DNA from: an uncultured Acidimicrobiales bacterium
GTDB taxonomy: Bacteria > Actinomycetota > Acidimicrobiia > Acidimicrobiales > SHLQ01
Assembly (NCBI GenBank): GCA_964390555.1
Contig: CAYMJU010000207.1
Coordinates: 6,466-70,465 of the forward strand
Direction of reading: 5' to 3'
Length of the DNA stretch: 64,000 nt
In this document: positions 1-64,000 of the stretch, one piece after another
How the letters are laid out: each line of letters starts with the position of its first letter
Position numbering within the stretch: position 1 is the first letter of the stretch
Translations under genes and position numbers: made by a program
The notes under the pieces: generated by a model
What the model saw: the letters and a program-made list of their open reading frames with translations, nothing else
Database searches by the model: none
What the model was told of the DNA's origin: nothing

Positions 1-411
1 ATGGTGGTCGACGGCGCGGTCGACGCCATCGACTGGTACACGAGGGTTCTCGGCGCCGTTGAGCGCTACCGGATCCCGATGCCCAACGGCCGGCTCGGGC
101 ACGCCGAACTACAGATCGGCGACTCGGTCGTGATGCTCGCCGACCAGGATCCCGACTGGCAGGCGTACGCCCCCGGTCACTTCGGGGGTTCCCCGATCAG
201 CCTGGTCGTCTACGTGCCCGACGTCGACGCGGTTGCGGCGGCTGCGGTCGAGGCCGGGGCGACGCTCGCGGGCGAGGTGAAAGATCAGTTCTACGGCGAC
301 CGCACGGCTCGGATCACCGATCCGTTCGGGCACTCGTGGAGCATCGCCACCCAGATCGAGCAGCTCTCGGGCGCCGAGATCGCAGAGCGGGCCAAGGCCA
401 CCTTCGGCTGA
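1..411 (+). CDS. VOC family protein (glyoxalase/bleomycin-resistance/PhnB-like)
   Basis: 136-aa ORF ending in TGA at 409-411. VOC-like sequence (GHAELQIGDSVVMLAD, FYGDRTARITDPFGHSWSI). It begins at the window edge, so the true 5' end may lie outside the window. Confidence 0.75.
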   Translation: MVVDGAVDAIDWYTRVLGAVERYRIPMPNGRLGHAELQIGDSVVMLADQDPDWQAYAPGHFGGSPISLVVYVPDVDAVAAAAVEAGATLAGEVKDQFYGDRTARITDPFGHSWSIATQIEQLSGAEIAERAKATFG

Positions 412-1137
412 TCACCCGGCGGGGAACCGGTCGAGGCCGGCGACGAAGAAATCTGTGGCGGTCGTGACCGGTTCGGAGGATCGACGGAGATCCTCGTACC
501 CGAGCACCGCACCGAAGGGGGCGTTCCAATACGCGCTGTCGCCGGGTCGCTCCGGGCCCCAAGGCCCTAGGTAGAGGTAGGGATCGGCGTGGGTACCGTC
601 GCCGGGGGACGCACCGAGGTTCACGCGGCTCGATCCACCGGCCACGTCGCACCCCAGATCGAAATGCTCCGGCCAAACCTGGGCCACCGTCGGCGACCGA
701 TCGCCCACGTCGGCGAGGACTCTGTCGAGCACCCGCTGACCAAACATGTACCAGTCGACCAGACAGGAAACGGAGACCGGATCGACGTCGAGCGCCACCG
801 CCCGATCCCCGACCGGAGGCGTGTCGTCGCCGACCGAGAACGGCGCGTCGAGGTCCACCGTTACGAACGTCGCGGCCGACCCGAGCGTCGATCCTGACCA
901 GGCCATGGTCGAACCGAACCAACCCCCGTCGCCACGGCGCTCGACGACCAGGCCGGCCGGCGTGATGCGCACCACCTCGTCGTTGGGTCCGGCGAGCGGC
1001 GATTGGAGCGACGCCGCGCCGGGTCGCAGCCCGAATCGACCAGACAGCTCGTGACGGCGGCGGGCCACCACGTGAACGACAACCCGTTGGATCGAGTCCC
1101 TCGTAGGGGCGAATGTCCTCGGGAGCGGTTCGAGCAT
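412..1137 (-). CDS. conserved hypothetical protein
   Basis: 241-aa ORF with balanced, non-Arg-rich composition, unlike the overlapping shadow ORFs. No motif recognised. Confidence 0.5.
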   Translation of the reverse strand: MLEPLPRTFAPTRDSIQRVVVHVVARRRHELSGRFGLRPGAASLQSPLAGPNDEVVRITPAGLVVERRGDGGWFGSTMAWSGSTLGSAATFVTVDLDAPFSVGDDTPPVGDRAVALDVDPVSVSCLVDWYMFGQRVLDRVLADVGDRSPTVAQVWPEHFDLGCDVAGGSSRVNLGASPGDGTHADPYLYLGPWGPERPGDSAYWNAPFGAVLGYEDLRRSSEPVTTATDFFVAGLDRFPAG

Positions 1138-1176
1138 GACCAGCCAACCCCGGCGAAGGCGGCGCGATTCCCGTCG

Positions 1177-1884
1177 TCAACCGATCTGGTCGGCGAATCT
1201 CGAACCGATATGTCGGGCGGTCGCCACCATCTCGTCGTTCGCGGCGGCAAATTCTGCCATCAGACCATCGACGGCGCCCGGTCCCCGGACCGACTCGAGC
1301 GCGGTGCGATACGCCGGGACCGACGCCCACTCCTCGGCCATGGCCGCGGTCACCTCAACGTGGAACTGCAGGCCCCACGACCGGCGGTACCGGAACGCCT
1401 GAGCGGGATAGGCGCCCGAGCTGGCCAGATGCACTGCCCCATGCGGGAGGTCGAAGGTGTCGCCGTGCCACTGGAGCGCGGCGATCGTCTTCGGCAGGCC
1501 CGCGAACAGCGGATCCTCAGCTGACTGCCGTGCGAGCTGGACAGGTAGCACCCCGACCTCGGGCCCCGAACCGGCATAGGCCCTGCCACCGGCGGCGTGG
1601 GCGAGGAGTTGTGCGCCGAGGCACACGCCGAGAAGCGGGACGTCGGCGTCCGCCGCTCGTTCGATGAATGCCAGCTCGTCGGTCAGCCACGGGTGGGTGT
1701 CGGTGTCGTACGCACCCATGGGACCTCCCATGACGACGACGGCGTCGATCCCGCCAAGCGTCTCGGGTACACGGTCGCCTTCGTCGAGCTCTAGCCGCAC
1801 GATCTCGTGACCGCGCTCGACGAGCACGTCCTCGAACACCCCGGGCGGCTCGCACCTGATGTGCTGCAGGACGACGACGGCCAC
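1177..1884 (-). CDS. class I glutamine amidotransferase (GATase1, GMP-synthase-like / gamma-glutamyl hydrolase-like)
   Basis: Nucleophile-elbow motif LLGVCLGAQLL and a downstream His-x-Glu (QFHVEV). Start placed at GTG 1884 because the upstream ORF extension is Arg-rich and overlaps the preceding gene. The start is uncertain. Confidence 0.8.
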   Translation of the reverse strand: MAVVVLQHIRCEPPGVFEDVLVERGHEIVRLELDEGDRVPETLGGIDAVVVMGGPMGAYDTDTHPWLTDELAFIERAADADVPLLGVCLGAQLLAHAAGGRAYAGSGPEVGVLPVQLARQSAEDPLFAGLPKTIAALQWHGDTFDLPHGAVHLASSGAYPAQAFRYRRSWGLQFHVEVTAAMAEEWASVPAYRTALESVRGPGAVDGLMAEFAAANDEMVATARHIGSRFADQIG

Positions 1885-1892
1885 GAACCGGC

Positions 1893-2366
1893 TCAGTGCC
1901 CGGCGGGGCGTTCCCAGCCCTCGAGCACGGGGGCCTTCCAGTTGGCGCCGACCATCTCGGACCCGGCGACCCACGGGCCGAGGGAGGGCTGGCGGAACTT
2001 GCAGTGGATCCTCTTCAGACGGATCCCGTAGCTGTTGCCCTCCTGGAGGTGCTTGATCAGCACCTTGCGGGCCAGCTCGTCCTCGCGCCCGGGCGGTATG
2101 TCGAAATGGATCTTGATGAAGCTGTTCGAGTACCGGTCGAACACCGCCGGCACGCCGTCTTCCACCAGCAGCGTGATGTCCTCGAGCCAGTTGATGTCCG
2201 CGCCAGGGGTGGAGGCCACAAGGTCGATGTCCTCGACCTCGGTCAGGTCGCTCTGGTAGGAGTACCGCTGCCCGGCCAGTTCCTCGGAATCGAGGCCGAC
2301 GGTGATCGACATGCGATCACCGCTCGACCCGAGCAGGCCGTGCTCGTCGCGCTCGGCGGTGCTCAT
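1893..2366 (-). CDS. hypothetical acidic 157-aa protein translationally coupled to the mgsC-like gene
   Basis: ATG at 2366-2364 overlaps the TGA (2368-2366) of the upstream gene by 1 nt. Protein-like composition (MSTAERDEHGLL...IKIHFDIPPGREDELARKVLIKHLQEGNSYGIRL...). No domain recognised. Confidence 0.55.
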   Translation of the reverse strand: MSTAERDEHGLLGSSGDRMSITVGLDSEELAGQRYSYQSDLTEVEDIDLVASTPGADINWLEDITLLVEDGVPAVFDRYSNSFIKIHFDIPPGREDELARKVLIKHLQEGNSYGIRLKRIHCKFRQPSLGPWVAGSEMVGANWKAPVLEGWERPAGH

Positions 2367-3769
2367 CAGAGCCCTCCCCGGTCGGCGAGGACCTTCTCGA
2401 GCAGGTGCTTGATCTCGCCGAGGGTCCGTTCCTCGGTCAACCCGGGGATGTAGTTGGTTCCGGCGAGGGGCACCTTGGCCATCGCCGCGGCCTCGATGGT
2501 GAGCGCACACAGGTCCTCGGGCTCGAGGCTGTGGATGTTCGTCTTCCCGCATGCCCGGGCCAGCATCTGCATCTCCATGGTCATCGCGGTCAGGAAGTTG
2601 TAGACGCGTGTCGCCCCTTCCTCGACGTTGAGGCGCTTGCGCAGTTCGACGTCCTGGGTGGCTATACCCACCGGGCAACGGCCGGTGTGGCAGTGGTAGC
2701 ACTGGCCGGCCGGCACCCCCACCGTGCCCTCGTAGTCGGTCACTCCGGGGATCTCACGGTTGCAGTTCAGCGCCATGAGCGACGAGTGGCCGATCGCCAC
2801 CGCCTTGGCGCCGAGGGCGATGCACTTGGCGATGTCGGCACCGTTTCGTATGCCGCCAGCGACGACCAGATCGATGTCGTCGGCCAGGCCCACGTCTTCG
2901 AGCGCCCGGCGGGCCTCAGGGATCGCGGCCATCAGCGGGATGCCGGTCTCCTCGGCCGCGATGTGCGGTCCGGCGCCCGTGCCGCCCTCGGCCCCGTCGA
3001 GATAGATGATGTCGGGGCCGCACTTGGCGGCCATGCGAACGTCGTCGTACACGCGAGCGGCACCGAGCTTGAGCTGGATCGGCACCTGGTAGTCGGTCGC
3101 CTCGCGGACCTCCTGGATCTTGAGGCTGAGGTCATCGGGCCCCAGCCAGTCCGGGTGCCGCGCCGGCGACCGTTGATCGATACCGGCGGGCAGCGACCGC
3201 ATCTCGGCGACCTGCTCGGTCACCTTCTGACCCATCAGGTGACCGCCGAGGCCGACCTTGCAGCCCTGGCCGATGAAGAATTCGACGGCGTCGGCGAGCA
3301 TCAGGTGATGGGGGTTGAAGCCGTAGCGGCTCTGGATGACCTGGTAGTACCACTTGGTCGAGTGGTCCCGCTCGGGCGGGATCATGCCGCCCTCGCCCGA
3401 ACACGTCGCCGTGCCCGCCATCGACGCACCCTTGGCCAGCGCCATCTTGGCCTCGAGCGACAGCGCCCCGAAGCTCATGCCGGTGATGTACACCGGGATG
3501 TCGAGCTCGATCGGCTTCTGGGCGAACCGGGCACCGAGCACGGTCTTGGTGTCGCACTTCTCGCGGTAGCCCTCGATCACGAACCGGGTGAGCGTGCCGG
3601 GCATGAACATCAGCTCGTCCCAGTGAGGGATGGGCTTGAACATCGAGAACCCACGCATGCGGTACCGGCCGAGGTCGGACTTGATGTGGATGTCGTTCAT
3701 GACATCCGGCGTGAATATTCGACTCCTGCCGAGTACCGACTTCGGCGAGACCTTGTCCTCGATCGACAT
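2366..3769 (-). CDS. mgsC: FMN-dependent glutamate-synthase-domain protein (GlxD / N-methylglutamate synthase subunit C-like)
   Basis: 467 aa. GltB FMN-domain signatures (ITGMSFGALSLEAKMALAKGA, GEGGM, QGCKVGLGGHL, GAEGGTGAGP). C-terminal CHxxxCPxGI motif. 1-nt stop/start overlap with the upstream GXGXG gene. Confidence 0.85.
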   Translation of the reverse strand: MSIEDKVSPKSVLGRSRIFTPDVMNDIHIKSDLGRYRMRGFSMFKPIPHWDELMFMPGTLTRFVIEGYREKCDTKTVLGARFAQKPIELDIPVYITGMSFGALSLEAKMALAKGASMAGTATCSGEGGMIPPERDHSTKWYYQVIQSRYGFNPHHLMLADAVEFFIGQGCKVGLGGHLMGQKVTEQVAEMRSLPAGIDQRSPARHPDWLGPDDLSLKIQEVREATDYQVPIQLKLGAARVYDDVRMAAKCGPDIIYLDGAEGGTGAGPHIAAEETGIPLMAAIPEARRALEDVGLADDIDLVVAGGIRNGADIAKCIALGAKAVAIGHSSLMALNCNREIPGVTDYEGTVGVPAGQCYHCHTGRCPVGIATQDVELRKRLNVEEGATRVYNFLTAMTMEMQMLARACGKTNIHSLEPEDLCALTIEAAAMAKVPLAGTNYIPGLTEERTLGEIKHLLEKVLADRGGL

Positions 3770-4551
3770 CAGATCACCAACTTCTTCTCGCTGGGTTCCA
3801 GGTTGTCGTAGTTCCAGAGCTGCTTGCCGCACACGAACTTCCGGAACGCCGGCGGTTCGCCGAGCCCGTAGATCGAGAACTTCCGGTTCAAGAACTCGTG
3901 GTCGGCGTCGTTCATCTCGCCTTCGACACAGTCGACCCCCAGGCTGGCGACCGTGCCGCCCACGTAGATCGTGCCGTCGTACATCGAGTCGCCGAGGCCC
4001 GGGCCGACGTTGCCGCAGTAGATCTGGCGGCCGCGCTGCAACATGAACCCGTTGTTCATGCCGGCGTCGCCCATCACGAGGATCGTGCCGCCCTTCTGGT
4101 CGATGCCGGTACGGGCCCCGACCGAGCCTTTTACGACGATGTCGCCGCCCCGGAGCGCGGCCCCGGTGAGCGATCCGGCGTTCTTCTCGATGACGACGAC
4201 ACCGGCCATCATGTTCTCGCACACGCTCCAGCCGACCCGGCCGGTGATACGGATCTCGGGGCCGTCGATCAGGCCGCAACCGAAGTAGCCAAGACTGCCC
4301 TCGAAGGTGATCCGGCACCGCTGCAGGATCCCGACTCCGAGCGAGTGCTTGGCCCCGGGGTTCTGGACCGTGACGTCGTAGACGCCGACCTCGTTCAGCA
4401 GCCAGCGCACCTCGAGGTTGATCTCGCGGGTCGTGAGCTTCGACGCGTCGAAGCGCCCCCGGTCACCGTCGATCTCGGAGATCTTCGGGATGGCGGCGAT
4501 CGGCTCGGCCAGACCGCGGGCGTCATAGGTGATGGCGTTCTCACCGGGCAT
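3769..4551 (-). CDS. mgsB: GXGXG-motif protein (GlxC / N-methylglutamate synthase subunit B-like)
   Basis: 260 aa with the repeated beta-helix GXGXG pattern typical of the glutamate synthase alpha C-terminal domain (GSLGYFGCGL, VVKGSVGARTG, LVMGDAGMNNG). Confidence 0.85.
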   Translation of the reverse strand: MPGENAITYDARGLAEPIAAIPKISEIDGDRGRFDASKLTTREINLEVRWLLNEVGVYDVTVQNPGAKHSLGVGILQRCRITFEGSLGYFGCGLIDGPEIRITGRVGWSVCENMMAGVVVIEKNAGSLTGAALRGGDIVVKGSVGARTGIDQKGGTILVMGDAGMNNGFMLQRGRQIYCGNVGPGLGDSMYDGTIYVGGTVASLGVDCVEGEMNDADHEFLNRKFSIYGLGEPPAFRKFVCGKQLWNYDNLEPSEKKLVI

Positions 4552-4581
4552 CGTGGGCCCCCTCTCGCCGTGGGGCGCAGG

Positions 4582-5511
4582 TCATCGGCTCCATACCAGC
4601 ACCCTGTGCTCGTACGGGTCGTAGGTGTCGATCTCGTGATCGATGAGGGCGCGGATCGCCATCTCCTCGGACGCCAGCGCCACCAGGTCCGGGCCTTCGT
4701 AGACGACCAGCGGCTTGGCCGCCATCTCGTCTTTGGCCACCCCGAGCGCGTCCTTGGTGACCGCCATGTAGGTGAACACGCCGTCGAGGTCGGCCAGGCT
4801 CTGGTTCATCGCCGACTCGAGGCCCAGGCCCTCGCTCATCTTCTTGGCCAGGTACACGGCGATGATCTCGCTGTCGCACTCGCTTTGGAAGCGATGACCG
4901 CTGCGCTCGAGGCGCCGCTTCCACTGGAAGTAGTTGGTGAGCTGGCCATTGTGCACCACCGCGACGTCGCCGAACGGGTACGCCCAGTAGGGATGGGCGC
5001 CCGAGATGTCGACGTCGGACTCGGTCGCCATGCGCACGTGCCCGATGGCGTGGGTACCCGAGACGGCGGCCAGGTGGTACTGGTTCGCCACCTCGTTGGC
5101 GTCGCCGAGATCCTTGACGATCTCGAGCGACTCGCCGAGGGACAACACCTCGCACCCGGGCACGTCTTCCAGGTAGTCGGTGAGGGCCTTGAGATCGCCC
5201 GAGTACCGCACGACGGCCCGGAACGCGTACTCGGTGTCGCCGGTGACGCTGTCGACGCTCGCGCCGAGCTTGGCCAACCGTGACTCGACCTCGTTGCGGC
5301 TGCGCTCGAGGCGATCGGCGAACTCGAAGTCACGCGCGTCGCCGGCGTCGGCGAGCTTGAAGCGGATGACGATGCCGTCGACCTTCGGGCCGAACAGGGC
5401 GTAGCCGGTCGAGTCGGGGCCACGATGCTTCATGGCCTGGAGCATCTTGGTCATCTCGACGCCGATGTCGTGATTTCCGTCGCGGTGAATGATGCCGGCG
5501 ATGCCGCACAT
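4582..5511 (-). CDS. mgsA: class II (Ntn) glutamine amidotransferase (GlxB / N-methylglutamate synthase subunit A-like)
   Basis: Starts MCGIAGI (catalytic Cys2). GHVRMATES and VVHNGQLTNY motifs. Start ATG 5511 is preceded by GGAAGGA. Confidence 0.85.
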   Translation of the reverse strand: MCGIAGIIHRDGNHDIGVEMTKMLQAMKHRGPDSTGYALFGPKVDGIVIRFKLADAGDARDFEFADRLERSRNEVESRLAKLGASVDSVTGDTEYAFRAVVRYSGDLKALTDYLEDVPGCEVLSLGESLEIVKDLGDANEVANQYHLAAVSGTHAIGHVRMATESDVDISGAHPYWAYPFGDVAVVHNGQLTNYFQWKRRLERSGHRFQSECDSEIIAVYLAKKMSEGLGLESAMNQSLADLDGVFTYMAVTKDALGVAKDEMAAKPLVVYEGPDLVALASEEMAIRALIDHEIDTYDPYEHRVLVWSR

Positions 5512-5563
5512 GGTTGGAGAGTCCTTCCGGAAGGGCCGTGAACGGGCGAGGAATGCCTGGAGG

Positions 5564-6964
5564 TCAGGGGAGGACGTCGAGGTATTCCTTGATGTCCCAG
5601 TCCGAGACCGTGGAGATGAAGCGGATCCACTCGTCGGTCTTGTAGTGCCAGAACACGTTCCACATCTCGCCGGGCAGAGCCTGGCGGACAACATCGTCCT
5701 TCTCCAGCGCCTCGAGCGCCTCGCCGAGGGTGGCCGGGATGCGCTCGACCTGCTTGCCTTCCTCGATGGCCAGGTAGATGTTGCGCTCCTCGGGAGGGCC
5801 GGGGTCGATCTTGTCGGCCAGCCCCTCGCGCATGCACACCAGCAGACCGGCCATCGACAGGTACGGGTTGACCGCCGAGTCGACCGACCGGTACTCGAAG
5901 CGGCCGGGGGCACTGACCCGCACGGCGGTGGTGCGGTTCTGGAAACCCCAGTCGGCGAAGATCGGGGCCCAGAACCCGGCATCGGCGTAGCGGCGATAGC
6001 TGTTCACCGTCGATGCCGAGATGCATGTGAGCGCCCGCAGGTGCTTGAGGATGCCCCCCATGGCGTAGATGCCGGTCTGGCCCGGCAGCCGCGGGTTGTC
6101 GCCCTCGGGCATGAACGTGTTGTGGCCATCGCCGTTCCACAGAGAGAAGTTGTGGTGGCAGCCGTTGGCCGACACGCCCATGAACGGCTTGGGCATGAAG
6201 CACGGGTAAGCGCCCATCTCGCGGCCGACCTGCTTGCAGATCTGGCGATACGTCGAGAGGCGGTCGGCGGTGAGCTCGGCCCGGTCGAAGTTGAAGTTGA
6301 GCTCGAGTTGGCCCGGTGCGTCCTCGTGGTCGCCCTGGATCATGTCGAGGCCCATGGCCGCGCCGTACTCGATGACCTTGTGGATGATCGGTTGCAGTTC
6401 GGAGAACTGGTCGATGTGGTAGCAGAAGGGCTTCGTCATGCCCTCGACGGTCGGTTTGCCGTCGGCGTCGGCTTTGAGCCACATCATCTCGGGCTCGCAC
6501 CCGACCCGCATGTGAAGTCCGAAGTCGGCCTCGAATTGGGCGTGGATGCGCTTGAGGTTGCCCCGGCAGTCCGACGTGAGGAACACGCCGGGGTCGACCT
6601 CTTCCTCGCGGCCCCGGAACAAGGTGCAGAACACTCGCGCCACCTTGTTGTCCCAAGGCATCACGCAGAACGTCTCGGGTTCGGGGAGGCCGACCAGCTC
6701 GCGGGCCTCGGGGCCGTACCCGATGTAGTCGCCTTTGCGGTCGGTGAACAGGTTGGCCGTCGCGCCGTAGACGAGCTGGAAGCCCTTGTTGGCGATGTTC
6801 TCCCAGTGAGGGGCCGGCACGCCCTTGCCCATGATCCGGCCGGTGACCGAGATGAACTGGTAGTAGATGTAGGTGACCCCCGCCGCGTCGATCTGCTTGC
6901 GGACATCCTTGATGGCCTGGTCACGGCCGGACGTGTTGAGGAAGTTCTCCAGATCGGTTGCCAC
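5564..6964 (-). CDS. gmaS: glutamine-synthetase-family enzyme, gamma-glutamylmethylamide synthetase-like
   Basis: GS catalytic-domain motifs (GCEPEMMW, GDHEDAPGQLELNF, FMPKPF, NGCHHNFSLW, NSYRR). Lies directly upstream of mgsABC-like genes, as in described NMG-pathway clusters. Start set at GTG 6964 after an AAAAAGGGG purine run. The longer ORF to 7057 is Arg-rich. Confidence 0.8.
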   Translation of the reverse strand: MATDLENFLNTSGRDQAIKDVRKQIDAAGVTYIYYQFISVTGRIMGKGVPAPHWENIANKGFQLVYGATANLFTDRKGDYIGYGPEARELVGLPEPETFCVMPWDNKVARVFCTLFRGREEEVDPGVFLTSDCRGNLKRIHAQFEADFGLHMRVGCEPEMMWLKADADGKPTVEGMTKPFCYHIDQFSELQPIIHKVIEYGAAMGLDMIQGDHEDAPGQLELNFNFDRAELTADRLSTYRQICKQVGREMGAYPCFMPKPFMGVSANGCHHNFSLWNGDGHNTFMPEGDNPRLPGQTGIYAMGGILKHLRALTCISASTVNSYRRYADAGFWAPIFADWGFQNRTTAVRVSAPGRFEYRSVDSAVNPYLSMAGLLVCMREGLADKIDPGPPEERNIYLAIEEGKQVERIPATLGEALEALEKDDVVRQALPGEMWNVFWHYKTDEWIRFISTVSDWDIKEYLDVLP

Positions 6965-7045
6965 GGTGCCCCTTTTTCTGCCGGCTGGTCGCCGGGTTTC
7001 GCTGTTCGTGCTCCGTTCCGACGGTGGTCGGACCGGCCCCCACGT

Positions 7046-7065
7046 GTTTCCCCACATTCAACTAC
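7046..7065 (+). promoter_or_regulatory. conserved 20-nt box GTTTCCCCACATTCAACTAC in the gmaS-upstream region
   Basis: Matches GTTTCTTCACGTTCAACTCC of the repeated tdm-operon leader (16981-17000 and 12424-12443) at 16 of 20 positions. Confidence 0.35.
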
Positions 7066-7087
7066 GTCTACTCACAGGAGACAAGCG

Positions 7088-7302
7088 ATGAGGCGCGCCG
7101 CAGTCGCGATCCTGCTCGTGGCGCCGGTGCTCGGCGGGTGTTCAGGCGGCTCCACGCCCGCTGCGGTCGACGACAGCCGCCTCGACCCGACCGCTTGGCC
7201 GCCGACTCCCCCATCGCCGGGATCGCGCCACCGGAGGCCATGGCCGACCTCCTCGCCATCCCCGACCCCACCGAACCAGGCATCGGCGCCTGGTTCGATT
7301 AA
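7088..7302 (+). pseudogene. small lipoprotein gene, apparently frameshifted
   Basis: ATG 7088 opens MRRAAVAILLVAPVLGGC (signal peptide plus lipobox). High third-position GC moves to the -1 frame near 7190-7205. That frame ends at TAA 7300-7302 (..ADLLAIPDPTEPGIGAWFD*). Confidence 0.3.
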
Positions 7303-7332
7303 CAGGCTGAAGACGGTGAACTATCTGACGCT

Positions 7333-7352
7333 CTACAGGCTTAACCCTGTAG
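7333..7352. promoter_or_regulatory. perfect inverted repeat CTACAGG-N6-CCTGTAG, 10 nt upstream of the HTH gene
   Basis: Read directly from the sequence. The position fits an autoregulatory operator for the XRE-type mobile mystery protein A. Confidence 0.35.
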
Positions 7353-7361
7353 TGTTGAGCC

Positions 7362-7829
7362 ATGACCACCCCGACGATCGCCCGCCAACGGCTCGACGAA
7401 CGACTACGGTTGCCTACGATCCGCGGCATCTCGCGGCCACACCGCGGTTGGATCCGCGCGGTCAGGGATGCGCTGGGGATGTCGTCGACCGAACTCGCAG
7501 CGCGCCTCGGCGTGAGCCAGCAAAGTGTCGTTGACCTCGAACGAAGCGAGGAGCGACATACCATCAAGCTCGAATCGCTCGAGCGCGCGGCACGCGCCCT
7601 GGAGTGTGAGTTGGTGTACGTCCTGGTACCGCGAGCCTCGCTCGACGACATCGTGCACGAACGAGCCACCGAGCGGGCTCGTCGGCTGCTCGACGAAGTC
7701 GGCCATCACAGTCGACTCGAGGACCAAGCTGTCACCGGTGACGATCTCGAGGCTCAAGTTGCGGAGATCGCGGCTCGCCTCGTCGATAGGCGCGGCCTCT
7801 GGACCGATCACGTTGACACCCGACGATGA
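7362..7829 (+). CDS. mobile mystery protein A (XRE-family HTH, antitoxin-like partner of Fic)
   Basis: HTH segment MSSTELAARLGVSQQSVVDLERSE. 4-nt overlap with the downstream Fic gene. The pairing is typical of the mobile mystery protein A/B families. Confidence 0.8.
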   Translation: MTTPTIARQRLDERLRLPTIRGISRPHRGWIRAVRDALGMSSTELAARLGVSQQSVVDLERSEERHTIKLESLERAARALECELVYVLVPRASLDDIVHERATERARRLLDEVGHHSRLEDQAVTGDDLEAQVAEIAARLVDRRGLWTDHVDTRR

Positions 7830-8413
7830 CCGATGCGTTCTTTGCTACCGGAGACGGGCAGACCGAACTCTCCGACGACGATCGCGAGGGCTTGATCCCG
7901 ACGTACGTCGCTACCCGAGCCGATCTGTTCGCGGCCGAACAACTCGGCATCGCGCTCGCACTCATCGGCCGATCACCATCGGTGACGAAGCTTCTCGACG
8001 ACAAGTACCTCCGCGATCTCCATCGAGCGATGTTCCGCGAGGTCTGGCGCTGGGCCGGCCGCTACCGGATTCGGGAGACGAACATCGGCATCGACCCGAG
8101 CATGATCCCGACGGCCGTTCGCTCACTCGTTGACAACGCGCGCGCCTGGGTCGAGTTCGAGAGCTTCGGTCACGACGAGCTCGCCGTACGGTTCCACCAC
8201 CGACTCGTCCAGATCCACCCGTTCCCCAACGGCAATGGTCGGCACGCCCGGATTGCCGCCGATCTCTTGTCCCGCGGCCTCGGGAACGCGGCGCTCAGTT
8301 GGGGGCGTCACACGTACTCGACGACTGCGTCGCTGCGGGAGGCGTATGTCCGAGCCCTGCGGCGCGCCGACCAGGGCGCTTACGAGGACCTGGTCGCCTT
8401 CGCTCGGGGCTGA
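7826..8413 (+). CDS. Fic family protein (mobile mystery protein B)
   Basis: Canonical Fic motif HPFPNGNGRHAR (HxFx[D/E]GNGRxxR). Confidence 0.85.
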   Translation: MTDAFFATGDGQTELSDDDREGLIPTYVATRADLFAAEQLGIALALIGRSPSVTKLLDDKYLRDLHRAMFREVWRWAGRYRIRETNIGIDPSMIPTAVRSLVDNARAWVEFESFGHDELAVRFHHRLVQIHPFPNGNGRHARIAADLLSRGLGNAALSWGRHTYSTTASLREAYVRALRRADQGAYEDLVAFARG

Positions 8414-8967
8414 GCGCCGTCGCCAGCGCCGAGCATGGCGAGCAGCTTCGTGGTGGTGTTCCAGTTGCGGATGGTCATCTGCTGGTACTCCGGGGTGCTC
8501 GCCACCTTCGACAACCGGCTCTGGGTTCGCCGGGCGCTGAGGCGCGCGAAGTAGAGCACCCCCCTTCCCGCCCACGCCTGGTCCACGCCGTCGCGTACCT
8601 CGACGGCGGCCATCGCCTGGTCGATCGTGAGTGGCGCCTTCAGGAAGATGACGTCGCAATGGTAGGTGCCGGGCTCCCGCCCGAAGCCGGCAGGCGCGTC
8701 GTCGACCACGGACCGGAGCTGTCGGTGCGACCGCGCCATGACTGCGATCGGTGCGCCGAATCGGCGCTCTAGCATCGCCTCGATCTCACCCTCGATCGCC
8801 GCTGGCGGTAGGTCGGACTCCATCAGGACGTTGCCGGACTGGATGTAGGTGCGCACCGCCGCGAATCCAGCGACCTCGAACGCCGCGCGAAGGTCGGCCA
8901 TCGGGATGACGTTGCGGCCGCCGACGTTGATCCCCCGCAACAACGCCACGTACCGCTCGGAGCCCAC
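8380..8967 (-). CDS. DUF1697 family protein
   Basis: N-terminus YVALLRGINVGGRNVIPMADLR is characteristic of DUF1697. The 3' end overlaps the Fic gene convergently by 34 nt. Confidence 0.8.
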   Translation of the reverse strand: MGSERYVALLRGINVGGRNVIPMADLRAAFEVAGFAAVRTYIQSGNVLMESDLPPAAIEGEIEAMLERRFGAPIAVMARSHRQLRSVVDDAPAGFGREPGTYHCDVIFLKAPLTIDQAMAAVEVRDGVDQAWAGRGVLYFARLSARRTQSRLSKVASTPEYQQMTIRNWNTTTKLLAMLGAGDGAQPRAKATRSS

Positions 8968-9227
8968 GCCGTTGGACCGTAGCTGACCCGGCCGGGCCCG
9001 AGATGGACGTAGCGTACGCGGGTGGTTGGGGGCTCTACCCGGCCGGCGGTCGACGCGTCCGCGGGCGCGTCGGATGGGTTGTGGTCCTATCGGGGGCTGT
9101 CACACCCCCCGAACCCACCACAGCGTCCCGTATCAGGACAGCGGCCACACCGTCACCGACGAACTCCGACTCAAATGCTCTGAACCACCGAGAGCACCAC
9201 AAGCGAGCGGCCTGACTCCCTACTGAG

Positions 9228-9630
9228 CTACGGCACCAGGACTAGGGGGACGGGGAGTTGGCGGCGGGCCCAGCGGGCCGAGAGCCGTCGGAGGGAACCG
9301 CCGTCGCGGCCGCTCACAAACACCAGCGACGCGCCCGTCGCGCGGGCGGCCTCGCGGATCTGACGGCGCACGTTGCGGGTCTCGCTACCGATGAGGCGCT
9401 GGCGGACATTCACGCCCCGGATACCGAGGCGGAACGCCACCAGGTCGACCAGGCGCTCGGCGTCGACCGAGGTCTCGACGTGTCGCACGCCGAGGTGGGT
9501 GTGCTCGGCCCGGCGAGGGTGGAACAGCGCCACCCTTGGCATCGCCGGTGCGAGCGAGGTCGGCGCACATGTCCCGGGCGCGCTCGGCCGATTCGTAGTC
9601 ATCCACCGCGAGCAGGATCCGGTTGGACAT
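9228..9630 (-). pseudogene. universal stress protein, apparent frameshift
   Basis: ATG 9630 opens MSNRILLAVDDYESAERARDMCADLA (USP-like N-terminus). That frame becomes Pro/Arg-rich after about 9545 and stops at 9385. The USP-like continuation (RVALFHP...GASLVFVSGRDGGSLRRL...LVLVP*) is in another frame and ends at 9228. Confidence 0.5.
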
Positions 9631-9661
9631 CTCCCCATCATCGGGCAGTGGTGCTGGAAAG

Positions 9662-10477
9662 TTAGAGCGACTCATGCCACACCACCGGGAAGTCACGATC
9701 GTCGAGGGGACCGCCGCCGACCGGGGCCTCGCGGCTGTAGATCGGGTGCCGTACCGTCGAGTGGTGGCGGCTTCCGATCCAGCCGAAGTGGGCGACCACG
9801 CTGCGGCGCTGGCGCGTGGGCGAGGCGTTGGGCGGACTGCCGTGGAACGTCCACCCGTGATGCACCGCGACGCCACCGGCACTCACTTCGATCGGCGTGA
9901 GCAGCGAATCGAAGTCGGCATCAGAGGGGGCCGAGGCGCGGGCGTGGGCGAGCCAGTCGTCGGGCGCGTGGAAGTTGTCGACCATCGGAGCGGGCGGCCA
10001 GCGGTGCGAGCCACGCACGTACCAGACCGTGCCGGCGTCGGCCGCGGTGTCGTCGAGCGCCATCCAACACGTCGTCATGTTCACCGGGTCGAGCCAGCCG
10101 TTGTAGGCGTTGTCCTGGTGGGCGCCGAGCGCCAACCCGTTCGGCGGCTTCCAGAGCACGTTGTCCTGGAGGATCCGGACCCCATCGAGGCCCGCGAGCC
10201 GGGCGACGAGCTCACCGATCCTCGGCGACAGAACCGTTGCGGCGACGGTCGGGTCGGCCCTCCAGGTGTTGCACAACTGGCGCGTACGGTCCGGCGACGT
10301 GACTCCGTGCGTGTAGTTGACCTCGTCGGGCGGGGTCCCGGTCACCCACGCGTGATCGAAGAACAGCGGCTCGAATCGCGCCCGCAACGCGCCGACCGTT
10401 GCCGTGTCGAGCACGTCGGGGATCACCACGAACCCGTCGCGCTCGAATGACTCGACCTGCTCGTCGGTCGGGACCAC
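9662..10477 (-). CDS. phytanoyl-CoA dioxygenase (PhyH) family Fe(II)/2-oxoglutarate oxygenase
   Basis: PhyH-like layout: FERDGFVVIPDVL near the N-terminus, HQDNAY (HxD iron ligands) and a later GSH. Confidence 0.8.
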   Translation of the reverse strand: MVPTDEQVESFERDGFVVIPDVLDTATVGALRARFEPLFFDHAWVTGTPPDEVNYTHGVTSPDRTRQLCNTWRADPTVAATVLSPRIGELVARLAGLDGVRILQDNVLWKPPNGLALGAHQDNAYNGWLDPVNMTTCWMALDDTAADAGTVWYVRGSHRWPPAPMVDNFHAPDDWLAHARASAPSDADFDSLLTPIEVSAGGVAVHHGWTFHGSPPNASPTRQRRSVVAHFGWIGSRHHSTVRHPIYSREAPVGGGPLDDRDFPVVWHESL

Positions 10478-10489
10478 GACGACCGTCGC

Positions 10490-11317
10490 TCAGTTGAACC
10501 GGGGCGCCGGTGGCATCTCGGCGACCTGACGGGCGAGCGCGGCATCGAGATCGGCCCGGCGCTCGGCGTGGCGGGGGCCGTCGTCGTCGTGGGTGAGGAT
10601 GAGGAAGCGGTCGGCTTCGACCGCGTCGGCCACGATCGGACCGACCGCGTCGGCGGCGATCCCGGACGACAGCATGTAGTCGGGCATGTGGAACCACGGC
10701 ACCCCATCGGGCACGCCCGAGATGCGGGCGTGCTCGCCGAGGTTGGTGTGGATCACGCCGGGGCACAGCACCGACACGCCGATGCCCTGCGCCTTGAGGT
10801 ACACGTACAGGCCCTCGGTGAGCCCGAAGGCGGCAAATTTGGACGTGATGTACGGGATGGCGTCCCAGCTGTACGCGTAGAGCCCGGCCACCGACGCGGT
10901 GGTCACGACATGACCCGAGCCCCGCTCCTGCATGTGTGGCACGAACGCCTGGATGCCGCGGATCACGCCGAGCACGTTGACCTCGAAGATCCACCGCCAG
11001 TCGTCGAGTGGCACCCGCTCGGGCGGCCCGAGCACCGCGACGCCGGCGTTGTTCATCACCAGGTCGACGTGACCCATGGTCTCGAGGGCCCGATCCCGCA
11101 GCGCAGTCACATCGTCGTCGCTCGTGACGTCGCACCGCACACCGATCGCCCGGCGGCCGAACCCCTCGATCTCGGCCACGACCTCGGCCATGCGTTCGTC
11201 GTGGATGTCGGCGACCACCACGTCGGCGCCCCGGCGGGCGAACTCGACCGCGCACGATCGCCCGATGCCGCTCGCACCCCCAGTGACCACCGCCACCGCC
11301 CCTGCTTCGATCTTCAT
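10490..11317 (-). CDS. SDR family oxidoreductase
   Basis: TGGASGIG cofactor motif, NNAG, and the catalytic YxxxK region (YITSKFA). Start at MKIEAGAVAVVTGG. Confidence 0.85.
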   Translation of the reverse strand: MKIEAGAVAVVTGGASGIGRSCAVEFARRGADVVVADIHDERMAEVVAEIEGFGRRAIGVRCDVTSDDDVTALRDRALETMGHVDLVMNNAGVAVLGPPERVPLDDWRWIFEVNVLGVIRGIQAFVPHMQERGSGHVVTTASVAGLYAYSWDAIPYITSKFAAFGLTEGLYVYLKAQGIGVSVLCPGVIHTNLGEHARISGVPDGVPWFHMPDYMLSSGIAADAVGPIVADAVEADRFLILTHDDDGPRHAERRADLDAALARQVAEMPPAPRFN

Positions 11318-11407
11318 GCGCCCATCATCGCCCAACCTGTCGCGGTACACCGGACATGGTCCGGCCGACCGCGACAAGTTGAGTGATGCGGGATGTGGCC
11401 CAGATCC

Positions 11408-12292
11408 TTACGGGCAGAGCACTTGGAGGGTGAAGGCTTCGGTAGTGCCCAGTTCGGTCTCGGCACCAGCACTGTTGTAGGTCCGGATGAAGAGCGCGTT
11501 GAGCGTGGTGTCGCTCTCGAGCTCGGCGCTGATCTCGCCGGGATTTGCTGCGCCTCCGGCCTTGTCCTGGAGGGTGGCCAGCCAGCCACACGTGTTTACG
11601 TTGCGGTTGAAGATCACCCGGTAGAGACCTGCGTTCACTCGTGACACAGCCGTGACCCCCACGCCGCCGCGGATGACGTTGGGCGCCGCTGCACCGTTGG
11701 AACCGACGGTCACCCAGATGCTGCGGGCGTTGATCTCGGTCTCGGTGAAGTAGCGGTCGTCGTGGTTGTGGTTGTACAAGATCCCCGTCACGTCGGCGAT
11801 CACGTCGACGGTGCCGCCGTTGTTGTAGATGCACACCGTGCCCGTCGCCGACAGCCGGACCGACGCGCTGTTGAACGAGATCCGGCCCGGGAACGGGTTG
11901 AGCGTCGAGGCGTTCGGGCGGGTGGCGTCGCACGGGAACACCGTGAGGAACGTGTCAGCCGAAGCGTTGACGGCCGTGATGTTGAGCACCGCACCGACAA
12001 GACCGCCGGCGATCGCGCAGCCACCCTGGCCGGTGGCACCCGCGACCTGGAGGGTCAAGGTCTGGCCCCCCGTCAGCGGAGCGGCCGGCGCGCCGGTGGG
12101 ACCGTTGGTTCCGGGGGCGTTGCGGGTCTCGAGGATGCGGCACGGCGTGACCGGCTCGACGACCGGCCGAGGATCGGCACCCGGCGCGGCGCCGGAGATC
12201 GATACCCGGCCGAGCATCATGCCCGTGATCGCCGACACGAGGATGCAGGCGGCGATGAGCAGCACCGGCCGCTTGATCAGAGTTCTTGCCAT
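11408..12292 (-). CDS. secreted/membrane-anchored hypothetical protein
   Basis: ATG 12292 preceded by AGGAGA with 7-nt spacing. N-terminal hydrophobic anchor (RPVLLIAACILVSAITGMML). Cys-containing, Gly/Thr/Asn-rich extracellular-type sequence. Confidence 0.55.
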   Translation of the reverse strand: MARTLIKRPVLLIAACILVSAITGMMLGRVSISGAAPGADPRPVVEPVTPCRILETRNAPGTNGPTGAPAAPLTGGQTLTLQVAGATGQGGCAIAGGLVGAVLNITAVNASADTFLTVFPCDATRPNASTLNPFPGRISFNSASVRLSATGTVCIYNNGGTVDVIADVTGILYNHNHDDRYFTETEINARSIWVTVGSNGAAAPNVIRGGVGVTAVSRVNAGLYRVIFNRNVNTCGWLATLQDKAGGAANPGEISAELESDTTLNALFIRTYNSAGAETELGTTEAFTLQVLCP

Positions 12293-12372
12293 GTTGAGTT
12301 CTCCTGTTCGAGGCGGCGGCTTGGTCGCCACCCGCGGACCCTACTCCTGATCTGATACCACCCGGCTGCAAT

Positions 12373-12465
12373 GGTCGCTTTCCCCCGTCTCGCCGCGTAC
12401 GCATGAAATCACAGGAAACAGAGTTTCTTCACGTTCAACTCCAGCCGAGACGCACCAGACCACGA
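12373..12465 (+). repeat. copy A of the 92/93-nt direct repeat (orphan copy of the tdm-operon promoter/leader)
   Basis: Nucleotides 12410-12465 are identical over 56 nt to 16968-17023. The preceding 37 nt differ by 4 substitutions and 1 indel. Confidence 0.9.
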
Positions 12466-12526
12466 CGAACATCTGCGACACAACGAACGTCAGCCCGGCG
12501 GTATCGGTCCGCACAAGCGGGCTACC

Positions 12527-13475
12527 TCAGAGCAGGTCGTCGATCACCGGGATCCAGAGGTCGGCGAGGATGGCGTAGCCGTCGCCGTTGGGATGGATCA
12601 GGTCCGGGGCCATTCTCGACTCATCCGTCCAGAACGGCGCGTTGGTGTCGACGGTTCGCACACCGTGCTCCGCCGCGACCTCTTCGACGACGCGGTCGAG
12701 GCGCTCGCTCATGGCGGACATCTGCTGGATCTCCTCGACGGTGATCTCCGACACGACGGCGTTGAGTGCGTCGAGGTCGAGCGCGATTGGACGCAGTGAC
12801 TGGTCGTCGGGGAGACCGAGGACCACCACCGCTCCGGCCTGGGACAGCTCGCTGACCGTGCGGTCGAGGTTGGTGCGGAAGGTCTCCTCTGACGCATCCT
12901 CCTCGGCGGGTGACGTTCCCTCGGGCGAGCCGTACGCGTACAGGAACCACATGTCGTTCGAACCGATCAGCACGGTGACCAACACCGCCCGCCCGTCCGC
13001 GACGGCCGCCGTCACCGTTTCGACCGCGGCCGGCAGTTGACCCGGCGAGCCGTCTTGGCCCTCCACCATCCCCGTGCTGTGCCAGCCCGAGACCCCGAGG
13101 TTCACGAGCGACGTGCCCGCACGGCCCGACATCGCCCCGATCGACTCGGTCAGGCGTCCCACGAAGCCCAACCCGGTGTCGTCGCCTTCGCCGTAGGTCA
13201 GGCTGTCACCGAGCGCGACAACGGTGACGGGCCCCTCCCCGAGTGTGGTCGTCGGCGCCGCAGTCGGCCCGGTCCCTGCTGGAACCGTGCTGGTCGGCGC
13301 CTCCGTGTTGGTCGACTCGTCGGTCGCGTCGACCGCCGCGTCATCGGCCACATCCGGGTCGGAGCTGCCGCACCCGGCCGTGAACGCGACGAGGGCCACG
13401 ACCACCAACGTTCGACAGCACGGCCTCCTACTCCACGAGGCTTGCCGCCAAGTCGCGCGGTGACGAATCGGCATG
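12527..13475 (-). CDS. SGNH/GDSL hydrolase lipoprotein
   Basis: Lipobox FTAGC after a basic/hydrophobic N-terminus. Block I GDSLTYG, block III GSND, C-terminal DLIHPN (DxxH). Confidence 0.8.
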
Positions 13476-13497
13476 GGGTCGGAGGTGCGGGCGGGGG

Positions 13498-15219
13498 TCA
13501 TGGACGATCGTGCCCTTCGGCGGTGGGTGGAGGAGGTGGCGGTTGGAGATGGGCCGCTGCCGGCGCCGGCGTGACCGTTGTCGTCCCGCGACGGTTCGCG
13601 GCGTAGAGGGCGAATCCCGCGACGAGGAGCGCCGCGGCGGCGATGACCAAGGCGATCACGGCCAGCGACGAAGTCGCGTCGTCGTCGGTGTCGGACGCCG
13701 TGGCCGTTGTCGCGACCGCCGACGGGCTCGAGGTGGCCGCGCTGCCGGACGGCGCCGAGGTCTCGCCGGCGCCCGGGCTGGTCGACGCGCTGATGGGCGC
13801 GGCGCCGACCAGCTCGTCGGACAGGCCGTTGATGTACTCCTCGATCGCCGTGTAGCCGGACGACATCACCGTGGCATGGTCGTCGCCGTTCGCGGGATCG
13901 AGGCCGTTGTCGGACTCCCATGCGTCGGCCATGCCGTCGGCGTCGGCGTCGGCCGGCGCCTCACCCGGGGTCAACCCGGCGATCAGGTCCTCCGGTGGGT
14001 TCGGCGTCCAGTCGCCGCCGCCCGTGCGGACGTCGTCGACCGTCTCCAAGGTCATCTCGTCGCGAGGGAACGCGCCCGCCGAGGTGAGCACCGATTCGTA
14101 CGCGTCTCCGGGCGTCTGTATGGAGACCGGCTGGTAGGTCACGGCCTCGGTCGTGAAGTCCGTTGGTTCCGAGATGATCTGGCTCGCGTCGGTCCCGGCG
14201 GAGAACGCCGCCTCGGCAAGCGGCGTGGTCGAGATGTCGTCGACGATCCCCTCGAACTGGCCGGGTGCGGTGATCTGGTTCTGGTACAGCCAGTAAGTGG
14301 TGCCTCCGGGCTCCTCGTCGTCGAAGAACATCGGCGTGAAGTTCTCGTGGCTCGGGCCGTGGATGAACGTGTTGCCGGCGATGTGGAACTCGCCGGAGGC
14401 GGGGTTGTGGTGGACCATCGCGTCCTGGCAGTCGTACATGACGCTGTTGATCAGCTCGACCGGCCCGGTGGCGAGCGCCGGGCAGCGAGCCTCGTGATGG
14501 GCGAAGAGCACGTGGTGAACGGTGAAGCGGGGGCTGTCCGGCCCGGCTATGAGCCCGTCGTTGTGCGAAGGCTCGGCGCCCTCGGGGTTGGACTGCTCGA
14601 TCGTGGTCCACTGCACGGTCGAGTCGGGCGAGAACTCGTACATGTCGAGCGTCTCGTCGCTGCCCCACGACAGCGAGAGGTGATCGAGGATGGTGCTGGG
14701 GTTGCCGCCCAGTTGTAGGGCGTCGTAGCGGGACGCGAGATCGTCGACGGCACCCTCTTCATCGTTGATCGGGGGCGGCCGGAAGCGGACGTGGCGGATG
14801 ATGATGTTTCCCCCGGCCCCGTATCCGTCAACGCGGCCGTGGATGGTGATCCCGGCGCCCGGTGCTGTCTGGCCGGCGATGGTGACGTCGCCGCAACGGA
14901 GCTCCATGTCGTACTTGGGTCCCGGCACCTCGATGACGCCGCTGACCGCGAAGACCACGATCCGCGGGCGGCAGTCCTCCGGCGACAACGCATCACCGAG
15001 CGAACCGGGGCCGAATGGCTCGAGCGTGTCGACGATCACGACGTCTCCGCCCCGACCCCCGGTGGCGGAGGCTCCGAATCCCTCCGCGCCCGGAAACGCG
15101 ACGAGGTCGGGAACAGCGCCGGCGTGTCGGGTCGGAAGTCCGGCGGCGAGCACCGCCCCGGCGAGCGCGAGCACGGTCGCAACCGCGCGGTGCCGGCTCG
15201 TTCGATTCCTGCGGATCAT
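13498..15219 (-). CDS. pectate-lyase-fold (right-handed beta-helix) secreted protein with C-terminal membrane anchor
   Basis: Signal peptide (AVATVLALAGAVLAA). N-terminal FPGAEGFGASATGGRGG, typical of polysaccharide lyase family 1-like proteins. Ser/Thr/Ala linker, then hydrophobic segment LAVIALVIAAAALLVAGFALYA and a Pro-rich tail. ATGA overlap with the upstream gene. Confidence 0.6.
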   Translation of the reverse strand: MIRRNRTSRHRAVATVLALAGAVLAAGLPTRHAGAVPDLVAFPGAEGFGASATGGRGGDVVIVDTLEPFGPGSLGDALSPEDCRPRIVVFAVSGVIEVPGPKYDMELRCGDVTIAGQTAPGAGITIHGRVDGYGAGGNIIIRHVRFRPPPINDEEGAVDDLASRYDALQLGGNPSTILDHLSLSWGSDETLDMYEFSPDSTVQWTTIEQSNPEGAEPSHNDGLIAGPDSPRFTVHHVLFAHHEARCPALATGPVELINSVMYDCQDAMVHHNPASGEFHIAGNTFIHGPSHENFTPMFFDDEEPGGTTYWLYQNQITAPGQFEGIVDDISTTPLAEAAFSAGTDASQIISEPTDFTTEAVTYQPVSIQTPGDAYESVLTSAGAFPRDEMTLETVDDVRTGGGDWTPNPPEDLIAGLTPGEAPADADADGMADAWESDNGLDPANGDDHATVMSSGYTAIEEYINGLSDELVGAAPISASTSPGAGETSAPSGSAATSSPSAVATTATASDTDDDATSSLAVIALVIAAAALLVAGFALYAANRRGTTTVTPAPAAAHLQPPPPPPTAEGHDRP

Positions 15220-16736
15220 GACGGTGGCCGTTCGGCGGCACCCAGACCCACGGCGGGGCTGGCCGGGTCGAGCGAGAAGTCCCCGCCGGCCGGATCGACG
15301 AACATCGGGTCGACGCTGATGTTGCCCACGCCGTCGATGGCCTGTTGCGTGTCGGAGTTCGTCACCGTCAGATTGCAGCCGGCCGACACGATGTCGTCGC
15401 CACCGTTGCCCCAGAAGATTGATTTCGTCACGGTGATCTCGCATGGTGGAGCGCCTTCCTCGGAGATCGCGGCGAGGAGGGCTCCACCGTTGCCCGAGTT
15501 CGGGCAGTCCGTCTGGGCGATGGTGACGTTGACGAGGCGTGCCACCGTGGGGGTCTCCCCTCCCGAGTCGACCAGCATCTCGGTCCCGCCGTCGCCGGTG
15601 CACTCGTTCGCGTAGTACAACTCGTCGGTCAACGTCGCGTCTGCTCCGTCGTCGATGAACACCCCGGAGCCGGCCGCGACCGCGTAGTTGCCGGTTATCA
15701 CGTTGCCTTGGAGCGTGGCCATCGTGCCATCGCCGTAGACGATCATGCCGCCGCCCCAGCCGTAGCCGAGGACCTCGCCGATGCGGTTGCCCTCGATGTG
15801 ATTGCCGAGGACGCTCGGCTCACCGGCGAGGTAGAGGCCGCCGCCGTGATCGCCCACCGAGACGTTCCCGCTCACGGCGTTCCCCTGGATCGTCACCTTC
15901 CCGATCGACGAGATGCCCGAACCGCGACCGGCGCGGTTGTTCTCGATGACGTTGCCGATGATCGAGATGTCGTTGCCGTAGGTCGCGATGCCGCCACCCT
16001 CCGTCTCGCCCGGATCACCGTCGGCGTGGTCGACCGCGTTCGAATCGATCCGGTTGCCGACGATCGCCACGTCGGTCGACGCGGAGTCGATGTGCACCCC
16101 ACCGCCGAACCACCGGTACGTGTCGGTCGAGCCTCCACCGCCGGTGAGACGGAAACCCTCCACGCGGATGCCCCTCGACGCGGTGATCGAGACCACCGAC
16201 GTCTCGCTGGTCCCCTGGAGCACAGTCTCGTTGGCCTGCGAATCGCGGGCCGAGAAGTCGCCTCCCGCGGCGAAGCCACCGAGCAACGCCAGATCCTCGA
16301 CGCCGGCGAACACCACCGGCTCGGCGTAGATGCCGGCCGCGACTTGGATCGTGGTACCGGCGATCGCCACGCTCAGCGCGTCGGCCACCGATGGGAACGG
16401 CTGCGACACCGTGCCGTTGGCTGCTTCGCCACTCGCGCCGGAATCGACGCAGAGCACGGTCGCTCCGTCGCAGGGCAGTGCTGGTGCCGGGTTCGGAAGC
16501 GGGGGCAATGGAGCGGCTTCGACTCCAGGTGTGGATGCCGGCCCGCCGGTGTCGTCGGTCTCCGCAGAGGAGTCGGCCGCAGGGGCGTCGTCGCTCGGGG
16601 CCGTCGTGTCGACCACCTCGGGCGACTCCTGCGATGTTGAGGTCGACGAGTCGGTGCCGCAGCCGGCGGCGAGCGCGATGAGCGCGACCGATCCGATCAA
16701 CGCCCAACAGACCAGTGACGGCTTCGATCGGCGCAT
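15216..16736 (-). CDS. right-handed parallel beta-helix repeat lipoprotein
   Basis: Lipobox LAAGC. Acidic/Ser-Thr linker. Repeated GN-x-I/V beta-helix turns (IVGNRIDSN, IIGNVIENN, IQGNAVSGN, VLGNHIEGN, LQGNVITGN). Confidence 0.65.
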   Translation of the reverse strand: MRRSKPSLVCWALIGSVALIALAAGCGTDSSTSTSQESPEVVDTTAPSDDAPAADSSAETDDTGGPASTPGVEAAPLPPLPNPAPALPCDGATVLCVDSGASGEAANGTVSQPFPSVADALSVAIAGTTIQVAAGIYAEPVVFAGVEDLALLGGFAAGGDFSARDSQANETVLQGTSETSVVSITASRGIRVEGFRLTGGGGSTDTYRWFGGGVHIDSASTDVAIVGNRIDSNAVDHADGDPGETEGGGIATYGNDISIIGNVIENNRAGRGSGISSIGKVTIQGNAVSGNVSVGDHGGGLYLAGEPSVLGNHIEGNRIGEVLGYGWGGGMIVYGDGTMATLQGNVITGNYAVAAGSGVFIDDGADATLTDELYYANECTGDGGTEMLVDSGGETPTVARLVNVTIAQTDCPNSGNGGALLAAISEEGAPPCEITVTKSIFWGNGGDDIVSAGCNLTVTNSDTQQAIDGVGNISVDPMFVDPAGGDFSLDPASPAVGLGAAERPPS

Positions 16737-16931
16737 CCTCGAACCGTAGGCGATGGCGCCCTCGCCCCATGCTGGACGCGGTCGCGGCGGCGCATAGGAC
16801 GATGTGGCCGGTCGAGATCTCGCCCAACATGTACGCCCGAGCCGACCGATGCCCGCCAACCAGCGCGACGTAGCACGACATGGGCCGTCAGGAGGTCGAC
16901 AGCCTGAGCCAGGCGACAGACTCAGTCGACC

Positions 16932-17023
16932 GGTCGCTTTCGCCGGCTCGCCGCGTACGCATAGAATCACAGGAAACAGAGTTTCTTCACGTTCAACTCC
17001 AGCCGAGACGCACCAGACCACGA
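16932..17023 (+). repeat. copy B of the 92/93-nt direct repeat (functional promoter/5' leader of the tdm operon)
   Basis: See copy A. Copy B ends 11 nt before ATG 17035 and is followed by a GGGGGA Shine-Dalgarno-like run. Confidence 0.9.
16962..16985 (+). promoter_or_regulatory. putative -10 box (TAGAAT 16962-16967) followed by palindrome GAAAC-AGA-GTTTC (16973-16985)
   Basis: An AT-rich hexamer fitting TANNNT in otherwise GC-rich DNA. The perfect 5+3+5 palindrome overlaps the predicted transcription start, which is repressor-operator geometry. The promoter assignment is inferred. Confidence 0.45.
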
Positions 17024-17034
17024 GGGGGATACCG

Positions 17035-18369
17035 ATGGCGCTTCCCGACAGCGCTCGATTCGTCGTGATCGGCGCCGGCGTCCACGGTCTCTCGACCGCC
17101 TATCACCTGGCGAAAGAGCTCGAGGCCGCCGGTACCGGCTGGGGTGGCGACGTGGTCGTACTCGACAAGAACGGCATCGGCGCCGGAGCCAGCGGCATCG
17201 CCTGTGGTGTCGTGCGGAACAACTACTACCAACCGGCGATGCGCCGGCTGATGGCCCACTCGGTCGGCGTGTGGGAGCAGCACGCCGAGCGCTTGTCGTA
17301 CCACTCCGTCGGCTACATGCAGATCTCGCCCGAGGTCATGCACGAACAGGTCGCCACCATCTACGAGCAGGAACAGGCGATCGGGTACCCGTCGACCTTC
17401 GTAGAGGGCGAGGCGGCGTGTCGCGACTACATGCGGGCCATGTTCCCCGACTGGCAGGCCCGCAACATCACGACGGTGCTGCACGAGGACCGGGGCGGGT
17501 ACGCCAACAACATGGCATCGATGACCGGCCTGGCCGCCATGGCCCGCGCCGAGGGAGTCCGCATCTTCACCGGTACCCGAGTCACCGGTTTGCGCACCGA
17601 CAACTCAGGCTCGGTGACCCACGTCGAGACCGACCAGGGCACGATCGCCTGCGAGCAGGTCGCAGTGGGCGCGGGACCTTGGGTCCGCGACTTCTGGCGC
17701 ATGCTCGACCTGCCCGACACGGTGACCGTCGTCGGCCGAGACGGCAACCGTTACGAGCGGCCGATGTGGGTGTACTGGTGCCTCGAGGAGGGGACGCTCG
17801 GCGTCGACCCCGACTACTTGTCTCTACCCGACGGCCGCATGCCGCCGGTCATCCACGTCGACACTGACGCTCCGCTCTACGATGACGACGGCGGACTCGT
17901 GACCGACCAGCTCTGGGGCATCTATTTCAAGCCCGACACCAACTTCGGCGGTGTGCAGGGCGGGGCTATGCCCTACATCGTCGACAAGCCACTCGACCAG
18001 GTCGCCGTCGACCCTTACGGCACGTCGAGCCCCGACTTCATCGTGGGCGACGATTTCAAGCGCATGTGGACCTCGGCGCTCGCGCACTGCCTCAAACGGT
18101 TCGAGGGCATGAGCCACCTGTACAAGGACGAGCCGTCCGGTGGCCTCGGCTGCTTCACTCCAGACAGCTTCCCGGTCATCGACTACGCCCGCGACAACGC
18201 GTACGTGATCGCCGATTCGAACCACGGCTACAAGATGATCGGCGTGGGGCAGCTGGTGGCCAGGGCCATGCTCGGCCAGCCGCAGGAGATCTTGCACCCG
18301 TTCCGGTTCGGCCGCTACGCCGACGGCGACCTGCACCCGACCAGCAACTCACCCTTTCCCTGGTCCTAG
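17035..18369 (+). CDS. FAD-dependent oxidoreductase (DAO family, sarcosine-oxidase-beta-like)
   Basis: N-terminal Rossmann motif VVIGAGVHGLSTAYHLA. Overall resemblance to the beta subunit / monomeric amine oxidase family. ATG 17035 is preceded by GGGGGA. Confidence 0.85.
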   Translation: MALPDSARFVVIGAGVHGLSTAYHLAKELEAAGTGWGGDVVVLDKNGIGAGASGIACGVVRNNYYQPAMRRLMAHSVGVWEQHAERLSYHSVGYMQISPEVMHEQVATIYEQEQAIGYPSTFVEGEAACRDYMRAMFPDWQARNITTVLHEDRGGYANNMASMTGLAAMARAEGVRIFTGTRVTGLRTDNSGSVTHVETDQGTIACEQVAVGAGPWVRDFWRMLDLPDTVTVVGRDGNRYERPMWVYWCLEEGTLGVDPDYLSLPDGRMPPVIHVDTDAPLYDDDGGLVTDQLWGIYFKPDTNFGGVQGGAMPYIVDKPLDQVAVDPYGTSSPDFIVGDDFKRMWTSALAHCLKRFEGMSHLYKDEPSGGLGCFTPDSFPVIDYARDNAYVIADSNHGYKMIGVGQLVARAMLGQPQEILHPFRFGRYADGDLHPTSNSPFPWS

Positions 18370-18399
18370 ACCAGCAACGATGTCCGGGGGGACGACGAC

Positions 18400-19806
18400 A
18401 TGACCGACAAGATGTGGGGCGACGCGCCGTTCTGGGGGCTGGGGTACGAGTGGGACCCGAACTGGGTGCTCACCGACCGCCAGCAGGAGCTGCGGTCGCT
18501 GCTCATCGACCTGTGCCAGTCCGAGATGCGGGCCAACGCCAAAGTCAGCGACGACAACCTCGTGTACCCCCGCGCCAACCTCGAGCTGCTCGGCCGGCAC
18601 GGCTTCCTAGGGCTCACCGTGCCCGAGGAGTACGGCGGGCTGGGCGAGAACCACGTGGCCTACTCGATGGTGTGCGAGACCATCGCCCGCTACGGCTGCG
18701 CGTCGACGGCCATGTGCTACGTGATGCACATGGGGGCGGTCAACGCGATCATGCTGCGCCCAACCGATTACTTGATCGACAAGTACATCCGGCCGCTTCG
18801 TGACGGCAGGATCGGCACGCTGTCGTACTCGGACCCCGAGACCGGGTCGCACTTCTGGTACCCGATCTCGTCAGGGGCCGAGCGGGCCGACGGCGGGTTC
18901 AACGTTCGGAAGAAGGCGAGCTGGACCACCTCGGCCGGGTTCGCCGACTGGTACGTCGTGCAGACCACCAGCCCCGACTTCGCGTGGTACGACGACCTGT
19001 CGGTGTTCGTGGTCGACGCCGAGCACGCCAACGCCCAACCCGAGCTGTGGGACGCCATCGGCTTGCGGGGCAACCAGTCGGGCAGCCTCGACGTCAACGG
19101 CTTCGTCCCGGACGACCAGCTCATCGGACAGGTGGGCGACGGCGCCTACTCCAACGACGAGTCGGTCGACCCCTGGTTCCTGATCGGTTCGTCGTCGGTG
19201 TGGAACGGGATCTCCCTCGGGGCGATCGACATCGCCAAGCGCCACACGACGGCCAAGAAGCACGTCGATGTCGGCCTCCGGGTGTGCGACTACCCCACCA
19301 TCCAGGACTACGTGGGCGAGGCGGTCATCGACACCAACGCCAGTCGAATGTTCGTTACGAGCGTGGCCCAGGCGTGCGACGCGGCCACCGACAACAACAC
19401 CCGGCGCCTCGACGGGGCCACGGCGCGGGCCGACTTCTTGCACTGGGCGTGGCAGATCAAGTTCGTCGCGGCCAAGAACGTGGCCCACGTGTGCGACAAG
19501 ATGCTCCACGCCTGCGGCGGCTCGGGCTTCAAGCGCAACATGGAGCTCGAGCGCTACCTGCGCGACGGCAAGGCCGGTTGGGTCATGGGCCCGACCAACG
19601 AGGTGCTCCGCCAGTTCGTCGGCAAGGCGGTGCTGCTCGGCTTCGACAGCCTCGACTACTGGAACCAGACCGTGAACCATCGGGCGATCGACAACGAGGT
19701 GAAGAAGCTCGACCCCGAGGCCAAGCGGGCGCTGGCCGAACGCTTGTTGTCCGAGGCGACGGCCGACGAGACCGCCGGCAAGAAGGGCACGGTCAAGGTC
19801 GGCTGA
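18400..19806 (+). CDS. acyl-CoA dehydrogenase-fold flavoprotein, probably not a classical ACAD
   Basis: ACAD-like N, middle and C domains (GFLGLTVPEEYGGLG, SDPETGSH, CGGSGF...RYLRDGKAG). The MCAD-type catalytic Glu position (YEGT) reads MGPT. About 50 aa of extra C-terminal tail. Confidence 0.75.
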   Translation: MTDKMWGDAPFWGLGYEWDPNWVLTDRQQELRSLLIDLCQSEMRANAKVSDDNLVYPRANLELLGRHGFLGLTVPEEYGGLGENHVAYSMVCETIARYGCASTAMCYVMHMGAVNAIMLRPTDYLIDKYIRPLRDGRIGTLSYSDPETGSHFWYPISSGAERADGGFNVRKKASWTTSAGFADWYVVQTTSPDFAWYDDLSVFVVDAEHANAQPELWDAIGLRGNQSGSLDVNGFVPDDQLIGQVGDGAYSNDESVDPWFLIGSSSVWNGISLGAIDIAKRHTTAKKHVDVGLRVCDYPTIQDYVGEAVIDTNASRMFVTSVAQACDAATDNNTRRLDGATARADFLHWAWQIKFVAAKNVAHVCDKMLHACGGSGFKRNMELERYLRDGKAGWVMGPTNEVLRQFVGKAVLLGFDSLDYWNQTVNHRAIDNEVKKLDPEAKRALAERLLSEATADETAGKKGTVKVG

Positions 19807-22007
19807 TGCCGGTCGAGCGGGTGCTCTTTCCGGGGCTGGTTCCCCGGGTGCCGGGGCTCGAGCGATATCGGGTCGAGCCCGGCGAGGCCCGCCGACTCGA
19901 TCTGCGGCCGGGCGACGAGCTGCGGCTCCGCGACCCCGAAGGACTCACCGCGGCCACCATCACCGTGACCGATGGTCGCCTCGATGGCGAAGGCGGCCGG
20001 ATCGACGTGTTCGGTGCCGGCTCGCCGGCCGGGGCATCGGCGACGTTCGTCTCGTCCGACGGCGCCGCGGTCCTCATCGAGAGCGCGGCGTTCGTCATGG
20101 ACGTCGGTGCGTCGCATCCACCGTCTGCGTTGCGGGTCGAGCTGCAGCGGGCGACTGTCGATCCCGAGTCCGAGCCCCTTCTCCCCGAACCGCTCGCCCT
20201 GCCGCTCGTGCTCGACCGGCGCATCGACCGGGCCACCGCAGCCTCCTACGAGGTGGCCGAGGGGCAGTGGATCCAGATCCTCGACGTCGAGGGCCGGCAG
20301 TGCTCGGACCTGTTGGCGTTCAACGCCCGCCAGCTCCAAGCCGGGCGCGAGCGCGGCATCGACCCCACAACCACCCGCACGCTGCTGGGCGCGCTGTACC
20401 CGGGGCCGGGCCTCTACTCCAAGTACTTCGACCAGGACATGCAGCCGCTCCTCGAAGTCGTGCGCGACACCGTCGGTCGCCACGACACGTTCGGGCTGGC
20501 GTGCACCGCCAAGTACTACGACGACATGGGCTACTTCGGCCACGCCAACTGCAGCGACAACTTCAACGCCGCGCTCGACCGGTTCGGGCTCGAGCCGCGG
20601 CGGGGCTGGCCGGCGATCAACCTCTGGTACAACACGATGCTGATGGGCAACTCCATCACCCTCGACGAGCCCGAGTCCCGACCCGGCGACTACGTGCTGA
20701 TGCGGGCCCTCACCGACCTCGTCGTCGGGTCGTCGGCGTGCCCCGACGACATCGACCCCACCAACGCGTGGAACCCGACCGACATCCACGTGCGGGTGTA
20801 CGACGCCCACCAGACGTTTAGCCGGGCGATCGCCCGCCGAGTCACCCCCGAGGCCGACCCCGTGCTCACCAAAGACACCGCCTTCTCGCCCCGCTGGGGT
20901 GAACTGACCCGCCGCACCACCGAGTACCGGGGCTACTGGCTGCCAACGTCGTTCTCCTCGGAGGGTGCCATCGCCGAGTACTGGGCGTGCCGTGAGCACG
21001 CCGCGGTGATGGACCTGTCGCCGCTGCGCAAGTTCGAGGTCACCGGCCCCGACGCCGAGGCGCTCATGCAATACGCGGTCACCCGCGACATCAAGAAGCT
21101 GGCCGTGGGGCAGGTGGTCTACGCGGCGATGTGCCACCACACGGGCGGCATGATCGATGACGGCACGGTGTTCCGGCTCGGCCCGGATCTGTTCCGCTGG
21201 ATCGGGGGCGAAGAGTACGGCGGCGTGTGGTTGCGAGAGCTCGCCGAGCAGCAGGGCTATCGGGCGTGGGTGAAACAGTCGACCGACCAGCTCCACAACA
21301 TCGCGGTCCAGGGTCCGGCGAGCCGTGACATCGTCGGTTCGATCATCTGGACCCCACCGGCCCAACCGTCGATCGCCGAGCTCGGCTGGTTCAGGTTCGC
21401 TGTCGGCCGCCTCGGTGGCTTCAACGGTCCGGCGCTGATGGTGTCGCGCACGGGCTACTCGGGCGAGCTCGGCTACGAGCTGTTCTGCCACCCCAAGGAC
21501 GCGGTTGCCGTGTGGGACGCCGTGTGGGAATCCGGGCTGCCCCACGGCCTCAGCCCGCTCGGACTCGACGCGCTCGACGTGTTGCGCATCGAGGCCGGGC
21601 TGGTGTTCGCCGGCTACGAGTTCGACGACACCGTCGACCCCTATGCCGCCGGCATCGGGTTCACGGTCGCGCTGTCGTCACCCGACGACTTCGTGGGCAA
21701 GGCCGCGCTGGCCCGCAAGAAGACCAACCCCGATCAGGTGCTCGTGGGGCTCGAACTGTCCGGCAACGAGACCGGGTCGAACGGCGACTGCGTGCACGTC
21801 GGCAAACCCCAGGTCGGCGTGGTCACCAGCGGGTGCCGGTCACCGTGGCTCAGCAAGAACGTCGCCCTCGCCCGGGTGGCCCCCGAGTACGCCGCCATCG
21901 GCACCGAGGTGCAGGTCGGCAAGATCGACGGCCACCAGAAACGCATCCCCGCAAGGGTCGTCCGTTACCCCTTCTACGACCCCGACAAAGTCAAGCCCCG
22001 CAGCTGA
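19806..22007 (+). CDS. tdm: DUF1989 + GcvT (tetrahydrofolate-binding aminomethyltransferase) fusion, trimethylamine-N-oxide demethylase-like
   Basis: 733 aa. The N-terminal half has a DUF1989-type Cys/His-rich core (HDTFGLACTAKYYDDMGYFGHANCSDNFN). The C-terminal half is GcvT-like (VMDLSPLRKFEVTGPDA, SRTGYSGELGYELF, LRIEAGL). This two-domain architecture is the one described for Tdm. TGATG 1-nt overlap with the upstream gene. Confidence 0.75.
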   Translation: MPVERVLFPGLVPRVPGLERYRVEPGEARRLDLRPGDELRLRDPEGLTAATITVTDGRLDGEGGRIDVFGAGSPAGASATFVSSDGAAVLIESAAFVMDVGASHPPSALRVELQRATVDPESEPLLPEPLALPLVLDRRIDRATAASYEVAEGQWIQILDVEGRQCSDLLAFNARQLQAGRERGIDPTTTRTLLGALYPGPGLYSKYFDQDMQPLLEVVRDTVGRHDTFGLACTAKYYDDMGYFGHANCSDNFNAALDRFGLEPRRGWPAINLWYNTMLMGNSITLDEPESRPGDYVLMRALTDLVVGSSACPDDIDPTNAWNPTDIHVRVYDAHQTFSRAIARRVTPEADPVLTKDTAFSPRWGELTRRTTEYRGYWLPTSFSSEGAIAEYWACREHAAVMDLSPLRKFEVTGPDAEALMQYAVTRDIKKLAVGQVVYAAMCHHTGGMIDDGTVFRLGPDLFRWIGGEEYGGVWLRELAEQQGYRAWVKQSTDQLHNIAVQGPASRDIVGSIIWTPPAQPSIAELGWFRFAVGRLGGFNGPALMVSRTGYSGELGYELFCHPKDAVAVWDAVWESGLPHGLSPLGLDALDVLRIEAGLVFAGYEFDDTVDPYAAGIGFTVALSSPDDFVGKAALARKKTNPDQVLVGLELSGNETGSNGDCVHVGKPQVGVVTSGCRSPWLSKNVALARVAPEYAAIGTEVQVGKIDGHQKRIPARVVRYPFYDPDKVKPRS

Positions 22008-22155
22008 CGGGGTTCTCAGCGTTCGTACAGTTCGTCACGCGCTGGGTGCAGGAAGCCGAAACGGCCACGGGCGGACGGGCGACGGGCGTCAGCCAGGACG
22101 GTTCTGGGTGGGTGACGTACGCTCTGGAGGCCACGCGGCCCACCCAGTTCGTGCA

Positions 22156-23088
22156 CTAGTCCGGGCGGTTTTGGACGTGTTGGAAGCCGAAGCGGCCTTT
22201 GATGCACAGGTTGCCGTGGGTGACCGAGTGGTCCGAGGGGCTGGTGACCTTGACGATCTGGTTGTCCTGCACGTGGAGCTCGAGGTTGCAACCGACCCCG
22301 CAGTAGGGGCAGACCGTGGTGGTCTGGGTCTGGGCGGATTCGTCCCACGTGCCCTCGGCGCGCATGGTGTGCTCGCTCGTGAACATCAGCGCCCCGGTCG
22401 GGCACACGGCGATGCAGTTGCCGCAGTACACGCACGCCGAGTCGGTCAGGTCGACGGCGAACTCGGTCGACACCCGGGCGTCGAACCCCCGGCCGGCCAC
22501 GCCGATGGCGAACGTGTTCTGCCACTGGTCACCGCACGCATCTACGCACTTGTAACACAGGATGCACTTGGCGTAGTCACGCACGTACAGCTCGTTGTCG
22601 TCCTTCACCGGCTGGTGCACGTTGTCGGCCGCGGTGCCGTCGGACGGGTGATGAGGGTGGCTCGGGAACCGGTCGTCACGGTCGGCCGAGCCGGGCGCGG
22701 CCACGCCATAGCGGGTGGGGTCGGCGCCGTATTCGGAGTACCAGTCGTCGATCCGGGGGGTGGTCGACAGGTCGACCGACGAGCCGAGGAACTCGAGCAC
22801 CATCTTGCGGCTGTGTTGGGCCCGATCGGAGTCGGTGCGCACCACCATGCCGGGCTCGACTTTGCGCGAGCACGATGGCACGAGCGTCCGCGACCCCTCG
22901 ACCTCGACCATGCACACCCGGCACGCGTTCTTGGGGGTGAGCGTCTCGCCGTAGCACAAGGTGGGGATGTCGCACCCCTGGCCACGGCACGCCGACAACA
23001 CCGTGGTCCCCTCGGGCACCTTCACCACCTCGCCATCGACGGTTAGCTCGACGAGCCGGACGGGCGCAGCCACACGAACGCTGTTCAC
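22156..23088 (-). CDS. formate dehydrogenase alpha-subunit N-terminal Fe-S module (2Fe-2S, two 4Fe-4S ferredoxin motifs, Mo-pterin-type Fe4S4 domain) as a separate protein
   Basis: Cys motifs C-x-C in the N-terminal 2Fe-2S region, CILCYKCVDAC, CVYCGNCIAVCP and CPYCGVGCNL...GNLCIKGRFG. The protein ends 9 residues after the GRFG motif, where full-length FdsA/FdhF-type proteins continue into the molybdopterin domain. Confidence 0.8.
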   Translation of the reverse strand: MNSVRVAAPVRLVELTVDGEVVKVPEGTTVLSACRGQGCDIPTLCYGETLTPKNACRVCMVEVEGSRTLVPSCSRKVEPGMVVRTDSDRAQHSRKMVLEFLGSSVDLSTTPRIDDWYSEYGADPTRYGVAAPGSADRDDRFPSHPHHPSDGTAADNVHQPVKDDNELYVRDYAKCILCYKCVDACGDQWQNTFAIGVAGRGFDARVSTEFAVDLTDSACVYCGNCIAVCPTGALMFTSEHTMRAEGTWDESAQTQTTTVCPYCGVGCNLELHVQDNQIVKVTSPSDHSVTHGNLCIKGRFGFQHVQNRPD

Positions 23089-23137
23089 GCTGATCTCCTG
23101 TTCGCCTTCTCGCTCGCTACCGCTCGCGGCGTGCGGC

Positions 23138-24922
23138 TCACGAGAAAGCTCCGAGCTTGAGGATCGCGGATTCGATGGCGCTGTGGGCGGTCTGGCCGAG
23201 GCCGCAGATCGAGGCGTCGCGCATCACCTGGCCGATCTCGGCGAGCAGCGCCAGATCGCCCGAGCCGATGCCCGACGCCAACCGGGTGAGCGCTTCCTCC
23301 TGGCGGACGGTGCCCACGCGGCACGGCACGCACTGGCCGCAGCTCTCGTCGCGGAAGAACGCGGCGATGCGACGGAGGAACGGCACCAGTTCGACGGTGT
23401 CGTCGAGCACCATCACCACACCGGAGCCGAGCGTCGCGCCGATGGCGCGGGTGCCCTCGAAGGTGAGCGGCACGTCGATCTCGCTCGGTCCGACGAAAGC
23501 GCCCGCCGCGCCACCCAACAGCACCGCCTGGAGCGACCGACCGGCGGGCAGGCCGCCGGCGAGATCGATCAGCTCGCGAAGCGTCGCCCCGAACGGCACC
23601 TCGTAGACGCCGGGCCGGACCACTCCCCCGCTCACACAGAACAGCTTTGGTCCCGCCGACCCCTGCGTGCCGATCGCCGCGAACGCCGGTCCGCCGTCGA
23701 GCACGATCGGCAGCACGTTCACGAGTGTTTCGACGTTGTTGATCACCGTGGGCTCGTGGAAGAGCCCGGCCTCGACCGGGAACGGGGGCTTGTTGCGCGG
23801 CTCGCCGCGGTAGCCCTCGATCGAGTTGAAGATCGCCGTCTCCTCACCGCAGATGTACGCCCCCGCGCCCCGGAAGATCTCGAGGTCGAAGGCGAAGCCC
23901 ACGCCGGCCACGTCGGGGCCGAGGAAGCCTCGGGCCCGAGCCGACTCGATGGCGGCCTGGAGCGTGGCGGTCGCCCGCGGGTACTCGCCACGCAGGTAGA
24001 TCCAGCCGTGCTCGGCGCCGGTGGCGTAGCCGGCGATGGTCATGGCTTCGATGAGCGAGAACGGGTCGCCCTCGATGATCACCCGGTCCTTGAAGGTGCC
24101 GGGCTCGGACTCATCCGCGTTGCAGATGAGGTGATGGGGCCGCTTGGGCTGGCGGGCCGCGGCGTCCCACTTGCGACCGGCGGGGAAGGCGGCGCCGCCG
24201 CGGCCGAGCAGGTTCGAATCGAGCAGTTCGCGGATCACGCCCGCGGGGCCCAACTCCGCGGCCCGGCGCAACGCCGCGTAGCCGCCACGGGCCCGGTAGT
24301 CATCGAGGCTGGTGGGGTCGACGACACCGACGCGCCGCAACAGCGTGAGAGACGCAGATCCGGCCTGGGGTGTTGCCGCGGCGACCGGCGCCTCGGGCTC
24401 GGGCCAACCGCCGTCGACCGCAGACCGGATCGACACCGGCGTCGCCGGGGCCAGCACTGCCTGGCGGGGCGGGTCGGCGGCTTCGACCAGCAGTGCCGCC
24501 GGGGCCCGTTCGCACAAACCGAGGCACGGCGACTCGTGGGCGCCGTCGGGAACCGTGGCGCCGGCCATCATGCACACCAGGTCGACGCACACGTGCACCT
24601 GTCGCGCCGGCCGCTTGCGCAATGAGAACAGCGCGTAGAAGCTGGCGACGGCGTAGACCTCGGCCGGGGCGACATCGAGGCGTTGGGCCACGTAGTTGAG
24701 CGCTCCCGGCGAGATCCATCCGACCCGGTCGTTGACTGCGTGAAGCGCCGGCAGCAGCCGATGCCGCTGTCGCTTCAGCTCGCCCCCACCCCGCGCCGCA
24801 TGGTGGTCGCTGGCGTCGCGGAGCCCACCGCGCCATCCCTCGGGCGCGGGTCCGAGGAGCGCGTCGACGGCGTCGCGCTCGGCGAGCGAAGCCACATCCG
24901 GCCCGAATTTCAGATCAGGCAC
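23138..24922 (-). CDS. fused NuoE-like/NuoF-like diaphorase subunit (FdsG-FdsB type; NAD, FMN and Fe-S binding)
   Basis: The N-terminal part has the thioredoxin-like 2Fe-2S pattern (VCVDLVC...CLGLCE). The C-terminal part has NuoF motifs (GRGGAAFPAGRKW, ICNADESEPGTFKDR, ESCGQCVPCR). 8-nt overlap with the upstream gene. Confidence 0.85.
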   Translation of the reverse strand: MPDLKFGPDVASLAERDAVDALLGPAPEGWRGGLRDASDHHAARGGGELKRQRHRLLPALHAVNDRVGWISPGALNYVAQRLDVAPAEVYAVASFYALFSLRKRPARQVHVCVDLVCMMAGATVPDGAHESPCLGLCERAPAALLVEAADPPRQAVLAPATPVSIRSAVDGGWPEPEAPVAAATPQAGSASLTLLRRVGVVDPTSLDDYRARGGYAALRRAAELGPAGVIRELLDSNLLGRGGAAFPAGRKWDAAARQPKRPHHLICNADESEPGTFKDRVIIEGDPFSLIEAMTIAGYATGAEHGWIYLRGEYPRATATLQAAIESARARGFLGPDVAGVGFAFDLEIFRGAGAYICGEETAIFNSIEGYRGEPRNKPPFPVEAGLFHEPTVINNVETLVNVLPIVLDGGPAFAAIGTQGSAGPKLFCVSGGVVRPGVYEVPFGATLRELIDLAGGLPAGRSLQAVLLGGAAGAFVGPSEIDVPLTFEGTRAIGATLGSGVVMVLDDTVELVPFLRRIAAFFRDESCGQCVPCRVGTVRQEEALTRLASGIGSGDLALLAEIGQVMRDASICGLGQTAHSAIESAILKLGAFS

Positions 24923-26908
24923 GGCTTCCCTCTCGTTCTGGCCGCGAATCGTGCGCGCCCGCGTCGAGGCTCGCCGCCAGAACGCGGGTGTCGACCACGT
25001 GGTCGAGGAGCTTGTCGATGCGGACGGCGGAGGCTTTGAACTCGGCGGTGCCGGACTTGGGGTCGGTGGCTTCGATGGTGAGGGTGTTGGTGTCGACCTG
25101 GTCGGGGAAGTGGAACGTCATGAACACCAGCCCCGGTCGAAGCGACGGATCGACACGGACGGGGGCCTCGATGGCCCCGCGGCGCGACGTCACGACGACG
25201 ACTTCTCCGTCGATGATCTGCAGACGATCAGCGTCCTCGGGCGAGACGTCGATCGTCTCGCCGAACCGCAACGGACTCTTGTAGCCGCTGGACTGCACGC
25301 CCGTGTTGTAGGAATCCAACCGGCGCCCGGTGGTGAGCCGCAGCGGGAAGTCGGCGCTGAGCTCGTCGACGGGCGGGTCGTCGATCACCACACTGAACGG
25401 GGCGCGCCGCCCGCGCACGTCGGGGTCATCGCTCCACAGCCGGTGGTGCAGGTAGCTCGGTTCGAGCGAGTCCTCCGACGGGCACGGCCACTGGATGCCC
25501 CCTAGCGCCTCGAGCCGGTCGTAGCTCATGCCGGTGTGCATCGGCGACAAGGTGCGCAACTCGTTCCAGATCTCCTCGGCCGACTCGTACCCGAAGTCGT
25601 GCCCGAGCCGGGCGCACAGGTCGAGGAGGATCTCGTGGTCGGCCCGCGCCTCGCCGGGCGGATCGAGCGCCTTGCGAACGCGCTGCACCCGGCGCTCGGA
25701 GTTGGTGACCGTGCCGTCGGTCTCGCACCAGCCGGCGGCCGATGGCAGCACCACGTCGGCGAGCTGCGCGGTCTTGGTAAGGAACATGTCCTGCACGACC
25801 AGATGGTCGAGCCCTTCGAGCAGATGGATGGCGTGTTGGCTGTCGGCCTCGGATTGGGCCGGGTTCTCGCCGATCACGTAGAGCGCCCGGAGGTCACCGC
25901 GGCCCATGGCCTCGAACATGGCGGTGAGGTGCCAGCCGTATCGGTCCTGGATCGTGCACCCCCAAGCGGCGTCGAACTTGGCGCGCACCGCGGGGTCGAG
26001 GATGTCCTGGAACCCGGGCATCCGGTTGGGGATGGCGCCCATGTCGCCACCGCCCTGCACGTTGTTCTGACCCCGCAGGGGGTTGAGCCCCGAGCCGTAG
26101 CGGCCGACGTGGCCGCACAGCAGGGCCAGGTTGATGAGCGCCAGCACGTTGTCGACGGCGTTGTGGTGCTCGGTGATGCCGAGGGTCCAGCAGATCTGGG
26201 CCCGGTCGGCGCGACCCCAGGCGTGGGCCAGCTCGCGGATCGATTCGGCGGGGATCCCCGTCACCTCGCTGCCGCGGGCCAGCGTCCACTCCTCGACCGA
26301 CGCCGCGTACTCGGCGAAGTCGCTGGTGGCCCGCTCGACGAACGCAGTGTTGACGAGCCCGGCATGGATGATCTCGCGGGCGATCGTGTTCGACAGCGCG
26401 ATGTCGGTGCCCACGTGGTTGCCGAGCCACAGGTCGGCGAACTCGGCGGTGCTGGTGCGGCGGGGATCGACCACGAACAGCTTGGCGCCGTTGCGCACAC
26501 CGGCCAGCACGTGGTGAAAGAAGATGGGGTGGGCCTCACGGGCGTTTGAACCCCACAGGACGATCACGTCGGTGTCCTCGACCTCGGCGTAGGACGAGGT
26601 GCCACCACCCGCTCCGAAGACGGTGGCCAGACCGACCACCGAAGGTGCGTGTCACGTTCGATTGCACGAGTCGATGTTGTTCGACCCGATGGCGACCCGC
26701 ATGAACTTCTGCGCCACGAAGTTCATCTCGTTGGTGCTCTTCGAGCACGAGAACACGCCCACGCCGTTCGGCCCGAGCGAGTCACGGGTGCGGGAAAAAC
26801 CGGCGGCCGCGCGGTCGAGCGCCTCGTCCCACGTGGCTGCGCGCAGTTCGCCGTCGACCCGCACGAGGGGGCGGGTGAGCCGCGTGTAGGGCTGATGGGC
26901 GAATCGTG
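24915..26908 (-). CDS. formate dehydrogenase catalytic molybdopterin domain protein, selenocysteine-containing (in-frame TGA at 26654-26652)
   Basis: Two adjacent same-frame ORFs are separated only by TGA: ...IGSNNIDSCNRT-TGA-HAPSVVGLATVFGAGGGTSSY. This is the conserved Cys/Sec active-site context of FdhF/FdsA enzymes. Start ATG 26908 follows GGAGG with 7-nt spacing. The N-terminus (PYTRLTRPLVRVDGELRAATWDEALD) is what normally follows the Fe4S4 domain. Confidence 0.75.
26621..26641 (-). promoter_or_regulatory. SECIS-like hairpin starting 11 nt downstream of the in-frame UGA
   Basis: RNA CGGUGGUC-GGUCU-GGCCACCG forms an 8-bp stem (one G.U pair) with a 5-nt GGUCU loop. The spacing and the GGUC-containing loop resemble the E. 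coli fdhF SECIS as I recall it. Confidence 0.55.
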
Positions 26909-26920
26909 ATCTGGGCATGA

Positions 26921-27415
26921 TCATGCCTCCAATGCGTCGAGGGATCGCAGCTTGCCTTTGAAGAAGATCGACGGCTCGGCGCCGTTGTCGGCGTGGTCGA
27001 GCGCGACCACGCGACCGAGCACGAACAGGTGGTCGCCCATCTCGGTCACCGACTCGATCGCGCAGTCGATCCACGCCACCGCGCCACCGAGGATCGGTGA
27101 ACCGCTCCCGGCCGGCTCCCACGCTACGTCGGCGAACTTGTCGCCGTTGCCCGACTTGGCGAAGCGCCAGCACAGCTCGTCCTGCTCGCTGGACAGCACG
27201 TTGACGCAAAACGAACCCGACTCGGCCATCGCCTGCCACGACACCGAGCCCGACATCGGCAGGAAACCGACGAGGGGCGGGTCGAGCGAAACCGAAGTAA
27301 ACGAGCCGATCGTCGCGCCGACCGGGCCGGCGGGGCCGATTCCCGTCACGATCGTGACCCCCGTGGGGTAGTGCCCGAGCACCTGGCGGAAACGGGCAGG
27401 ATCGATGCTGCTCAC
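26921..27415 (-). CDS. flavin reductase (HpaC/NADH:FMN oxidoreductase-like domain)
   Basis: FRQVLGHYPTGVTIVTG...GSFTSVSLDPPLV is the typical flavin_reduct domain N-terminus. GTG 27415 follows GAGAGGA. Confidence 0.85.
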   Translation of the reverse strand: MSSIDPARFRQVLGHYPTGVTIVTGIGPAGPVGATIGSFTSVSLDPPLVGFLPMSGSVSWQAMAESGSFCVNVLSSEQDELCWRFAKSGNGDKFADVAWEPAGSGSPILGGAVAWIDCAIESVTEMGDHLFVLGRVVALDHADNGAEPSIFFKGKLRSLDALEA

Positions 27416-27432
27416 GGGCGTCCTCTCGACAG

Positions 27433-28089
27433 TCAGGTGGATGGTGGTGTGCCATAGGCGATCACGGACAAGAAGCGGATGGGTGTTCGGATCAGTCGGG
27501 TCGGGCCGTGCGGCACGTCGCCGTCGAACTGGAGGGCGTCGCCGCGGCGAAGGTTGTAACGAGCCGCGCCGTGGCCGTACTCGAGCACCCCGTCGAGCAT
27601 GTAGATGAACTCGGTCCCCGCGTGCTGGAACAGCGGGAACACCTCGCTCTCCTCGTTCAACGTGACGAGGAGCGGCTCCATGCGCTTGAACGCGCCGCGC
27701 ATGGCGCCGAGCAGCTGGTAGTCGTGCCCGGATCGAGTGCCGTCGCGGACGATGTCGATGCCCTGGCCGGCGCGCACGAAGATGGCGTCGTGCTCCTCCT
27801 CGAGGCCGCGGAACAGCGCAGTGACCGGCACGTTGATGGCCGACGCGACGCGGGCGAGGGTGCTGAGGCTCGGCGACGCCTGGCCGTTCTCGATCTTCGA
27901 GAGCATGCCCTTGCTGATCCCGGCGGCATCCGCGAGCTGCGCGACGGTGAGACCGAGGGATTGGCGGAACTCCCGTACTCGCTGGGCGATCACGTCGTTG
28001 AGGGCGCGTTCGAGCTGATCGGGATCGATGGCCGTGGCGAGCCGTTCGCGGGCGGCCCCCTCGTCGCTCATCGCGGCCACTGTACCCAC
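27433..28089 (-). CDS. XRE-family HTH + cupin transcriptional regulator (PuuR-like architecture)
   Basis: HTH LTVAQLADAAGISKGMLSKIENG, followed by a C-terminal cupin (HAGTEFIYMLDGVLEYGHG...GDALQFDGDVPHG). First gene of the minus-strand regulator/flavin reductase/FDH string. Confidence 0.85.
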   Translation of the reverse strand: MGTVAAMSDEGAARERLATAIDPDQLERALNDVIAQRVREFRQSLGLTVAQLADAAGISKGMLSKIENGQASPSLSTLARVASAINVPVTALFRGLEEEHDAIFVRAGQGIDIVRDGTRSGHDYQLLGAMRGAFKRMEPLLVTLNEESEVFPLFQHAGTEFIYMLDGVLEYGHGAARYNLRRGDALQFDGDVPHGPTRLIRTPIRFLSVIAYGTPPST

Positions 28090-28105
28090 GAATCATTGGC
28101 CGGGA

Positions 28106-28122
28106 GTTTCCAGGCAGGAAAC
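28106..28122. promoter_or_regulatory. perfect inverted repeat GTTTCC-N5-GGAAAC between the regulator and the permease
   Basis: Read directly from the sequence. It lies in the 120-nt divergent intergenic region. A third GGAAAC half-site is at 28137-28142. Confidence 0.45.
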
Positions 28123-28209
28123 ATCGTCTCTTGCACGGAAACGCCCGATGAGCCAGACTGACGGCGCGCCAGGGGGGCCCGGCGCCCCTGATCCACGCAG
28201 GGACATCCT

Positions 28210-29733
28210 TTGGGGGACCGTATGGATGACGCACACGCCGACTTCGGCACTGGCCTGGTGACCAGCACCGGCCAGCTCGCCAAGGACACGAACTGGTGGG
28301 GAGCCTTCGTGATCGGCCTCTCCGGCACGATCCTGGTGATCACCCTGGTCGGGTTCGCCGTCCAGGCTCTTGGAGGCTTCTCGATCCCTATGTTCGTGGT
28401 CATCACGGGCTTCGGGGTGCTGCTGTGCTATTGCCTGGCCGAGCTCGCCGCCGCCTTTCCCGACCGAACCGGGGGCCTCCCCAGCTACGCATTTGAGACG
28501 TTCAAGCCGCTCGGCGAGAAGGCGGCGACGCACATCGGCGGCTTGTCGACGTGGGGGTACTGGCTGGGCTGGTTCACCGTCGCCCCCATCAACTCGATCA
28601 TCGCCGCTAGCTACATCAGGATCCTGTTCGAGATCCCGGCCGGTAAACAGTTCGATCCGTTCGGTGCCACCTTTGGTCTCCCGCTCGTCACGACGGACTT
28701 CATCATCGGCGTGGTGATCATGCTGGCCATGTTCGTGCCGTGCTTCCTGGGCATCCGGCTGGGTGCCGGGTTCGCGAGCGTCCTGGGCGTCGCGTCGGTG
28801 ATCCCGCTTCTCATCTTGGTGTTGCTCCCGCTCACCCAACCCGGTGACATCGACTTCGGCCGCGTCGACGGTTTCGGCTTTCCCGATGGGGTCGACGGCA
28901 GCTTCAAGCTCATCATCGCATGGGTGTTCATCTACACCTGGTCGGTGCTGGCGATGGAGGCTGCGGCCTGCTACATCGGCGAGTGCAAGGACCCGGCGCG
29001 CGACGCCAAGCTGGCCATGACCGCCGAGGGGTTGTTCGGGTTCTTCATCTACGTCACCGTGCCGCTCATGGTGATTGCGGTTCTGGGCACGGGTGCGGCG
29101 CTGGCCAGCATCGACGCCAAGACGGTGTTCGACGGCTATATCCAGGCCCTGTTTGGCACCTCCGACTTCTGGAAGTGGTTCGTAGGGTTGGCGCTGGTGA
29201 TCGCCCTGCTCCTGTCGGTGCTGAACGCGGTGATGGGTTGCGCCCGAGGGCTGTACCAGAACAGCCACGACGGCATCTTGCCCCGGTGGCTCGGGCACAC
29301 CAACAAGCACGGTTCGCCTGACTACGCCATGTTCTTCAACCTGGGCTGCTCGATCATCCTGTTGCTGTCGGGAACCCCGCTCGAGATCTACATCTTCTCG
29401 AACATGGGCTACCTGTTCGCCGTAGCACTCTCGATGATCGGCTACTGGCTCTACCGGACACGAGGGCTGGCCGACCCCGCACGCCCCGTGAAGATGCCGG
29501 GCTGGATGTCACCCGCCTCGTTGGTCATCGGTGTTTTCTTCCTGTTCTGCTGGATCTACGGTGGATTCTTCTCGGCCGACTTCGTGCTCGGCGACAAGGA
29601 CAAGCGCTACCTGTTCTGGCTGGGGCTCGTGCTCGTCGCCTTGTACTTCCCGCTGTACTGGTGGCGCCAGGCCGAGGACAAGCGACTCGGCACCACCACC
29701 ACCCAGCCGGTTTCCGCCACCGCCGACAGCTGA
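28210..29733 (+). CDS. APC-superfamily amino acid/amine permease
   Basis: 507 aa with about 12 hydrophobic segments. APC-like N-terminal region (WGAFVIGLSGTILV...LCYCLAELAAAFPDRTGG). The start (28210 or ATG 28222) is uncertain. Confidence 0.8.
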   Translation: MGDRMDDAHADFGTGLVTSTGQLAKDTNWWGAFVIGLSGTILVITLVGFAVQALGGFSIPMFVVITGFGVLLCYCLAELAAAFPDRTGGLPSYAFETFKPLGEKAATHIGGLSTWGYWLGWFTVAPINSIIAASYIRILFEIPAGKQFDPFGATFGLPLVTTDFIIGVVIMLAMFVPCFLGIRLGAGFASVLGVASVIPLLILVLLPLTQPGDIDFGRVDGFGFPDGVDGSFKLIIAWVFIYTWSVLAMEAAACYIGECKDPARDAKLAMTAEGLFGFFIYVTVPLMVIAVLGTGAALASIDAKTVFDGYIQALFGTSDFWKWFVGLALVIALLLSVLNAVMGCARGLYQNSHDGILPRWLGHTNKHGSPDYAMFFNLGCSIILLLSGTPLEIYIFSNMGYLFAVALSMIGYWLYRTRGLADPARPVKMPGWMSPASLVIGVFFLFCWIYGGFFSADFVLGDKDKRYLFWLGLVLVALYFPLYWWRQAEDKRLGTTTTQPVSATADS

Positions 29734-29805
29734 ACCTGAGCTACTGACTTGCTTGGACGACGGCGCCGTTGGGACGAACAACCAACGGCGCCGTGTCGCG
29801 TCCTG

Positions 29806-30279
29806 ATGGCTTCACCCGGGCCCGCCTTCACGATCGCCGCGACCGATAAGGCAGCCGAACTGGCCGCCGGTGAGCCGGTCGCCATCCTGCTGATCGCCCG
29901 CATGCACGGCACCAGCCTGGGCCTCCCGAACCCGGGGCTGCTGCCGACCAAGGCCGAGCGCGATCAGGCTCGCGACGACGTGGCCGCGGCGATCGACCGG
30001 CTCGAACGCAAGGACGTGCCCGTCGACGGTCAGGTGGCTATCACCCGCAAGGTGCTGGGGAAGATGTCCGGCGTCGCTCGGTTGCGCGGAGCTTCCCATG
30101 TCGTGATCGACGAGCCGGTGGGCGGTCCGACCCGCCAGTTCCTCGACGGCACGTCGGCGTCGTGGCTCCGCCGTCGGCTCCCCGACGGCGTCGCGGTCGT
30201 CGTGGTCCCCAAATCCGAGCGATTGGCCGAGGAGCGACGAGCCCGCGACGCTCACGATCGCGACCAACGTCGCCGCTGA
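29806..30279 (+). CDS. hypothetical protein (possibly USP-like alpha/beta fold)
   Basis: ORF with protein-like composition from MASPGPAFTIAATD. Basic C-terminal tail. No firm motif. Confidence 0.45.
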   Translation: MASPGPAFTIAATDKAAELAAGEPVAILLIARMHGTSLGLPNPGLLPTKAERDQARDDVAAAIDRLERKDVPVDGQVAITRKVLGKMSGVARLRGASHVVIDEPVGGPTRQFLDGTSASWLRRRLPDGVAVVVVPKSERLAEERRARDAHDRDQRRR

Positions 30280-30352
30280 GCTGTTCCCCCGAATCGAGCG
30301 CAACCACCGAGCGCATGGGTAGGCGGTTGCGCGAGATTGGTGGGAGAAGCGG

Positions 30353-31180
30353 TCAGTGGCTCGTGCGGTAGTCGCCGAAGGGTTGATCGCGCTTCTGGAG
30401 GGCGGCGGTGAGGCCCTCGCCCTGGATGGCGCCGACGAATTCGGCCATCGCCTTGGTGTGGGTACCGAGCGCGCACAGCTCGGTGCCGGCCCGGATGCCC
30501 GAGCGCATGCCCATGTGGTCCATCTGGCGGTGGACGAGCCGTTTGTTCATCTGCACCAGCTCGTGCGGGATGGCGCAGATCCGCTTGGCGACCTCGACCA
30601 CGGCGTCGTCGAGCTCGTCGGCCGGGAACGCCCGATTGGCCCAGCCCTCGGCGACCGCTTCGACGCCGGAGATCGAGTCGCCGGTGATCATCATCTCCAT
30701 GGCCCGGCGCATGCCGAGGAACCAGGCGTGGAAGTGCATGTCGGGCACGCCGAAACGAACGGCCGGGTAGCCCATCTTGGCGTCCTCGGCCACGTAGATC
30801 AGATCACAGCCGGTCGCCAGCTCACTGCCGCCGGCGAGGCAGTAGCCGTGGACCTGAGCGATCACCGGCTTGGCGAGATCCCAGATGCTCATCCACCCCT
30901 CGGTGACGTGGCGGGGCCACTGACCCTCGCCGGGGGGCGTGTAAAAGGGCATCTCGTGACCAACGTTTCCGCCCGCGAGGTCGTAGCCCGCAGAGAACGA
31001 CGGACCGGCGCCGCGGATGATCGTCACCCGCACCGCATCGTCCTGGTCGTGGGCGCGCAGAGCGTTGAGGATGGCTCCTCGTAGCGGGTGGTTGAGGGCG
31101 TTGCGCTTCTCGGGCCGGTTCATGGTGATCCGCCTCACCCCCGCCACAGGCTCGTCAATCAAGATCACTGGCTCGGTCAT
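30353..31180 (-). CDS. enoyl-CoA hydratase/isomerase (crotonase) family protein
   Basis: RITMNRPEKRNALN and GAGPSFSAGYDL oxyanion-hole motifs. Confidence 0.85.
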   Translation of the reverse strand: MTEPVILIDEPVAGVRRITMNRPEKRNALNHPLRGAILNALRAHDQDDAVRVTIIRGAGPSFSAGYDLAGGNVGHEMPFYTPPGEGQWPRHVTEGWMSIWDLAKPVIAQVHGYCLAGGSELATGCDLIYVAEDAKMGYPAVRFGVPDMHFHAWFLGMRRAMEMMITGDSISGVEAVAEGWANRAFPADELDDAVVEVAKRICAIPHELVQMNKRLVHRQMDHMGMRSGIRAGTELCALGTHTKAMAEFVGAIQGEGLTAALQKRDQPFGDYRTSH

Positions 31181-31468
31181 CGGGGTCCCTCTCGTCGTGC
31201 TACTACCCAGATTGTCGTCCACAAGGAACCAGAACGGTGGCATTCCCTCAAGACGAGGTGCGCTCGGCCGATCCGAGATACCTCAGATCACGACCGCGGT
31301 AAGCATCTGGCTACTCGGCTCGACAGGTGAGGAGATGCGATGAACCGCCTTCTCGACGACTCGGGCCACGTCAACGAACGGCGGCGAGGCCGGTTTCCGC
31401 CGATGGGGTCGGTCAGCCCGAGGACGAGGCGGACACGATCGGGATTGCGCCGAACGGCCCCGACGGTG

Positions 31469-32725
31469 ATGGCGATCGTGCTGGCTGGTGGTCAGGGTGT
31501 GCGCCTTCGCCCGCTCACGCTCGACCGGGCCAAACCAGCGTTGCCCTTCGGCGGGACGTTCCGGCTCATCGACTTCGTGATGTCGAACCTCGCCAACGCC
31601 GGATACACCGAAATCGCGGTGCTGACCGAATACCAGCACCGCGAGCTCGACCGTCATATCGCCCGGGCGTGGGGCCACCTGGCCTACGCAATCCCCGCCG
31701 AGGTATCGCCGTTGGACCGGTCGGGTCGACACCCCGGTGGCACCGCCGGAGCCGTACACACCATCGTGCCGTTGATCGAGGCCGCGGCCCCCGACGTCGT
31801 CTGCGTGTTCGGCGCCGATCACGTGTACCGCATGGATCCGACCCAGTTGGTGAACGACCACGTTGAAAGCGGTGCCGGGGCCACGGTCGTAGGAGTTCGG
31901 GTGCCTCGCCGGTGCGCCTCGGCTTTCGGCGTGATCGACCCGGGACCCAATACCTCGGTGGCCGGCTTCGTCGAGAAGGCTGCGCATCCACCGTCGCTGC
32001 CCGGCGAAGAATCGACATGCCTGGCGTCGATGGGCAACTACGCGTTCGACCGAGACCTCCTCGTCGAAATTCTCAACCGGGACGCCAACGATCGGTTCAG
32101 CCGCCACGATTTCGGCGGTGACGTGCTACCTCACTTGGCTGCAGAGGGGCGACTGCGCTATCACGACTTCGGGCGCAACCGGGTCGTCGGGCAACCCGAG
32201 AGCGAGGTCGGCTACTGGCGAGACGTGGGCACGGTCGACGCCTATCACGCGGCCCACATGGACCTGATCGGTCCCGAGCCGCGGTTCAGCCTTCAGAACC
32301 GATCATGGCCGACCCGGCCTTGCCGACCTACCCACCCGAGCGCCACGACCATCGACCTGACGGACCATCACACCGGTCTGTTGATCGACAGCCTGGTGTG
32401 CCCGGGATCGGTTGTGGCCGGCGGTCGCGCCGTCCGGTCGGTGATCGGGCCGCAGAGCCGGCTCGATCGCGGCGCCGATCTCGCCGAGGTCGTGCTGCTC
32501 GACGGTGTCCGCGTGGGCGCCGGCGCGGTGATCCGACGGACAGTGATCGACACCGGCGTGACCATCCCGGCCGCCGAACACATCGGCGTCGACCCCGAGT
32601 CCGACCGCGCACGGTTCACCGTCTCGGACCACGGCATCGTCGTCGTGCCCCGGAGCTACGACTTCAGTTCCGGCCCGCTCCGAACCCGATCGATGAGCGG
32701 GCCCTCCAGCCTCCTGGGGTCCTAA
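31469..32725 (+). CDS. glgC: glucose-1-phosphate adenylyltransferase-like nucleotidyltransferase
   Basis: MAIVLAGGQGVRLRPLTLDRAKPALPFGG...RLIDFVMSNLANAG is the GlgC N-terminal signature. The C-terminal region is left-handed beta-helix-like. The start could be further upstream (ORF opens at 31340). Confidence 0.75.
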   Translation: MAIVLAGGQGVRLRPLTLDRAKPALPFGGTFRLIDFVMSNLANAGYTEIAVLTEYQHRELDRHIARAWGHLAYAIPAEVSPLDRSGRHPGGTAGAVHTIVPLIEAAAPDVVCVFGADHVYRMDPTQLVNDHVESGAGATVVGVRVPRRCASAFGVIDPGPNTSVAGFVEKAAHPPSLPGEESTCLASMGNYAFDRDLLVEILNRDANDRFSRHDFGGDVLPHLAAEGRLRYHDFGRNRVVGQPESEVGYWRDVGTVDAYHAAHMDLIGPEPRFSLQNRSWPTRPCRPTHPSATTIDLTDHHTGLLIDSLVCPGSVVAGGRAVRSVIGPQSRLDRGADLAEVVLLDGVRVGAGAVIRRTVIDTGVTIPAAEHIGVDPESDRARFTVSDHGIVVVPRSYDFSSGPLRTRSMSGPSSLLGS

Positions 32726-32840
32726 GAGGGCGAGCCGATAGGCGAGCCCTCCAATGTGACAGTGGCATTTCTCGACCGCGCGGTAGGCGAGCGAGACCGA
32801 TCAGACGTCGAACGTTCACCTAGTGGTGCGCGTTCCAGGG

Positions 32841-34238
32841 TCAGAACAAGGTGAGGTACTTCTCGGTCTCCCAGGCGCTCACCCCGGAGTGCCAGGCGCG
32901 GAACTCTTCGGCCTTCACCGCCGCGAAGTAGTCGCTGTAGTACTCGGTGCCGGTGTGGCCGAACGCCGCGCGCAACACGTCGTCGTCGACCATGGCCTCG
33001 ACGGCGTGCAAGAGCGTCGGCGGCATGGCCTTGATGCCCTTGGCCGCCACCTCGACGGGATACATGGCGTGGAGGTTGTCGAGGTTCGGCTTGCCGGGAT
33101 CGAGTTTGCGATCCACGCCGTCGAGCCCGGCGGCCAGCACCGCGGTGAACGCCAGGTACGGGTTGGCCGACCCGTCGACGGCGCGGACCTCGAGCCGGTT
33201 GCCCTCGGATATGCGCATCATCTGGGTGCGGTTGTTTCCGCCGTAGGCGACATAGGCCGGGGCCCACGTGGCTCCCGAGTTCGGCGCCGCCACACCCATC
33301 CGCTTGTAGCTGTTGACGGTCGGGGCGATGAACGCGCACAGCGCCCGGGCATGGTCGAGCACGCCACCGGCGAACTGATACCCGAGCGGCGTGAGACCGA
33401 GGCCGTACTTGTCCTTGACACTTTTTCCTGGGCCACCTTTTCCTGGACCCCTGCCGGCGTTCTCGAACAGGTTGCGCTTGCCGTCGGCGGACCACAGTGA
33501 CGTGTTCATGTGCAGCCCGTTGCCGGTGAGGTGCTGGAACGGCTTGGGCATGAACGTGGCCGCCATGCCGGCCTCGTGCGCGACGGTGTGCACCATGTAG
33601 CGGAAGAAGATCAACCGGTCGGCGGTGGTGAGCGCATCGGAGAACTTCCAGTTCTGCTCGAACTGGCCGTTGGCGTCCTCGTGGTCGTTGGCGTAGTTCT
33701 CCCAGCCGAGCTGGTTCATGTACTTCGACACCGTCGAGATGTGGTCGTACATCCGACCGAGCGCTTTGGCGTCGTAGCACGGCAGCGGTTGGGTATCGAG
33801 CGGATCGGCCAGTTCGATCCCACCTTCGGCCTTGCGCCGGACCAGGTGGTACTCGGCCTCGACGCCGACCATCAGCTTCATCCCCCGGTCCTGTTCGAGG
33901 GCGTCCAGGGCGTTGCGCATGATGAGCCGCGGCGTGTATGGCCACAACTTGCCGTCGACCTCGATGTCGCTCATGACGACCGCGACGTGGTCTCGCCATG
34001 GGAGCTTGAAGTAGCTGTTGGCGTCGGGCACCGCGATCATGTCGGGCGACGCCGGCGACTGACCCATGGGCCCCGCGGCGAACCCGGCGAACCCGGCGCC
34101 GCTCACGACCACATCCATGGCCGACGACGGCACGAGCTTGGCGCACGGTCGGCCGTGCATGTCGACGAACATGACGAGGAAGAATTCGATGTCGTCGGCC
34201 TGGGCCTTCGCCTCGAGGATCTCGCGGGTGTCGCTCAT
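32841..34238 (-). CDS. glutamine synthetase type-I-like gamma-glutamyl-amine synthetase (PuuA/GlnA3-like)
   Basis: GS motifs (VGVEAEYHL, NDHEDANGQFEQN, FMPKPF, GNGLHMNTSLW, NSYKR). ATG 34238 follows GGGGGAAC. Divergent from the second mgsABC-like operon. Confidence 0.85.
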   Translation of the reverse strand: MSDTREILEAKAQADDIEFFLVMFVDMHGRPCAKLVPSSAMDVVVSGAGFAGFAAGPMGQSPASPDMIAVPDANSYFKLPWRDHVAVVMSDIEVDGKLWPYTPRLIMRNALDALEQDRGMKLMVGVEAEYHLVRRKAEGGIELADPLDTQPLPCYDAKALGRMYDHISTVSKYMNQLGWENYANDHEDANGQFEQNWKFSDALTTADRLIFFRYMVHTVAHEAGMAATFMPKPFQHLTGNGLHMNTSLWSADGKRNLFENAGRGPGKGGPGKSVKDKYGLGLTPLGYQFAGGVLDHARALCAFIAPTVNSYKRMGVAAPNSGATWAPAYVAYGGNNRTQMMRISEGNRLEVRAVDGSANPYLAFTAVLAAGLDGVDRKLDPGKPNLDNLHAMYPVEVAAKGIKAMPPTLLHAVEAMVDDDVLRAAFGHTGTEYYSDYFAAVKAEEFRAWHSGVSAWETEKYLTLF

Positions 34239-34310
34239 GGTGTTCCCCCTGGTTCGAGCCGACGGTCTCGACCCCCGAGCCGTCGACGCGAACTGTAGTT
34301 CAGCGCGGAT

Positions 34311-34333
34311 GGAGTTTCCCAGTGGTGAACTCC
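34311..34333. promoter_or_regulatory. inverted repeat GGAGTT-N11-AACTCC in the divergent GS-like/mgsA-like intergenic region
   Basis: Same geometry as GAGTT-N11-AACTC in the tdm leader (16979-16999). A GGAAAC half-site is at 34346-34351. Confidence 0.4.
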
Positions 34334-34385
34334 CGTCTACCATGAGGAAACACCGCGTCACCGATATCTGTGGTCAGGGGGCACC

Positions 34386-35258
34386 ATGTGCGGCATCGTC
34401 GGATTGCATCTACTCGACCCGGAGCTCGCGCCCCGGCTCGGTGAGCTGACGTTCGCCATGATGGTCCAGATGACCGATCGCGGCCCCGACTCGTCGGGCG
34501 TGGCGATCTACGGTGATCCGGCCGCGGAAGGCTCGATCAAGTACTCGTGCCAGGCGGATCGCCCGGGCGTCGATCTCGCTGCCGCGGCCCGCGAGCTCGG
34601 TCTCGATCACCGCCCGATCGGCCTTGGCGCCGCCGTGCTGACCGGGGCACCCGGACACCGTGAGGCGCTCGAGGGGCGGGGCATCCGGGTGGTGTCGACC
34701 GGTTCGACCGTCGAGGTGTTCAAGGACGTCGGCCTCCCCCGCGCCGTCATGGAGCGTTACGGCATCGCCGGTCGCCAGGGTTACCAGGCGGTGGGACATA
34801 CCCGCCTCGCCACCGAGTCGGCGATCACGACCGACGGGTCGCACCCCTTCTCGACCCACGACGACCTGTGCGTGGTGCACAACGGGAGCTTCTCGAACTA
34901 CTTCAGCGTGAAGCGCGACCTCGAGGCGCTCGGCGAGGTGTTCCTCACCGAGAACGACACCGAGGTCGCGGCTCGCCTGCTGGGTTACGAGATGGGCCAC
35001 GGGCGCGATCTCGGCGACGCCTTGAAGATCCTGCAGAAGCAGATGGACGGCTTCTACACGTTGCTGTGCGCGACCAAGGACCAGTTCGCCGTCGTGCGCG
35101 ACCTGATCTCCTGCAAGCCCGCCGTCGTCGCCGTCGGTCCCCGCTACGTGGCGATGGCGTCGGAGTACCGGGCCCTCGCCGAGCTGCCCGACATCGACGA
35201 CACCGACGTATTCGAACCCGCACCAGGCGAGATCTATGTGTGGGGCCTCGTGAGATGA
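34386..35258 (+). CDS. mgsA: class II glutamine amidotransferase (GlxB / NMG synthase subunit A-like), second copy
   Basis: Starts MCGIVGL. GHTRLATES and VVHNGSFSNY motifs. Confidence 0.85.
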   Translation: MCGIVGLHLLDPELAPRLGELTFAMMVQMTDRGPDSSGVAIYGDPAAEGSIKYSCQADRPGVDLAAAARELGLDHRPIGLGAAVLTGAPGHREALEGRGIRVVSTGSTVEVFKDVGLPRAVMERYGIAGRQGYQAVGHTRLATESAITTDGSHPFSTHDDLCVVHNGSFSNYFSVKRDLEALGEVFLTENDTEVAARLLGYEMGHGRDLGDALKILQKQMDGFYTLLCATKDQFAVVRDLISCKPAVVAVGPRYVAMASEYRALAELPDIDDTDVFEPAPGEIYVWGLVR

Positions 35259-35935
35259 CAACAACGCTCGATTGCAGCGAACACACCACTCGAGAGCTCA
35301 ACACCGCTTTGCGCGCGATGGCGACTGGTAGCAAGGTCACGATCCTGAACCCCAAGGGGCGCCACAACCTGGCGGTGGGACTCATGCATCACCTCGACAT
35401 CACCGTCGAGGGGCACACCGGTCACTATCTCGCCGGGTTGTGCGACGGCCCCGATGTCACTGTGCACGGTCACGTTGGCTGGGCGGTGGCCGAGAACCTG
35501 ATGCGGGGCACCGTACGGGTCACCGGCGATGCCAGCGAGCGGGCCGGCGCCACCGCCCACGGCGGGCTGATCGTGATCGAGGGCAGCGCGTCGACCCGCG
35601 CTGGGATCTCGCTCAAGGGGTCGACGATGGCCATCGCCGGCGACGTGGGCAACTTCAGTGCCTTCATGGCCCAGGCCGGGGTGATGGTCATCGGCGGGAA
35701 TGCCGGCGAGGCATTGGGCGACAGTCTGTACGAAACCGTCATCTACGTCGCCGGTTCGATCGCGAGCCTCGGCAGCGACGCCCGGATCGAGGACCTCGCC
35801 GACGCTGACGTGGCCACCGTTCGCGATGTCTGCCGGCGGGCGGGCTTCGACCACATCGAGGCCGAGAACGTGACGCGGGTGGCCTCGGCCAAGCAGCTCT
35901 ACAACTTCGACGCCCTCAAAGCGCAGAAGTACTAG
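35255..35935 (+). CDS. mgsB: GXGXG-motif protein (GlxC / NMG synthase subunit B-like), second copy
   Basis: ATGA overlap with the upstream gene. Repeated GXGXG beta-helix pattern (VEGHTGHYLAG, VIEGSASTRAG, AIAGDVGNFSA, VIGGNAGEALG). Confidence 0.85.
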   Translation: MTTTLDCSEHTTRELNTALRAMATGSKVTILNPKGRHNLAVGLMHHLDITVEGHTGHYLAGLCDGPDVTVHGHVGWAVAENLMRGTVRVTGDASERAGATAHGGLIVIEGSASTRAGISLKGSTMAIAGDVGNFSAFMAQAGVMVIGGNAGEALGDSLYETVIYVAGSIASLGSDARIEDLADADVATVRDVCRRAGFDHIEAENVTRVASAKQLYNFDALKAQKY

Positions 35936-35952
35936 GTCCCGGAGAAGCCACC

Positions 35953-37311
35953 ATGACAACCGAGTCGCGACGACGAATCCCGCTCCGGGAGAGCTACACC
36001 TTCCCGCCAGCGGTGATCGACCAGATCCACGGCATGGCCGAGGAAGGCCGCTACGAGATCCGAGGGTGGGGGGCGAAGCGGAAGCTGCCGACGTTCGACG
36101 ATCTCGTGTTCATCACCGCCTCGGCGTCGCGCTACCCCATGGAGGGCTACCGCGAGACCTGCTCGACCAAGACGATCCTCGGCTCGCGGTTCGCGTCGAA
36201 GCCTCTCGAGCTCGACATACCGATCACGATCGCCGGCATGAGCTTCGGCGCGCTGTCGGGCCCGGCCAAAGAGGCGTTGGGCCGCGCCGCGAGCGCCGTG
36301 GGCACCTCGACCACCACCGGCGACGGCGGCATGACCTCTGAGGAACGCAACGCGTCGAAGTACCTGGTGTACCAATGCCTCCCGAGCCGTTACGGCTTCA
36401 ACCCGGCCGACGTGCACAAAGCCGACGCCATCGAGATCGTGCTCGGCCAGGGTGCCAAGCCGGGCGGCGGGGGCATGCTGCTCGGCCAGAAGGTGAGCGA
36501 GCGGGTGGCGTCGATGCGCACGCTGCCCGCGGGCATCGACCAGCGCTCGTCGTCGCGCCATCCCGATTGGACCGGCCCCGACGACCTGGTGATCAAGATC
36601 GAGGAGCTCCGCGAAGCCACCAACTGGGAGAAGCCGATCTACGTCAAAGTCGGCGCGACGCGGGTCCCGTACGACGTGAAGCTGGCCGTGGCGGCCGGAG
36701 CCGACGTGGTGGTGGTCGACGGTCTCCAGGGTGGAACCGGCGCGACCCAGGACGTGTTCATCGAGCACGCCGGCATCCCCACCCTGGCGGCGGTGCGCAT
36801 GGCCGCGGATGCCCTACGAGAGATCGGCAAGCATCACGAGGTCCAGCTCATCGTGTCGGGCGGCATCCGCTCGGGCGCCGACGTCGCCAAGGCGTTGGCG
36901 CTGGGGGCGACGGCGGTGTCGATCGGCGTGGCCAGCATGATCGGCATCGGGTGCAACCGTCCAGCGTGGTACGACGCCGCGGCCGGCGAGTGGGTCGACG
37001 CCACCGCTGACTACGAGGCCCTTGACACCGCGCCAGGCTTCTGCCACCACTGCCACACCGGCATGTGCCCGGTCGGCATCACCACTCAGGCTCCAGATCT
37101 GGAGTCGCGGCTCGACCCCGAGACCGGCGCCCGCTGGATGACCAACTACCTCCGGGCGCTGACGATGGAGCTCACGACCCTCGCCCGGGCGTGCGGCAAG
37201 AGCAACGTGCACAACCTCGAGCCCGAGGATCTTGTGGCCCTTACGATGGAAGCGGCCGCCATGGCCCGCATCCCCCTCGCCGGCACTAGCTGGATCCCCG
37301 GCTGGACGTGA
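35953..37311 (+). CDS. mgsC: FMN-dependent glutamate-synthase-domain protein (GlxD / NMG synthase subunit C-like), second copy
   Basis: IAGMSFGALSGPAKEALGRAA, GDGGM, QGAKPGGGGML, GLQGGTGAT, CHTGMCPVGI. Confidence 0.85.
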   Translation: MTTESRRRIPLRESYTFPPAVIDQIHGMAEEGRYEIRGWGAKRKLPTFDDLVFITASASRYPMEGYRETCSTKTILGSRFASKPLELDIPITIAGMSFGALSGPAKEALGRAASAVGTSTTTGDGGMTSEERNASKYLVYQCLPSRYGFNPADVHKADAIEIVLGQGAKPGGGGMLLGQKVSERVASMRTLPAGIDQRSSSRHPDWTGPDDLVIKIEELREATNWEKPIYVKVGATRVPYDVKLAVAAGADVVVVDGLQGGTGATQDVFIEHAGIPTLAAVRMAADALREIGKHHEVQLIVSGGIRSGADVAKALALGATAVSIGVASMIGIGCNRPAWYDAAAGEWVDATADYEALDTAPGFCHHCHTGMCPVGITTQAPDLESRLDPETGARWMTNYLRALTMELTTLARACGKSNVHNLEPEDLVALTMEAAAMARIPLAGTSWIPGWT

Positions 37312-37339
37312 TGTCGGGTGTGACGAGGTTTCCCACGAT

Positions 37340-37352
37340 GAGACAGAGTTTC
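37340..37352 (+). promoter_or_regulatory. palindrome variant GAGAC-AGA-GTTTC in the mgsC/soxB spacer
   Basis: 12 of 13 identity to the tdm-leader palindrome. A further GTTTCCCAC box at 37328-37336 lies 20 nt upstream of GTTTCCTCAC at 37349-37358. Confidence 0.4.
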
Positions 37353-37444
37353 CTCACAGTGGACCGAGTGAGCTGTGCCCGTGTAAGCTCCGAGCCGCCT
37401 CGCGCCGGTCGCGCACCCCGAGAGTCCAGGAGGCAGTGAGCCAC

Positions 37445-37498
37445 ATGGCGAAGAAGGAGTGGCCGAGCCGCATGGCGAAGAAGAAGTGGCCGGCCAAG
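37445..37498 (+). repeat. 27-nt tandem duplication at the 5' end of soxB-like gene (MAKKEWPSR / MAKKKWPAK)
   Basis: atggcgaagaaggagtggccgagccgc followed by atggcgaagaagaagtggccggccaag. Read directly from the sequence. Confidence 0.85.
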
Positions 37499-38737
37499 TA
37501 CTCGGCCTTCAGCCTGATCAAGCACGGCCTCACCAAGGGCGACTGGCCCGCCGCGTGGCGCACTCATGATCTGAAGAGCAGCTACGACGTGGTGATCGTG
37601 GGTGCGGGAGTCCACGGGCTGGCCACCGCTTACTACCTGGCCACCAACCACGGGATCACCAACGTCGCCGTGCTCGACAAGAGCTACCTGGGGGGCGGCG
37701 GCTCGGGCCGCAACACGTCGATCGTGCGCTCCAACTACCTCACCCCCGAAGGGGTGCGTTTCTACGACCGTTCCGTGAAGCTCTACGAGAACCTCTCGGC
37801 CGACTTGAACTTCAACATCATGTTCGGCCAGATGGGTCACCTCACATTGGCTCACAACGACTCGTCGCTGCGCACCATGCGCTGGCGGGCCGAGGTCAAC
37901 AAGCTCGAAGGCATCGACAGCTCGGTCATCGGCCCCGCCGAGATCAAAGAACTCGTGCCCTACATGGACGTGAGCGAGGACACCCGCTACCCGATCGTCG
38001 GTGCGCTCTACCACCCGCCCGGCGGCACGGTCCGCCACGACGCCGTGAACTGGGGCTACGCCCGCGGCGCCGACCTCGGCGGCGTGCACATCCACCAGCT
38101 CACCGAGGTCCAGGCCATCGACGTGGCCGACGGTCGGGTGACCGGCGTGCAGACGAACCGGGGCCGTATCGCCTGCAGCACGGTGGTGAACTGCACGGCC
38201 GGATGGGCGTCGATCATCAACGACATGGTCGGCGTGAAGATGCCGCTCGTCACCCATCCCCTCCAGGCCGCAGTGACCGAGCCCGTCAAGAAATTCCTGA
38301 ACGCCGTCGTGGTGTCGGGTTCGCTGCACGTCTATGTCAGCCAGACCGACCGCGGCGAGCTGGTGTTCGGCGCCTCGACCGACCCCTACAACAGCTACTC
38401 GATGCGCGGGTCGCTCGAGTTCACCGAGGAGCTGGCGGGCCACGTTCTCGAGCTGATGCCGGGCATCGCCAAGATGCGGCTGCTGCGCCAGTGGGCCGGG
38501 CTCTGCGACATGACCCCGGACTTCAGCCCCATCATGGGCTTCACCCCCGTCGATGGGTTCCTCGTCGACGTCGGTTGGGGTACCTACGGGTTCAAGGCCG
38601 GTCCCGTATCGGGCGAGGCCATGGCCGAGTGCATCGCCACCCAGAAGACGCCCGAGATCATCGCTGCGTTCGACCTGGCCCGGTTCGCCGAAGGGCGCCT
38701 GGTCGGCGAAAAGGGCGCGGCGGCGGTCGGACATTGA
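37445..38737 (+). CDS. soxB: heterotetrameric sarcosine oxidase beta-subunit family (N-methylglutamate dehydrogenase-type)
   Basis: KYSAFSLIKHGL...YDVVIVGAGVHGLATAYYLA...GGGGSGRNTSIVRSNY matches the SoxB-family N-terminus. The alternative in-frame start is ATG 37472. Confidence 0.85.
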   Translation: MAKKEWPSRMAKKKWPAKYSAFSLIKHGLTKGDWPAAWRTHDLKSSYDVVIVGAGVHGLATAYYLATNHGITNVAVLDKSYLGGGGSGRNTSIVRSNYLTPEGVRFYDRSVKLYENLSADLNFNIMFGQMGHLTLAHNDSSLRTMRWRAEVNKLEGIDSSVIGPAEIKELVPYMDVSEDTRYPIVGALYHPPGGTVRHDAVNWGYARGADLGGVHIHQLTEVQAIDVADGRVTGVQTNRGRIACSTVVNCTAGWASIINDMVGVKMPLVTHPLQAAVTEPVKKFLNAVVVSGSLHVYVSQTDRGELVFGASTDPYNSYSMRGSLEFTEELAGHVLELMPGIAKMRLLRQWAGLCDMTPDFSPIMGFTPVDGFLVDVGWGTYGFKAGPVSGEAMAECIATQKTPEIIAAFDLARFAEGRLVGEKGAAAVGH

Positions 38738-38759
38738 GACGCGAGGGAGCGACAGCGAC

Positions 38760-39044
38760 ATGATCCTGGTTGCGTGTCCGTGGTGCGGTGATCGGAACTC
38801 GATGGAGTTCCGCGCCGTCGGTGAATCGAAGAAGCGGCCCGATCCGGCGACGGCCACGCCGGCCGAATGGCGCCACTATCTGTACAACAAGTCGAACCCG
38901 GCCGGCTGGGTGACCGAGACCTGGTACCACCGCGCCGGCTGCCGGCGGTACTTCGCGATGGAGCGCCACACGGTGACCAACGAGATCCGCGAGACCCGCC
39001 GCCCCGCCGCGCAGCTGCGACCCCTCGACGGAGGCATGTCTTGA
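38760..39044 (+). CDS. soxD: sarcosine oxidase delta-subunit family
   Basis: 94 aa. CPWCG...H..GC zinc-ribbon pattern typical of SoxD. GAGGGAG upstream of the ATG. Confidence 0.85.
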   Translation: MILVACPWCGDRNSMEFRAVGESKKRPDPATATPAEWRHYLYNKSNPAGWVTETWYHRAGCRRYFAMERHTVTNEIRETRRPAAQLRPLDGGMS

Positions 39045-41845
39045 TGGCTCGGCTACCTCAACAGCACAACGAGGTCATCGACCGCGGCACGAGCCTCTCG
39101 TTCACGTGGGAGGGCAAGTCGTACCACGGGCTCCAGGGTGACACCATCGTGTCGGCCCTCATGGCCAACGGCGTGCAGGTCGTGTCGCGGAGCTTCAAGT
39201 ACAAGAAGCCGCGCGGGCCGATGGCGGTCACGTTCCACGACCCGAACTGCACGGTGCAGGTCGACGACGAGCCGAACGTGCGCGGCGCTCACCGCCGCCT
39301 CGCCAACGGCATGGATATCTCGGCCGAGAACGTGTGGCCATCGCTCCGCTTCGACGTGCGTTCGGCGAACCGGGTGGTCGGCCGCTTCCTCGGCGCCGGT
39401 TTCTATTACAAGACGTTCATGAAGCCCCAGCGCTTGTGGCCGATCTACCAGAAGATCCTCGGCCGATTCGCCAACGGTGGCGTGACGACCCCCGACGCGC
39501 CGCACGGCTACTACGACAAGCGTTACATCCACGTCGATGTCACCGTGGCCGGAGGCGGTCCGGCCGGACTCGGCGCCGCGTTCGCCGCGGCCGAGTCCGG
39601 GGCGAGCGTCTTGTTGGTAGAAGACGAGTACGACCTCGGTGGTCACTTGCGCTACGGCGGGACCGACGACGTTGCCACGATCGCCGGGCTCACCGCGGCG
39701 GTGGCCGCGCACCCCAACATCGAGGTCATGACCAACGCCGCGGTCACCGGTCGCTACGACATGAACTGGCTCGGCGTGGTGCAACGCAGCCCGGGGATCT
39801 CGGTCCACGGGCACCAGATTCACGAACGGCTGTGCAAGATCCGCACTGACACCCTCGTCGTCGCCGCCGGGCTGCTCGAACGTCCCTATGTGTTCGAGGG
39901 CAACGACACTCCCGGGGTGATGCTGTCGACCGGCGTGCGTCGGCTTATCAACCTGTACGCCGTGAAGCCGGGCGAGCGCGCTGTGGTGTTCACGGCCAAC
40001 CCCGAAGGCGACTCGTGCGTCGCCGACCTGCGTCGGGTCGGTGTCGACGTCGTTCGCGTCGTCGATGCCCGCACGGGCGAGAACGTGGTCTCGGCGTCGG
40101 GCGGAAGCCGCGTCGAATCGGTGAAGCTCGGTGACGGCACGAAGATCGACTGCGACCTGCTCGTCACCGCGACCGGGTGGACCGCAGTCGTGCCGCTCAT
40201 CAACATGTCCGGTGACCGGCCGGTCTACGACAAGACCGCGGCCCGCTACTTCCCGACCGATGCCCTGCGCCCCGAGGTGCTCGTCGCCGGGGCGCTGGCC
40301 GGTGACGGCACGAGCGACGAGCTGATCGCCCACGGCCGAGCCGTCGGCACCAACGCCGCCGCCCGCGCCGGTCGCGGTTCGCCGGTCGACGTACCCACGT
40401 TGGCCCGGAACCCGCACCCAGCGCTGTTCCGGTCGAGCACCCACGGCATGGTCGACTTCGCCGAGGACGTGTCGTCCAAAGACATGTTCTCAGCCAAGAA
40501 GGAGGGCTACGACTCGATCGAGCTGGTCAAGCGCTACACCACCGTCACCATGGGACCATCGCAAGGCAAGTACGAGTCGGTCAACGCCGTGGCGATCATG
40601 GCTGAGGCTCACGGCGAGCCGGACCTCAACGTGATCGGGACCACGGTGTGGCGACCGCCGTATGTGCCGATCACTCTCGGCGCGCTCGGCGGCCGCGGCT
40701 TCGAGAACATCCGGTTCTCGCCGATGCAGCCTTGGCACGAGGCCCGCGGGGCCAGGCCACTCGTCGCCGGCGACTGGATCCGACCCGACCACTACGGCGA
40801 CCCAGCCGCCGAGGTTCGCAACGTCCGCACCAACGTGGGCGTGATCGACGTCACCCCGCTCGGCAAGCTCGACCTGCGCGGCGCCGATGTCCCGAAGCTG
40901 CTGAACCTGCTCTACGTGAACAAGTGGTCCAAGCTGCCGATGGGTGGCGTCCGCTACGGCGTGATGTGCGCCGAGGACGGCGTGGTGCTCGACGACGGCG
41001 TCACCGGCCACGTCGGTACCGATCACTACTTCATGTCGACCACCTCGTCGGGCGCGGCGACGGTGTGGGAGTGGATCGAGAACTGGCTCCAGACCGAGCA
41101 TCCCGACTGGCAGGTGCACTGCACTCCCGTCACCACGGCCTACGCCAGCATGAACGTCGCTGGCCCGAACAGCCGCGAGCTGCTCGGCCGGGTACTCGAG
41201 GGCGTCGATCTCGCCAACGAGGCGTTCCCGTACATGAATCTGCGGCAGGGGACCATCGCGGGGGTCGAGGGAGCGCTGCTGTGGCGGATCGGTTTCACCG
41301 GCGAGCTGAGCTACGAGGTGCACGTGCCCGCGGCCTACGGACTGCACGTCTGGGAGGAGTTGTTCGCCGCGGGGGACGGCCTGGGCATCCAACCCTTCGG
41401 CGTCGAGGCGCAACGCGTCATGCGCCTCGAGAAGGGGCACTTCATCGTCGCTCAGGACACCGACGGACTCACTCAGGCATTCGGGGCCGACCTCGAGTGG
41501 CTCATCAAGCTCGACAAGGAGGACTTCGCCGGACTTCCCGAGCTCCGCTGGCAAGCCGAGCGGTCCGACTACCAGAGGCTCGTCGGGCTGCAACCCGTCG
41601 ACCCGACGATCGTACCCACCGAAGCCAGCCAGATCGTCCAAGGTCGACGAACGGTCGGGCGAATCACGTCGAGTCGCATGTCGCCCACGCTCGGCCGCTC
41701 GATCTGCCTAGGGTTTGTCGAACCATCGCTGGCCGAACCGGGGACGGTGGTCACCTGCCGACTACCCGACGGTCGTGACATCGGCGTAACCGTCATGGAC
41801 GGCTTGGCCCACTTCGATCCCGAAGGAGAGCGCCTCCGATCATGA
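39044..41845 (+). CDS. soxA: sarcosine oxidase alpha-subunit family (NAD/FAD-binding plus GcvT folate-binding domain)
   Basis: 933 aa. N-terminal 2Fe-2S-like fold segment, Rossmann motif VAGGGPAGLGAAFAAA, C-terminal GcvT-like region (TGELSYEVH). 1-nt overlap with soxD. Confidence 0.85.
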   Translation: MARLPQQHNEVIDRGTSLSFTWEGKSYHGLQGDTIVSALMANGVQVVSRSFKYKKPRGPMAVTFHDPNCTVQVDDEPNVRGAHRRLANGMDISAENVWPSLRFDVRSANRVVGRFLGAGFYYKTFMKPQRLWPIYQKILGRFANGGVTTPDAPHGYYDKRYIHVDVTVAGGGPAGLGAAFAAAESGASVLLVEDEYDLGGHLRYGGTDDVATIAGLTAAVAAHPNIEVMTNAAVTGRYDMNWLGVVQRSPGISVHGHQIHERLCKIRTDTLVVAAGLLERPYVFEGNDTPGVMLSTGVRRLINLYAVKPGERAVVFTANPEGDSCVADLRRVGVDVVRVVDARTGENVVSASGGSRVESVKLGDGTKIDCDLLVTATGWTAVVPLINMSGDRPVYDKTAARYFPTDALRPEVLVAGALAGDGTSDELIAHGRAVGTNAAARAGRGSPVDVPTLARNPHPALFRSSTHGMVDFAEDVSSKDMFSAKKEGYDSIELVKRYTTVTMGPSQGKYESVNAVAIMAEAHGEPDLNVIGTTVWRPPYVPITLGALGGRGFENIRFSPMQPWHEARGARPLVAGDWIRPDHYGDPAAEVRNVRTNVGVIDVTPLGKLDLRGADVPKLLNLLYVNKWSKLPMGGVRYGVMCAEDGVVLDDGVTGHVGTDHYFMSTTSSGAATVWEWIENWLQTEHPDWQVHCTPVTTAYASMNVAGPNSRELLGRVLEGVDLANEAFPYMNLRQGTIAGVEGALLWRIGFTGELSYEVHVPAAYGLHVWEELFAAGDGLGIQPFGVEAQRVMRLEKGHFIVAQDTDGLTQAFGADLEWLIKLDKEDFAGLPELRWQAERSDYQRLVGLQPVDPTIVPTEASQIVQGRRTVGRITSSRMSPTLGRSICLGFVEPSLAEPGTVVTCRLPDGRDIGVTVMDGLAHFDPEGERLRS

Positions 41846-42441
41846 GCACCGGTTCACCGATTGCACGCTCCCCCATCGCCCCCGCGGCGCCGACCGCGGT
41901 CGTCGATGGTTGGGAGGTTTCGACCCGCCGGTCCGAGGCCGCGCTGAGGATCGCCGACCACACGCCATTGGCCAAGGTCGTCATCAAAGGTAGCGAGACC
42001 ACTCCCGGCCGGGTCCCGTGGTCCCGGGCCGAACGGCACGACGAAGTGCTCGAGATCAGCTCGGGCCCGGGCGAGTGGACCCTCATCGGCCCCGTCGGGT
42101 CGGCACCTTCACTTGTGGACGGGATCGATACCTCCACCGGTTTCGTGAGCGTGGTCGACATCACCCACGGTCGGGCCCTCATGCGACTGTCGGGCGAATC
42201 CACGGTCGGCGTGCTCGCCAAGATCTGCGCCCTCGATCTGGCCGACGATCGCCGACCGAATGGGTCGTCGTTCCGCACGTCGGTCGCCAAGCTCGTGACC
42301 GACGTGGTGCGCGACGACCTGACCGATGGCACCCGCTCGTACCTGCTCCACTGCGACCGCTCGTCGGGGCAATACCTCTTCGACTGCATCCTCGACGCCG
42401 GCGCCGAGTTCGGCATCGACGTCGACGGGTTCCATCCCTGA
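41842..42441 (+). CDS. soxG: sarcosine oxidase gamma-subunit family
   Basis: 199 aa. ATGA overlap with soxA. Position and size fit the classical soxBDAG order. Confidence 0.75.
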   Translation: MSTGSPIARSPIAPAAPTAVVDGWEVSTRRSEAALRIADHTPLAKVVIKGSETTPGRVPWSRAERHDEVLEISSGPGEWTLIGPVGSAPSLVDGIDTSTGFVSVVDITHGRALMRLSGESTVGVLAKICALDLADDRRPNGSSFRTSVAKLVTDVVRDDLTDGTRSYLLHCDRSSGQYLFDCILDAGAEFGIDVDGFHP

Positions 42442-42509
42442 ACCCATGCGTACTTGCGAGCAGTCGTTCAACAATTCGTAGTTTCACGCCTTACCCGGGG
42501 GGTTCACTC

Positions 42510-44207
42510 ATGGCGTTTCCATCCGACCTCGACATCGCCAGCGCGGCGCCGCTGGCACCGCTAACCGATATCGCCGATCAGATGGGGCTTGCGCACCATC
42601 TACTCGAGCCCCATGGCGACAGCGTGGCCAAGATCAAGCTCGAGGCGATCGACGAACTGTCTGACCGGCCCCGCGCCAAGTACGTGGTGGTCACAGCCGT
42701 CACCCCGACACCGCTTGGCGAGGGCAAGACCACTACTACGGTCGGCCTCGGCCAGGCCATGAAACACATCGGCAAGCGGGCGACCATCGCCCTGCGCCAG
42801 CCGTCGATGGGTCCGACGTTCGGCATCAAGGGCGGTGCCGCCGGCGGCGGGTACAGCCAGGTCATCCCGATGGACCTGCTCAACCTCCACCTCACCGGTG
42901 ACTTCCACGCCGTAACGGCAGCGCACAACCTGCTGGCCGCGATGCTCGACAACCACCTGCACCAGGGCAACGAACTGGGTCTCGACCTGCACAACATCAC
43001 CTGGCGGCGCGTGCTCGACGTCAACGATCGGGCGCTGCGCAACATCGTGATCGGCATGGGCACCAAGGAGGACGGTGTCGTTCGTCAGACCGGCTTCGAC
43101 ATCACCGCGGCGTCTGAAGTCATGGCGGTGCTCGCGCTGGCGACCTCGATGACCGACATGCGGGCCCGGCTCGGTCGTATCGTGGTCGGCTACACCTCCT
43201 CAGGGACGCCCGTTACGGCCGAGGACTTGAGCGGCGCCGGATCCATGGCCGTGATCATGCGCGAGGCCCTGAAGCCCAATCTGCTTCAGACGCTCGAACA
43301 CACCCCGGTCATCGTCCATGCCGGTCCGTTCGGCAACATCGCCCACGGGAACAGCTCGATCGTCGCGGACCGCATCGGCATCCACACCGGTGACTACCTG
43401 ATCACCGAGGCCGGGTTCGGTGCCGACATGGGCGCCGAGCGGTTCTTCAACATCAAGTGCCGCAACTCTGGGCTCACACCCGATGCTGCCGTCCTGGTCG
43501 CCACGGTACGCGCGCTCAAGGCTCACTCCGGCAAGTACCGGATTGTCGCCGGCAGACCTCTGCCGCCCGACCTGCTGGTCGAAAATCCCGATGACGTACA
43601 TGCCGGGGGCGCCAACTTGCGCAAGCAGATCGAGAACGTCAAGGCCCACGGGGTGTCGCCGGTCGTCGCCATCAACGCCTTCCCGACCGATCACCCGTCT
43701 GAGCACCAGGCCATCCGCGAGATCGCCGAGTCGATGGGAGCCCGGGCTGCGTTGTGCACACACTTCGCTGACGGTGGGAGCGGCGCGACCGAGCTGGCGC
43801 GCGCCGTCGTCGAGGCCTGCGACGAACCGAGCACGTTCGAGTTCCTCTATCCCGACACCGCGACGCTCAAGGAGAAGATCGAGACCGTCGCCACCCGGAT
43901 CTACGGAGCCGCCAACGTCACCTACTCGGCGGCCGCCAACCGGCAGCTCGAGAACTACGAGAAGAACGGCTTCGGGCACCTGCCCGTGTGCATCGCCAAG
44001 ACCCACCTGTCCATCTCGGGCGACGCCTCGCTCAAGGGCGCGCCCACGGGACACACGCTCGCGGTCAGAGAGGTACGAGCGTCGGTCGGGGCAGGCTTCG
44101 TGTACCCGATCTGTGGCGACATGCGCACCATGCCCGGGCTCGGCACCGCGCCCGCGGCCGCCATCATCGACCTGCTCGAAGACGGCTCGATCGTAGGTCT
44201 GTCGTGA
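42510..44207 (+). CDS. fhs: formate--tetrahydrofolate ligase
   Basis: TPTPLGEGKTTTTVGL P-loop and GPTFGIKGGAAGGGY signatures. Confidence 0.9.
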   Translation: MAFPSDLDIASAAPLAPLTDIADQMGLAHHLLEPHGDSVAKIKLEAIDELSDRPRAKYVVVTAVTPTPLGEGKTTTTVGLGQAMKHIGKRATIALRQPSMGPTFGIKGGAAGGGYSQVIPMDLLNLHLTGDFHAVTAAHNLLAAMLDNHLHQGNELGLDLHNITWRRVLDVNDRALRNIVIGMGTKEDGVVRQTGFDITAASEVMAVLALATSMTDMRARLGRIVVGYTSSGTPVTAEDLSGAGSMAVIMREALKPNLLQTLEHTPVIVHAGPFGNIAHGNSSIVADRIGIHTGDYLITEAGFGADMGAERFFNIKCRNSGLTPDAAVLVATVRALKAHSGKYRIVAGRPLPPDLLVENPDDVHAGGANLRKQIENVKAHGVSPVVAINAFPTDHPSEHQAIREIAESMGARAALCTHFADGGSGATELARAVVEACDEPSTFEFLYPDTATLKEKIETVATRIYGAANVTYSAAANRQLENYEKNGFGHLPVCIAKTHLSISGDASLKGAPTGHTLAVREVRASVGAGFVYPICGDMRTMPGLGTAPAAAIIDLLEDGSIVGLS

Positions 44208-45091
44208 ACGCCGATCTCGACGAACGCACCGCCGGCGGGGCGATCCTGATGAACGGCAACCAGCTGCGCGACGAGACGATCGTGCGCCTTCGCGCCACCG
44301 TTGAAGCAGCCGGCTCCCCTCCCGTGTGCCTGGCTACGGTTTTGGTGGGCGCGGACCGTCCGAGCCAGATGTATGTCAAGAGCAAGCAGAAGAAGGCCGC
44401 CGAAGCCGGCATGACCTCGCGCCACGTCGACATTCCCGGCGATGCCAGCCAAGCCCAGGTCGAGGACACCGTCGGACGGCTCGCGGCCGATCCCGGCGTC
44501 CATGGCATCCTCGTGCAGCTCCCGTTGCCGGCCGGGCTCGACCCCGAACGGGTCCTCGACCTCGTGCCACCCGAGAAGGACGTCGATGGCCTCACCGAGC
44601 GATCGATGGGTCGTCTCGTGCGCGGCAAGCCCGGGCACGTGCCGTGCACACCTCTCGGGGTGATGCGTCTACTCGACCGCTACGGAGTGGCCACGAGCGG
44701 CAAGAAGGCGGTGGTGATCGGCCGGTCGACCCTCGTGGGCTTGCCGCTCGTGTTGCTTCTCGGCCGCAAGGGCATCGACGCCACCGTGTGCCTCGCCCAC
44801 TCCCGCACTCCCGACCTGATCGAGACGTGCCGCGACGCGGACATCGTCGTGGGCGCAGCAGGTTCGGCCCGTATGATCACCGCCGCCCATGTGAAACCGG
44901 GCGCCGCGGTGATCGATGTCGGCATCTCGCGTACCGAGGCCGGCATCGTCGGCGACGTCGACTTCGATGCCGTCCAAGCCGTCGCCGGAGCCATCACCCC
45001 GATGCCCGGCGGCACCGGCCCGATGACGATCGCCTGCCTGCTCGAGAACACCCTTCAAGCAGCCAGGATGCTCGGCGCCTTCCCCGCCTGA
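44204..45091 (+). CDS. folD: bifunctional methylenetetrahydrofolate dehydrogenase/methenyl-THF cyclohydrolase
   Basis: LATVLVGADRPSQMYVKSK, GILVQLPLP, VVIGRSTLVGLPL, PMPGGTGPMT. GTG 44204 overlaps the fhs stop codon. Confidence 0.9.
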   Translation: MNADLDERTAGGAILMNGNQLRDETIVRLRATVEAAGSPPVCLATVLVGADRPSQMYVKSKQKKAAEAGMTSRHVDIPGDASQAQVEDTVGRLAADPGVHGILVQLPLPAGLDPERVLDLVPPEKDVDGLTERSMGRLVRGKPGHVPCTPLGVMRLLDRYGVATSGKKAVVIGRSTLVGLPLVLLLGRKGIDATVCLAHSRTPDLIETCRDADIVVGAAGSARMITAAHVKPGAAVIDVGISRTEAGIVGDVDFDAVQAVAGAITPMPGGTGPMTIACLLENTLQAARMLGAFPA

Positions 45092-45103
45092 CATACTCGC
45101 CGG

Positions 45104-45913
45104 GTGAGTGAGTACCAGGAATTCGACACGCTGATCGTTGAACGCCACGGCCCCGTCGGTTGGTTGATCAACAACCGACCCGAACAACTCAACGCCATGT
45201 CGGCGCACATGCGCGACGAGTTCGCCGAGGCCTGGCTCGAGCTCGACCGCGACCCCAAGGTGCGGGTGATCGTGCACACCGGTAACGGTCGTGCGTTCCA
45301 GACCGGCGTCGACGTGGCCGAGATCGCGAGCGACGGCGTGGGCATGCAGCGCTACCACGACAGCGTCGTGAACTGGGACCTCCACTTCACGTCGTGGCAC
45401 CAGAACGTGTGGAAGCCGGTCATCACCGCGGTCAACGGCATCTGCTGCGGCGGCGGCTTCCACTGGGTCGCCGACGCCGACATCGTCATCGCGGCCAGCG
45501 ACGCCCAGTTCTTCGACCCGCACGTGTCGGTGGGCCAGGTGGTCGCGCTCGAAGCGGTTGGACTGCTTCGAAAGATGCCCGTCGAAGCGGTCATGCGCAT
45601 GGCTCTCGTCGGTCGCTACGAGCGCATGTCGGTCGAGCGGGCCTACGAGCTCGGCATGATCTCCGAGATCGTCGATCCTCCCGAGCGACTCCGCGACCGG
45701 GCCCAGGAGTTGGCCGAGACCATCGCCAAGAACTCCCCCGCCGCCATGGCGGCCACCAAGAAGGCCCTGTGGGGCGCGCTCGAACTCGGCCTCACCGACG
45801 CCTGCCGCGCCGGCGCCGAGCACCTGGTGTCGATGTGGGGCCACCCCGACCAGGACGAAGGACCCCGAGCGTTCGCCGAGAAGCGCCCCGCCAAGTGGGC
45901 CGAACTGCCGTGA
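45104..45913 (+). CDS. enoyl-CoA hydratase/isomerase (crotonase) family protein
   Basis: LINNRPEQLNAM and GNGRAFQTGVDV motifs. Confidence 0.8.
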   Translation: MSEYQEFDTLIVERHGPVGWLINNRPEQLNAMSAHMRDEFAEAWLELDRDPKVRVIVHTGNGRAFQTGVDVAEIASDGVGMQRYHDSVVNWDLHFTSWHQNVWKPVITAVNGICCGGGFHWVADADIVIAASDAQFFDPHVSVGQVVALEAVGLLRKMPVEAVMRMALVGRYERMSVERAYELGMISEIVDPPERLRDRAQELAETIAKNSPAAMAATKKALWGALELGLTDACRAGAEHLVSMWGHPDQDEGPRAFAEKRPAKWAELP

Positions 45914-45922
45914 CGCGATCGA

Positions 45923-46345
45923 TCAGGCGAACCGGGCGGCGACGAACGCCAGGCTGACAGCGCTCAGGACGCTGCCCATGTTGGCCAGCAACATCGTGCG
46001 CACCGACGCCGACAGCTCGCGGGTGAGATCGCTCCGAAGCCCCGCTATCTCGGTCCTCACGTCCGTGCGCAACTCGGCCATCTCGGTCTTCAGCTCCGTC
46101 CGCAACTCGGCCATCTCGGTCTTCAGCTCCGTCCGCAACCCGGCCATCTCGGTCTTCAGCTCTGTTCGGAGATCAGCGATCTCGGCGTGAGTGCCTGCCG
46201 TCGCGGCGGCCAGGTCGCGGTGGGTCACGAGGTCTGACCAACCGACGGGTGGCAGCAGCGTCATCAGCGTGTCGGCCTGGTCGGACCCGAGCGCGTTGGC
46301 CAGGGCGTTGTGGAGGTCGGTCCGGCTGCGGTCATCGATCAACAT
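45923..46345 (-). CDS. coiled-coil protein with C-terminal transmembrane anchor (DUF1640-like), contains 11-aa tandem repeats
   Basis: ATG 46345 follows GGAG. LRTELKTEMA(G/E) occurs three times plus degenerate copies, then hydrophobic LLANMGSVLSAVSLAFVAA. Confidence 0.6.
   Translation of the reverse strand: MLIDDRSRTDLHNALANALGSDQADTLMTLLPPVGWSDLVTHRDLAAATAGTHAEIADLRTELKTEMAGLRTELKTEMAELRTELKTEMAELRTDVRTEIAGLRSDLTRELSASVRTMLLANMGSVLSAVSLAFVAARFA
46065..46163. repeat. 33-nt tandem repeat, three near-perfect copies plus degenerate flanking copies
   Basis: Unit gtccgcaactcggccatctcggtcttcagctcc at 46065-46097, 46098-46130 and 46131-46163. In frame within the coiled-coil gene. Confidence 0.9.
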
Positions 46346-46429
46346 GGTAACTCCAGGTCTCGGTCGTCTTCCTGGGACGCCGCTTGTGCCGGGCTCCGAT
46401 CGGCCTGATCGACACCATAACGTTGGGGT

Positions 46430-47710
46430 GTGACAGCCAGCCGAACGTGGCGCGATCGGGTACTCGACGAGGTCGAGGTGTCCGGCGCTCGCCTGGTCCA
46501 GTCGCTCCAACAGCTCATTCGCATTCCCTCGGTCAGTGGATCGAGCGCCGAGAACGAGGCCCAGAATGCCCTCGCGCGATGGCTCCGAGAGGACGGGTTC
46601 GATGTCGACCACTGGGCGCTCGACCTGCCTGCGTTGATGGCTGAGCCCGATTTTCCCGGCGTCGAGGTTTCCCGGGACGAGGCATGGGGGCTGGTGGCCC
46701 GGCTCTCTGGCCAAGGTGATGGGCCGGTGCTGATGTTCAACGGTCACATCGACGTCGTGCCGACCGGCGATCCATCGGCTTGGACGAACCGAGACCCGTT
46801 CGCCGCGGCGGCGACGGAGACCATCGTCGGTGGGCGCGGCGCGTGCGACATGAAGGCGGGGCTGGCGGCGTCGTGGTGCGCGTTACGAGCGCTACAGACC
46901 TCAGGCGTGCCGCTCGGCGGCGACGTCCTGCTCGCCAGCGTGCAGGGCGAGGAGGACGGCGGACTGGGCACGTTCGCCACCCTGCGACGGGGCTGGCGAG
47001 CCGACGCGTGCGTGATCGCCGAGCCCACCGGGCTCGACATCGTGCCGGCCAACGGTGGCGCGCTCACGTTCCGCCTACATGTGCCCGGGGTCGCGGCGCA
47101 CGCCTCGCGACGGACCGACGGCGTGAGCGCCGTCGAGAAGCTCTGGCCGATCTGGCAGGCGCTCGCCGAGCTGGAGGGGCGCCGCAACGCCGACGTCGAT
47201 CCTCTGATGCGCCGCTGGCCGATCGCCTACCCGGTCTCGATCGGCACGATCCACGGCGGTGACTGGCCGTCGTCGGTGCCCGATCACGTGACGGTCCAAG
47301 GCCGGTTCGGCGTGGCGCTCGACGAGCCGGCCGCCGACGCTCGCGCCGCCCTCGAGCAGGCGGTCGCCGATGTGTGCGCTCGCGACCCGTTCCTGCGCAC
47401 CCGTCCGGTGACTGTCGAGTGGTGGGGCGGCCAGTTCGCGTCGGGGCGACTGGCCCGAGACTCGGATCTGGCCGACCGCGTGGCGGCGGCGCACGTGGCG
47501 GCCACGGGCTCGGCTCCGCCCGACGTGTGGGGCGCACCGTACGGCAGCGACCTGCGCCAGCTCGTGGGTGCTGGCATCCCCACGCTGCAGTACGGCCCGG
47601 GCGACTCGATCCTCGCCCACGCGGTCGACGAGCGGGTGAGCATCGCCGAGACCCTCGCCGCCGCCCGAACCCTCGCGGTGCTCGCCCTCGACGTCTGCGG
47701 CGTGCGCTGA
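46430..47710 (+). CDS. M20 family metallopeptidase (ArgE/DapE/acetylornithine deacetylase-like)
   Basis: LMFNGHIDVVP, GRGACDMKAG and EEDGGLG metal-ligand motifs. Confidence 0.85.
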   Translation: MTASRTWRDRVLDEVEVSGARLVQSLQQLIRIPSVSGSSAENEAQNALARWLREDGFDVDHWALDLPALMAEPDFPGVEVSRDEAWGLVARLSGQGDGPVLMFNGHIDVVPTGDPSAWTNRDPFAAAATETIVGGRGACDMKAGLAASWCALRALQTSGVPLGGDVLLASVQGEEDGGLGTFATLRRGWRADACVIAEPTGLDIVPANGGALTFRLHVPGVAAHASRRTDGVSAVEKLWPIWQALAELEGRRNADVDPLMRRWPIAYPVSIGTIHGGDWPSSVPDHVTVQGRFGVALDEPAADARAALEQAVADVCARDPFLRTRPVTVEWWGGQFASGRLARDSDLADRVAAAHVAATGSAPPDVWGAPYGSDLRQLVGAGIPTLQYGPGDSILAHAVDERVSIAETLAAARTLAVLALDVCGVR

Positions 47711-47715
47711 ACCTG

Positions 47716-48690
47716 TCAGCGGTCTTCGCGGTAGTAGGGGATGGTCAGGGCACCAGGAGCGGCTGTTGCGCGTGCTCGGCGGCCGACTTTGACCGCGGCG
47801 GCCGGAATGAGGATCACGATGAGCGTGACCAGATACGGCATCATCGACAGGAAGAACGTCAGATCCTGCGGCCCCCACCACGGCACGCTCCACCCCCTGG
47901 CCTGGGCGGTGAAGTTGAGGCCCGTCATCGTGCCGAACAACAACGCTCCGACGAGAACCCGTCCCGGGCGCCACGAGGCGAAGATGACCACGGCGAGCGC
48001 GATCCATCCTCGCCCGCGGGCAAAGTCTGGCGACCACGTCGGCGTGAGCGACAGAACCAAGTGGGCACCACCGGCGGCACTGAGTGCACAACCGACCACC
48101 GTGTACAGGAATCGCACCCCCAGGACGTTCACGCCGACCGCGTCGGCCGCCGCGGGGTTCTCGCCTACTGCTCGCATGTTCAGGCCGTGCCGTGTGCGGA
48201 AGAGCAGGAACCAGAGCACGATGGGCAATGCCACATAGATGACATACACCGGTCCATCGTGGTTGAAGAGGGCTTCGCCGAACTGGCCCATGTCGCCGAG
48301 GATCGGCACGCGAACCTCCTCGAAACTGCTGCCGATTGGCGTGCCGTCGCGGTTGAGACCCATCTGGTTCGAGAACCCGATGCCCGCCAACGCGAGAGCC
48401 AGCCCGGCCAGAACTTGGTTGACCCGCACCACGACCACCGCCACGGCATAGATCACACCGACCAGCGCGCCGAACAGCGTTCCGATCAGCAGTGAGACCC
48501 ACGGGCTGGCGACACCCCACTGCTCGGCGGCGATGGCTGCGAACACGGCCCCTATGCCGATCAGGCCCTCCTGGCCGAGGTTCAAGACGCCGACCCGCTC
48601 GCTGATCATGGCTCCGAGCGCGGCCAGGATGATGACGGTGCTGGCCGGGATGGCCACGTTGAGCACGCTGAGCCAGGCGTTGTCGATCAC
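47716..48690 (-). CDS. ABC transporter permease (BMP/nucleoside-type system)
   Basis: 324 aa, multi-pass hydrophobic. 4-nt overlap with the upstream permease gene. Confidence 0.8.
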   Translation of the reverse strand: MIDNAWLSVLNVAIPASTVIILAALGAMISERVGVLNLGQEGLIGIGAVFAAIAAEQWGVASPWVSLLIGTLFGALVGVIYAVAVVVVRVNQVLAGLALALAGIGFSNQMGLNRDGTPIGSSFEEVRVPILGDMGQFGEALFNHDGPVYVIYVALPIVLWFLLFRTRHGLNMRAVGENPAAADAVGVNVLGVRFLYTVVGCALSAAGGAHLVLSLTPTWSPDFARGRGWIALAVVIFASWRPGRVLVGALLFGTMTGLNFTAQARGWSVPWWGPQDLTFFLSMMPYLVTLIVILIPAAAVKVGRRARATAAPGALTIPYYREDR

Positions 48691-49775
48691 GCCGGCACAC
48701 CTTCCACGGTCGCGGCGTCGGCCCGCGCGATGCGATAGCGCGCCGCCACCTCGGCGGCCGCGAGACCGACGAGTACTGCGCCGTACGTGGCGAGGATGAT
48801 GTGTACGGACAGCCCCTTGGTCCGAAGGGCGATACCGGCGTGAAGGAGGCTGGCGATGAACACGCCGCCGGCCAGGACACCGAAGAACGAGCGCCCTGCC
48901 ATGGCGGCCACTATGAAACCCGACAGGCCGTAGCGATTCGAGAAGCCGTCACCGACCCGCTGCGCACCGGGTGCGCTCAGCTGGAGCATTCCGGCCAAGC
49001 CCGCGATCGCACCGGCGACGAGCATGACCACGACGATGCGGCGCTTCACATCGATACCCGCGAAGGCCGCGGCGCGCGGATTGCCGCCGATGGTGTCGAT
49101 CTCGTAACCCACCTTGGTGGACCGGAACAACCACCACAGGATCACCGCGAGTATGAGCGGGACGACGAACCCGACGTGAAGGCGGTCGAGCCCTGGGAGC
49201 ACCGGCAGGAGGTCATCGACGGCCTCGGTCGATTGAATGATGGCCGCCTCGCGATCACGCCAGAACCCCAGCGCCGCCCATTTGACCAACTCCACGGCCA
49301 CGAAGTTCAAGAGCAGGGTCGTGATTATCTCGTTGACGCCCAGGTGAGCGCGCGCCAGAGCCGGCACCAGCATCCACACGGCGCCCGCGGCCGTTGCGGC
49401 ACCGGCCATGATCAAGAGCGTCAGCCAGCCCGGGCCGTCGATATGGGTGCCCACCCCTACCGCGGCCAGCGCCCCAACCAGGAACTGGCCGTCGGACCCG
49501 ATGTTCCACACGTTCATGCGAAGCGCGAGCGCCACGCCGAGCGCGTTCATCAGAATCGGGATCGAAAGGATGCCGGTTTCCTCGAGGCCGCGCAAGCTCC
49601 CGAAGTTGGCATCGAAGCCATCAAAGAGGATGGTGAAGGGATTGCGACCGGTCAGCATCAGCACCAGGCCGACGACGAGCATCGCGACCACCACGCCGAG
49701 CATCCGGTAGACGGCGGCCCGGCGTGGGTCGGCGTCGAGCTTACGCTCGAGACGTAGCGGGCCGATCGCCGTCAC
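48687..49775 (-). CDS. ABC transporter permease (BMP/nucleoside-type system)
   Basis: 362 aa, multi-pass hydrophobic. Overlaps the ATPase gene by 4 nt. Confidence 0.8.
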   Translation of the reverse strand: MTAIGPLRLERKLDADPRRAAVYRMLGVVVAMLVVGLVLMLTGRNPFTILFDGFDANFGSLRGLEETGILSIPILMNALGVALALRMNVWNIGSDGQFLVGALAAVGVGTHIDGPGWLTLLIMAGAATAAGAVWMLVPALARAHLGVNEIITTLLLNFVAVELVKWAALGFWRDREAAIIQSTEAVDDLLPVLPGLDRLHVGFVVPLILAVILWWLFRSTKVGYEIDTIGGNPRAAAFAGIDVKRRIVVVMLVAGAIAGLAGMLQLSAPGAQRVGDGFSNRYGLSGFIVAAMAGRSFFGVLAGGVFIASLLHAGIALRTKGLSVHIILATYGAVLVGLAAAEVAARYRIARADAATVEGVPA

Positions 49776-51328
49776 GACGAACGGCCGTCGGCGGTTACGG
49801 CGGTGTGGCCGCCCATGAGCAGCCCGATGCGTTCACGGTCGACATCGACGCGATCGATCACCTCCGCGATCACACCTTCGTACATCACCGCCACCCGATC
49901 CGACAGGAGGAGCACTTCGTCGAGGTCGTCGGAGATCATCATCACGGCACAGCCCATGTCACGTCGATCGAGGATCGTCTGCTGGACCTCCTGTGCCGCG
50001 AGGACGTCGAGACCTCTCGTCGGGTGCGCGGCGACCAGCAGGTTCTCCGCGACCATCGCCTCGCGGCGAGCCACGAGTCGTTGCTGGTTTCCGCCAGACA
50101 TCTGCCCGGCCGGAGCTTCGATGGAGCGGGTCTGGACGCGGGCCGAGCTGACGAGTCGGCGCGCGAAGTCGCCGACCGCGGCCAGGTTGAACTGGAACCC
50201 CCGCGACAGCTCGGGGCTGCGATAGTGCCGCATCACCGCGTTGTGCTTGACCGATGCCGACTTGACCATCCCGACACCGATGCGGTCCTCGGGGATGTGA
50301 CCGACGCCACTCTCTGCCACCGCGCGCGAGGGCGCATTCGTCATGTCGCGACCGTTCACGAGGACCGACCCCCGTTCGACGCGCCGGAGACTGGTGATCA
50401 CCTCGGCCAGCTCGGTCTGGCCGTTCCCCGAGACGCCAGCGATCCCGAGGATCTCGCCCCGGCGGACGGTGAGGTCCACCCCATGGAGAGCTGGCAAGCC
50501 ACGAGCGTTGTGGGCCTCGACTCCCTTGAGCTCGAGCACCACCTCGCCCGCGGTCATCCGATGATCGACGGCGAGGTCGAACTCGGCGCCAGTCATGAGC
50601 CGAGCCAGCTCCCGAACGGTGGCGCCGGCTGCCGCCATGGTGGCGACGTGGCGACCGTTGCGCAGCACCGAGATGGCATCTGACACCTCGAGTACTTCGT
50701 TCAGCTTGTGGCTGATGAACACGACGGTCCGACCTCCGGCGACGAGCCGACGCATCACACCGAACAGATCGCGGGCCTCGTGCTGGGTGAGCACCGCGGT
50801 CGGCTCGTCAAGGATGAGGACGTTGGCACCGCGGGCCAAGACCCGCAGGATCTCGACGCGCTGCTGTTCACCGACCGACAGTTGCCAGATCCTCGCCGCG
50901 GGATCGACGTGGAGCCCGATGTCGTCCATCAGACCCTGGGTCCGGGCCTCGAGCGCTGCCGCAGTGATCACGCGAGGGGTTTCGGACCAGCCGAGGTGGA
51001 TGTTCTCGGCCACCGTCATCGGGGCGACCAGCCGGAAGTGCTGATGGACCATGCCGATCCCCGACGCGATCGCCTGGGCCGGGCTGCGGAAGTGCTGCTC
51101 CTCGCCGCTGACGAGGATCTGGCCCTCGTCGGCCCGGTAGATACCGGCGAAGATGTTCGACAGCGTCGTCTTGCCCGCGCCGTTCTCGCCGAGCAGGGCA
51201 TGGACCTCGCCACGCTCGAGCCGGAGGTCGACGCGATCGAGGGCGGGGATACCACCGAACAGCTTGGTGATACCCCGCGCCTCGACCGCGGCAACTGAGT
51301 CCGTCACGACTCGGCCCCCATTGACCAA
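49772..51328 (-). CDS. ABC transporter ATP-binding protein with duplicated ATPase domains
   Basis: Two Walker A / signature sets (GENGAGKTT...LSVGEQQRVEI...LILDEPT, and GVSGNGQTE...MSGGNQQR). The start is TTG 51328 or GTG 51307. Confidence 0.85.
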   Translation of the reverse strand: MVNGGRVVTDSVAAVEARGITKLFGGIPALDRVDLRLERGEVHALLGENGAGKTTLSNIFAGIYRADEGQILVSGEEQHFRSPAQAIASGIGMVHQHFRLVAPMTVAENIHLGWSETPRVITAAALEARTQGLMDDIGLHVDPAARIWQLSVGEQQRVEILRVLARGANVLILDEPTAVLTQHEARDLFGVMRRLVAGGRTVVFISHKLNEVLEVSDAISVLRNGRHVATMAAAGATVRELARLMTGAEFDLAVDHRMTAGEVVLELKGVEAHNARGLPALHGVDLTVRRGEILGIAGVSGNGQTELAEVITSLRRVERGSVLVNGRDMTNAPSRAVAESGVGHIPEDRIGVGMVKSASVKHNAVMRHYRSPELSRGFQFNLAAVGDFARRLVSSARVQTRSIEAPAGQMSGGNQQRLVARREAMVAENLLVAAHPTRGLDVLAAQEVQQTILDRRDMGCAVMMISDDLDEVLLLSDRVAVMYEGVIAEVIDRVDVDRERIGLLMGGHTAVTADGRSS

Positions 51329-51340
51329 CGGCGCTTTCGG

Positions 51341-52543
51341 TCAGACCTCGCCTTCGGCGCCCGACACTCCGTCGACCACGAAGTTGATCAGATACGCCTC
51401 CTGCGAGGTCAACGTGGCGCCCGCGGCGAGGACCTCGGCACCCTTGTTGCTCGTGAGCGGGCCGGTGTACACCGAAAGCTCGCCCGCAGCGATCGCCGCC
51501 GCGGCCTCGGCCACTGCGTCTTGAACGTCCTGAGGGACCTCGGGACCCCACTCGCCGAGCGGGCACTCGAGCAGGACGGCCTCGGTAGCGGGCGACCACG
51601 TTCCATCCACGACCGACTGGAGCTGGTCACGATAGAAGGGACCCCACGCGTCGAGGTTGAAGTTGTTGACGTACTGCGTGGGTGCGGCCTGGCGGAAGTC
51701 GAGGTTCCAATAGCCGGTCCAAACGCCGGCCTCCTCGGCGATCTCGAGGAACGTCGGCTCGTCCATCACGCCGAACAAGAAGTCGACTCCTTCACCGAGG
51801 AGGGCCTCGGCGGCGATAGCGGCGTTCGGCGGATCGAAGAAGCTGTTGATCTGCACCACGTTCATGGTCGCATCGGGGTTCACCGTCCGAGCACCGAGCA
51901 ACATGCCGTTCACGTCGTTGAACAGCGTCGGGCTGGGGAACGCGCCGATGTAGCCGAGCTTGCCGTTCGGCGAGAGGTGCCCGGCGGCGATCCCGAGCAG
52001 GTACGCCGTGATCTCGTGTGCCATGTAGTAGCCGAAGCTGTTCGCCGTGAAGTGATGGCCGTTGCACTCGACGAACTTCACGTCGGGGTTGGCATCGGAG
52101 ACGACGCTCAACAAGTCGACGTACTCGGTGTTGGCGAAGATGATCTGATTGCCGTCGGCGACGAGTTGCTCGAAGAGCTGGGTCGTCTCGGGACCGAACC
52201 CGACGTTCTCGGTGAATCCGGTCACCGCAGCGGCGCCTAGCGCCGCCTGCGCGAACAGGCGCCCCTGGTCGTGGGTCTGGGTCCAACCGTTGTCCGCGGC
52301 GGGCCCGATGTACACCCAATGCGCCTTGACGGGGTCGCCGCCACCTCCGCCCGTGTCGCCACCCGTGTCACCGCCCGCGGGGGCAGCGTCATCGTCGTCG
52401 TCGCCGCACGCGGCGAGCAGGCCACCGCCGGCGGCCAAGCCGAGGGCGCCCATGCCGGTGAGCTTGAGCAGGCGGCGCCGCGACAGCGGCGACATCGCCG
52501 CGGGCGGCAGGATCAGGCGGTCGCGCGGGTCTTTGCTGGTCAT
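51341..52543 (-). CDS. BMP-family (PnrA/Med-like) substrate-binding lipoprotein with Tat-type signal
   Basis: SRRRLLKLTGMGALGLAAGGGLLAACG (twin-Arg plus lipobox). Body resembles basic membrane protein family binders of purine nucleosides. Confidence 0.8.
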   Translation of the reverse strand: MTSKDPRDRLILPPAAMSPLSRRRLLKLTGMGALGLAAGGGLLAACGDDDDDAAPAGGDTGGDTGGGGGDPVKAHWVYIGPAADNGWTQTHDQGRLFAQAALGAAAVTGFTENVGFGPETTQLFEQLVADGNQIIFANTEYVDLLSVVSDANPDVKFVECNGHHFTANSFGYYMAHEITAYLLGIAAGHLSPNGKLGYIGAFPSPTLFNDVNGMLLGARTVNPDATMNVVQINSFFDPPNAAIAAEALLGEGVDFLFGVMDEPTFLEIAEEAGVWTGYWNLDFRQAAPTQYVNNFNLDAWGPFYRDQLQSVVDGTWSPATEAVLLECPLGEWGPEVPQDVQDAVAEAAAAIAAGELSVYTGPLTSNKGAEVLAAGATLTSQEAYLINFVVDGVSGAEGEV

Positions 52544-52599
52544 GTGATTTTCCCCTCGGTGGTGGATTGGTGAATCCTGTTGGTGTCGTAGGCGCTGGT

Positions 52600-52612
52600 C
52601 AAACTCTGTTCG
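52600..52612 (-). promoter_or_regulatory. palindrome variant CGAAC-AGA-GTTTG upstream of the BMP binding-protein gene
   Basis: The minus-strand 10-mer AACAGAGTTT is identical to the one in both tdm-leader copies. It lies 57 nt upstream of the ORF start at 52543. Confidence 0.35.
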
Positions 52613-52652
52613 TTACGACCTCGTGAACGCTGTCCACATCGTCACCACGGCC

Positions 52653-53669
52653 TTAGGCGATCTGTGCCGCAAGGGCGTCGAAGTCGGCGATCCAGTCGCG
52701 CCGCCATTGGCGCTTCGTCGGTTCGTCGACCCACGTGCCGTCGATGGCGTTGTAGAGGCACTGGCGGAAGTCCTCGACGGTGAAGCCCATGTGCTCCCAG
52801 GCGACCACGTAGTCCTTGGTCGGGTCGGTCTGGAACATCGGCGGGTCGTCGCAGTCGAGCATGATCTTGAGGCCTCGCTCCTTCATCTCCTTGATGGGGT
52901 GCGTCGTGTAGTCGGGCCCGAAGTAAACCCAGGCGGTCGACACCGGAGTGCACGTGAACACGATGCCCTCGTCGCGGCAGCGGGCCACGATGGCGTCGCT
53001 CTCGATCACGTGGTAGCCGTGGTCGACCCGCTCGCAGCCGAGCAGGTCCAGTGCCGTCTCGATGTTGCGGGGCGGCGCATCCTCGGACTGGTGGGCGGTG
53101 AGACGCAACCCGGCCCGGTCGGCCATGCGGTAGGCCTTCCAGAACCGTTCCGGCGGGAACTCGGCCTCGGCGTAGTCCAGGCCGATCCCGATCACCTCGT
53201 CGCGGGGCTCGGCGAGGACCGAGTCCATCATCGCCACCGCCAATTCCGGCGTCTCCATGCGGTTGATCGCGGCGATCAGGCGGCACTCGATGCCGAAGTC
53301 GGTGCGGGCATCGTTGATCCCGTCGATCAGCCCATCGACACAGGTCTGGTAGCTCGGCCCGGCCGCCATGTGCGTGGTCGGGTTGAAGAACATCTCGCGG
53401 TAGCGGACGTTGTTGTCGGCCGCTTCGGCGAGGGTCTCGTAGCTGATCCGGCGGAAGTCGTCGCGGTCCTTGATCGCCAGCGCACTGTTGTCGTACATGT
53501 GCAGGAACTTGTAGATGTCCGGGTACTGGTACAGGTCCTCGGGCTCGTCGAAGTCGGGCAGCGGCACACCGTGCTTGGTCGCCAGATCGACCACGGTCCG
53601 CGCCTGGATCGACCCCATGAGATGAACGTGCAAGCTGACCTTCGGTATCGCCTTCAGGAACGCCGGCAT
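52653..53669 (-). CDS. adenosine/adenine deaminase family metallohydrolase (divergent paralog)
   Basis: KVSLHVHLMGS (HxH metal motif), TAHQSED, HGYH, DCDDPPMF (terminal Asp pair). Confidence 0.75.
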   Translation of the reverse strand: MPAFLKAIPKVSLHVHLMGSIQARTVVDLATKHGVPLPDFDEPEDLYQYPDIYKFLHMYDNSALAIKDRDDFRRISYETLAEAADNNVRYREMFFNPTTHMAAGPSYQTCVDGLIDGINDARTDFGIECRLIAAINRMETPELAVAMMDSVLAEPRDEVIGIGLDYAEAEFPPERFWKAYRMADRAGLRLTAHQSEDAPPRNIETALDLLGCERVDHGYHVIESDAIVARCRDEGIVFTCTPVSTAWVYFGPDYTTHPIKEMKERGLKIMLDCDDPPMFQTDPTKDYVVAWEHMGFTVEDFRQCLYNAIDGTWVDEPTKRQWRRDWIADFDALAAQIA

Positions 53670-53751
53670 GTCCACGACGGTCCAACCTCCCCAACTCAGC
53701 CCCTGGCGGGGCCCCCTGCGATCGCAGACTAGTCGCCTACCACGGGCGGCG

Positions 53752-54801
53752 TCATGTCGGCGGCCGAGCCGGCAATCCATTGGACGCGCGCAACTGGTCG
53801 AACTCTCCCAGGAATCGCTGCCTCAGGGTCCGCTTCTCGTCGTCGGGCGCCCAAGCCGCGGTGATCCCGGCGAGCGCGAGGTCCTCCATGTCCTCGAGCG
53901 AGTAGGAGTAGGCCGCGGCGACGGCCTCATACTCGTCGGCGATGTCGAAGCGCATCATGCCCGGGTCGTCGGAGTTGATCGTCACCAGCACCCCAGCGCG
54001 CCGTTGGCGGTCGAACGGGTGCGATGCCACGTCGGGCACGACGTTGGCGATCACCACGTTCGAGGTGGGGCACACGGTGAGCGGGATCTGCCGGTCGGCG
54101 ATCTCGGCGGTCAGGTCGGAGTCGTCGAGGAGCCGGAACCCGTGGTCGACCCGTTCGCATCCGAGCGTGCGCACCGCGGCGGCAATGTTGTCAGACGGCC
54201 CGTCCTCGCCGGCGTGGATCGTTCGGTGCAGCCCGAGGCGACCCGCCTCGGCAAACGCGGCCGCGAACGCCGTGTGGTCGATGCCTCGCTCGACAGAGTC
54301 GGCGCCCATGCCGATCAGAAGATCGCGATCCTGCGCTCCGGCGAACGCCGCCATCTCGAGCGCGTGCGCCGGGCCGGTCGGCTTGTCGAAGTCGAGCACC
54401 ATGCGGCACCCGATGTCGAGATCGCGGCGGGCATCGAGGAGCCCGGCCCGAACGCCCTCCCACACCGTGTCGACCGGCACGCCGAGCCGGATCACGAACC
54501 CGGGCGAGAAGAACATCTCGCGGTAGCGCACCCCGGCCGCGACTCCGTCCTCGAGCGCCTCGTAGGTGATGCGCCGGAAGTCGTCAGCGGTCACCAGGCT
54601 GGCGCAGATCACGTCGTAGATCGACAGGAACTGGTTGAGGTCGGTGAAGTCGAACAGATCGGCCGGGTCATCGACCGGAAGCGTGACGCCGTTCTTGGCC
54701 GCCAGCTCACCTATCGTCGAGGCCCGGGCCGCCCCTTCGACGTGGCAGTGCAACTCGACCTTCGGCAACCGCCGGATGTGCTCGCTCGTTGCCGTTGTCA
54801 T
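53752..54801 (-). CDS. add: adenosine deaminase
   Basis: KVELHCHVEGA, TIHAGED, VDHG, INSDDPGMM. ATGA overlap with the upstream Rieske gene. Confidence 0.8.
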   Translation of the reverse strand: MTTATSEHIRRLPKVELHCHVEGAARASTIGELAAKNGVTLPVDDPADLFDFTDLNQFLSIYDVICASLVTADDFRRITYEALEDGVAAGVRYREMFFSPGFVIRLGVPVDTVWEGVRAGLLDARRDLDIGCRMVLDFDKPTGPAHALEMAAFAGAQDRDLLIGMGADSVERGIDHTAFAAAFAEAGRLGLHRTIHAGEDGPSDNIAAAVRTLGCERVDHGFRLLDDSDLTAEIADRQIPLTVCPTSNVVIANVVPDVASHPFDRQRRAGVLVTINSDDPGMMRFDIADEYEAVAAAYSYSLEDMEDLALAGITAAWAPDDEKRTLRQRFLGEFDQLRASNGLPARPPT

Positions 54802-55793
54802 GGGGAAACTCCGTAGGTGAGGCCGAGCTCGGCGAGCCAGGTGCGGTAGGCGTGGGAGATCTTGTCGGTGCGCTGATGCGCCTCGTGCGACAGGTCCAGC
54901 GGCAGGCGCTTCGGGCGCTGCGACTGCACGATCGGGATGTCCTGGTCGAAGATCACCTGGTTGAAGGCGACGAACGCCTCGGGCGACACCGTGTCGTCGC
55001 GGTAGGCCGCAATCATCCAGACCCGGCAATGGGTCTCGTCGACCGGCGACGCCATGATCATCAGGTCGAACCCTGCGCCGCCATCGGTCGGCACCTTGTA
55101 CAAGGTCGCGATGTAGGGGTGAGGCACGTGGTAGCGGTACTCGACGTCGGCACCGTCAGCCGAGGTCGGAGTGGCCGCGGGCTGCCACGCCCAGACCGAC
55201 GGGATGTGCACCCCCCGGTCGTCGACGACCACCTCGTAGTCGGCGTACGCGGTGTGGGGCTCGGCGCCGAGGATGGCGCGGTGCACGAACGGGAAGTGCG
55301 CGACATCGAGGAAGTTCTCGACGATCCGCGGCCCACACGCGCTCAGCACGACCGGGTCGTGGTGCGCGTGTCGGGTGCCCGGCTCGTCGTAGGGCGGGAA
55401 GTAGTCGAGGTCGTCCGGCGGAGTTCCGAGCGAGACCCACACGACGCCGTACTTCTCTCGCACCGGATAGGTGCGCAGGCAAAGGGTCCGGGGCGGCGTC
55501 GCGGTGGGGAACGCGGGCCTCAGGGCGCACACACCGTCGGAGTCGAACTGCCACCCGTGGTACGGGCACATGATCCGGTCGCCGCGCAACTCACCGATCG
55601 ACAGCGCGGCGCCGCGATGCGGGCACTGATCGTGCGCGGCCCGGATCGCCCCGTCCGGCGTGCGCCACAGGACCAAGGGATGCTCCATCAACGTCACGCC
55701 GAACGGCTCGCCCGCCGCCACGTCGCGAGAATTGACGACCGGCATCCACGAATCCGCCAGCACCCGATCCGGCGCCGGAACGTCAACGATCAT
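54798..55793 (-). CDS. Rieske [2Fe-2S] non-heme-iron oxygenase, catalytic alpha-type subunit
   Basis: Rieske motif CPHRGAALS...CPYHGWQF and mononuclear iron motif NFLDVAHFPFVH. No reductase or ferredoxin partner is adjacent. Confidence 0.8.
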   Translation of the reverse strand: MIVDVPAPDRVLADSWMPVVNSRDVAAGEPFGVTLMEHPLVLWRTPDGAIRAAHDQCPHRGAALSIGELRGDRIMCPYHGWQFDSDGVCALRPAFPTATPPRTLCLRTYPVREKYGVVWVSLGTPPDDLDYFPPYDEPGTRHAHHDPVVLSACGPRIVENFLDVAHFPFVHRAILGAEPHTAYADYEVVVDDRGVHIPSVWAWQPAATPTSADGADVEYRYHVPHPYIATLYKVPTDGGAGFDLMIMASPVDETHCRVWMIAAYRDDTVSPEAFVAFNQVIFDQDIPIVQSQRPKRLPLDLSHEAHQRTDKISHAYRTWLAELGLTYGVSP

Positions 55794-55884
55794 CTCTGCC
55801 CCGCCCCCACCCTCGATCCCCTCGTTCTTGGCGCGAATCTGGTCGTCCAGCGACCAGATTCGCGCCAGGAACGAGGGGATGGGG

Positions 55885-57069
55885 TCATAGGGACATCTCC
55901 AGGACGGCGCGACAGCCTTCGGGGGTGCCGGGGATGGGGTTGTTCTTTAGCAGGTAGCTGTGCATGGCGTCGTCGACCAGCCGGTCGTGGTCACCGTCGA
56001 GCACCCCGGCCTCGCGCAGTCGCATGCCCATGCCGATGCGGTCGTTGAGGGCCCGGATGGTGTCGCCAGCCACGGCTGCGGCACCCTCGTCGTCGGCGAC
56101 ATCGACGCCGAAGGTGCGGGCGACCCATGCTGTCTTGGCCAGCACCGCCGAGCGGTTGAAGTCGAGGGTGGCCGGCATCAACGCCGCGCACAAATACCCG
56201 TGGTGCAGGTCGTAGAGGTACCCGACCGGCATGGCGACCGCGTGCAGGATGCCCAGGCCCGACTGCTCCTTGGCGAGCCCGCCGAGGGCCGACGCGATCG
56301 TGAGCGCGGAGCGGGCGTCGAGATTGGATCCGTCGGCGACGACGGCCTCGAGGTGCGCTGCGACCAGCCGCATCGCCTGCTCGGCCAGGGCGTCGGAGAA
56401 CGGGTTGGCGGCGAGACCGAGGTAGGCCTCGAGGGCGTGGGAGAGCGCGTCCATCCCGGTGGCGGCGGTGAGCCACGGCGGCATTCCGACCATGAGCTCG
56501 GGATCGAGGATCGTGACCCACGGCGCCGTCCCGGGACCGAAGACACCCTTTTTCTCGCCGGTGGCGTGGTCGACGAGCACCGACACCTTGGCCGATTCGG
56601 CGCCCGATCCTGCGGTGGTCGGAATCGCGATCTGGGGAACGCCGGCCACTTCGATCTTGCGCTCGCCGGTCATGAAGTCGTGCGCCGAGCAGCCGTTGGC
56701 GGCTGCGGCCGCGATGATCTTCGCGGTGTCGATCGGGCTGCCGCCCCCGAGCCCGACGACCGCTTGCGCACCGAACTCCGTCAGCACCGCCGCGCCGGCA
56801 TCGACGTTGTCGACCGTCGGGTTCGACTTGACGTCGGCGAACCGCTCGACCGCGATTCCGCCTTCGCGCAGCTGGTTCTCGACGCGATCGGCGATGCCGG
56901 TGGCAACGATCCCGGGATCGGTCACGACCAGCGCCCGGTCTATCCCCCGGCCGGCCAGTCGTGCGGCCGCCTCGGCGGACCGGCCCGGACCGAACACGAA
57001 CTCGATCGGCGATGCGTACTGGAAGGCGTTGATCACGGATTCATTCTTCCCTGACGAGACCGATTGCAC
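55885..57069 (-). CDS. iron-containing (group III) alcohol dehydrogenase
   Basis: GLGGGSPIDTAK, later His-rich metal-site region (LSHALEAY, HAVAM). The start is probably internal (e.g. GTG 57036), because the ORF start at 57069 leaves only 11 nt to the divergent gene. Confidence 0.8.
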   Translation of the reverse strand: MQSVSSGKNESVINAFQYASPIEFVFGPGRSAEAAARLAGRGIDRALVVTDPGIVATGIADRVENQLREGGIAVERFADVKSNPTVDNVDAGAAVLTEFGAQAVVGLGGGSPIDTAKIIAAAAANGCSAHDFMTGERKIEVAGVPQIAIPTTAGSGAESAKVSVLVDHATGEKKGVFGPGTAPWVTILDPELMVGMPPWLTAATGMDALSHALEAYLGLAANPFSDALAEQAMRLVAAHLEAVVADGSNLDARSALTIASALGGLAKEQSGLGILHAVAMPVGYLYDLHHGYLCAALMPATLDFNRSAVLAKTAWVARTFGVDVADDEGAAAVAGDTIRALNDRIGMGMRLREAGVLDGDHDRLVDDAMHSYLLKNNPIPGTPEGCRAVLEMSL

Positions 57070-57080
57070 CAGCGGGGCCG

Positions 57081-57629
57081 GTGGCGCGCGAGGATGCGTC
57101 CATGCTCGAACACGCGGCTGACGAGGCCATCCGGGGGTTGCGCGAAGCGGGCATCGACTTCGTGTCCGGCCTTCCCGACGGCTGGCAACGCAACCTCCAC
57201 GAACGGGTAGAGGCCGATCCGGCGTTCCAGTACGTACCGGTGTGCAACGAGGGCGTCGGCTTCTCGGTGTGCGCCGGTGCCTGGCTCGGCGGCAAGAAGC
57301 CAGCGCTCATCATGGAGAACAGCGGGTTACGGGTCGCCGCCGAGTACATCGCCCGCATTGCCCTCGGCACCGGCGTCCCGGTCACGCTGTTGCTCTCGTA
57401 CCGAGGCGATCTCGGCGAGACCGAGCACTGGGGGATCCCGCACGGCATCGTGGCCGAGCCGCTGCTCCAGGCACTGCGGATCAAGTACGTGATCGTGCGC
57501 AAGGTCGAGGACCTGGCGGTGTCGATCCAGCGCGCCAAGCGGATCGCCGAGGCCCAGCTGCACCCGGCGGCGGTGCTGATCTCGGGCGACTGCGTGTGGG
57601 CCGACCGAGCTGACCGGAGGGAGACGTGA
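57081..57629 (+). CDS. ThDP-dependent decarboxylase alpha subunit (sulfopyruvate/phosphonopyruvate decarboxylase ComD-like, PYR domain)
   Basis: VPVCNEGVGFSVCAGAWLGGKKPALIMENSGL matches the ComD/Ppd N-terminal-domain pattern (E...G.aaGa.l.Gk.p..lmqnSGlg). The alternative start is ATG 57102. Confidence 0.7.
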   Translation: MAREDASMLEHAADEAIRGLREAGIDFVSGLPDGWQRNLHERVEADPAFQYVPVCNEGVGFSVCAGAWLGGKKPALIMENSGLRVAAEYIARIALGTGVPVTLLLSYRGDLGETEHWGIPHGIVAEPLLQALRIKYVIVRKVEDLAVSIQRAKRIAEAQLHPAAVLISGDCVWADRADRRET

Positions 57630-58282
57630 TGGCGCTCGACCGATTCGAATGGCTCGGTCGCCTGGCCGGCCGGGTTCCCGAGGACGCGCTGGTCATGTCG
57701 ACCTACATCGGCGCCGTGTCCTTCGAGTGGGCCCATCACACCGGCGAGCATCCGCGCAGCGCCCACCTCGGTCAGATGGGCGACGTGATCGGCATGGCCG
57801 TCGGTCTGGCTCTGGCGCTCCCCCATCGGCCGGTGTGGTGCCTCGACGGCGACGGATCGGTGCTGATGGAGCTCGGTCAGCTCGTCGCCATGGGCGAGCA
57901 TCGTCCCGCGAACCTGGTCGTGTGGGTGGTCGACAATGGGGTATACGAATCGATCGGCTGGGGCGCCGCCGGGCGACGCCCGACCGCGACTGCGTCGAGC
58001 ACCAACCTCGCGGCGATGGCCGCCGCCTGCGGGGTGACCCACACCGCCGACGTCGACTCCTGGCACCATCTCGACGCCGAGATCGACCGGGCGCTCACGG
58101 TTCGCGAGTGCAGCTTCGTCAACGTGCGCACCGAGCCAGGTCACGCGCACGTGCAGCCCCGGCGCACCGACGGCATCGAGGACAAGTACCGATTCGTCCG
58201 CTACGTCGAGCAGCTCGAAGGCATATGGATCACCGGCGTGCCACCCCAGGACCTCGGACTCATGAAGGGTCGCAAGCACTGA
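57626..58282 (+). CDS. ThDP-dependent decarboxylase beta subunit (ComE-like, PP domain)
   Basis: ThDP-binding motif LDGDGSVLMELGQLVAM...VVWVVDNG (GDG-x24ish-NN-like). 4-nt overlap with the alpha subunit gene. Confidence 0.7.
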   Translation: MMALDRFEWLGRLAGRVPEDALVMSTYIGAVSFEWAHHTGEHPRSAHLGQMGDVIGMAVGLALALPHRPVWCLDGDGSVLMELGQLVAMGEHRPANLVVWVVDNGVYESIGWGAAGRRPTATASSTNLAAMAAACGVTHTADVDSWHHLDAEIDRALTVRECSFVNVRTEPGHAHVQPRRTDGIEDKYRFVRYVEQLEGIWITGVPPQDLGLMKGRKH

Positions 58283-58389
58283 CCTGCGGGCTCGGTTCGT
58301 ACGGGACAGACGCGGCCGACCCGGTACGTCGCCGAGCGAATTCACGCACGCGGTAGTGTCTCGGCAACCCGCACTGCGAGGAGACCGAC

Positions 58390-59010
58390 ATGGTCGACAT
58401 CTGGTCCACGATCCATACCGAACGAATGGCCCTCGCCGACCAGCTCGCCGACGTCGACGACGAGGCCTGGGACACGGCGTCGTTGTGCGAGGCCTGGACG
58501 GTTCGCGACGTCGTCGCCCACATGACCGCCACGGCCAAGATCAGCCCGCTGAGCTTCCTTCCCAAGCTGATCGGTTCGGGGTTCAGCTTGGGCCGAATGC
58601 AGGCCAAGGACGTCGCCCGCGAGCGGGGCACATCGGCGGCCGACACGCTCGCCCGCTTCCGCTCGATCGTCTCGTCGTCGAAGCACCCGCCAGGTCCGAG
58701 CGACACGTGGCTCGGTGAGGTGATCGTGCACGCCGAGGACGTTCGGCGTCCACTCGGACTCGCCCATGCGTACCCACTCGACGCCGCCGCCCAGGTCGCC
58801 GACTCCTATGCGAAGTCCAACCTGATCATCGGGGGCAAGCGACGAATGGCCGGCCTGAACCTCACGGCCACCGATACCAGTTGGACCCGGGGCGAAGGAC
58901 CCGAGGTCGCGGGCCCGATGATGTCGCTGCTCCTCGCGGTGACCGGCCGCCGGTCGGGCCTCGACGACCTCACCGGCGACGGGGTCTCGATCCTCGCGGG
59001 TCGGTGCTGA
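58390..59010 (+). CDS. mycothiol-dependent maleylpyruvate isomerase-family (DinB-like) protein
   Basis: N-terminal pattern ERMALADQLADVDDEAWDTASLCEAWTVRDVVAHM is typical of the actinobacterial MDMPI_N/TIGR03083-type family. Confidence 0.65.
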   Translation: MVDIWSTIHTERMALADQLADVDDEAWDTASLCEAWTVRDVVAHMTATAKISPLSFLPKLIGSGFSLGRMQAKDVARERGTSAADTLARFRSIVSSSKHPPGPSDTWLGEVIVHAEDVRRPLGLAHAYPLDAAAQVADSYAKSNLIIGGKRRMAGLNLTATDTSWTRGEGPEVAGPMMSLLLAVTGRRSGLDDLTGDGVSILAGRC

Positions 59011-59022
59011 TCGTCATAGGCG

Positions 59023-60474
59023 TCACGCCACGAACGACACGAGTTTTGTCTCGAGGAACGCGGACAGGCCGTCGTGACCGCCCTCGCGACCGAGCCCGGA
59101 CTCCTTGAAGCCCCCGAACGGCGCGGTCGGCGAGGCGGGCATGGCGTCGTTGACGCCGACGATGCCGTACTCGAGCCGCTCTGACACCCGCATCGCCCGG
59201 CCCAGGTCGCGGGTGAACAGATACGCCGCCAGTCCATAGGGCGTGTCGTTGGCCCGGCGGACGACCTCGTCCTCGGTGTCGAACGCGAGCAGTGGCGCAA
59301 CGGGCCCGAACGTCTCCTCGGTGGCGCACAACATGTCGTCGGTACACCCGGCGAGGACGGTCGGGGCAAAGAAGTAGCCGCCATCGAGACCCGCGCCGGT
59401 GACCCGTTCGCCCCCCACCGCAACCATGGCGCCCTTGGTCACCGCGTCGGCGACGTGGGCGGCCACCTTGTCGTAACCGCGGTCGTCGATCAGCGGGCCG
59501 ACGTCGACACCGGCCCGGGACCCGGGGCCGACGGTGAGCTTGGCCACGGCCTCGGTGAGCTTGGCCGTGAACGCGTCGACGATGGCGGCCTGCACGAACA
59601 CCCGGTTGGCGCACAGGCACGACTGGCCGTTGACCTGGAACTTCGATGCCAGCACCCCGGCCACCGCGGCGTCGAGGTCGGCGTCGTCGAACACGATGAA
59701 CGGCGCCTGGCCGCCGAGCTCGAGCGACACCCGGGCCAACGTGTCGGCCGACTGCCGAACGAGGATCTTGCCGACCTCGGTCGAGCCGGTGAAGGTGATC
59801 TTGCGCACCCTCTTGTCGCCCACCAATGCGCCGGAAACGGCGACCGGGTCGGCGGCGGTCACCAGGTTGACGACCCCCGGCGGCAGCCCGGCCCGGTCGA
59901 TCGCCTCGAACAGCATCCGTGGGGACAGTGGGGTCTGCTCGGCCGGCTTCACGACCATCGTGCAGCCGGCCGCCAGGGCGGGTGCAAGCTTGCGGGCGAT
60001 CATGGCGACAGGGAAGTTCCACGGCGTGATCGCCACCGCGACGCCGAGCGGCTTGCGCTGCACCATCAGCCGCTTGCCCGGCACCTGGGCGGGCACGATC
60101 TCGCCGTAGGCCCGGCGGCCCTCCTCGGCGAACCAGTCGAGCCAGTCGGTCGCGTAGCGGACCTCGAACAGCGCCTGACCGCGGGGCTTGCCCTGCTCGG
60201 CGACGATCACGTCGGCGATCTCGTCGAGGTGCGACAGCAGCTCGGCGGAGATGCGCCGCAGCGCCGCGCCGCGGTCCTTGGCCGGCACCGCGGCCCATTC
60301 GTCGAACGCCCCGTACGCCGCGTCGACCGCCCGACTCGCCAGCTCAGGCGAGGCATCGGCGGCCCGCCCGACCTCGGCTCCCGTCGCCGGATCGTGCACG
60401 GCAAACGTTCCACCAGCCGCGACCCACTCACCATTGATGTAACAACACTGGTCCATGACCCCTGATCCTGTCAT
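59023..60474 (-). CDS. gabD: NAD(P)-dependent aldehyde dehydrogenase, succinate-semialdehyde dehydrogenase-like
   Basis: ALDH motifs: FTGSTEVGK, catalytic ELGG and NGQSCLCANR. Overall GabD-like sequence. Confidence 0.8.
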   Translation of the reverse strand: MTGSGVMDQCCYINGEWVAAGGTFAVHDPATGAEVGRAADASPELASRAVDAAYGAFDEWAAVPAKDRGAALRRISAELLSHLDEIADVIVAEQGKPRGQALFEVRYATDWLDWFAEEGRRAYGEIVPAQVPGKRLMVQRKPLGVAVAITPWNFPVAMIARKLAPALAAGCTMVVKPAEQTPLSPRMLFEAIDRAGLPPGVVNLVTAADPVAVSGALVGDKRVRKITFTGSTEVGKILVRQSADTLARVSLELGGQAPFIVFDDADLDAAVAGVLASKFQVNGQSCLCANRVFVQAAIVDAFTAKLTEAVAKLTVGPGSRAGVDVGPLIDDRGYDKVAAHVADAVTKGAMVAVGGERVTGAGLDGGYFFAPTVLAGCTDDMLCATEETFGPVAPLLAFDTEDEVVRRANDTPYGLAAYLFTRDLGRAMRVSERLEYGIVGVNDAMPASPTAPFGGFKESGLGREGGHDGLSAFLETKLVSFVA

Positions 60475-60549
60475 TCTGTCAACGGGTTACGCGACACAGG
60501 GTCGGGTAACCGCTCACACAAGCACGCCGCGGGCGAGGATGGAGGGGCC

Positions 60550-61935
60550 ATGAACGCAGGGGCAGGACAGGGAGCGGATCTGCTGGTGGCGGGGGCCGAG
60601 CTGGTGGTGACGATGGACGGGCCGCGCCGCGAGATCCCCGGCGGATGGGTCGCCATCACCGACGGGCTGGTGAGCGGGGTCGGCGGGCCGGGGACCGAAC
60701 CCACCGCGGCACGGACATTGCGGGCCGATGGCTGCCTGGTCACGCCGGGGCTCGTCAACACCCATCACCACATCTATCAGAACCTCACCCGGTCGTTCCG
60801 ACCCGCGCTCTCGGGCAACCTCTTCCACTGGTTGCGAACGCTGTACCCGGTCTGGAGTCGCCTTGACGAGGAGGCGGCGTACGTCTCGGCCTGGATCGGC
60901 ATGTGCGAGCTGGCCCTCGGCGGTTGCACGACCTCGACCGACCACCTCTACGTCCATCCCAAAGGCGGGGGGGACCTGATCTCCGCCGAGATCACCGCGG
61001 CCCGCGAGCTCGGCTTCCGGTTCCATCCCACCCGCGGTTCGATGAGCCTGTCGGAAAAGGACGGTGGGCTGCCACCCGACTCGGTCGTGCAGGACGACGA
61101 CGACATCCTCGCCGACTCCGAACGGTTGGTCCGGCTCCACCATGATCCGACGCCAGGCGCCATGGTGAGGATCGCGCTGGCGCCGTGCTCACCGTTCTCG
61201 GTCACGCCCGACTTGATGCGGCGGACCGCCGAGCTGGCCGAACGTCTCGACGTGCGCCTCCACACCCATCTGGCCGAAGACCGCGACGAGGACACGTTCT
61301 GCGTCGAGACGTTCGGGTGCCGCCCGATCGAGCACTTCGAGAACGTCGGCTGGGGCGGCGACCGGGCCTGGGTCGCGCACTGCGTCTACCCCAACGCCGA
61401 CGAGATCGGCCGCTTGGCCCGATGGGGTACCGGAGTCGCCCACTGCCCGAGCTCCAACCAGTTGATCGGCGCCGGGCTGGCCCCGATACGCGAGTACCGC
61501 AACGCCGGCGTGAACGTCGGCATCGGGTGCGACGGGTCGGCATCCACGGACTGCGCCTCGTTGTGGCTCGAGACGCGCGGCGCCCTGCTGCTCGCCCGCC
61601 TGCGCGGGGGGCCCGAGGCCATGCTGGCGAGGGAAGCGCTCGAGATGGCGACTCTCGGCGGGGCGGCATGCCTCGGGCGCGACGACATCGGCGCCCTCGA
61701 GGTCGGCCGAGCCGGCGATCTCGTGGTGTGGCCGATGGAGGGAGTCGCGTTCGCCGGCGCGCTGACCGACCCGGTCGAGGCGTGGCTCCGGTGTGGCCCG
61801 ACGGCGGCCCGCCACACGGTGGTCGGTGGTCGCACCCTCGTCGAAGGTGGAGTGCTCGCCGTATCGGGCGTCGACGAGATGCTCACCCGCCACCGCTCGA
61901 TCGCCTCGTCGTGGCTGACCGCGTCGGCCATGTGA
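60550..61935 (+). CDS. amidohydrolase-superfamily deaminase (8-oxoguanine deaminase / AtzB-like)
   Basis: VTPGLVNTHHHIYQ (HxH), HTHLAE, later HC and CDGSAS metal and acid ligands. Confidence 0.7.
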   Translation: MNAGAGQGADLLVAGAELVVTMDGPRREIPGGWVAITDGLVSGVGGPGTEPTAARTLRADGCLVTPGLVNTHHHIYQNLTRSFRPALSGNLFHWLRTLYPVWSRLDEEAAYVSAWIGMCELALGGCTTSTDHLYVHPKGGGDLISAEITAARELGFRFHPTRGSMSLSEKDGGLPPDSVVQDDDDILADSERLVRLHHDPTPGAMVRIALAPCSPFSVTPDLMRRTAELAERLDVRLHTHLAEDRDEDTFCVETFGCRPIEHFENVGWGGDRAWVAHCVYPNADEIGRLARWGTGVAHCPSSNQLIGAGLAPIREYRNAGVNVGIGCDGSASTDCASLWLETRGALLLARLRGGPEAMLAREALEMATLGGAACLGRDDIGALEVGRAGDLVVWPMEGVAFAGALTDPVEAWLRCGPTAARHTVVGGRTLVEGGVLAVSGVDEMLTRHRSIASSWLTASAM

Positions 61936-61986
61936 ACAATCGACCCGCTCGGTGTAGCGTCGCTCGCGGCGAGTGGGGAGTCGGCC

Positions 61987-63822
61987 GTGAGCGAGCGTGT
62001 ACCGGATGAGCAGGCTGAACAGGCTGAACAGGCTGAGCCTGGCGAGCAGGATGAGCAATATGAGCAGGATGAACCTGGCGAGCATGGTCGCGACTTCGAG
62101 TCGCTCGGCCTTCGGCCCGAGCTGCTCGAGGCGCTGACCAGCCTCGGCTACGAGGAACCGACGCCGATCCAGATCGAGGCGATCGGTCCCCTGATCGATG
62201 GCCACGACCTCGTCGGCCAGGCGGCTACGGGCACGGGGAAGACCGCGGCGTTCGCGCTGCCGATCCTCCAGGGACTCGACATAGGCCGGCGCGACGCCGA
62301 CCCCATGGCGCTCATCCTCGTCCCGACGCGCGAGCTCGCCATGCAGGTGTGCGAGGCCGTGCACAAGTACGGCCGCAACCTCGGCGCCCGGGTGGTCCCG
62401 ATCTACGGCGGGCAACCGATCGGCCGTCAGCTGTCGGTACTGAGTCGCGGCGTCGATGTCGTCGTCGCCACCCCCGGGCGAGCCATAGACCACATCAAGC
62501 GCGGCACCCTGCGGCTGGGCGAGGTCGAGGTCGTGGTGCTCGACGAAGCCGACGAGATGCTCGACATGGGCTTCGCCGACGAGCTCGAGGAGATCCTCTC
62601 CGCCACGCCCGAAGACCGCCAGACCGTGCTGTTCTCGGCCACGATCCCATCGCACATCGAGGGCATCGCTCGTCGGCACCTGCACGATCCCATCCAGATC
62701 CGCATCTCCGCCCAGCCGGTCGGGCTGAACGACGCTCCCCTGCTCCGGGAGACGGCGTACATGGTGCCGCGGTCGCACAAGCCGGCTGCGTTGGGGCGGA
62801 TCCTCGACGTCGAGGTGCCCGACGCCGCGCTGGTCTTCTGCCGCACCCGCATCGAGGTCGACGAGCTGACCGAGACACTCAACGGTCGCGGTTACCGCGC
62901 CGAGGCCCTGCACGGTGGGATGAGTCAGGAGCAACGCGATCGCGTGATGGGCCGGCTTCGCTCCGGAACCGCCGACTTGCTGATCGCCACCGACGTGGCG
63001 GCCCGGGGCCTCGACGTCGATGTGCTGAGCCACGTCGTCAACTACGACGTCCCGTCGTCGTCTGAGACTTACGTCCACCGGGTCGGACGGGTCGGTCGGG
63101 CCGGGCGCGAGGGCGTGGCGATCACGTTGGCCGAACCCCGCCAACAACGGCTACTCGAGAACATCGAACGCACGACCCGGCGTCGCATCTCGATGGCCAA
63201 GGTTCCGACGGTCGACGACCTTCGCACCCGGCGACTCGAGCTCACCGGCGCCGCGGTACGAGACGTGATCGAGAACGACGACGTGGAACGCGTGCGGCGC
63301 CTCGTCGAGCAGCTGGTCGAGGACTTCGACCTGTTCGACGTGGCGCTCGCGGCGGTGAGCCTGGCCCATGACAGCACCGGTTCGGCCAACGACGAGGTCG
63401 AGATCCCCGACTACACCGACCGGCCACGGCGAGACCGCGACAGCGATCGGGACCGCGATCGCGACCGGGGTTCACGACACGACCGTGACCGCGGGCGGCC
63501 GGAGCGGCCCCGCAATGACGATCGTCCCCGCAGTGACGATCGCCCCCGTCACGACGACCGCATCCGTCAGCCTGAGCCGGGCATGGCGCGCATGTTCATC
63601 GGCGCCGGCCGCCAGGCGGGCATCCGCCCCGGCGATCTGGTGGGCGCGATCACCGGCGAGACCCGACTCAACGGCAAAGACGTCGGCCACATCCGTATCG
63701 GCGACCGGTTCTCCATCGTCGAGGTGCCCGAGACCGCTATCGACGCCGTCATCGCCGCGCTCGCCGAAGCCACCATCCGCGGCAACCGCTACCCCGTGCG
63801 GCGCGACCGCGACAGCCGCTGA
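61987..63822 (+). CDS. DEAD-box ATP-dependent RNA helicase (DeaD/CsdA-like with C-terminal DbpA-type RNA-binding domain)
   Basis: Q motif, AATGTGKT, DEAD, SAT, HRVGRVGRAG. Acidic E/Q-rich N-terminal tail, RD-rich spacer, then a DbpA-like C-terminal domain (MARMFIGAGRQAGIRPGDLVGAI). Confidence 0.9.
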   Translation: MSERVPDEQAEQAEQAEPGEQDEQYEQDEPGEHGRDFESLGLRPELLEALTSLGYEEPTPIQIEAIGPLIDGHDLVGQAATGTGKTAAFALPILQGLDIGRRDADPMALILVPTRELAMQVCEAVHKYGRNLGARVVPIYGGQPIGRQLSVLSRGVDVVVATPGRAIDHIKRGTLRLGEVEVVVLDEADEMLDMGFADELEEILSATPEDRQTVLFSATIPSHIEGIARRHLHDPIQIRISAQPVGLNDAPLLRETAYMVPRSHKPAALGRILDVEVPDAALVFCRTRIEVDELTETLNGRGYRAEALHGGMSQEQRDRVMGRLRSGTADLLIATDVAARGLDVDVLSHVVNYDVPSSSETYVHRVGRVGRAGREGVAITLAEPRQQRLLENIERTTRRRISMAKVPTVDDLRTRRLELTGAAVRDVIENDDVERVRRLVEQLVEDFDLFDVALAAVSLAHDSTGSANDEVEIPDYTDRPRRDRDSDRDRDRDRGSRHDRDRGRPERPRNDDRPRSDDRPRHDDRIRQPEPGMARMFIGAGRQAGIRPGDLVGAITGETRLNGKDVGHIRIGDRFSIVEVPETAIDAVIAALAEATIRGNRYPVRRDRDSR

Positions 63823-63831
63823 GGTCAACGG

Positions 63832-64000
63832 TCACCGCAGCGTGCGCAGCACGCGGTCGCCGAGGTTCGAGGTGACCCCCATCCAGCGGCGCTCATCTAT
63901 GTGGTGATGACGACGGTGGTTGCGTACCAGGCGGGCGTAGTACGGGTGGCGTGGGCGCCGCGACGAGTGGGCTAGCAGGTGGACGAGTTCATAGTGCACC
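63832..64000 (-). CDS. partial CDS (C-terminal 55 aa), fatty-acid hydroxylase / sterol desaturase-like His-box protein
   Basis: Own translation of the minus strand: VHYELVHLLAHSSRRPRHPYYARLVRNHRRHHHIDERRWMGVTSNLGDRVLRTLR*. It contains an HRRHHH histidine box and is truncated by the window edge. Confidence 0.4.
   Translation of the reverse strand, partial: VHYELVHLLAHSSRRPRHPYYARLVRNHRRHHHIDERRWMGVTSNLGDRVLRTLR

What the first reader, a model, noticed from the sequence alone, without database searches (positions are those of the whole stretch)
17035..22007. Tdm-like TMAO demethylase operon with unusual flavoenzyme partners in place of Tmm and DmmDABC
Seen in sequence:
- The three genes are tightly coupled (30-nt gap, then a 1-nt TGATG overlap).
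- They encode a DAO-family FAD oxidoreductase, an acyl-CoA-dehydrogenase-fold protein, and a 733-aa DUF1989+GcvT fusion.
- In the ACAD-fold protein the MCAD-type catalytic Glu position (YEGT) reads MGPT, and the protein has an extra C-terminal tail.

Established knowledge:
- The DUF1989+GcvT architecture is that of TMAO demethylase Tdm (Methylocella silvestris, marine Roseobacter/SAR11). There it sits with the flavin-containing monooxygenase Tmm and the dimethylamine monooxygenase DmmDABC.
- ACAD-fold proteins lacking the catalytic base include two-component flavin N- and S-oxygenases (DszC, nitrososynthases, isobutylamine N-hydroxylase). These need a free flavin reductase.

Inference:
- I recognise no FMO-type Tmm or Dmm-like set anywhere in this window.
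- A flavin reductase gene lies 5 kb away (26921-27415) in the same island.
- The FAD oxidoreductase and ACAD-fold protein may therefore form an undescribed route for oxidising TMA and/or DMA that feeds and follows Tdm. For example, an ACAD-fold N-oxygenase could convert TMA to TMAO, and a DAO-type enzyme could convert DMA to MMA.
Basis: partly seen in the sequence, partly recalled or inferred. Interest (0 to 1): 0.85.

Follow-up and report, generated by a model that had tools for sequence, protein, structure and literature searches.

The report
Tdm operon with unassigned flavoenzyme partners
A real TMAO demethylase gene sits next to an uncharacterised flavoprotein family that probably makes TMAO from trimethylamine with help from a flavin reductase, which would be a second, unrelated enzyme for a step so far assigned only to Tmm.

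Summary
The three genes are exactly as described. The third is a true Tdm: it passes the NCBIfam equivalog cut-off, aligns full-length with the solved Paracoccus TDM, and keeps the Zn-Cys3 and Asp residues.

The ACAD-fold protein has no acidic residue at either classical catalytic-base position. It belongs to a sharply bounded, unnamed family.
- In 73 of 73 related actinobacterial loci, tdm lies directly downstream of it.
- An HpaC-type flavin reductase lies within 10 kb in 43 of 50 loci.
- A paralogous subfamily sits in a tight operon with that reductase.
- Aquatic invertebrates carry the domain fused to an NAD(P)H reductase.
- Three genomes have dmmABC–ACAD(–tdm), with the ACAD-like gene where tmm would be expected.
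- Two loci carry it beside a canonical tmm.

No canonical tmm or dmmABC occurs in the window or in 84 actinobacterial loci. The window is a methylated-amine island with two gmaS–mgsABC sets, mgdABCD, FTHFS and a selenocysteine formate dehydrogenase.

Best reading (about 0.5): a two-component TMA N-oxygenase that feeds Tdm.

The DAO gene's proposed dimethylamine role is weaker. The same DAO occurs without tdm, next to gmaS–mgsABC. No function has been shown.

The parts
17035..18369 (+). DAO-family FAD oxidoreductase (444 aa), first gene of the operon. Its N-terminal half resembles SoxB; its C-terminal half matches no curated family. The substrate is unknown: an N-methyl amine, with N-methylglutamate or dimethylamine as candidates.
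   Evidence: Pfam DAO covers residues 9-226 only. The best NCBIfam hit is soxB at 87 bits against a cut-off of 529. The family is about 70% conserved and has only generic names. Copies occur without tdm in L114, L116 and L117.
18400..19806 (+). ACAD-fold flavoprotein (468 aa) with no catalytic base. Proposed oxygenase component of a two-component methylated-amine (TMA) N-oxygenase.
   Evidence: Domain, family and residue evidence is. The AF2 model has pLDDT 88.9, and its nearest folds are ACADs with TM about 0.85-0.90. tdm lies directly downstream in 73 of 73 loci. Natural fusions to an FNR-type reductase exist.
19806..22007 (+). TMAO demethylase Tdm (733 aa; DUF1989 Zn core plus a GcvT THF-binding domain). 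Its start overlaps the upstream stop codon by one base (TGATG).
   Evidence: NF053776 scores 1112.3 bits against a cut-off of 1100. PDB 9q59 gives E = 3.5e-253 over residues 62-733. C233, C249, C312, D168 and D314 are kept and F327 is replaced by Y275.
26921..27415 (-). HpaC/PheA2/StyB-class NAD(P)H:flavin reductase (164 aa). Proposed reductase component. It is the first gene of the convergent formate dehydrogenase operon and overlaps fdhA by ATGA.
   Evidence: Pfam Flavin_Reduct, E = 2e-42. The nearest PDB entries are reductase components of two-component monooxygenases. A homolog lies within 10 kb in 43 of 50 loci.
9662..10477 (-). PhyH-family Fe(II)/2-oxoglutarate dioxygenase (271 aa). It is a conserved member of the gene neighbourhood and a candidate DMA demethylase (inference only).
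   Evidence: Pfam PhyH. The family was found in 34 of 85 sequences (84 loci plus the window) by clustering and in 34 of 50 well-flanked loci by tblastn, often right after tdm. It lies directly upstream of the ACAD-like gene in about 35 cyanobacterial loci.
27433..28089 (-). HTH_3 plus cupin transcription regulator. Similar regulators (26-32% identical) accompany the ACAD-reductase operons of the paralogous subfamily.
   Evidence: Pfam. It recurs in L003, L004, L006, L007, L082 and L084 and in Hyphomicrobium loci.
28210..29733 (+). APC-family (AA_permease_2) transporter. It is a candidate importer of methylated amines or TMAO. A comparable permease lies next to tdm on a Rhizobium plasmid.
   Evidence: Pfam. 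The Rhizobium APC permease adjacent to tdm is 29% identical.
22156..26924 (-). NAD-linked formate dehydrogenase operon. The molybdopterin subunit runs 26924-24915 with an in-frame TGA (Sec) at 26654-26652. A NuoE/F-like subunit runs 24922-23138 and an Fe-S subunit 23088-22156.
   Evidence: Pfam. The motif CNRT-TGA-HAPSVVGL, at the canonical FdhF selenocysteine position (identified from the reviewer's own knowledge of FdhF), is conserved in L002.
32841..44207 (.). N-methylglutamate pathway set 1 plus C1 handling. It comprises a gmaS-like gene (32841-34361, minus strand), mgsABC (34386-37311, + strand), sarcosine-oxidase-type mgdABCD-like genes (about 37532-42441, + strand) and formate-THF ligase (about 42522-44207, + strand).
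   Evidence: Pfam hits are Gln-synt_C, GATase_6/7, GXGXG, Glu_synthase, DAO, Fer2_4+SO_alpha_A3+GCV_T, and FTHFS.
2366..7057 (-). Second gmaS-like plus mgsABC-like set.
   Evidence: Pfam hits are Gln-synt_C, GATase_6/7, GXGXG and Glu_synthase.

Best explanation
The window carries a methylated-amine catabolic island.

Proposed pathway:
1. The ACAD-fold protein (18400-19806) is the oxygenase half of a two-component flavin monooxygenase. The HpaC-type flavin reductase (26921-27415) supplies its reduced flavin. It most likely N-oxygenates trimethylamine to TMAO, the step done elsewhere by the unrelated FMO-type Tmm.
2. Tdm (19806-22007) then splits TMAO into dimethylamine and methylene-THF.
3. Dimethylamine is demethylated by a non-Dmm enzyme. 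The candidates are the PhyH-type dioxygenase and the DAO flavoenzyme.
4. Methylamine goes through GmaS, MgsABC and Mgd.
5. C1 units leave through FTHFS and a selenocysteine formate dehydrogenase. That enzyme would also regenerate NADH for the reductase.

Shown: gene identities, residue conservation and synteny. Inferred: every substrate assignment except that of Tdm.
For: **Tdm identity.** It passes the NCBIfam equivalog cut-off and matches the solved TDM over its full length, with Cys3-Zn and Asp residues conserved.

**ACAD-like protein.**
- G397 lies at the MCAD Glu position and W259 at the IVD Glu position. The flavin-contact SWTTS motif is kept.
- The fold is confirmed.

**Link to tdm.**
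- tdm lies directly downstream in 73 of 73 actinobacterial loci.
- tdm lies within 10 kb in 46 of 61 loci of the 61-67% subfamily, in Cyanobacteria, Alphaproteobacteria, Acidobacteriota and others.

**Dependence on a reductase.**
- Flavin_Reduct lies within 10 kb in 43 of 50 loci.
- The paralogous subfamily forms ACAD-reductase operons in Hyphomicrobium.
- Natural fusions to FAD_binding_6 plus NAD_binding_1 occur in invertebrates.
- The window reductase belongs to the class that serves two-component monooxygenases.

**Which step.**
- dmmABC-ACAD(-tdm) operons in L166, L177 and L180 leave only the Tmm step unfilled.
- DAO and PhyH occur without tdm. In the 77-84% subfamily, all 73 loci with enough downstream sequence have tdm directly downstream. 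In more distant subfamilies some loci show no tdm within 10 kb.
- No Tmm or DmmABC hit was found in the window or in the first 112 related loci, 84 of them actinobacterial.

**Context.** The NMG pathway, FTHFS and FDH are in the window.

**Chemistry (established knowledge).** A flavin C4a-hydroperoxide readily N-oxygenates tertiary amines.
Against: - No enzyme of this family has been characterised, and no paper in the searchable library mentions it.
- By sequence profile the family is closer to true short-chain ACADs (265 bits) than to the ACAD-fold N-oxygenase KijD3 (155 bits). DszC scores only 41 bits against the window protein in the NCBIfam scan.
- L187 and L195 carry a canonical Tmm next to the ACAD-like gene, together with Tdm and a reductase. 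That implies redundancy or a different role.
- Some loci have no reductase within 10 kb, for example L081 and L121.
- Some family members have no tdm nearby, for example L120 and L201.
- In the window the reductase is translationally coupled to fdhA, not to the oxygenase.
- Whole-genome absence of tmm was not tested.
Confidence: 0.5

Rival explanations
1. The ACAD-like protein plus reductase is the dimethylamine monooxygenase. It acts after Tdm and replaces DmmABC. TMA oxidation is done elsewhere, or only TMAO is imported.
For: L187 and L195 have canonical Tmm, Tdm, the ACAD-like gene and a reductase, but no Dmm in view. Strict adjacency to tdm fits an enzyme that takes the Tdm product. No Dmm lies in the window or in the actinobacterial loci.
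Against: Three dmmABC-ACAD(-tdm) operons would then carry two enzymes for one step. From established chemistry, flavin hydroperoxides N-hydroxylate secondary amines to hydroxylamines and nitrones rather than giving methylamine. PhyH and DAO are available candidates for this step.
Confidence: 0.12
2. The enzyme is a broad or iterative N-oxygenase. It oxygenates both TMA and DMA, and Tdm cleaves both TMAO and N,N-dimethylhydroxylamine. The pair alone would then take TMA down to methylamine.
For: This reconciles co-occurrence with either canonical enzyme. It also fits minimal cyanobacterial cassettes that hold only ACAD, Tdm and a small unknown protein.
Against: There is no evidence that Tdm accepts the hydroxylamine. 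The widespread presence of PhyH and DAO suggests that a separate DMA-level enzyme is needed.
Confidence: 0.1
3. The ACAD-like protein is an amine dehydrogenase or oxidase. It oxidises a C-N bond without inserting oxygen, for example TMA or DMA to an iminium ion and then formaldehyde, as nitroalkane oxidase does for a non-CoA substrate. The nearby reductase would be unrelated.
For: Its nearest sequence and structure neighbours are dehydrogenases. The flavin-binding motifs are retained. Some loci lack a reductase.
Against: Fusions to an NAD(P)H-dependent reductase and ACAD-reductase operons point to electron input, not output. No ETF genes lie in the window. A direct TMA demethylase would make Tdm unnecessary, yet the two are inseparable.
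Confidence: 0.1
4. It is an ordinary acyl-CoA or acyl-carrier dehydrogenase paralog of the Rv1679/FadE16 type. Its link to tdm would be coincidental or regulatory.
For: The best NCBIfam hit is the Rv1679 family at 219.6 bits. Public annotations say 'acyl-CoA dehydrogenase family protein'.
Against: The score is far below the 600-bit cut-off. Both catalytic-base positions are non-acidic. Adjacency to tdm in 73 of 73 loci across classes, and recurrence in other phyla, is not coincidence. The contexts contain no beta-oxidation genes.
Confidence: 0.08
5. It is an NAD(P)H-driven reductase of N-oxides or hydroxylamines, for example TMAO to TMA, rather than an oxygenase.
For: Fusion to an NADH-reductase module fits reductive chemistry equally well. 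A MOSC-domain protein lies between the ACAD-like gene and tdm in L129. From my own knowledge, the MOSC family includes N-oxide and N-hydroxy reductases.
Against: It would compete with Tdm for TMAO within a single, translationally coupled operon. No ACAD-fold N-oxide reductase is known.
Confidence: 0.05

Closest known systems
Aerobic TMA pathway Tmm-Tdm-DmmDABC plus GmaS/MgsABC/MgdABCD of Methylocella silvestris, Ruegeria pomeroyi and Rhizobium (PMC5520151; Rhizobium plasmid locus L113)
   Same: Tdm is orthologous (54-60% identity, same catalytic residues). An APC permease lies near tdm. NMG pathway genes and C1/THF handling genes are in the same island. The overall pathway logic is the same.
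   Different: No FMO-type Tmm and no DmmA, DmmB or DmmC occur in the window or in 84 related actinobacterial loci. In their place are an ACAD-fold protein, an HpaC-type flavin reductase, a PhyH dioxygenase and a stand-alone DAO flavoenzyme.
ACAD-fold (group D) two-component flavin monooxygenases: DszC, the nitrososynthases KijD3 and DnmZ, and isobutylamine N-hydroxylase
   Same: It has the ACAD three-domain fold without the catalytic glutamate. It is associated with a small Flavin_Reduct-family reductase. The heteroatom (N or S) oxygenation chemistry would suit TMA.
   Different: It does not cluster with them. DszC scores 41 bits (NCBIfam) and KijD3 155 bits, against 265 bits for true SCADs in the profile search. 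It has family-specific N-terminal (KMWG..FWGLGYEWDPxW) and C-terminal (LDYWNQ...KKLD) extensions. The proposed substrate, a tertiary methylamine, would be new for the fold.
Bona fide acyl-CoA dehydrogenases (SCAD, IVD, Rv1679/FadE16 family)
   Same: They are the closest sequences and folds, with TM 0.85-0.90. The flavin-contact motifs are retained.
   Different: G397 and W259 replace the MCAD-type and IVD-type catalytic Glu. The protein falls below every NCBIfam cut-off. There is no ETF or beta-oxidation context. It is tied to tdm and to a flavin reductase.
Self-sufficient fused flavin monooxygenases such as StyA2B (oxygenase fused to its reductase; from my own knowledge)
   Same: The invertebrate homologs join the oxygenase-like domain to an NAD(P)H-dependent reductase in a single chain.
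   Different: The fused reductase is of the FNR/cytochrome-b5-reductase type, not the Flavin_Reduct type. The bacterial window protein is not fused.

Membership tests
TMAO demethylase (Tdm) | DUF1989 core plus GcvT THF-binding domain architecture | tested here: met
   Pfam places DUF1989 at 140-306, GCV_T at 366-619 and GCV_T_C at 646-725.
TMAO demethylase (Tdm) | Score above the curated equivalog cut-off of NCBIfam NF053776 | tested here: met
   The score is 1112.3 bits against a cut-off of 1100, with profile positions 99-762 of 763 matched. It only just passes.
TMAO demethylase (Tdm) | Homology to a solved or characterised TDM over the catalytic half as well as the GcvT half | tested here: met
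   PDB 9q59, 9q5l and 9q5a align to residues 62-733 with E = 3.5e-253.
TMAO demethylase (Tdm) | 3Cys:Zn site (C285, C301, C365) and substrate residues D220, D367 and F327 of Paracoccus TDM | tested here: met
   C233, C249, C312, D168 and D314 are conserved, and F327 is replaced by Y275.
TMAO demethylase (Tdm) | TMAO to DMA plus HCHO/CH2-THF activity | not testable with these tools
   This needs an enzyme assay.
Acyl-CoA dehydrogenase (true ACAD) | Three-domain ACAD fold with flavin-contact motifs | tested here: met
   Pfam finds the N, M and C domains. The AF2 model has pLDDT 88.9, and its top Foldseek hits are ACADs. The SWTTS motif is conserved.
Acyl-CoA dehydrogenase (true ACAD) | Catalytic glutamate at the MCAD-type (YEGT) or IVD-type (LDxER) position | tested here: not met
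   G397 and W259 occupy these positions. M-G/A-P is found in all 18 diverse relatives aligned.
Acyl-CoA dehydrogenase (true ACAD) | Passes a curated family cut-off | tested here: not met
   The best hit is Rv1679_FadE16 at 219.6 bits against 600. All other hits are at or below 103 bits.
Acyl-CoA dehydrogenase (true ACAD) | ETF or beta-oxidation partners in the gene context | tested here: not met
   No ETF genes lie in the 64-kb window. The neighbours are methylated-amine genes.
ACAD-fold two-component flavin monooxygenases (group D) | ACAD fold without the dehydrogenase catalytic base | tested here: met
ACAD-fold two-component flavin monooxygenases (group D) | A dedicated NAD(P)H:flavin reductase partner | tested here: met
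   Flavin_Reduct lies within 10 kb in 43 of 50 loci. It is operonic in the paralogous subfamily. Fused FNR-type reductases occur in animals. The reductase belongs to the HpaC/StyB class.
ACAD-fold two-component flavin monooxygenases (group D) | Sequence clustering with characterised members (DszC, KijD3/DnmZ, IBAH, HsaA) | tested here: not met
   NCBIfam gives DszC 41, HsaA 48 and SfnB 66 bits. In the profile search KijD3 scores 155 bits against 265 for SCAD. 5z8t, an ACAD-fold 'flavin-containing monooxygenase', scores 85 bits against 96 for the best ACAD.
ACAD-fold two-component flavin monooxygenases (group D) | Substrate oxygenation that depends on O2 and reduced flavin | not testable with these tools
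   This needs biochemistry.
Tmm (class B FMO) and DmmDABC | A homolog is present in the window or island | tested here: not met
   tblastn with Rhizobium Tmm, DmmA, DmmB and DmmC found no hit at E <= 1e-4 in the window or in the first 112 related loci, 84 of them actinobacterial. DmmD matches only the GcvT domains of Tdm and MgdC. The rest of the genome is unknown.
Sarcosine oxidase beta / NMG dehydrogenase subunit A (for the DAO gene) | Full-length match above the cut-off, with adjacent SoxD, SoxA and SoxG-type subunits | tested here: not met
   TIGR01373 scores 87 bits against 529 and covers only the N-terminal half. No SoxD, SoxA or SoxG gene is adjacent. A separate mgdABCD-like set lies at about 37.5-42.4 kb.

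The most novel reading that the evidence does not exclude
This ACAD-fold family would be a previously unrecognised, widely distributed trimethylamine N-oxygenase. In bacteria it works as a two-component enzyme feeding Tdm, in soil Actinomycetota, Cyanobacteria, Acidobacteriota and Alphaproteobacteria. In crustaceans, including a hadal amphipod, and in barnacles, krill, corals, brachiopods and annelids, it is fused to an NADH-dependent reductase. There it would be an enzyme that makes the osmolyte and piezolyte TMAO.
Probability: 0.22. Interest if true: 0.9.

Novelty: new variant of a known kind. Interest (0 to 1): 0.7.

Why it matters
- **Gene-based estimates of TMA turnover.** They rest on tmm, tdm and dmm. 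If an unrelated flavoenzyme does the TMA oxidation step in Actinomycetota, Cyanobacteria and other soil and freshwater phyla, surveys that use tmm as the marker miss much of the capacity. More than 500 species-level genomes were hit in each of two subfamilies.
- **The dimethylamine step.** The known absence of dmmDABC from many TMA or TMAO users is a recognised bottleneck (PMC5520151). This island offers two concrete candidate enzymes for that step, PhyH and DAO.
- **Animal homologs.** The reductase-fused forms give a testable candidate for TMAO synthesis in invertebrates.
- **Testability.** The family is sharply defined, highly conserved and present in cultivable strains, so direct tests are feasible.

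Tried and rejected
- **First AF2 run.** The run with 15 near-identical homologs gave pLDDT 44.5 and was discarded. A 56-sequence alignment fixed this.
- **Contig look-up.** The window's own ACAD protein is not on record in the contig index.
- **Literature.** Four literature searches for a described ACAD-type TMA or DMA oxygenase, or for tdm in Actinobacteria, found nothing relevant. A search for crustacean TMAO synthesis also found nothing.
- **Alternative catalytic base.** I considered D257 as an IVD-type base. The alignment to IVD puts W259, not an acid, at that position.
- **Promoter and terminator scan.** The scan of the operon was uninformative.
- **DAO neighbours.** I tried to settle the DAO role from its nearest-neighbour distances. 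The result was mixed: adjacent to ACAD 7 times, to PhyH 4, to gmaS/mgs 3 and to tdm 2.
- **PhyH versus DmmABC.** They were never seen together, but only 3 loci carry Dmm, so this is not significant.
- **PhyH function.** PDB neighbours of PhyH (SnoK, MysH, PHYHD1) gave no clue to its function.
- **Small cyanobacterial protein.** The conserved 156-168-aa protein after tdm in cyanobacteria has no Pfam family.
- **Whole-genome absence.** Absence of tmm and dmm from whole genomes could not be tested, because only about 10 kb on either side of each match can be fetched.

Full report
**1. Observation**

The three ORFs are real and lie at the stated coordinates. The window is 65-70% G+C.
- The DAO gene ends with TAG at 18369.
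- Thirty bases later, after a G-rich stretch, the ACAD-like gene starts at 18400.
- Its TGA overlaps the ATG of the third gene, as TGATG at 19804-19808.
- Pfam finds DAO (N-terminal half only), Acyl-CoA_dh_N/M/1, and DUF1989+GCV_T+GCV_T_C.

**2. The third gene is a genuine Tdm**
- It scores 1112 bits on the NCBIfam equivalog 'trimethylamine N-oxide demethylase'. The cut-off is 1100, and almost the whole profile is matched.
- It aligns from residue 62 to its end with the cryo-EM structures of Paracoccus TDM, 9q59 and 9q5a (E = 3.5e-253).
- The paper on that structure names C285, C301 and C365 as the Zn site. It names D220, F327 and D367 as substrate and product contacts (PMC13619132). In the window protein these are C233, C249, C312, D168, Y275 and D314.
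- The refutation condition 'aligns only in the GcvT half' is therefore not met.

**3. The ACAD-fold protein**
- A second AlphaFold run on a 56-sequence alignment gave a confident model (pLDDT 88.9, pTM 0.90).
- Its best Foldseek matches are acyl-CoA dehydrogenases, with TM about 0.85-0.90 on the target.
- The MCAD-type catalytic Glu position is G397, in the invariant motif WVMGPTNEVLRQF.
- In the alignment to an isovaleryl-CoA dehydrogenase, the IVD-type Glu (LDyER) falls on W259. Neither classical base is present.
- The same M-G/A-P motif is found in all 18 diverse relatives aligned.
- The best curated family is Rv1679/FadE16, at 220 bits against a cut-off of 600. DszC, HsaA and SfnB score 41-66 bits.
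- A profile of the family scores true short-chain ACADs at about 265 bits and the nitrososynthase KijD3 at 155 bits.

If it is an oxygenase, it is an independent offshoot of the ACADs and not a member of the known oxygenase clades.

An exhaustive search of 1.8 billion cluster representatives shows a sharply bounded family. Full-length relatives are at 65, 48, 46, 40 and 37% identity, and below that come ordinary ACAD-like proteins at 36% or less. Family-specific N- and C-terminal extensions are shared only within this group. Every public name is generic.

**4. Synteny**

A scan of one genome per species found at least 525 relatives that are 77-84% identical. They come from Gaiellaceae, other Thermoleophilia, Ilumatobacteraceae, Streptosporangiaceae, Solirubrobacteraceae and unclassified Actinomycetota.
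- In all 73 loci with at least 2.5 kb downstream, tdm follows directly on the same strand.
- Among the 50 loci with at least 8 kb on both sides, 43 have a Flavin_Reduct homolog, 34 a PhyH-type dioxygenase, 28 the window-type DAO and 23 mgsC.
- Contig gene calls show the pair embedded in gmaS / mgsABC / sox-like mgdABCD / FTHFS clusters.
- A second subfamily, 61-67% identical with at least 590 relatives, occurs in Cyanobacteria, Dongiaceae, Zavarzinia, Armatimonadota, Gemmatimonas, Latescibacterota, Acidobacteriota and Verrucomicrobiota. In it, tdm lies within 10 kb in 46 of 61 loci.
- Cyanobacteria show two arrangements. One is PhyH - ACAD - copper amine oxidase - Tdm. The other is a bare ACAD - Tdm - small-protein cassette.

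**5. Evidence that the protein takes electrons from NAD(P)H**
- *Reductase class.* The window reductase belongs to the HpaC/PheA2/StyB/TftC class that serves two-component monooxygenases.
- *Paralogous subfamily.* This subfamily is 46% identical and occurs in Gaiellales, Hyphomicrobium (including H. facile DSM 1565) and Rhodospirillaceae. It has no tdm nearby. In its proteobacterial members the gene is followed immediately by a reductase 39-40% identical to the window's, with an HTH-cupin regulator upstream. In H. facile the neighbours include a DAO-GcvT fusion, an aldehyde dehydrogenase and an ABC transporter.
- *Natural fusions.* The domain is joined to FAD_binding_6 plus NAD_binding_1 in many aquatic invertebrates. 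These include Homarus, Penaeus, Macrobrachium, Scylla, Procambarus, the hadal amphipod Hirondellea gigas, barnacles, krill, Owenia, Lingula, reef corals and a chiton.
- *Tree.* A neighbour-joining tree puts the lobster protein next to the tdm-linked bacterial clade.

**6. Which step?**

The window itself holds two gmaS-mgsABC sets, an mgdABCD-like set, FTHFS, an APC permease, an HTH-cupin regulator and a formate dehydrogenase operon. It has no FMO or Dmm.

I took canonical Tmm, DmmA, DmmB and DmmC from a Rhizobium plasmid. They gave no tblastn hit in the window or in the first 112 related loci, 84 of them actinobacterial.

The second subfamily gives two opposing observations.
- In L166, L177 and L180 (Armatimonadota and Chthoniobacterales), dmmA-dmmB-dmmC is followed directly by the ACAD-like gene. 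tdm follows in L166 and L177; no tdm hit was seen downstream in L180. Only the Tmm step is unfilled there.
- In L187 and L195 (a Dongiaceae MAG and an unclassified proteobacterial MAG), a canonical Tmm (74-76% identical) sits convergent to the ACAD-like gene, with Tdm and a reductase in the same locus.

I favour TMA to TMAO for four reasons:
- the operonic cases come from two phyla;
- in the tightly conserved actinobacterial subfamily the ACAD-like gene always has tdm directly downstream, unlike DAO and PhyH, although some members of the more distant subfamilies have no tdm nearby;
- TMAO's only route of breakdown in this pathway is through Tdm;
- flavin hydroperoxides N-oxygenate tertiary amines easily (established chemistry).

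The alternative, DMA monooxygenation, is not excluded.

**7. The DAO gene**

Its family is large and about 70% conserved, and it has only generic or automatic names. Copies 68-70% identical occur without the ACAD-like gene or tdm:
- in L114, with a permease, PhyH, gmaS and mgsABC, followed by a stand-alone GcvT protein 49% identical to the C-terminal half of Tdm;
- in L116, after a Rieske oxygenase and soxBDAG and before an aldehyde dehydrogenase;
- in L117, next to a gmaS-like gene.

In L172, L199 and L200 it lies in one block with gmaS-mgsABC where no mgdABCD is in view. An N-methylglutamate-type (or other N-methyl amine) oxidase role is at least as likely as DMA to MMA. Neighbour-distance statistics did not resolve this.

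PhyH is conserved next to tdm or the ACAD-like gene, and was never seen together with DmmABC, though only three loci carry Dmm. It is an alternative candidate for DMA demethylation. This is inference only.

**8. Comparison and novelty**

The pathway logic is that of the known Tmm-Tdm-Dmm-NMG route. What differs is the enzyme set around Tdm. The searchable literature holds no description of this family or of this gene arrangement. I rate it a new variant of a known kind. It would be a probable non-homologous replacement within a known pathway, resting on strong comparative evidence with no biochemistry.

**9. Limits**
- Only about 10 kb on either side of each related locus could be examined.
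- The genome around the window is unknown.
- All substrate assignments except that of Tdm are inferred.
- The link between the animal homologs and TMAO is circumstantial. TMAO levels rise with depth in deep-sea invertebrates (PMC5893861). However, freshwater and terrestrial crustaceans also carry the fusion.

Noticed in passing
window 22156-27415 (minus strand): This is a formate dehydrogenase operon with an in-frame TGA at 26654-26652, in the motif CNRT-U-HAPSVVGL at the FdhF selenocysteine position. The same in-frame stop is present in L002. The usual N-terminal Fe-S part of the alpha subunit is a separate gene placed last. The flavin reductase gene overlaps fdhA by ATGA.
   Followed up: partly
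window 2366-7057 and 32841-42441: There are two separate gmaS-like plus mgsABC-like sets in one 64-kb window, but only one sarcosine-oxidase-type mgdABCD-like set.
   Followed up: partly
P0125, P0140, P0147 and P0416-P0479: The ACAD-like domain (41-52% identical to the window protein) is fused to an FNR/cytochrome-b5-reductase module. These fusions occur in decapods, amphipods (including the hadal Hirondellea gigas), barnacles, krill, an isopod, an ostracod, an annelid, a brachiopod, a chiton and several corals. All are unannotated or misnamed, for example as 'ACAD9-like' or 'NADH-cytochrome b5 reductase'.
   Followed up: partly
L098-L112, e.g. L107 10001-11913 (Hyphomicrobium facile DSM 1565): The paralogous subfamily (46% identical) forms a tight ACAD-like plus flavin reductase operon without tdm. 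In H. facile its neighbours are HTH-cupin and AraC regulators, a DAO-FAO_M-GcvT fusion, an aldehyde dehydrogenase and an ABC transporter. It is probably a different amine substrate.
   Followed up: partly
L136 9108-15383, also L145, L162 and L170: Cyanobacteria carry the operon PhyH - ACAD-like - copper amine oxidase - Tdm. The amine oxidase may take the place of the NMG pathway for methylamine.
   Followed up: partly
L121 13246-13716; L119 13349-13855: A conserved protein of 156-168 aa lies directly after tdm in cyanobacteria. The two copies are 39% identical to each other and have no Pfam family.
   Followed up: partly
L114 10001-12564: The window-type DAO is followed by a stand-alone GcvT protein 49% identical to the C-terminal half of Tdm. 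That is closer than to DmmD or MgdC. It could be a split oxidative N-demethylase with THF capture.
   Followed up: no
L129 11552-12352: A MOSC-domain protein lies between the ACAD-like gene and tdm in one cyanobacterium.
   Followed up: no
window 54798-60474: A Rieske/VanA_C-type oxygenase, an Fe-alcohol dehydrogenase, a split TPP enzyme and an aldehyde dehydrogenase lie together. This may be another N- or O-demethylation or choline/betaine-type module.
   Followed up: no
window 13498-17021 (minus strand): Two large overlapping ORFs (701 and 601 aa) lie divergent from the DAO gene. They have no family hit except a weak NosD/beta-helix match. The gene structure here is unresolved.
   Followed up: no
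L118 18729-21037: In this long-read MAG, tdm, PhyH and the DAO-gmaS junction are broken by frameshifts. The gene calls hid tdm until tblastn was run. The locus also has an OpuAC-type ABC transporter after the ACAD-like gene and an Oxidored_FMN gene at its end.
   Followed up: partly

What the first reader, a model, noticed from the sequence alone, without database searches (positions are those of the whole stretch)
22156..26908. Formate dehydrogenase alpha subunit split at the Fe4S4/molybdopterin junction with permuted gene order
Seen in sequence:
- The Fe-S module (2Fe-2S, two ferredoxin-type 4Fe-4S motifs, and the CxxCxxxC...C Mo-pterin Fe4S4 domain ending ...GNLCIKGRFGFQHVQNRPD*) is a separate 310-aa protein. 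It is encoded last in the operon (22156-23088).
- The molybdopterin/Sec catalytic domain starts with exactly the sequence that normally follows GRFG (PYTRLTRPLVRVDG..TWDEAL). It is encoded first (24915-26908).
- The fused NuoE/NuoF diaphorase gene (23138-24922) lies between them.

Established knowledge: in characterised NAD-dependent FDHs (FdsGBA of Rhodobacter and Cupriavidus) these two parts form one FdsA polypeptide, encoded after fdsG and fdsB.

Inference: this is a domain fission plus gene-order permutation that still has to assemble one continuous electron-transfer chain. It may also reflect modular reuse of the Fe-S and diaphorase modules.
Basis: partly seen in the sequence, partly recalled or inferred. 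Interest (0 to 1): 0.65.

Follow-up and report, generated by a model that had tools for sequence, protein, structure and literature searches.

The report
Split three-subunit selenocysteine formate dehydrogenase
This is a real and widely conserved formate dehydrogenase operon in which the iron-sulfur cluster next to the molybdenum or tungsten site sits on a different protein from the catalytic domain; the layout is unusual and seems not to have been studied, but the predicted function is ordinary.

Summary
On the minus strand, three translationally linked genes encode:
- a catalytic subunit (CAT, 24915-26924) with Mo/W-pterin domains only. It has an in-frame TGA at 26652-26654.
- a NuoE-NuoF fusion (EF, 23138-24922).
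- a 310-aa Fe-S protein (FeS, 22156-23088) that ends with the PF04879 "FS0" [4Fe-4S] domain.

The two pieces tile known full-length enzymes exactly. On the TIGR01591 profile, FeS covers positions 1-51 and CAT covers 52-672. On R. capsulatus FdsA, the break falls at residue ~306.

It is not an assembly error or a pseudogene. Independent contigs span all the junctions. The order CAT-EF-FeS recurs in well over 150 species-level genomes. Most are Actinomycetota, but MAGs labelled as several other phyla carry it too. None of 136 CAT genes has an FS0 motif upstream.

The TGA encodes selenocysteine. It aligns with Cys in orthologues, and a SECIS hairpin follows it, with an invariant loop and one perfectly covarying base pair.

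The cofactor set matches the M. extorquens tungsten enzyme MeFDH1. The best reading is an NAD(P)+-linked FDH of MeFDH1/FdsABG type whose alpha subunit is split. Here it sits in an island of genes for breaking down methylated amines.

I found no paper that describes the split. I rate it a new variant of a known kind, of moderate interest.

The parts
24915..26924 (-). CAT: formate dehydrogenase catalytic subunit. It has the Mo/W-bis-pyranopterin domains only and no FS0 domain. Length is 669 aa from ATG 26924 or 667 aa from the likelier ATG 26918. Active-site motifs are CNRT-U-HAPS and NPLRGQNNVQG.
   Evidence: PF00384 at residues 15-438 and PF01568 at 528-631. TIGR01591 profile positions 52-672, 646.8 bits. 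Best solved-structure matches are T. kivui FdhF, methanogen FdhA, E. coli FdhF and FdsA. Start context.
26652..26654 (-). In-frame TGA, read as selenocysteine (residue 91). It is the ligand to the Mo/W atom.
   Evidence: The codon aligns with Cys in Lentzea and other orthologues. Across related loci it is TGA in 98 and Cys in 42.
26622..26640 (-). SECIS stem-loop. The 8-bp stem predicted for the window begins 11 nt after the UGA, and the apical loop is GGUCU.
   Evidence: Loop region CGGTCTG is kept in 98/98 Sec loci and in 3/42 Cys loci. The six upper pairs are paired in 85/85 distinct sequences, and the pair at columns 18-30 switches CG (43) to GC (42) with none unpaired.
23138..24922 (-). 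EF: fused NuoE-like ([2Fe-2S]) and NuoF-like (FMN, NAD(H) site, [4Fe-4S]) diaphorase subunit, 594 aa. Its start overlaps the CAT stop by 8 nt.
   Evidence: PF01257, PF01512, SLBB and PF10589. TIGR01959 nuoF_fam at residues 196-588. Colinear with MeFDH1 beta, 7E5Z_B, residues 48-587 against 44-556. There is no C-terminal ferredoxin domain.
22156..23088 (-). FeS: 310-aa electron-transfer subunit carrying [2Fe-2S], two ferredoxin-type [4Fe-4S] clusters and, at its C-terminus, the FS0 [4Fe-4S] cluster.
   Evidence: Pfam hits. Alignment to FdsA residues 23-306. 16 Cys are invariant in 142 orthologues, and no Cys column exists in residues 100-170.
22168..22323 (-). FS0 module (PF04879, residues 256-307: CPYCGVGC...LCIKGRF). 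In every characterised FDH this is the N-terminus of the catalytic subunit.
   Evidence: PF04879 profile 4-55 of 55. TIGR01591 profile 1-51. C260, C263, C267 and C295 are invariant.
26921..27460 (-). Flavin reductase gene (PF01613). Its stop overlaps the first CAT ATG. This is a lineage-specific neighbour, not a conserved part of the system.
   Evidence: Pfam, NCBIfam HsaB/FerA-like. Of the first 80 related loci, only L033 has it upstream.
27433..28089 (-). XRE-type HTH plus cupin regulator upstream on the same strand. It is a possible local regulator.
   Evidence: PF01381 and PF07883.

Best explanation
The locus encodes a soluble, three-subunit, NAD(P)+-linked metal-dependent formate dehydrogenase. 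It is of the MeFDH1/FdsABG kind, but its alpha subunit is made as two polypeptides.

Proposed electron path (inferred):
1. Formate is oxidised at a Sec-ligated Mo or W bis-pyranopterin centre in CAT.
2. Electrons leave across a subunit interface to the FS0 [4Fe-4S] cluster. That cluster is carried on the last ~55 residues of the FeS subunit, which must dock onto CAT in place of the missing N-terminal segment.
3. They pass through the two ferredoxin-type [4Fe-4S] clusters and the [2Fe-2S] cluster of FeS.
4. They reach the [4Fe-4S] cluster and FMN of the NuoE-NuoF fusion, which reduces NAD(P)+. The reaction could also run in reverse.

Shown here: domain content, clean complementarity of the pieces, conservation, gene order and Sec decoding signals.

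Inferred: complex formation, the electron path, the nucleotide used, and Mo versus W.

The likely role in this organism is the last step of C1 oxidation from methylated amines. The architecture probably arose once, either by operon duplication and trimming of an FdsA-like operon or by moving the FS0 module. It then spread widely.
For: Domain complementarity and a clean break:
- Pfam domains.
- Alignments to FdsA.
- Tiling of the TIGR01591 profile.

Active-site motifs U-H and RGQ are present.

Sec decoding:
- UGA/Cys pairs in orthologues.
- A SECIS hairpin with an invariant loop and covariation at synonymous sites.

Cofactor set:
- 16 invariant Cys, enough for four clusters.
- This equals MeFDH1 alpha, with clusters A1-A4. 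MeFDH1 beta equals FdsG plus FdsB (PMC10869683).
- The missing His-ligated cluster is off-pathway in RcFDH (PMC7171172).

EF is colinear with MeFDH1 beta and has NuoF motifs.

The order CAT-EF-FeS is conserved at 60-85% amino-acid identity across many lineages. 0 of 136 CAT genes have an FS0 motif upstream.

The genes are translationally coupled.

The surrounding genes are THF-dependent demethylases and a set resembling the N-methylglutamate pathway.
Against: - No biochemical or expression data exist for any member, as far as I could find.
- Complex formation could not be modelled.
- No tRNA-Sec or sel genes lie in the 64-kb window, so the Sec machinery is unverified for this genome.
- No fdhD/fdsC-like maturation gene was seen in the operon.
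- CAT alone scores just under the TIGR01591 cut-off (646.8 against 666.25).
- In a few genomes the modules are not adjacent.
- CAT is closer in sequence to FdhF-type enzymes than to FdsA, so descent from an FdsA-like fused gene is uncertain.
Confidence: 0.8

Rival explanations
1. Artefact or decay. The split and the permuted order would come from misassembly or from a broken, non-functional fdsA, with the TGA as a plain stop codon.
For: The window comes from a metagenome. Mechanical ORF calling breaks CAT at the TGA.
Against: - Contigs of run X1, assembled independently, span the FeS/EF junction (22411-23215), the EF/CAT junction (24177-24963) and the TGA plus the upstream junction (26616-27298), each with 0-1 mismatches.
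- The same architecture appears in cultured Lentzea, Amycolatopsis, Nonomuraea, Nocardiopsis and Kutzneria genomes and in many MAGs, at 60-85% identity.
- A SECIS hairpin with covariation follows the TGA.
Confidence: 0.02
2. A flavin-based electron-bifurcating FDH of the HylABC-FdhF2/Bfu type. It would couple formate oxidation to simultaneous reduction of NAD+ and ferredoxin.
For: The NuoF part of EF scores highest against B subunits of Bfu-family enzymes (9BOV_B, 8OH5_B, HydB). A separate NuoG-like Fe-S subunit recalls HylA (my own knowledge).
Against: - EF ends right after the PF10589 cluster domain, so it lacks the C-terminal two-cluster ferredoxin domain of HydB-type subunits.
- FeS lacks the His-ligated cluster.
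- Cultured hosts such as Lentzea, Amycolatopsis and Nonomuraea are aerobes (my own knowledge).
- The cofactor set equals that of the non-bifurcating MeFDH1.
Confidence: 0.05
3. The EF-FeS pair is a general diaphorase/wire module. It would serve several pterin enzymes, and FeS would present FS0 to whichever FS0-less catalytic subunit is expressed. CAT would be only one client.
For: - L002 and L003, the closest FeS relatives (81%), have EF-FeS with a WS/DGAT gene in place of CAT upstream.
- L096, L117, L174, L190 and L264 have CAT with no EF downstream.
- L136 has a second, distant CAT-like gene after FeS.
Against: In the great majority of loci the three genes are adjacent and co-oriented, often with overlapping stop and start codons. 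No second FS0-less pterin enzyme was identified. Unlinked cases may simply be rearrangements with CAT elsewhere in the genome.
Confidence: 0.1

Closest known systems
MeFDH1 (Fdh1AB), the tungsten NAD+-dependent FDH of Methylobacterium extorquens AM1 (PDB 7E5Z/7VW6; PMC10869683)
   Same: - The cofactor inventory is the same: the pterin centre, FS0, two [4Fe-4S] and one [2Fe-2S] cluster on the alpha side, and FMN, [4Fe-4S] and [2Fe-2S] on a beta subunit that equals NuoE plus NuoF.
- EF is colinear with 7E5Z_B.
- It likewise has no His-ligated cluster.
- Both occur in a methylotrophy setting.
   Different: - MeFDH1 alpha is one 989-995-aa chain. Here it is two genes, split at the FS0/pterin junction, with the catalytic part encoded first.
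- Here the ligand is Sec, not Cys as the literature reports for MeFDH1 (my own knowledge, not checked here).
- Sequence identity is modest: 126 bits for FeS and 404 bits for CAT.
FdsABG(D) of Rhodobacter capsulatus and Cupriavidus necator (PDB 6TGA; PMC7171172)
   Same: It is the best solved-structure match for FeS (E = 6e-48, FdsA residues 23-303/306). The on-pathway cluster chain from FS0 to FMN is the same.
   Different: - FdsA is a single chain encoded after fdsG and fdsB.
- FdsG and FdsB are separate proteins.
- FdsA has the extra His117/Cys121/124/130 cluster A4 at the dimer interface, which is absent from all 142 FeS orthologues.
- No FdsD was seen here.
HylABC-FdhF2 of Gottschalkia acidurici, and HoxU of NAD-reducing hydrogenases (my own knowledge; HoxU also from NCBIfam)
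   Same: A NuoG-N-terminus-like Fe-S protein exists as a polypeptide separate from the catalytic subunit.
   Different: In those systems the catalytic subunit keeps its own proximal cluster. Here the proximal FS0 cluster has itself moved to the Fe-S subunit. The Hyl enzyme is bifurcating and has a HydB-type flavoprotein.
FwdB/FwdD of formylmethanofuran dehydrogenase (my own knowledge; FwdB appears among the hits)
   Same: It is a precedent for a formate-dehydrogenase-like pterin enzyme split into two polypeptides.
   Different: That split lies between the pterin-binding domains and the C-terminal cap domain. It is not at the FS0 junction, and FwdB keeps FS0.
FdhF-type Sec enzymes (E. coli FDH-H, T. 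kivui HDCR FdhF) and the Bacillaceae FS0-CAT genes found here
   Same: They are the closest in sequence to CAT: 492 bits to T. kivui FdhF and 45-46% identity to the Bacillaceae genes. The active-site and SECIS DNA pattern is the same.
   Different: They carry FS0 at their own N-terminus, and their loci held no hit to the rest of FeS or to EF.

Membership tests
Mo/W-bis-pyranopterin formate dehydrogenase catalytic subunit (FdhF/FdsA type, TIGR01591) | Sec or Cys metal ligand followed by His, plus the conserved Arg (RGQ motif) | tested here: met
   The motifs ...CNRT-U-HAPS... and ...NPLRGQNNVQG... align with T. kivui and methanogen FDH active sites.
Mo/W-bis-pyranopterin formate dehydrogenase catalytic subunit (FdhF/FdsA type, TIGR01591) | Molybdopterin oxidoreductase domain and dinucleotide-binding cap domain | tested here: met
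   PF00384 (3.8e-70) and PF01568 (7e-27).
Mo/W-bis-pyranopterin formate dehydrogenase catalytic subunit (FdhF/FdsA type, TIGR01591) | Proximal FS0 [4Fe-4S] domain (PF04879) at the N-terminus of the same polypeptide | tested here: not met
   CAT has no PF04879. 0 of 136 orthologous CAT genes have a CxxCxxxC...CxKG motif within 400 nt upstream. The domain is at the C-terminus of FeS.
Mo/W-bis-pyranopterin formate dehydrogenase catalytic subunit (FdhF/FdsA type, TIGR01591) | Score above the curated equivalog cut-off | tested here: not met
   CAT scores 646.8 bits against a cut-off of 666.25 because profile positions 1-51 are missing. FeS supplies them with 56 bits.
Mo/W-bis-pyranopterin formate dehydrogenase catalytic subunit (FdhF/FdsA type, TIGR01591) | Formate oxidation or CO2 reduction activity; identity of the metal | not testable with these tools
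   This needs enzyme assays and metal analysis.
Soluble NAD+-linked FDH with a complex-I-like diaphorase (FdsABG / MeFDH1) | NuoF-like subunit with FMN and NAD(H) site and a [4Fe-4S] cluster, plus a NuoE-like [2Fe-2S] cluster | tested here: met
   PF01512, PF10589 and PF01257. TIGR01959 at 439 bits. Alignments to FdsB and MeFDH1 beta. The Cys motifs CxxxxC...CxxxC and CGQCVPC...C are visible in the sequence.
Soluble NAD+-linked FDH with a complex-I-like diaphorase (FdsABG / MeFDH1) | NuoG-like N-terminal module with [2Fe-2S] and two [4Fe-4S] clusters linking FS0 to the flavoprotein | tested here: met
   PF13510 and PF22117/PF12838. Alignment to FdsA residues 23-306. 16 invariant Cys.
Soluble NAD+-linked FDH with a complex-I-like diaphorase (FdsABG / MeFDH1) | Fe-S module and catalytic domain on one alpha polypeptide, encoded after the diaphorase genes | tested here: not met
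   They are separate genes in the order CAT-EF-FeS, here and in all informative related loci.
Soluble NAD+-linked FDH with a complex-I-like diaphorase (FdsABG / MeFDH1) | His-ligated [4Fe-4S] cluster (A4 of RcFDH, PF10588). This defines the FdsA subtype only. | tested here: not met
   FeS has no PF10588 hit, and residues 100-170 hold no Cys in 142 orthologues. It is present in the fused relatives P0216 and P0258. It is also absent from MeFDH1.
Bacterial selenoprotein gene | In-frame UGA at a position held by Cys in orthologues | tested here: met
   98 loci have TGA and 42 have Cys at the same column.
Bacterial selenoprotein gene | SECIS hairpin just downstream of the UGA, with a conserved apical loop | tested here: met
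   The stem starts 11 nt after the UGA. The loop is invariant in 98/98 Sec loci and kept in 3/42 Cys loci. The pair at columns 18-30 is CG in 43 and GC in 42 sequences, with 0 unpaired.
Bacterial selenoprotein gene | selA, selB, selC and selD present in the genome | not testable with these tools
   No tRNA genes lie in the 64-kb window. The rest of the genome is not available.
Bfu-type electron-bifurcating enzymes (HydABC / HylABC-FdhF2) | Flavoprotein B subunit with a C-terminal two-[4Fe-4S] ferredoxin domain | tested here: not met
   EF ends at residue 594, directly after PF10589 (residues 516-587). 9BOV_B extends about 85 residues beyond the aligned region.

The most novel reading that the evidence does not exclude
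The proximal FS0 [4Fe-4S] cluster is, in every characterised FDH, part of the first domain of the catalytic subunit. In this large, multi-phylum family it is supplied in trans by the C-terminus of the electron-transfer subunit. The pterin-to-cluster electron step would then cross a subunit interface. If so, this is a natural split-domain design. It may have been created by circular permutation of a whole operon (duplication followed by trimming of both ends). It would show that FDH catalytic modules can be plugged onto a separate wire-and-diaphorase chassis, and some genomes may already exchange modules.
Probability: 0.6. Interest if true: 0.6.

Novelty: new variant of a known kind. Interest (0 to 1): 0.45.

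Why it matters
- Oxygen-tolerant NAD-linked metal FDHs (RcFDH, CnFDH, MeFDH1) are studied closely for CO2-to-formate conversion. All characterised ones have a single large alpha subunit.
- A widespread natural version separates the catalytic module from the wiring exactly at the first electron-transfer step. That gives a template for modular engineering, such as swapping catalytic subunits or expressing smaller pieces.
- It also tests how tightly FS0 must be built into the first domain of the catalytic subunit.
- The family appears common in soil and freshwater Actinomycetota and in other phyla, mostly as a selenoprotein. It may therefore be a major unrecognised route of formate oxidation in aerobic C1 and methylated-amine metabolism.
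- There is a practical annotation point. The catalytic gene is broken at the Sec codon by ORF callers, and it falls just under the TIGR01591 cut-off because its first 51 profile positions lie in another gene. The Fe-S subunit is usually named only "2Fe-2S iron-sulfur cluster-binding protein".

Tried and rejected
1. Complex modelling. The FeS model built from 32 close homologues was too poor to use (mean pLDDT 53.8, pTM 0.45), so no fold search was run.
2. The exhaustive representative search with FeS returned mostly metagenomic fragments. It was useful only for finding fused relatives (P0201, P0216, P0258).
3. Operon context of the fused relatives P0216 and P0201. Their contigs are too short to show whether a diaphorase gene lies upstream, so the duplication-and-trimming model could not be tested.
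4. Junction overlap as evidence for duplication. In the window, FeS ends ...CIKGRFGFQHVQNRPD and CAT begins MPRSRFAHQPYTRLTRPLV. Both resemble the fused junction C[IV]KGRFG..FI..PDRL..PLV. A K/R-x-x-F/Y vestige is seen in only 23 of 133 CAT N-termini, so this is weak.
5. Origin by sequence similarity is not decisive. CAT is closer to FdhF-type genes (45-46%) than to the NuoG-fused relatives sampled (35-39%). The FS0 module is about equally close to both, at 41-55%.
6. Literature. Five full-text searches for a description of the split found none. A 2026 FDH review and a 2026 paper on FDH diaphorase subunits do not mention it. One genomics paper lists a "three-subunit type" Fdh1ABC in methylotrophic Mycobacterium and Arthrobacter (PMC5023230). 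I could not check whether it is the same family.
7. Misassembly, pseudogene and bifurcating readings were considered and rejected. See the rival explanations.


Full report
**What is in the sequence**

The window has about 68% G+C. Its best-matching public run (0.89 of sampled words) is a freshwater sediment metagenome. Between 22156 and 26924, on the minus strand, lie three co-oriented genes.

- CAT runs from 24915 to 26924. Its first ATG overlaps the stop of an upstream flavin-reductase gene as ATGA. A second ATG at 26918 has GGAGG 7 nt upstream and is the likelier start.
- EF runs from 23138 to 24922. Its GTG start overlaps the CAT stop by 8 nt.
- FeS runs from 22156 to 23088. A 49-nt spacer containing GGAG precedes it.

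Pfam assigns the following domains.

| Protein | Domains |
|---|---|
| FeS | [2Fe-2S] domain (residues 12-87), ferredoxin dicluster (172-234), complete Molybdop_Fe4S4 domain (256-307; stop codon three residues later) |
| EF | NuoE-like thioredoxin-type [2Fe-2S] domain fused to NuoF (FMN domain, SLBB, [4Fe-4S] domain) |
| CAT | Only the molybdopterin oxidoreductase domain, starting at residue 15 at profile position 1, and the dinucleotide-binding cap domain |

**The break point is clean**

- Against solved structures, FeS matches R. capsulatus FdsA best (E = 6e-48), over FdsA residues 23-303, or 23-306 in a close homologue.
- CAT aligns to the same chains from residue 306/307 to 931.
- Against NCBIfam TIGR01591, FeS residues 258-308 cover profile positions 1-51. 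CAT residues 14-636 cover positions 52-672.
- CAT alone scores 646.8 bits, just below the 666.25 cut-off, because those 51 positions are encoded elsewhere.
- No other FDH-like sequence is present in the window.

**The in-frame TGA is selenocysteine**

- CAT reads ...SCNRT-TGA-HAPSVVGL.... Lentzea orthologues have Cys at this position.
- Across related loci, 98 have TGA and 42 have a Cys codon.
- Eleven nucleotides after the UGA the window folds into an 8-bp hairpin with loop GGUCU.
- The loop region CGGTCTG is identical in 98 of 98 Sec loci but in only 3 of 42 Cys loci. Both groups encode the same Gly-Leu there.
- In 85 distinct Sec sequences, the six upper stem pairs are paired in every sequence.
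- One pair switches between C-G (43 sequences) and G-C (42 sequences) through two synonymous third-position changes, and it is never unpaired.
- This is the signature of a bacterial SECIS element. The Sec machinery itself could not be checked, because the window holds no tRNA genes.

**It is not an artefact, and it is not rare**

- Contigs from the best-matching run (X1), assembled independently, cross the FeS/EF junction, the EF/CAT junction and the TGA with the upstream junction. Each has 0-1 mismatches.
- A protein search returned thousands of hits. The best 120 are 301-392 aa long (most 301-345) and 68-85% identical to FeS. One, from Lentzea xinjiangensis, is named "NAD-dependent formate dehydrogenase iron-sulfur protein" by its source.
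- In that genome the gene order is pterin subunit (641 aa), NuoEF fusion (589 aa), Fe-S protein (307 aa).

| Scan query | Result |
|---|---|
| FeS | All 60 loci that reach far enough upstream show CAT-EF-FeS. In some, a ~2-kb insert separates CAT from EF |
| CAT | 69 of 80 loci show the full order. Most others are cut by contig ends or carry inserts |
| Active-site/SECIS DNA pattern | Of 119 loci, 54 show the full order, 55 are cut by the locus end, 3 lack EF downstream, and 7 Bacillaceae loci are ordinary FS0-CAT fusions of FdhF type |

- None of 136 CAT genes has an FS0 Cys motif within 400 nt upstream.
- Hosts include Acidimicrobiia (Ilumatobacteraceae, acIV), Gaiellales, Thermoleophilia/Solirubrobacterales, Lentzea, Amycolatopsis, Nonomuraea, Nocardiopsis, Kutzneria and Streptosporangium.
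- The family also appears in MAGs labelled Acidobacteriota, Chloroflexia, Gemmatimonadota, Planctomycetota, Verrucomicrobiota and others. MAG labels were not verified.

**Cofactors and mechanism**

- In 142 FeS orthologues, 16 Cys are invariant. Four serve the [2Fe-2S] cluster, eight serve two [4Fe-4S] clusters, and four serve FS0. No Cys column exists between residues 100 and 170.
- The His-ligated cluster is therefore absent. In FdsA that cluster is A4, ligated by His117, Cys121, Cys124 and Cys130 (Pfam PF10588). It is present in more distant fused relatives.
- The R. capsulatus structure paper states that A4 lies outside the pterin-to-FMN pathway, at the dimer interface (PMC7171172).
- The M. 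extorquens MeFDH1 structure paper describes the same set found here. The alpha side has A1 (FS0), A2 and A3 ([4Fe-4S]) and A4 ([2Fe-2S]). The beta subunit carries FMN, one [4Fe-4S] and one [2Fe-2S], and equals FdsG plus FdsB (PMC10869683).
- EF is colinear with MeFDH1 beta over residues 48-587. It lacks the C-terminal ferredoxin domain of bifurcating HydB-type subunits.
- The inferred path is: formate, then the Sec-Mo/W pterin centre in CAT, then FS0 on the FeS C-terminus, then two [4Fe-4S] clusters, then [2Fe-2S], then the [4Fe-4S] cluster in EF, then FMN, then NAD(P)+.
- The unusual step is the first one, which must cross a subunit interface.
- The conserved CIKG lysine sits on FeS here. From my own knowledge of E. 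coli FDH-H, this lysine lies between FS0 and the pterin.
- Also from my own knowledge of FDH-H, the N-terminal FS0 segment is only one part of the first structural domain. Later segments of the chain complete that domain. The FeS tail therefore probably completes a domain of CAT rather than docking as an independent body. This could not be tested.

**Physiological setting**

The operon lies in an island of genes for breaking down methylated amines.
- A DAO-type oxidase, an acyl-CoA-dehydrogenase-like protein and a DUF1989-GcvT fusion converge on it.
- Further along lie genes for a glutamine-synthetase-like protein, a GATase, a glutamate-synthase-like protein, a DAO protein and a sarcosine-oxidase-alpha/GcvT protein. 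From my own knowledge, this set resembles the N-methylglutamate pathway of methylamine oxidation.
- A second partial set lies at 3769-7057.
- Formate is the expected product of THF-linked C1 oxidation, so a terminal FDH fits.
- A genomics paper on Gram-positive methylamine users lists a "three-subunit type" Fdh1ABC in Mycobacterium and one Arthrobacter, alongside N-methylglutamate pathway genes. In one strain Fdh1A is listed as two adjacent ORFs, as a Sec codon would produce (PMC5023230). It may be the same family, but I could not verify this.

**Origin**

Two scenarios remain open.
- (a) An FdsA-like operon in the order diaphorase then alpha was duplicated in tandem, and both ends were trimmed. 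This yields CAT-EF-FeS and the fission in one scheme. It fits the observation that the FeS 3' end and the CAT 5' end are the two halves of one junction.
- (b) The FS0 module moved from an FdhF-like catalytic gene onto a HoxU/HylA-like Fe-S gene.

The evidence does not decide between them.
- In the window, both pieces keep a copy of the junction peptide (RFGFQ...PD in FeS, RFAHQP in CAT), which favours (a).
- That vestige is not family-wide: it appears in 23 of 133 CAT N-termini.
- CAT is closer to FdhF-type genes than to the NuoG-fused relatives sampled.

**Comparison and verdict**

- The system works like MeFDH1 and FdsABG, and I file it next to them.
- It fails one defining feature of their alpha subunit and of TIGR01591: FS0 and the pterin domains on one chain.
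- It is best called a split-alpha, three-subunit variant.
- Annotation pipelines already name the pieces generically.
- I found no paper that describes the split or characterises the enzyme.
- The function prediction is unsurprising. The architecture, its breadth and its Sec usage in aerobes deserve a note and an experiment.
- Interest is 0.45.

Noticed in passing
window 32841-42441 (both strands) and 3769-7057 (-): A gene set resembling the N-methylglutamate pathway of methylamine oxidation. It comprises a glutamine-synthetase-like gene (32841-34361), a GATase (34386-35258), a Glu_synthase domain gene (35953-37311), a DAO gene (37232-38737), a sarcosine-oxidase-alpha-like gene with GcvT (38867-41845) and a small ORF (41842-42441). 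A second partial set (GXGXG, GATase, GS-like) lies at 3769-7057.
   Followed up: partly
window 17035-22007 (+): A DAO-type FAD oxidase, an acyl-CoA-dehydrogenase-like protein and a DUF1989-GcvT fusion (734 aa) converge on the 3' end of the FDH operon. They look like a THF-dependent demethylase system with an unknown substrate.
   Followed up: partly
window 26921-27460 (-): A flavin reductase gene (PF01613, HsaB/FerA-like) whose TGA stop overlaps the first ATG of CAT. Among the first 80 related loci only L033 has it upstream, and L048 has a distant one downstream. Its link to the FDH is unknown.
   Followed up: partly
L002 and L003 (EF 5187-6977, FeS 6974-7924 in L003): The two closest relatives of the window's FeS protein (81% identity) have EF-FeS but no CAT upstream. 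A wax-ester synthase (WS/DGAT) gene on the opposite strand sits there instead. Whether CAT lies elsewhere in those genomes is unknown.
   Followed up: partly
L096, L117 (Nonomuraea ferruginea), L174, L190, L264: These loci have a CAT gene of the split type but no EF or FeS in the 1.3-5 kb of downstream sequence available. Other Nonomuraea species have the full operon.
   Followed up: no
L030, L031, L034, L035, L040, L041, L045, L047, L049, L051-L053 (for example L031 3083-5051): In freshwater Ilumatobacteraceae/acIV-type loci, about 2 kb is inserted between CAT and EF. It carries a zinc alcohol dehydrogenase gene and a HalD-like gene on the opposite strand, so the operon is interrupted there. 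L155, L161 and L239 also have inserts of several kb, which were not examined.
   Followed up: partly
L175, L192, L222, L224, L233, L260, L272 (Bacillaceae): Ordinary FS0-CAT fused, Sec-containing FdhF-like genes, 44-46% identical to CAT. They share the same active-site and SECIS DNA pattern, including the GGTCTGG loop. This suggests the SECIS type is older than the split.
   Followed up: partly
FeS residue C34 (window ~22987-22989): A fifth Cys in the [2Fe-2S] domain is conserved in 99% of 142 orthologues, although four other Cys (C45, C56, C59, C73) fit the usual ligand pattern. Its role is unknown.
   Followed up: no
L136 10371-10835: A second, distant CAT-like segment (34% identity over residues 25-187) lies downstream of FeS in one Actinomycetes MAG.
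   Followed up: no
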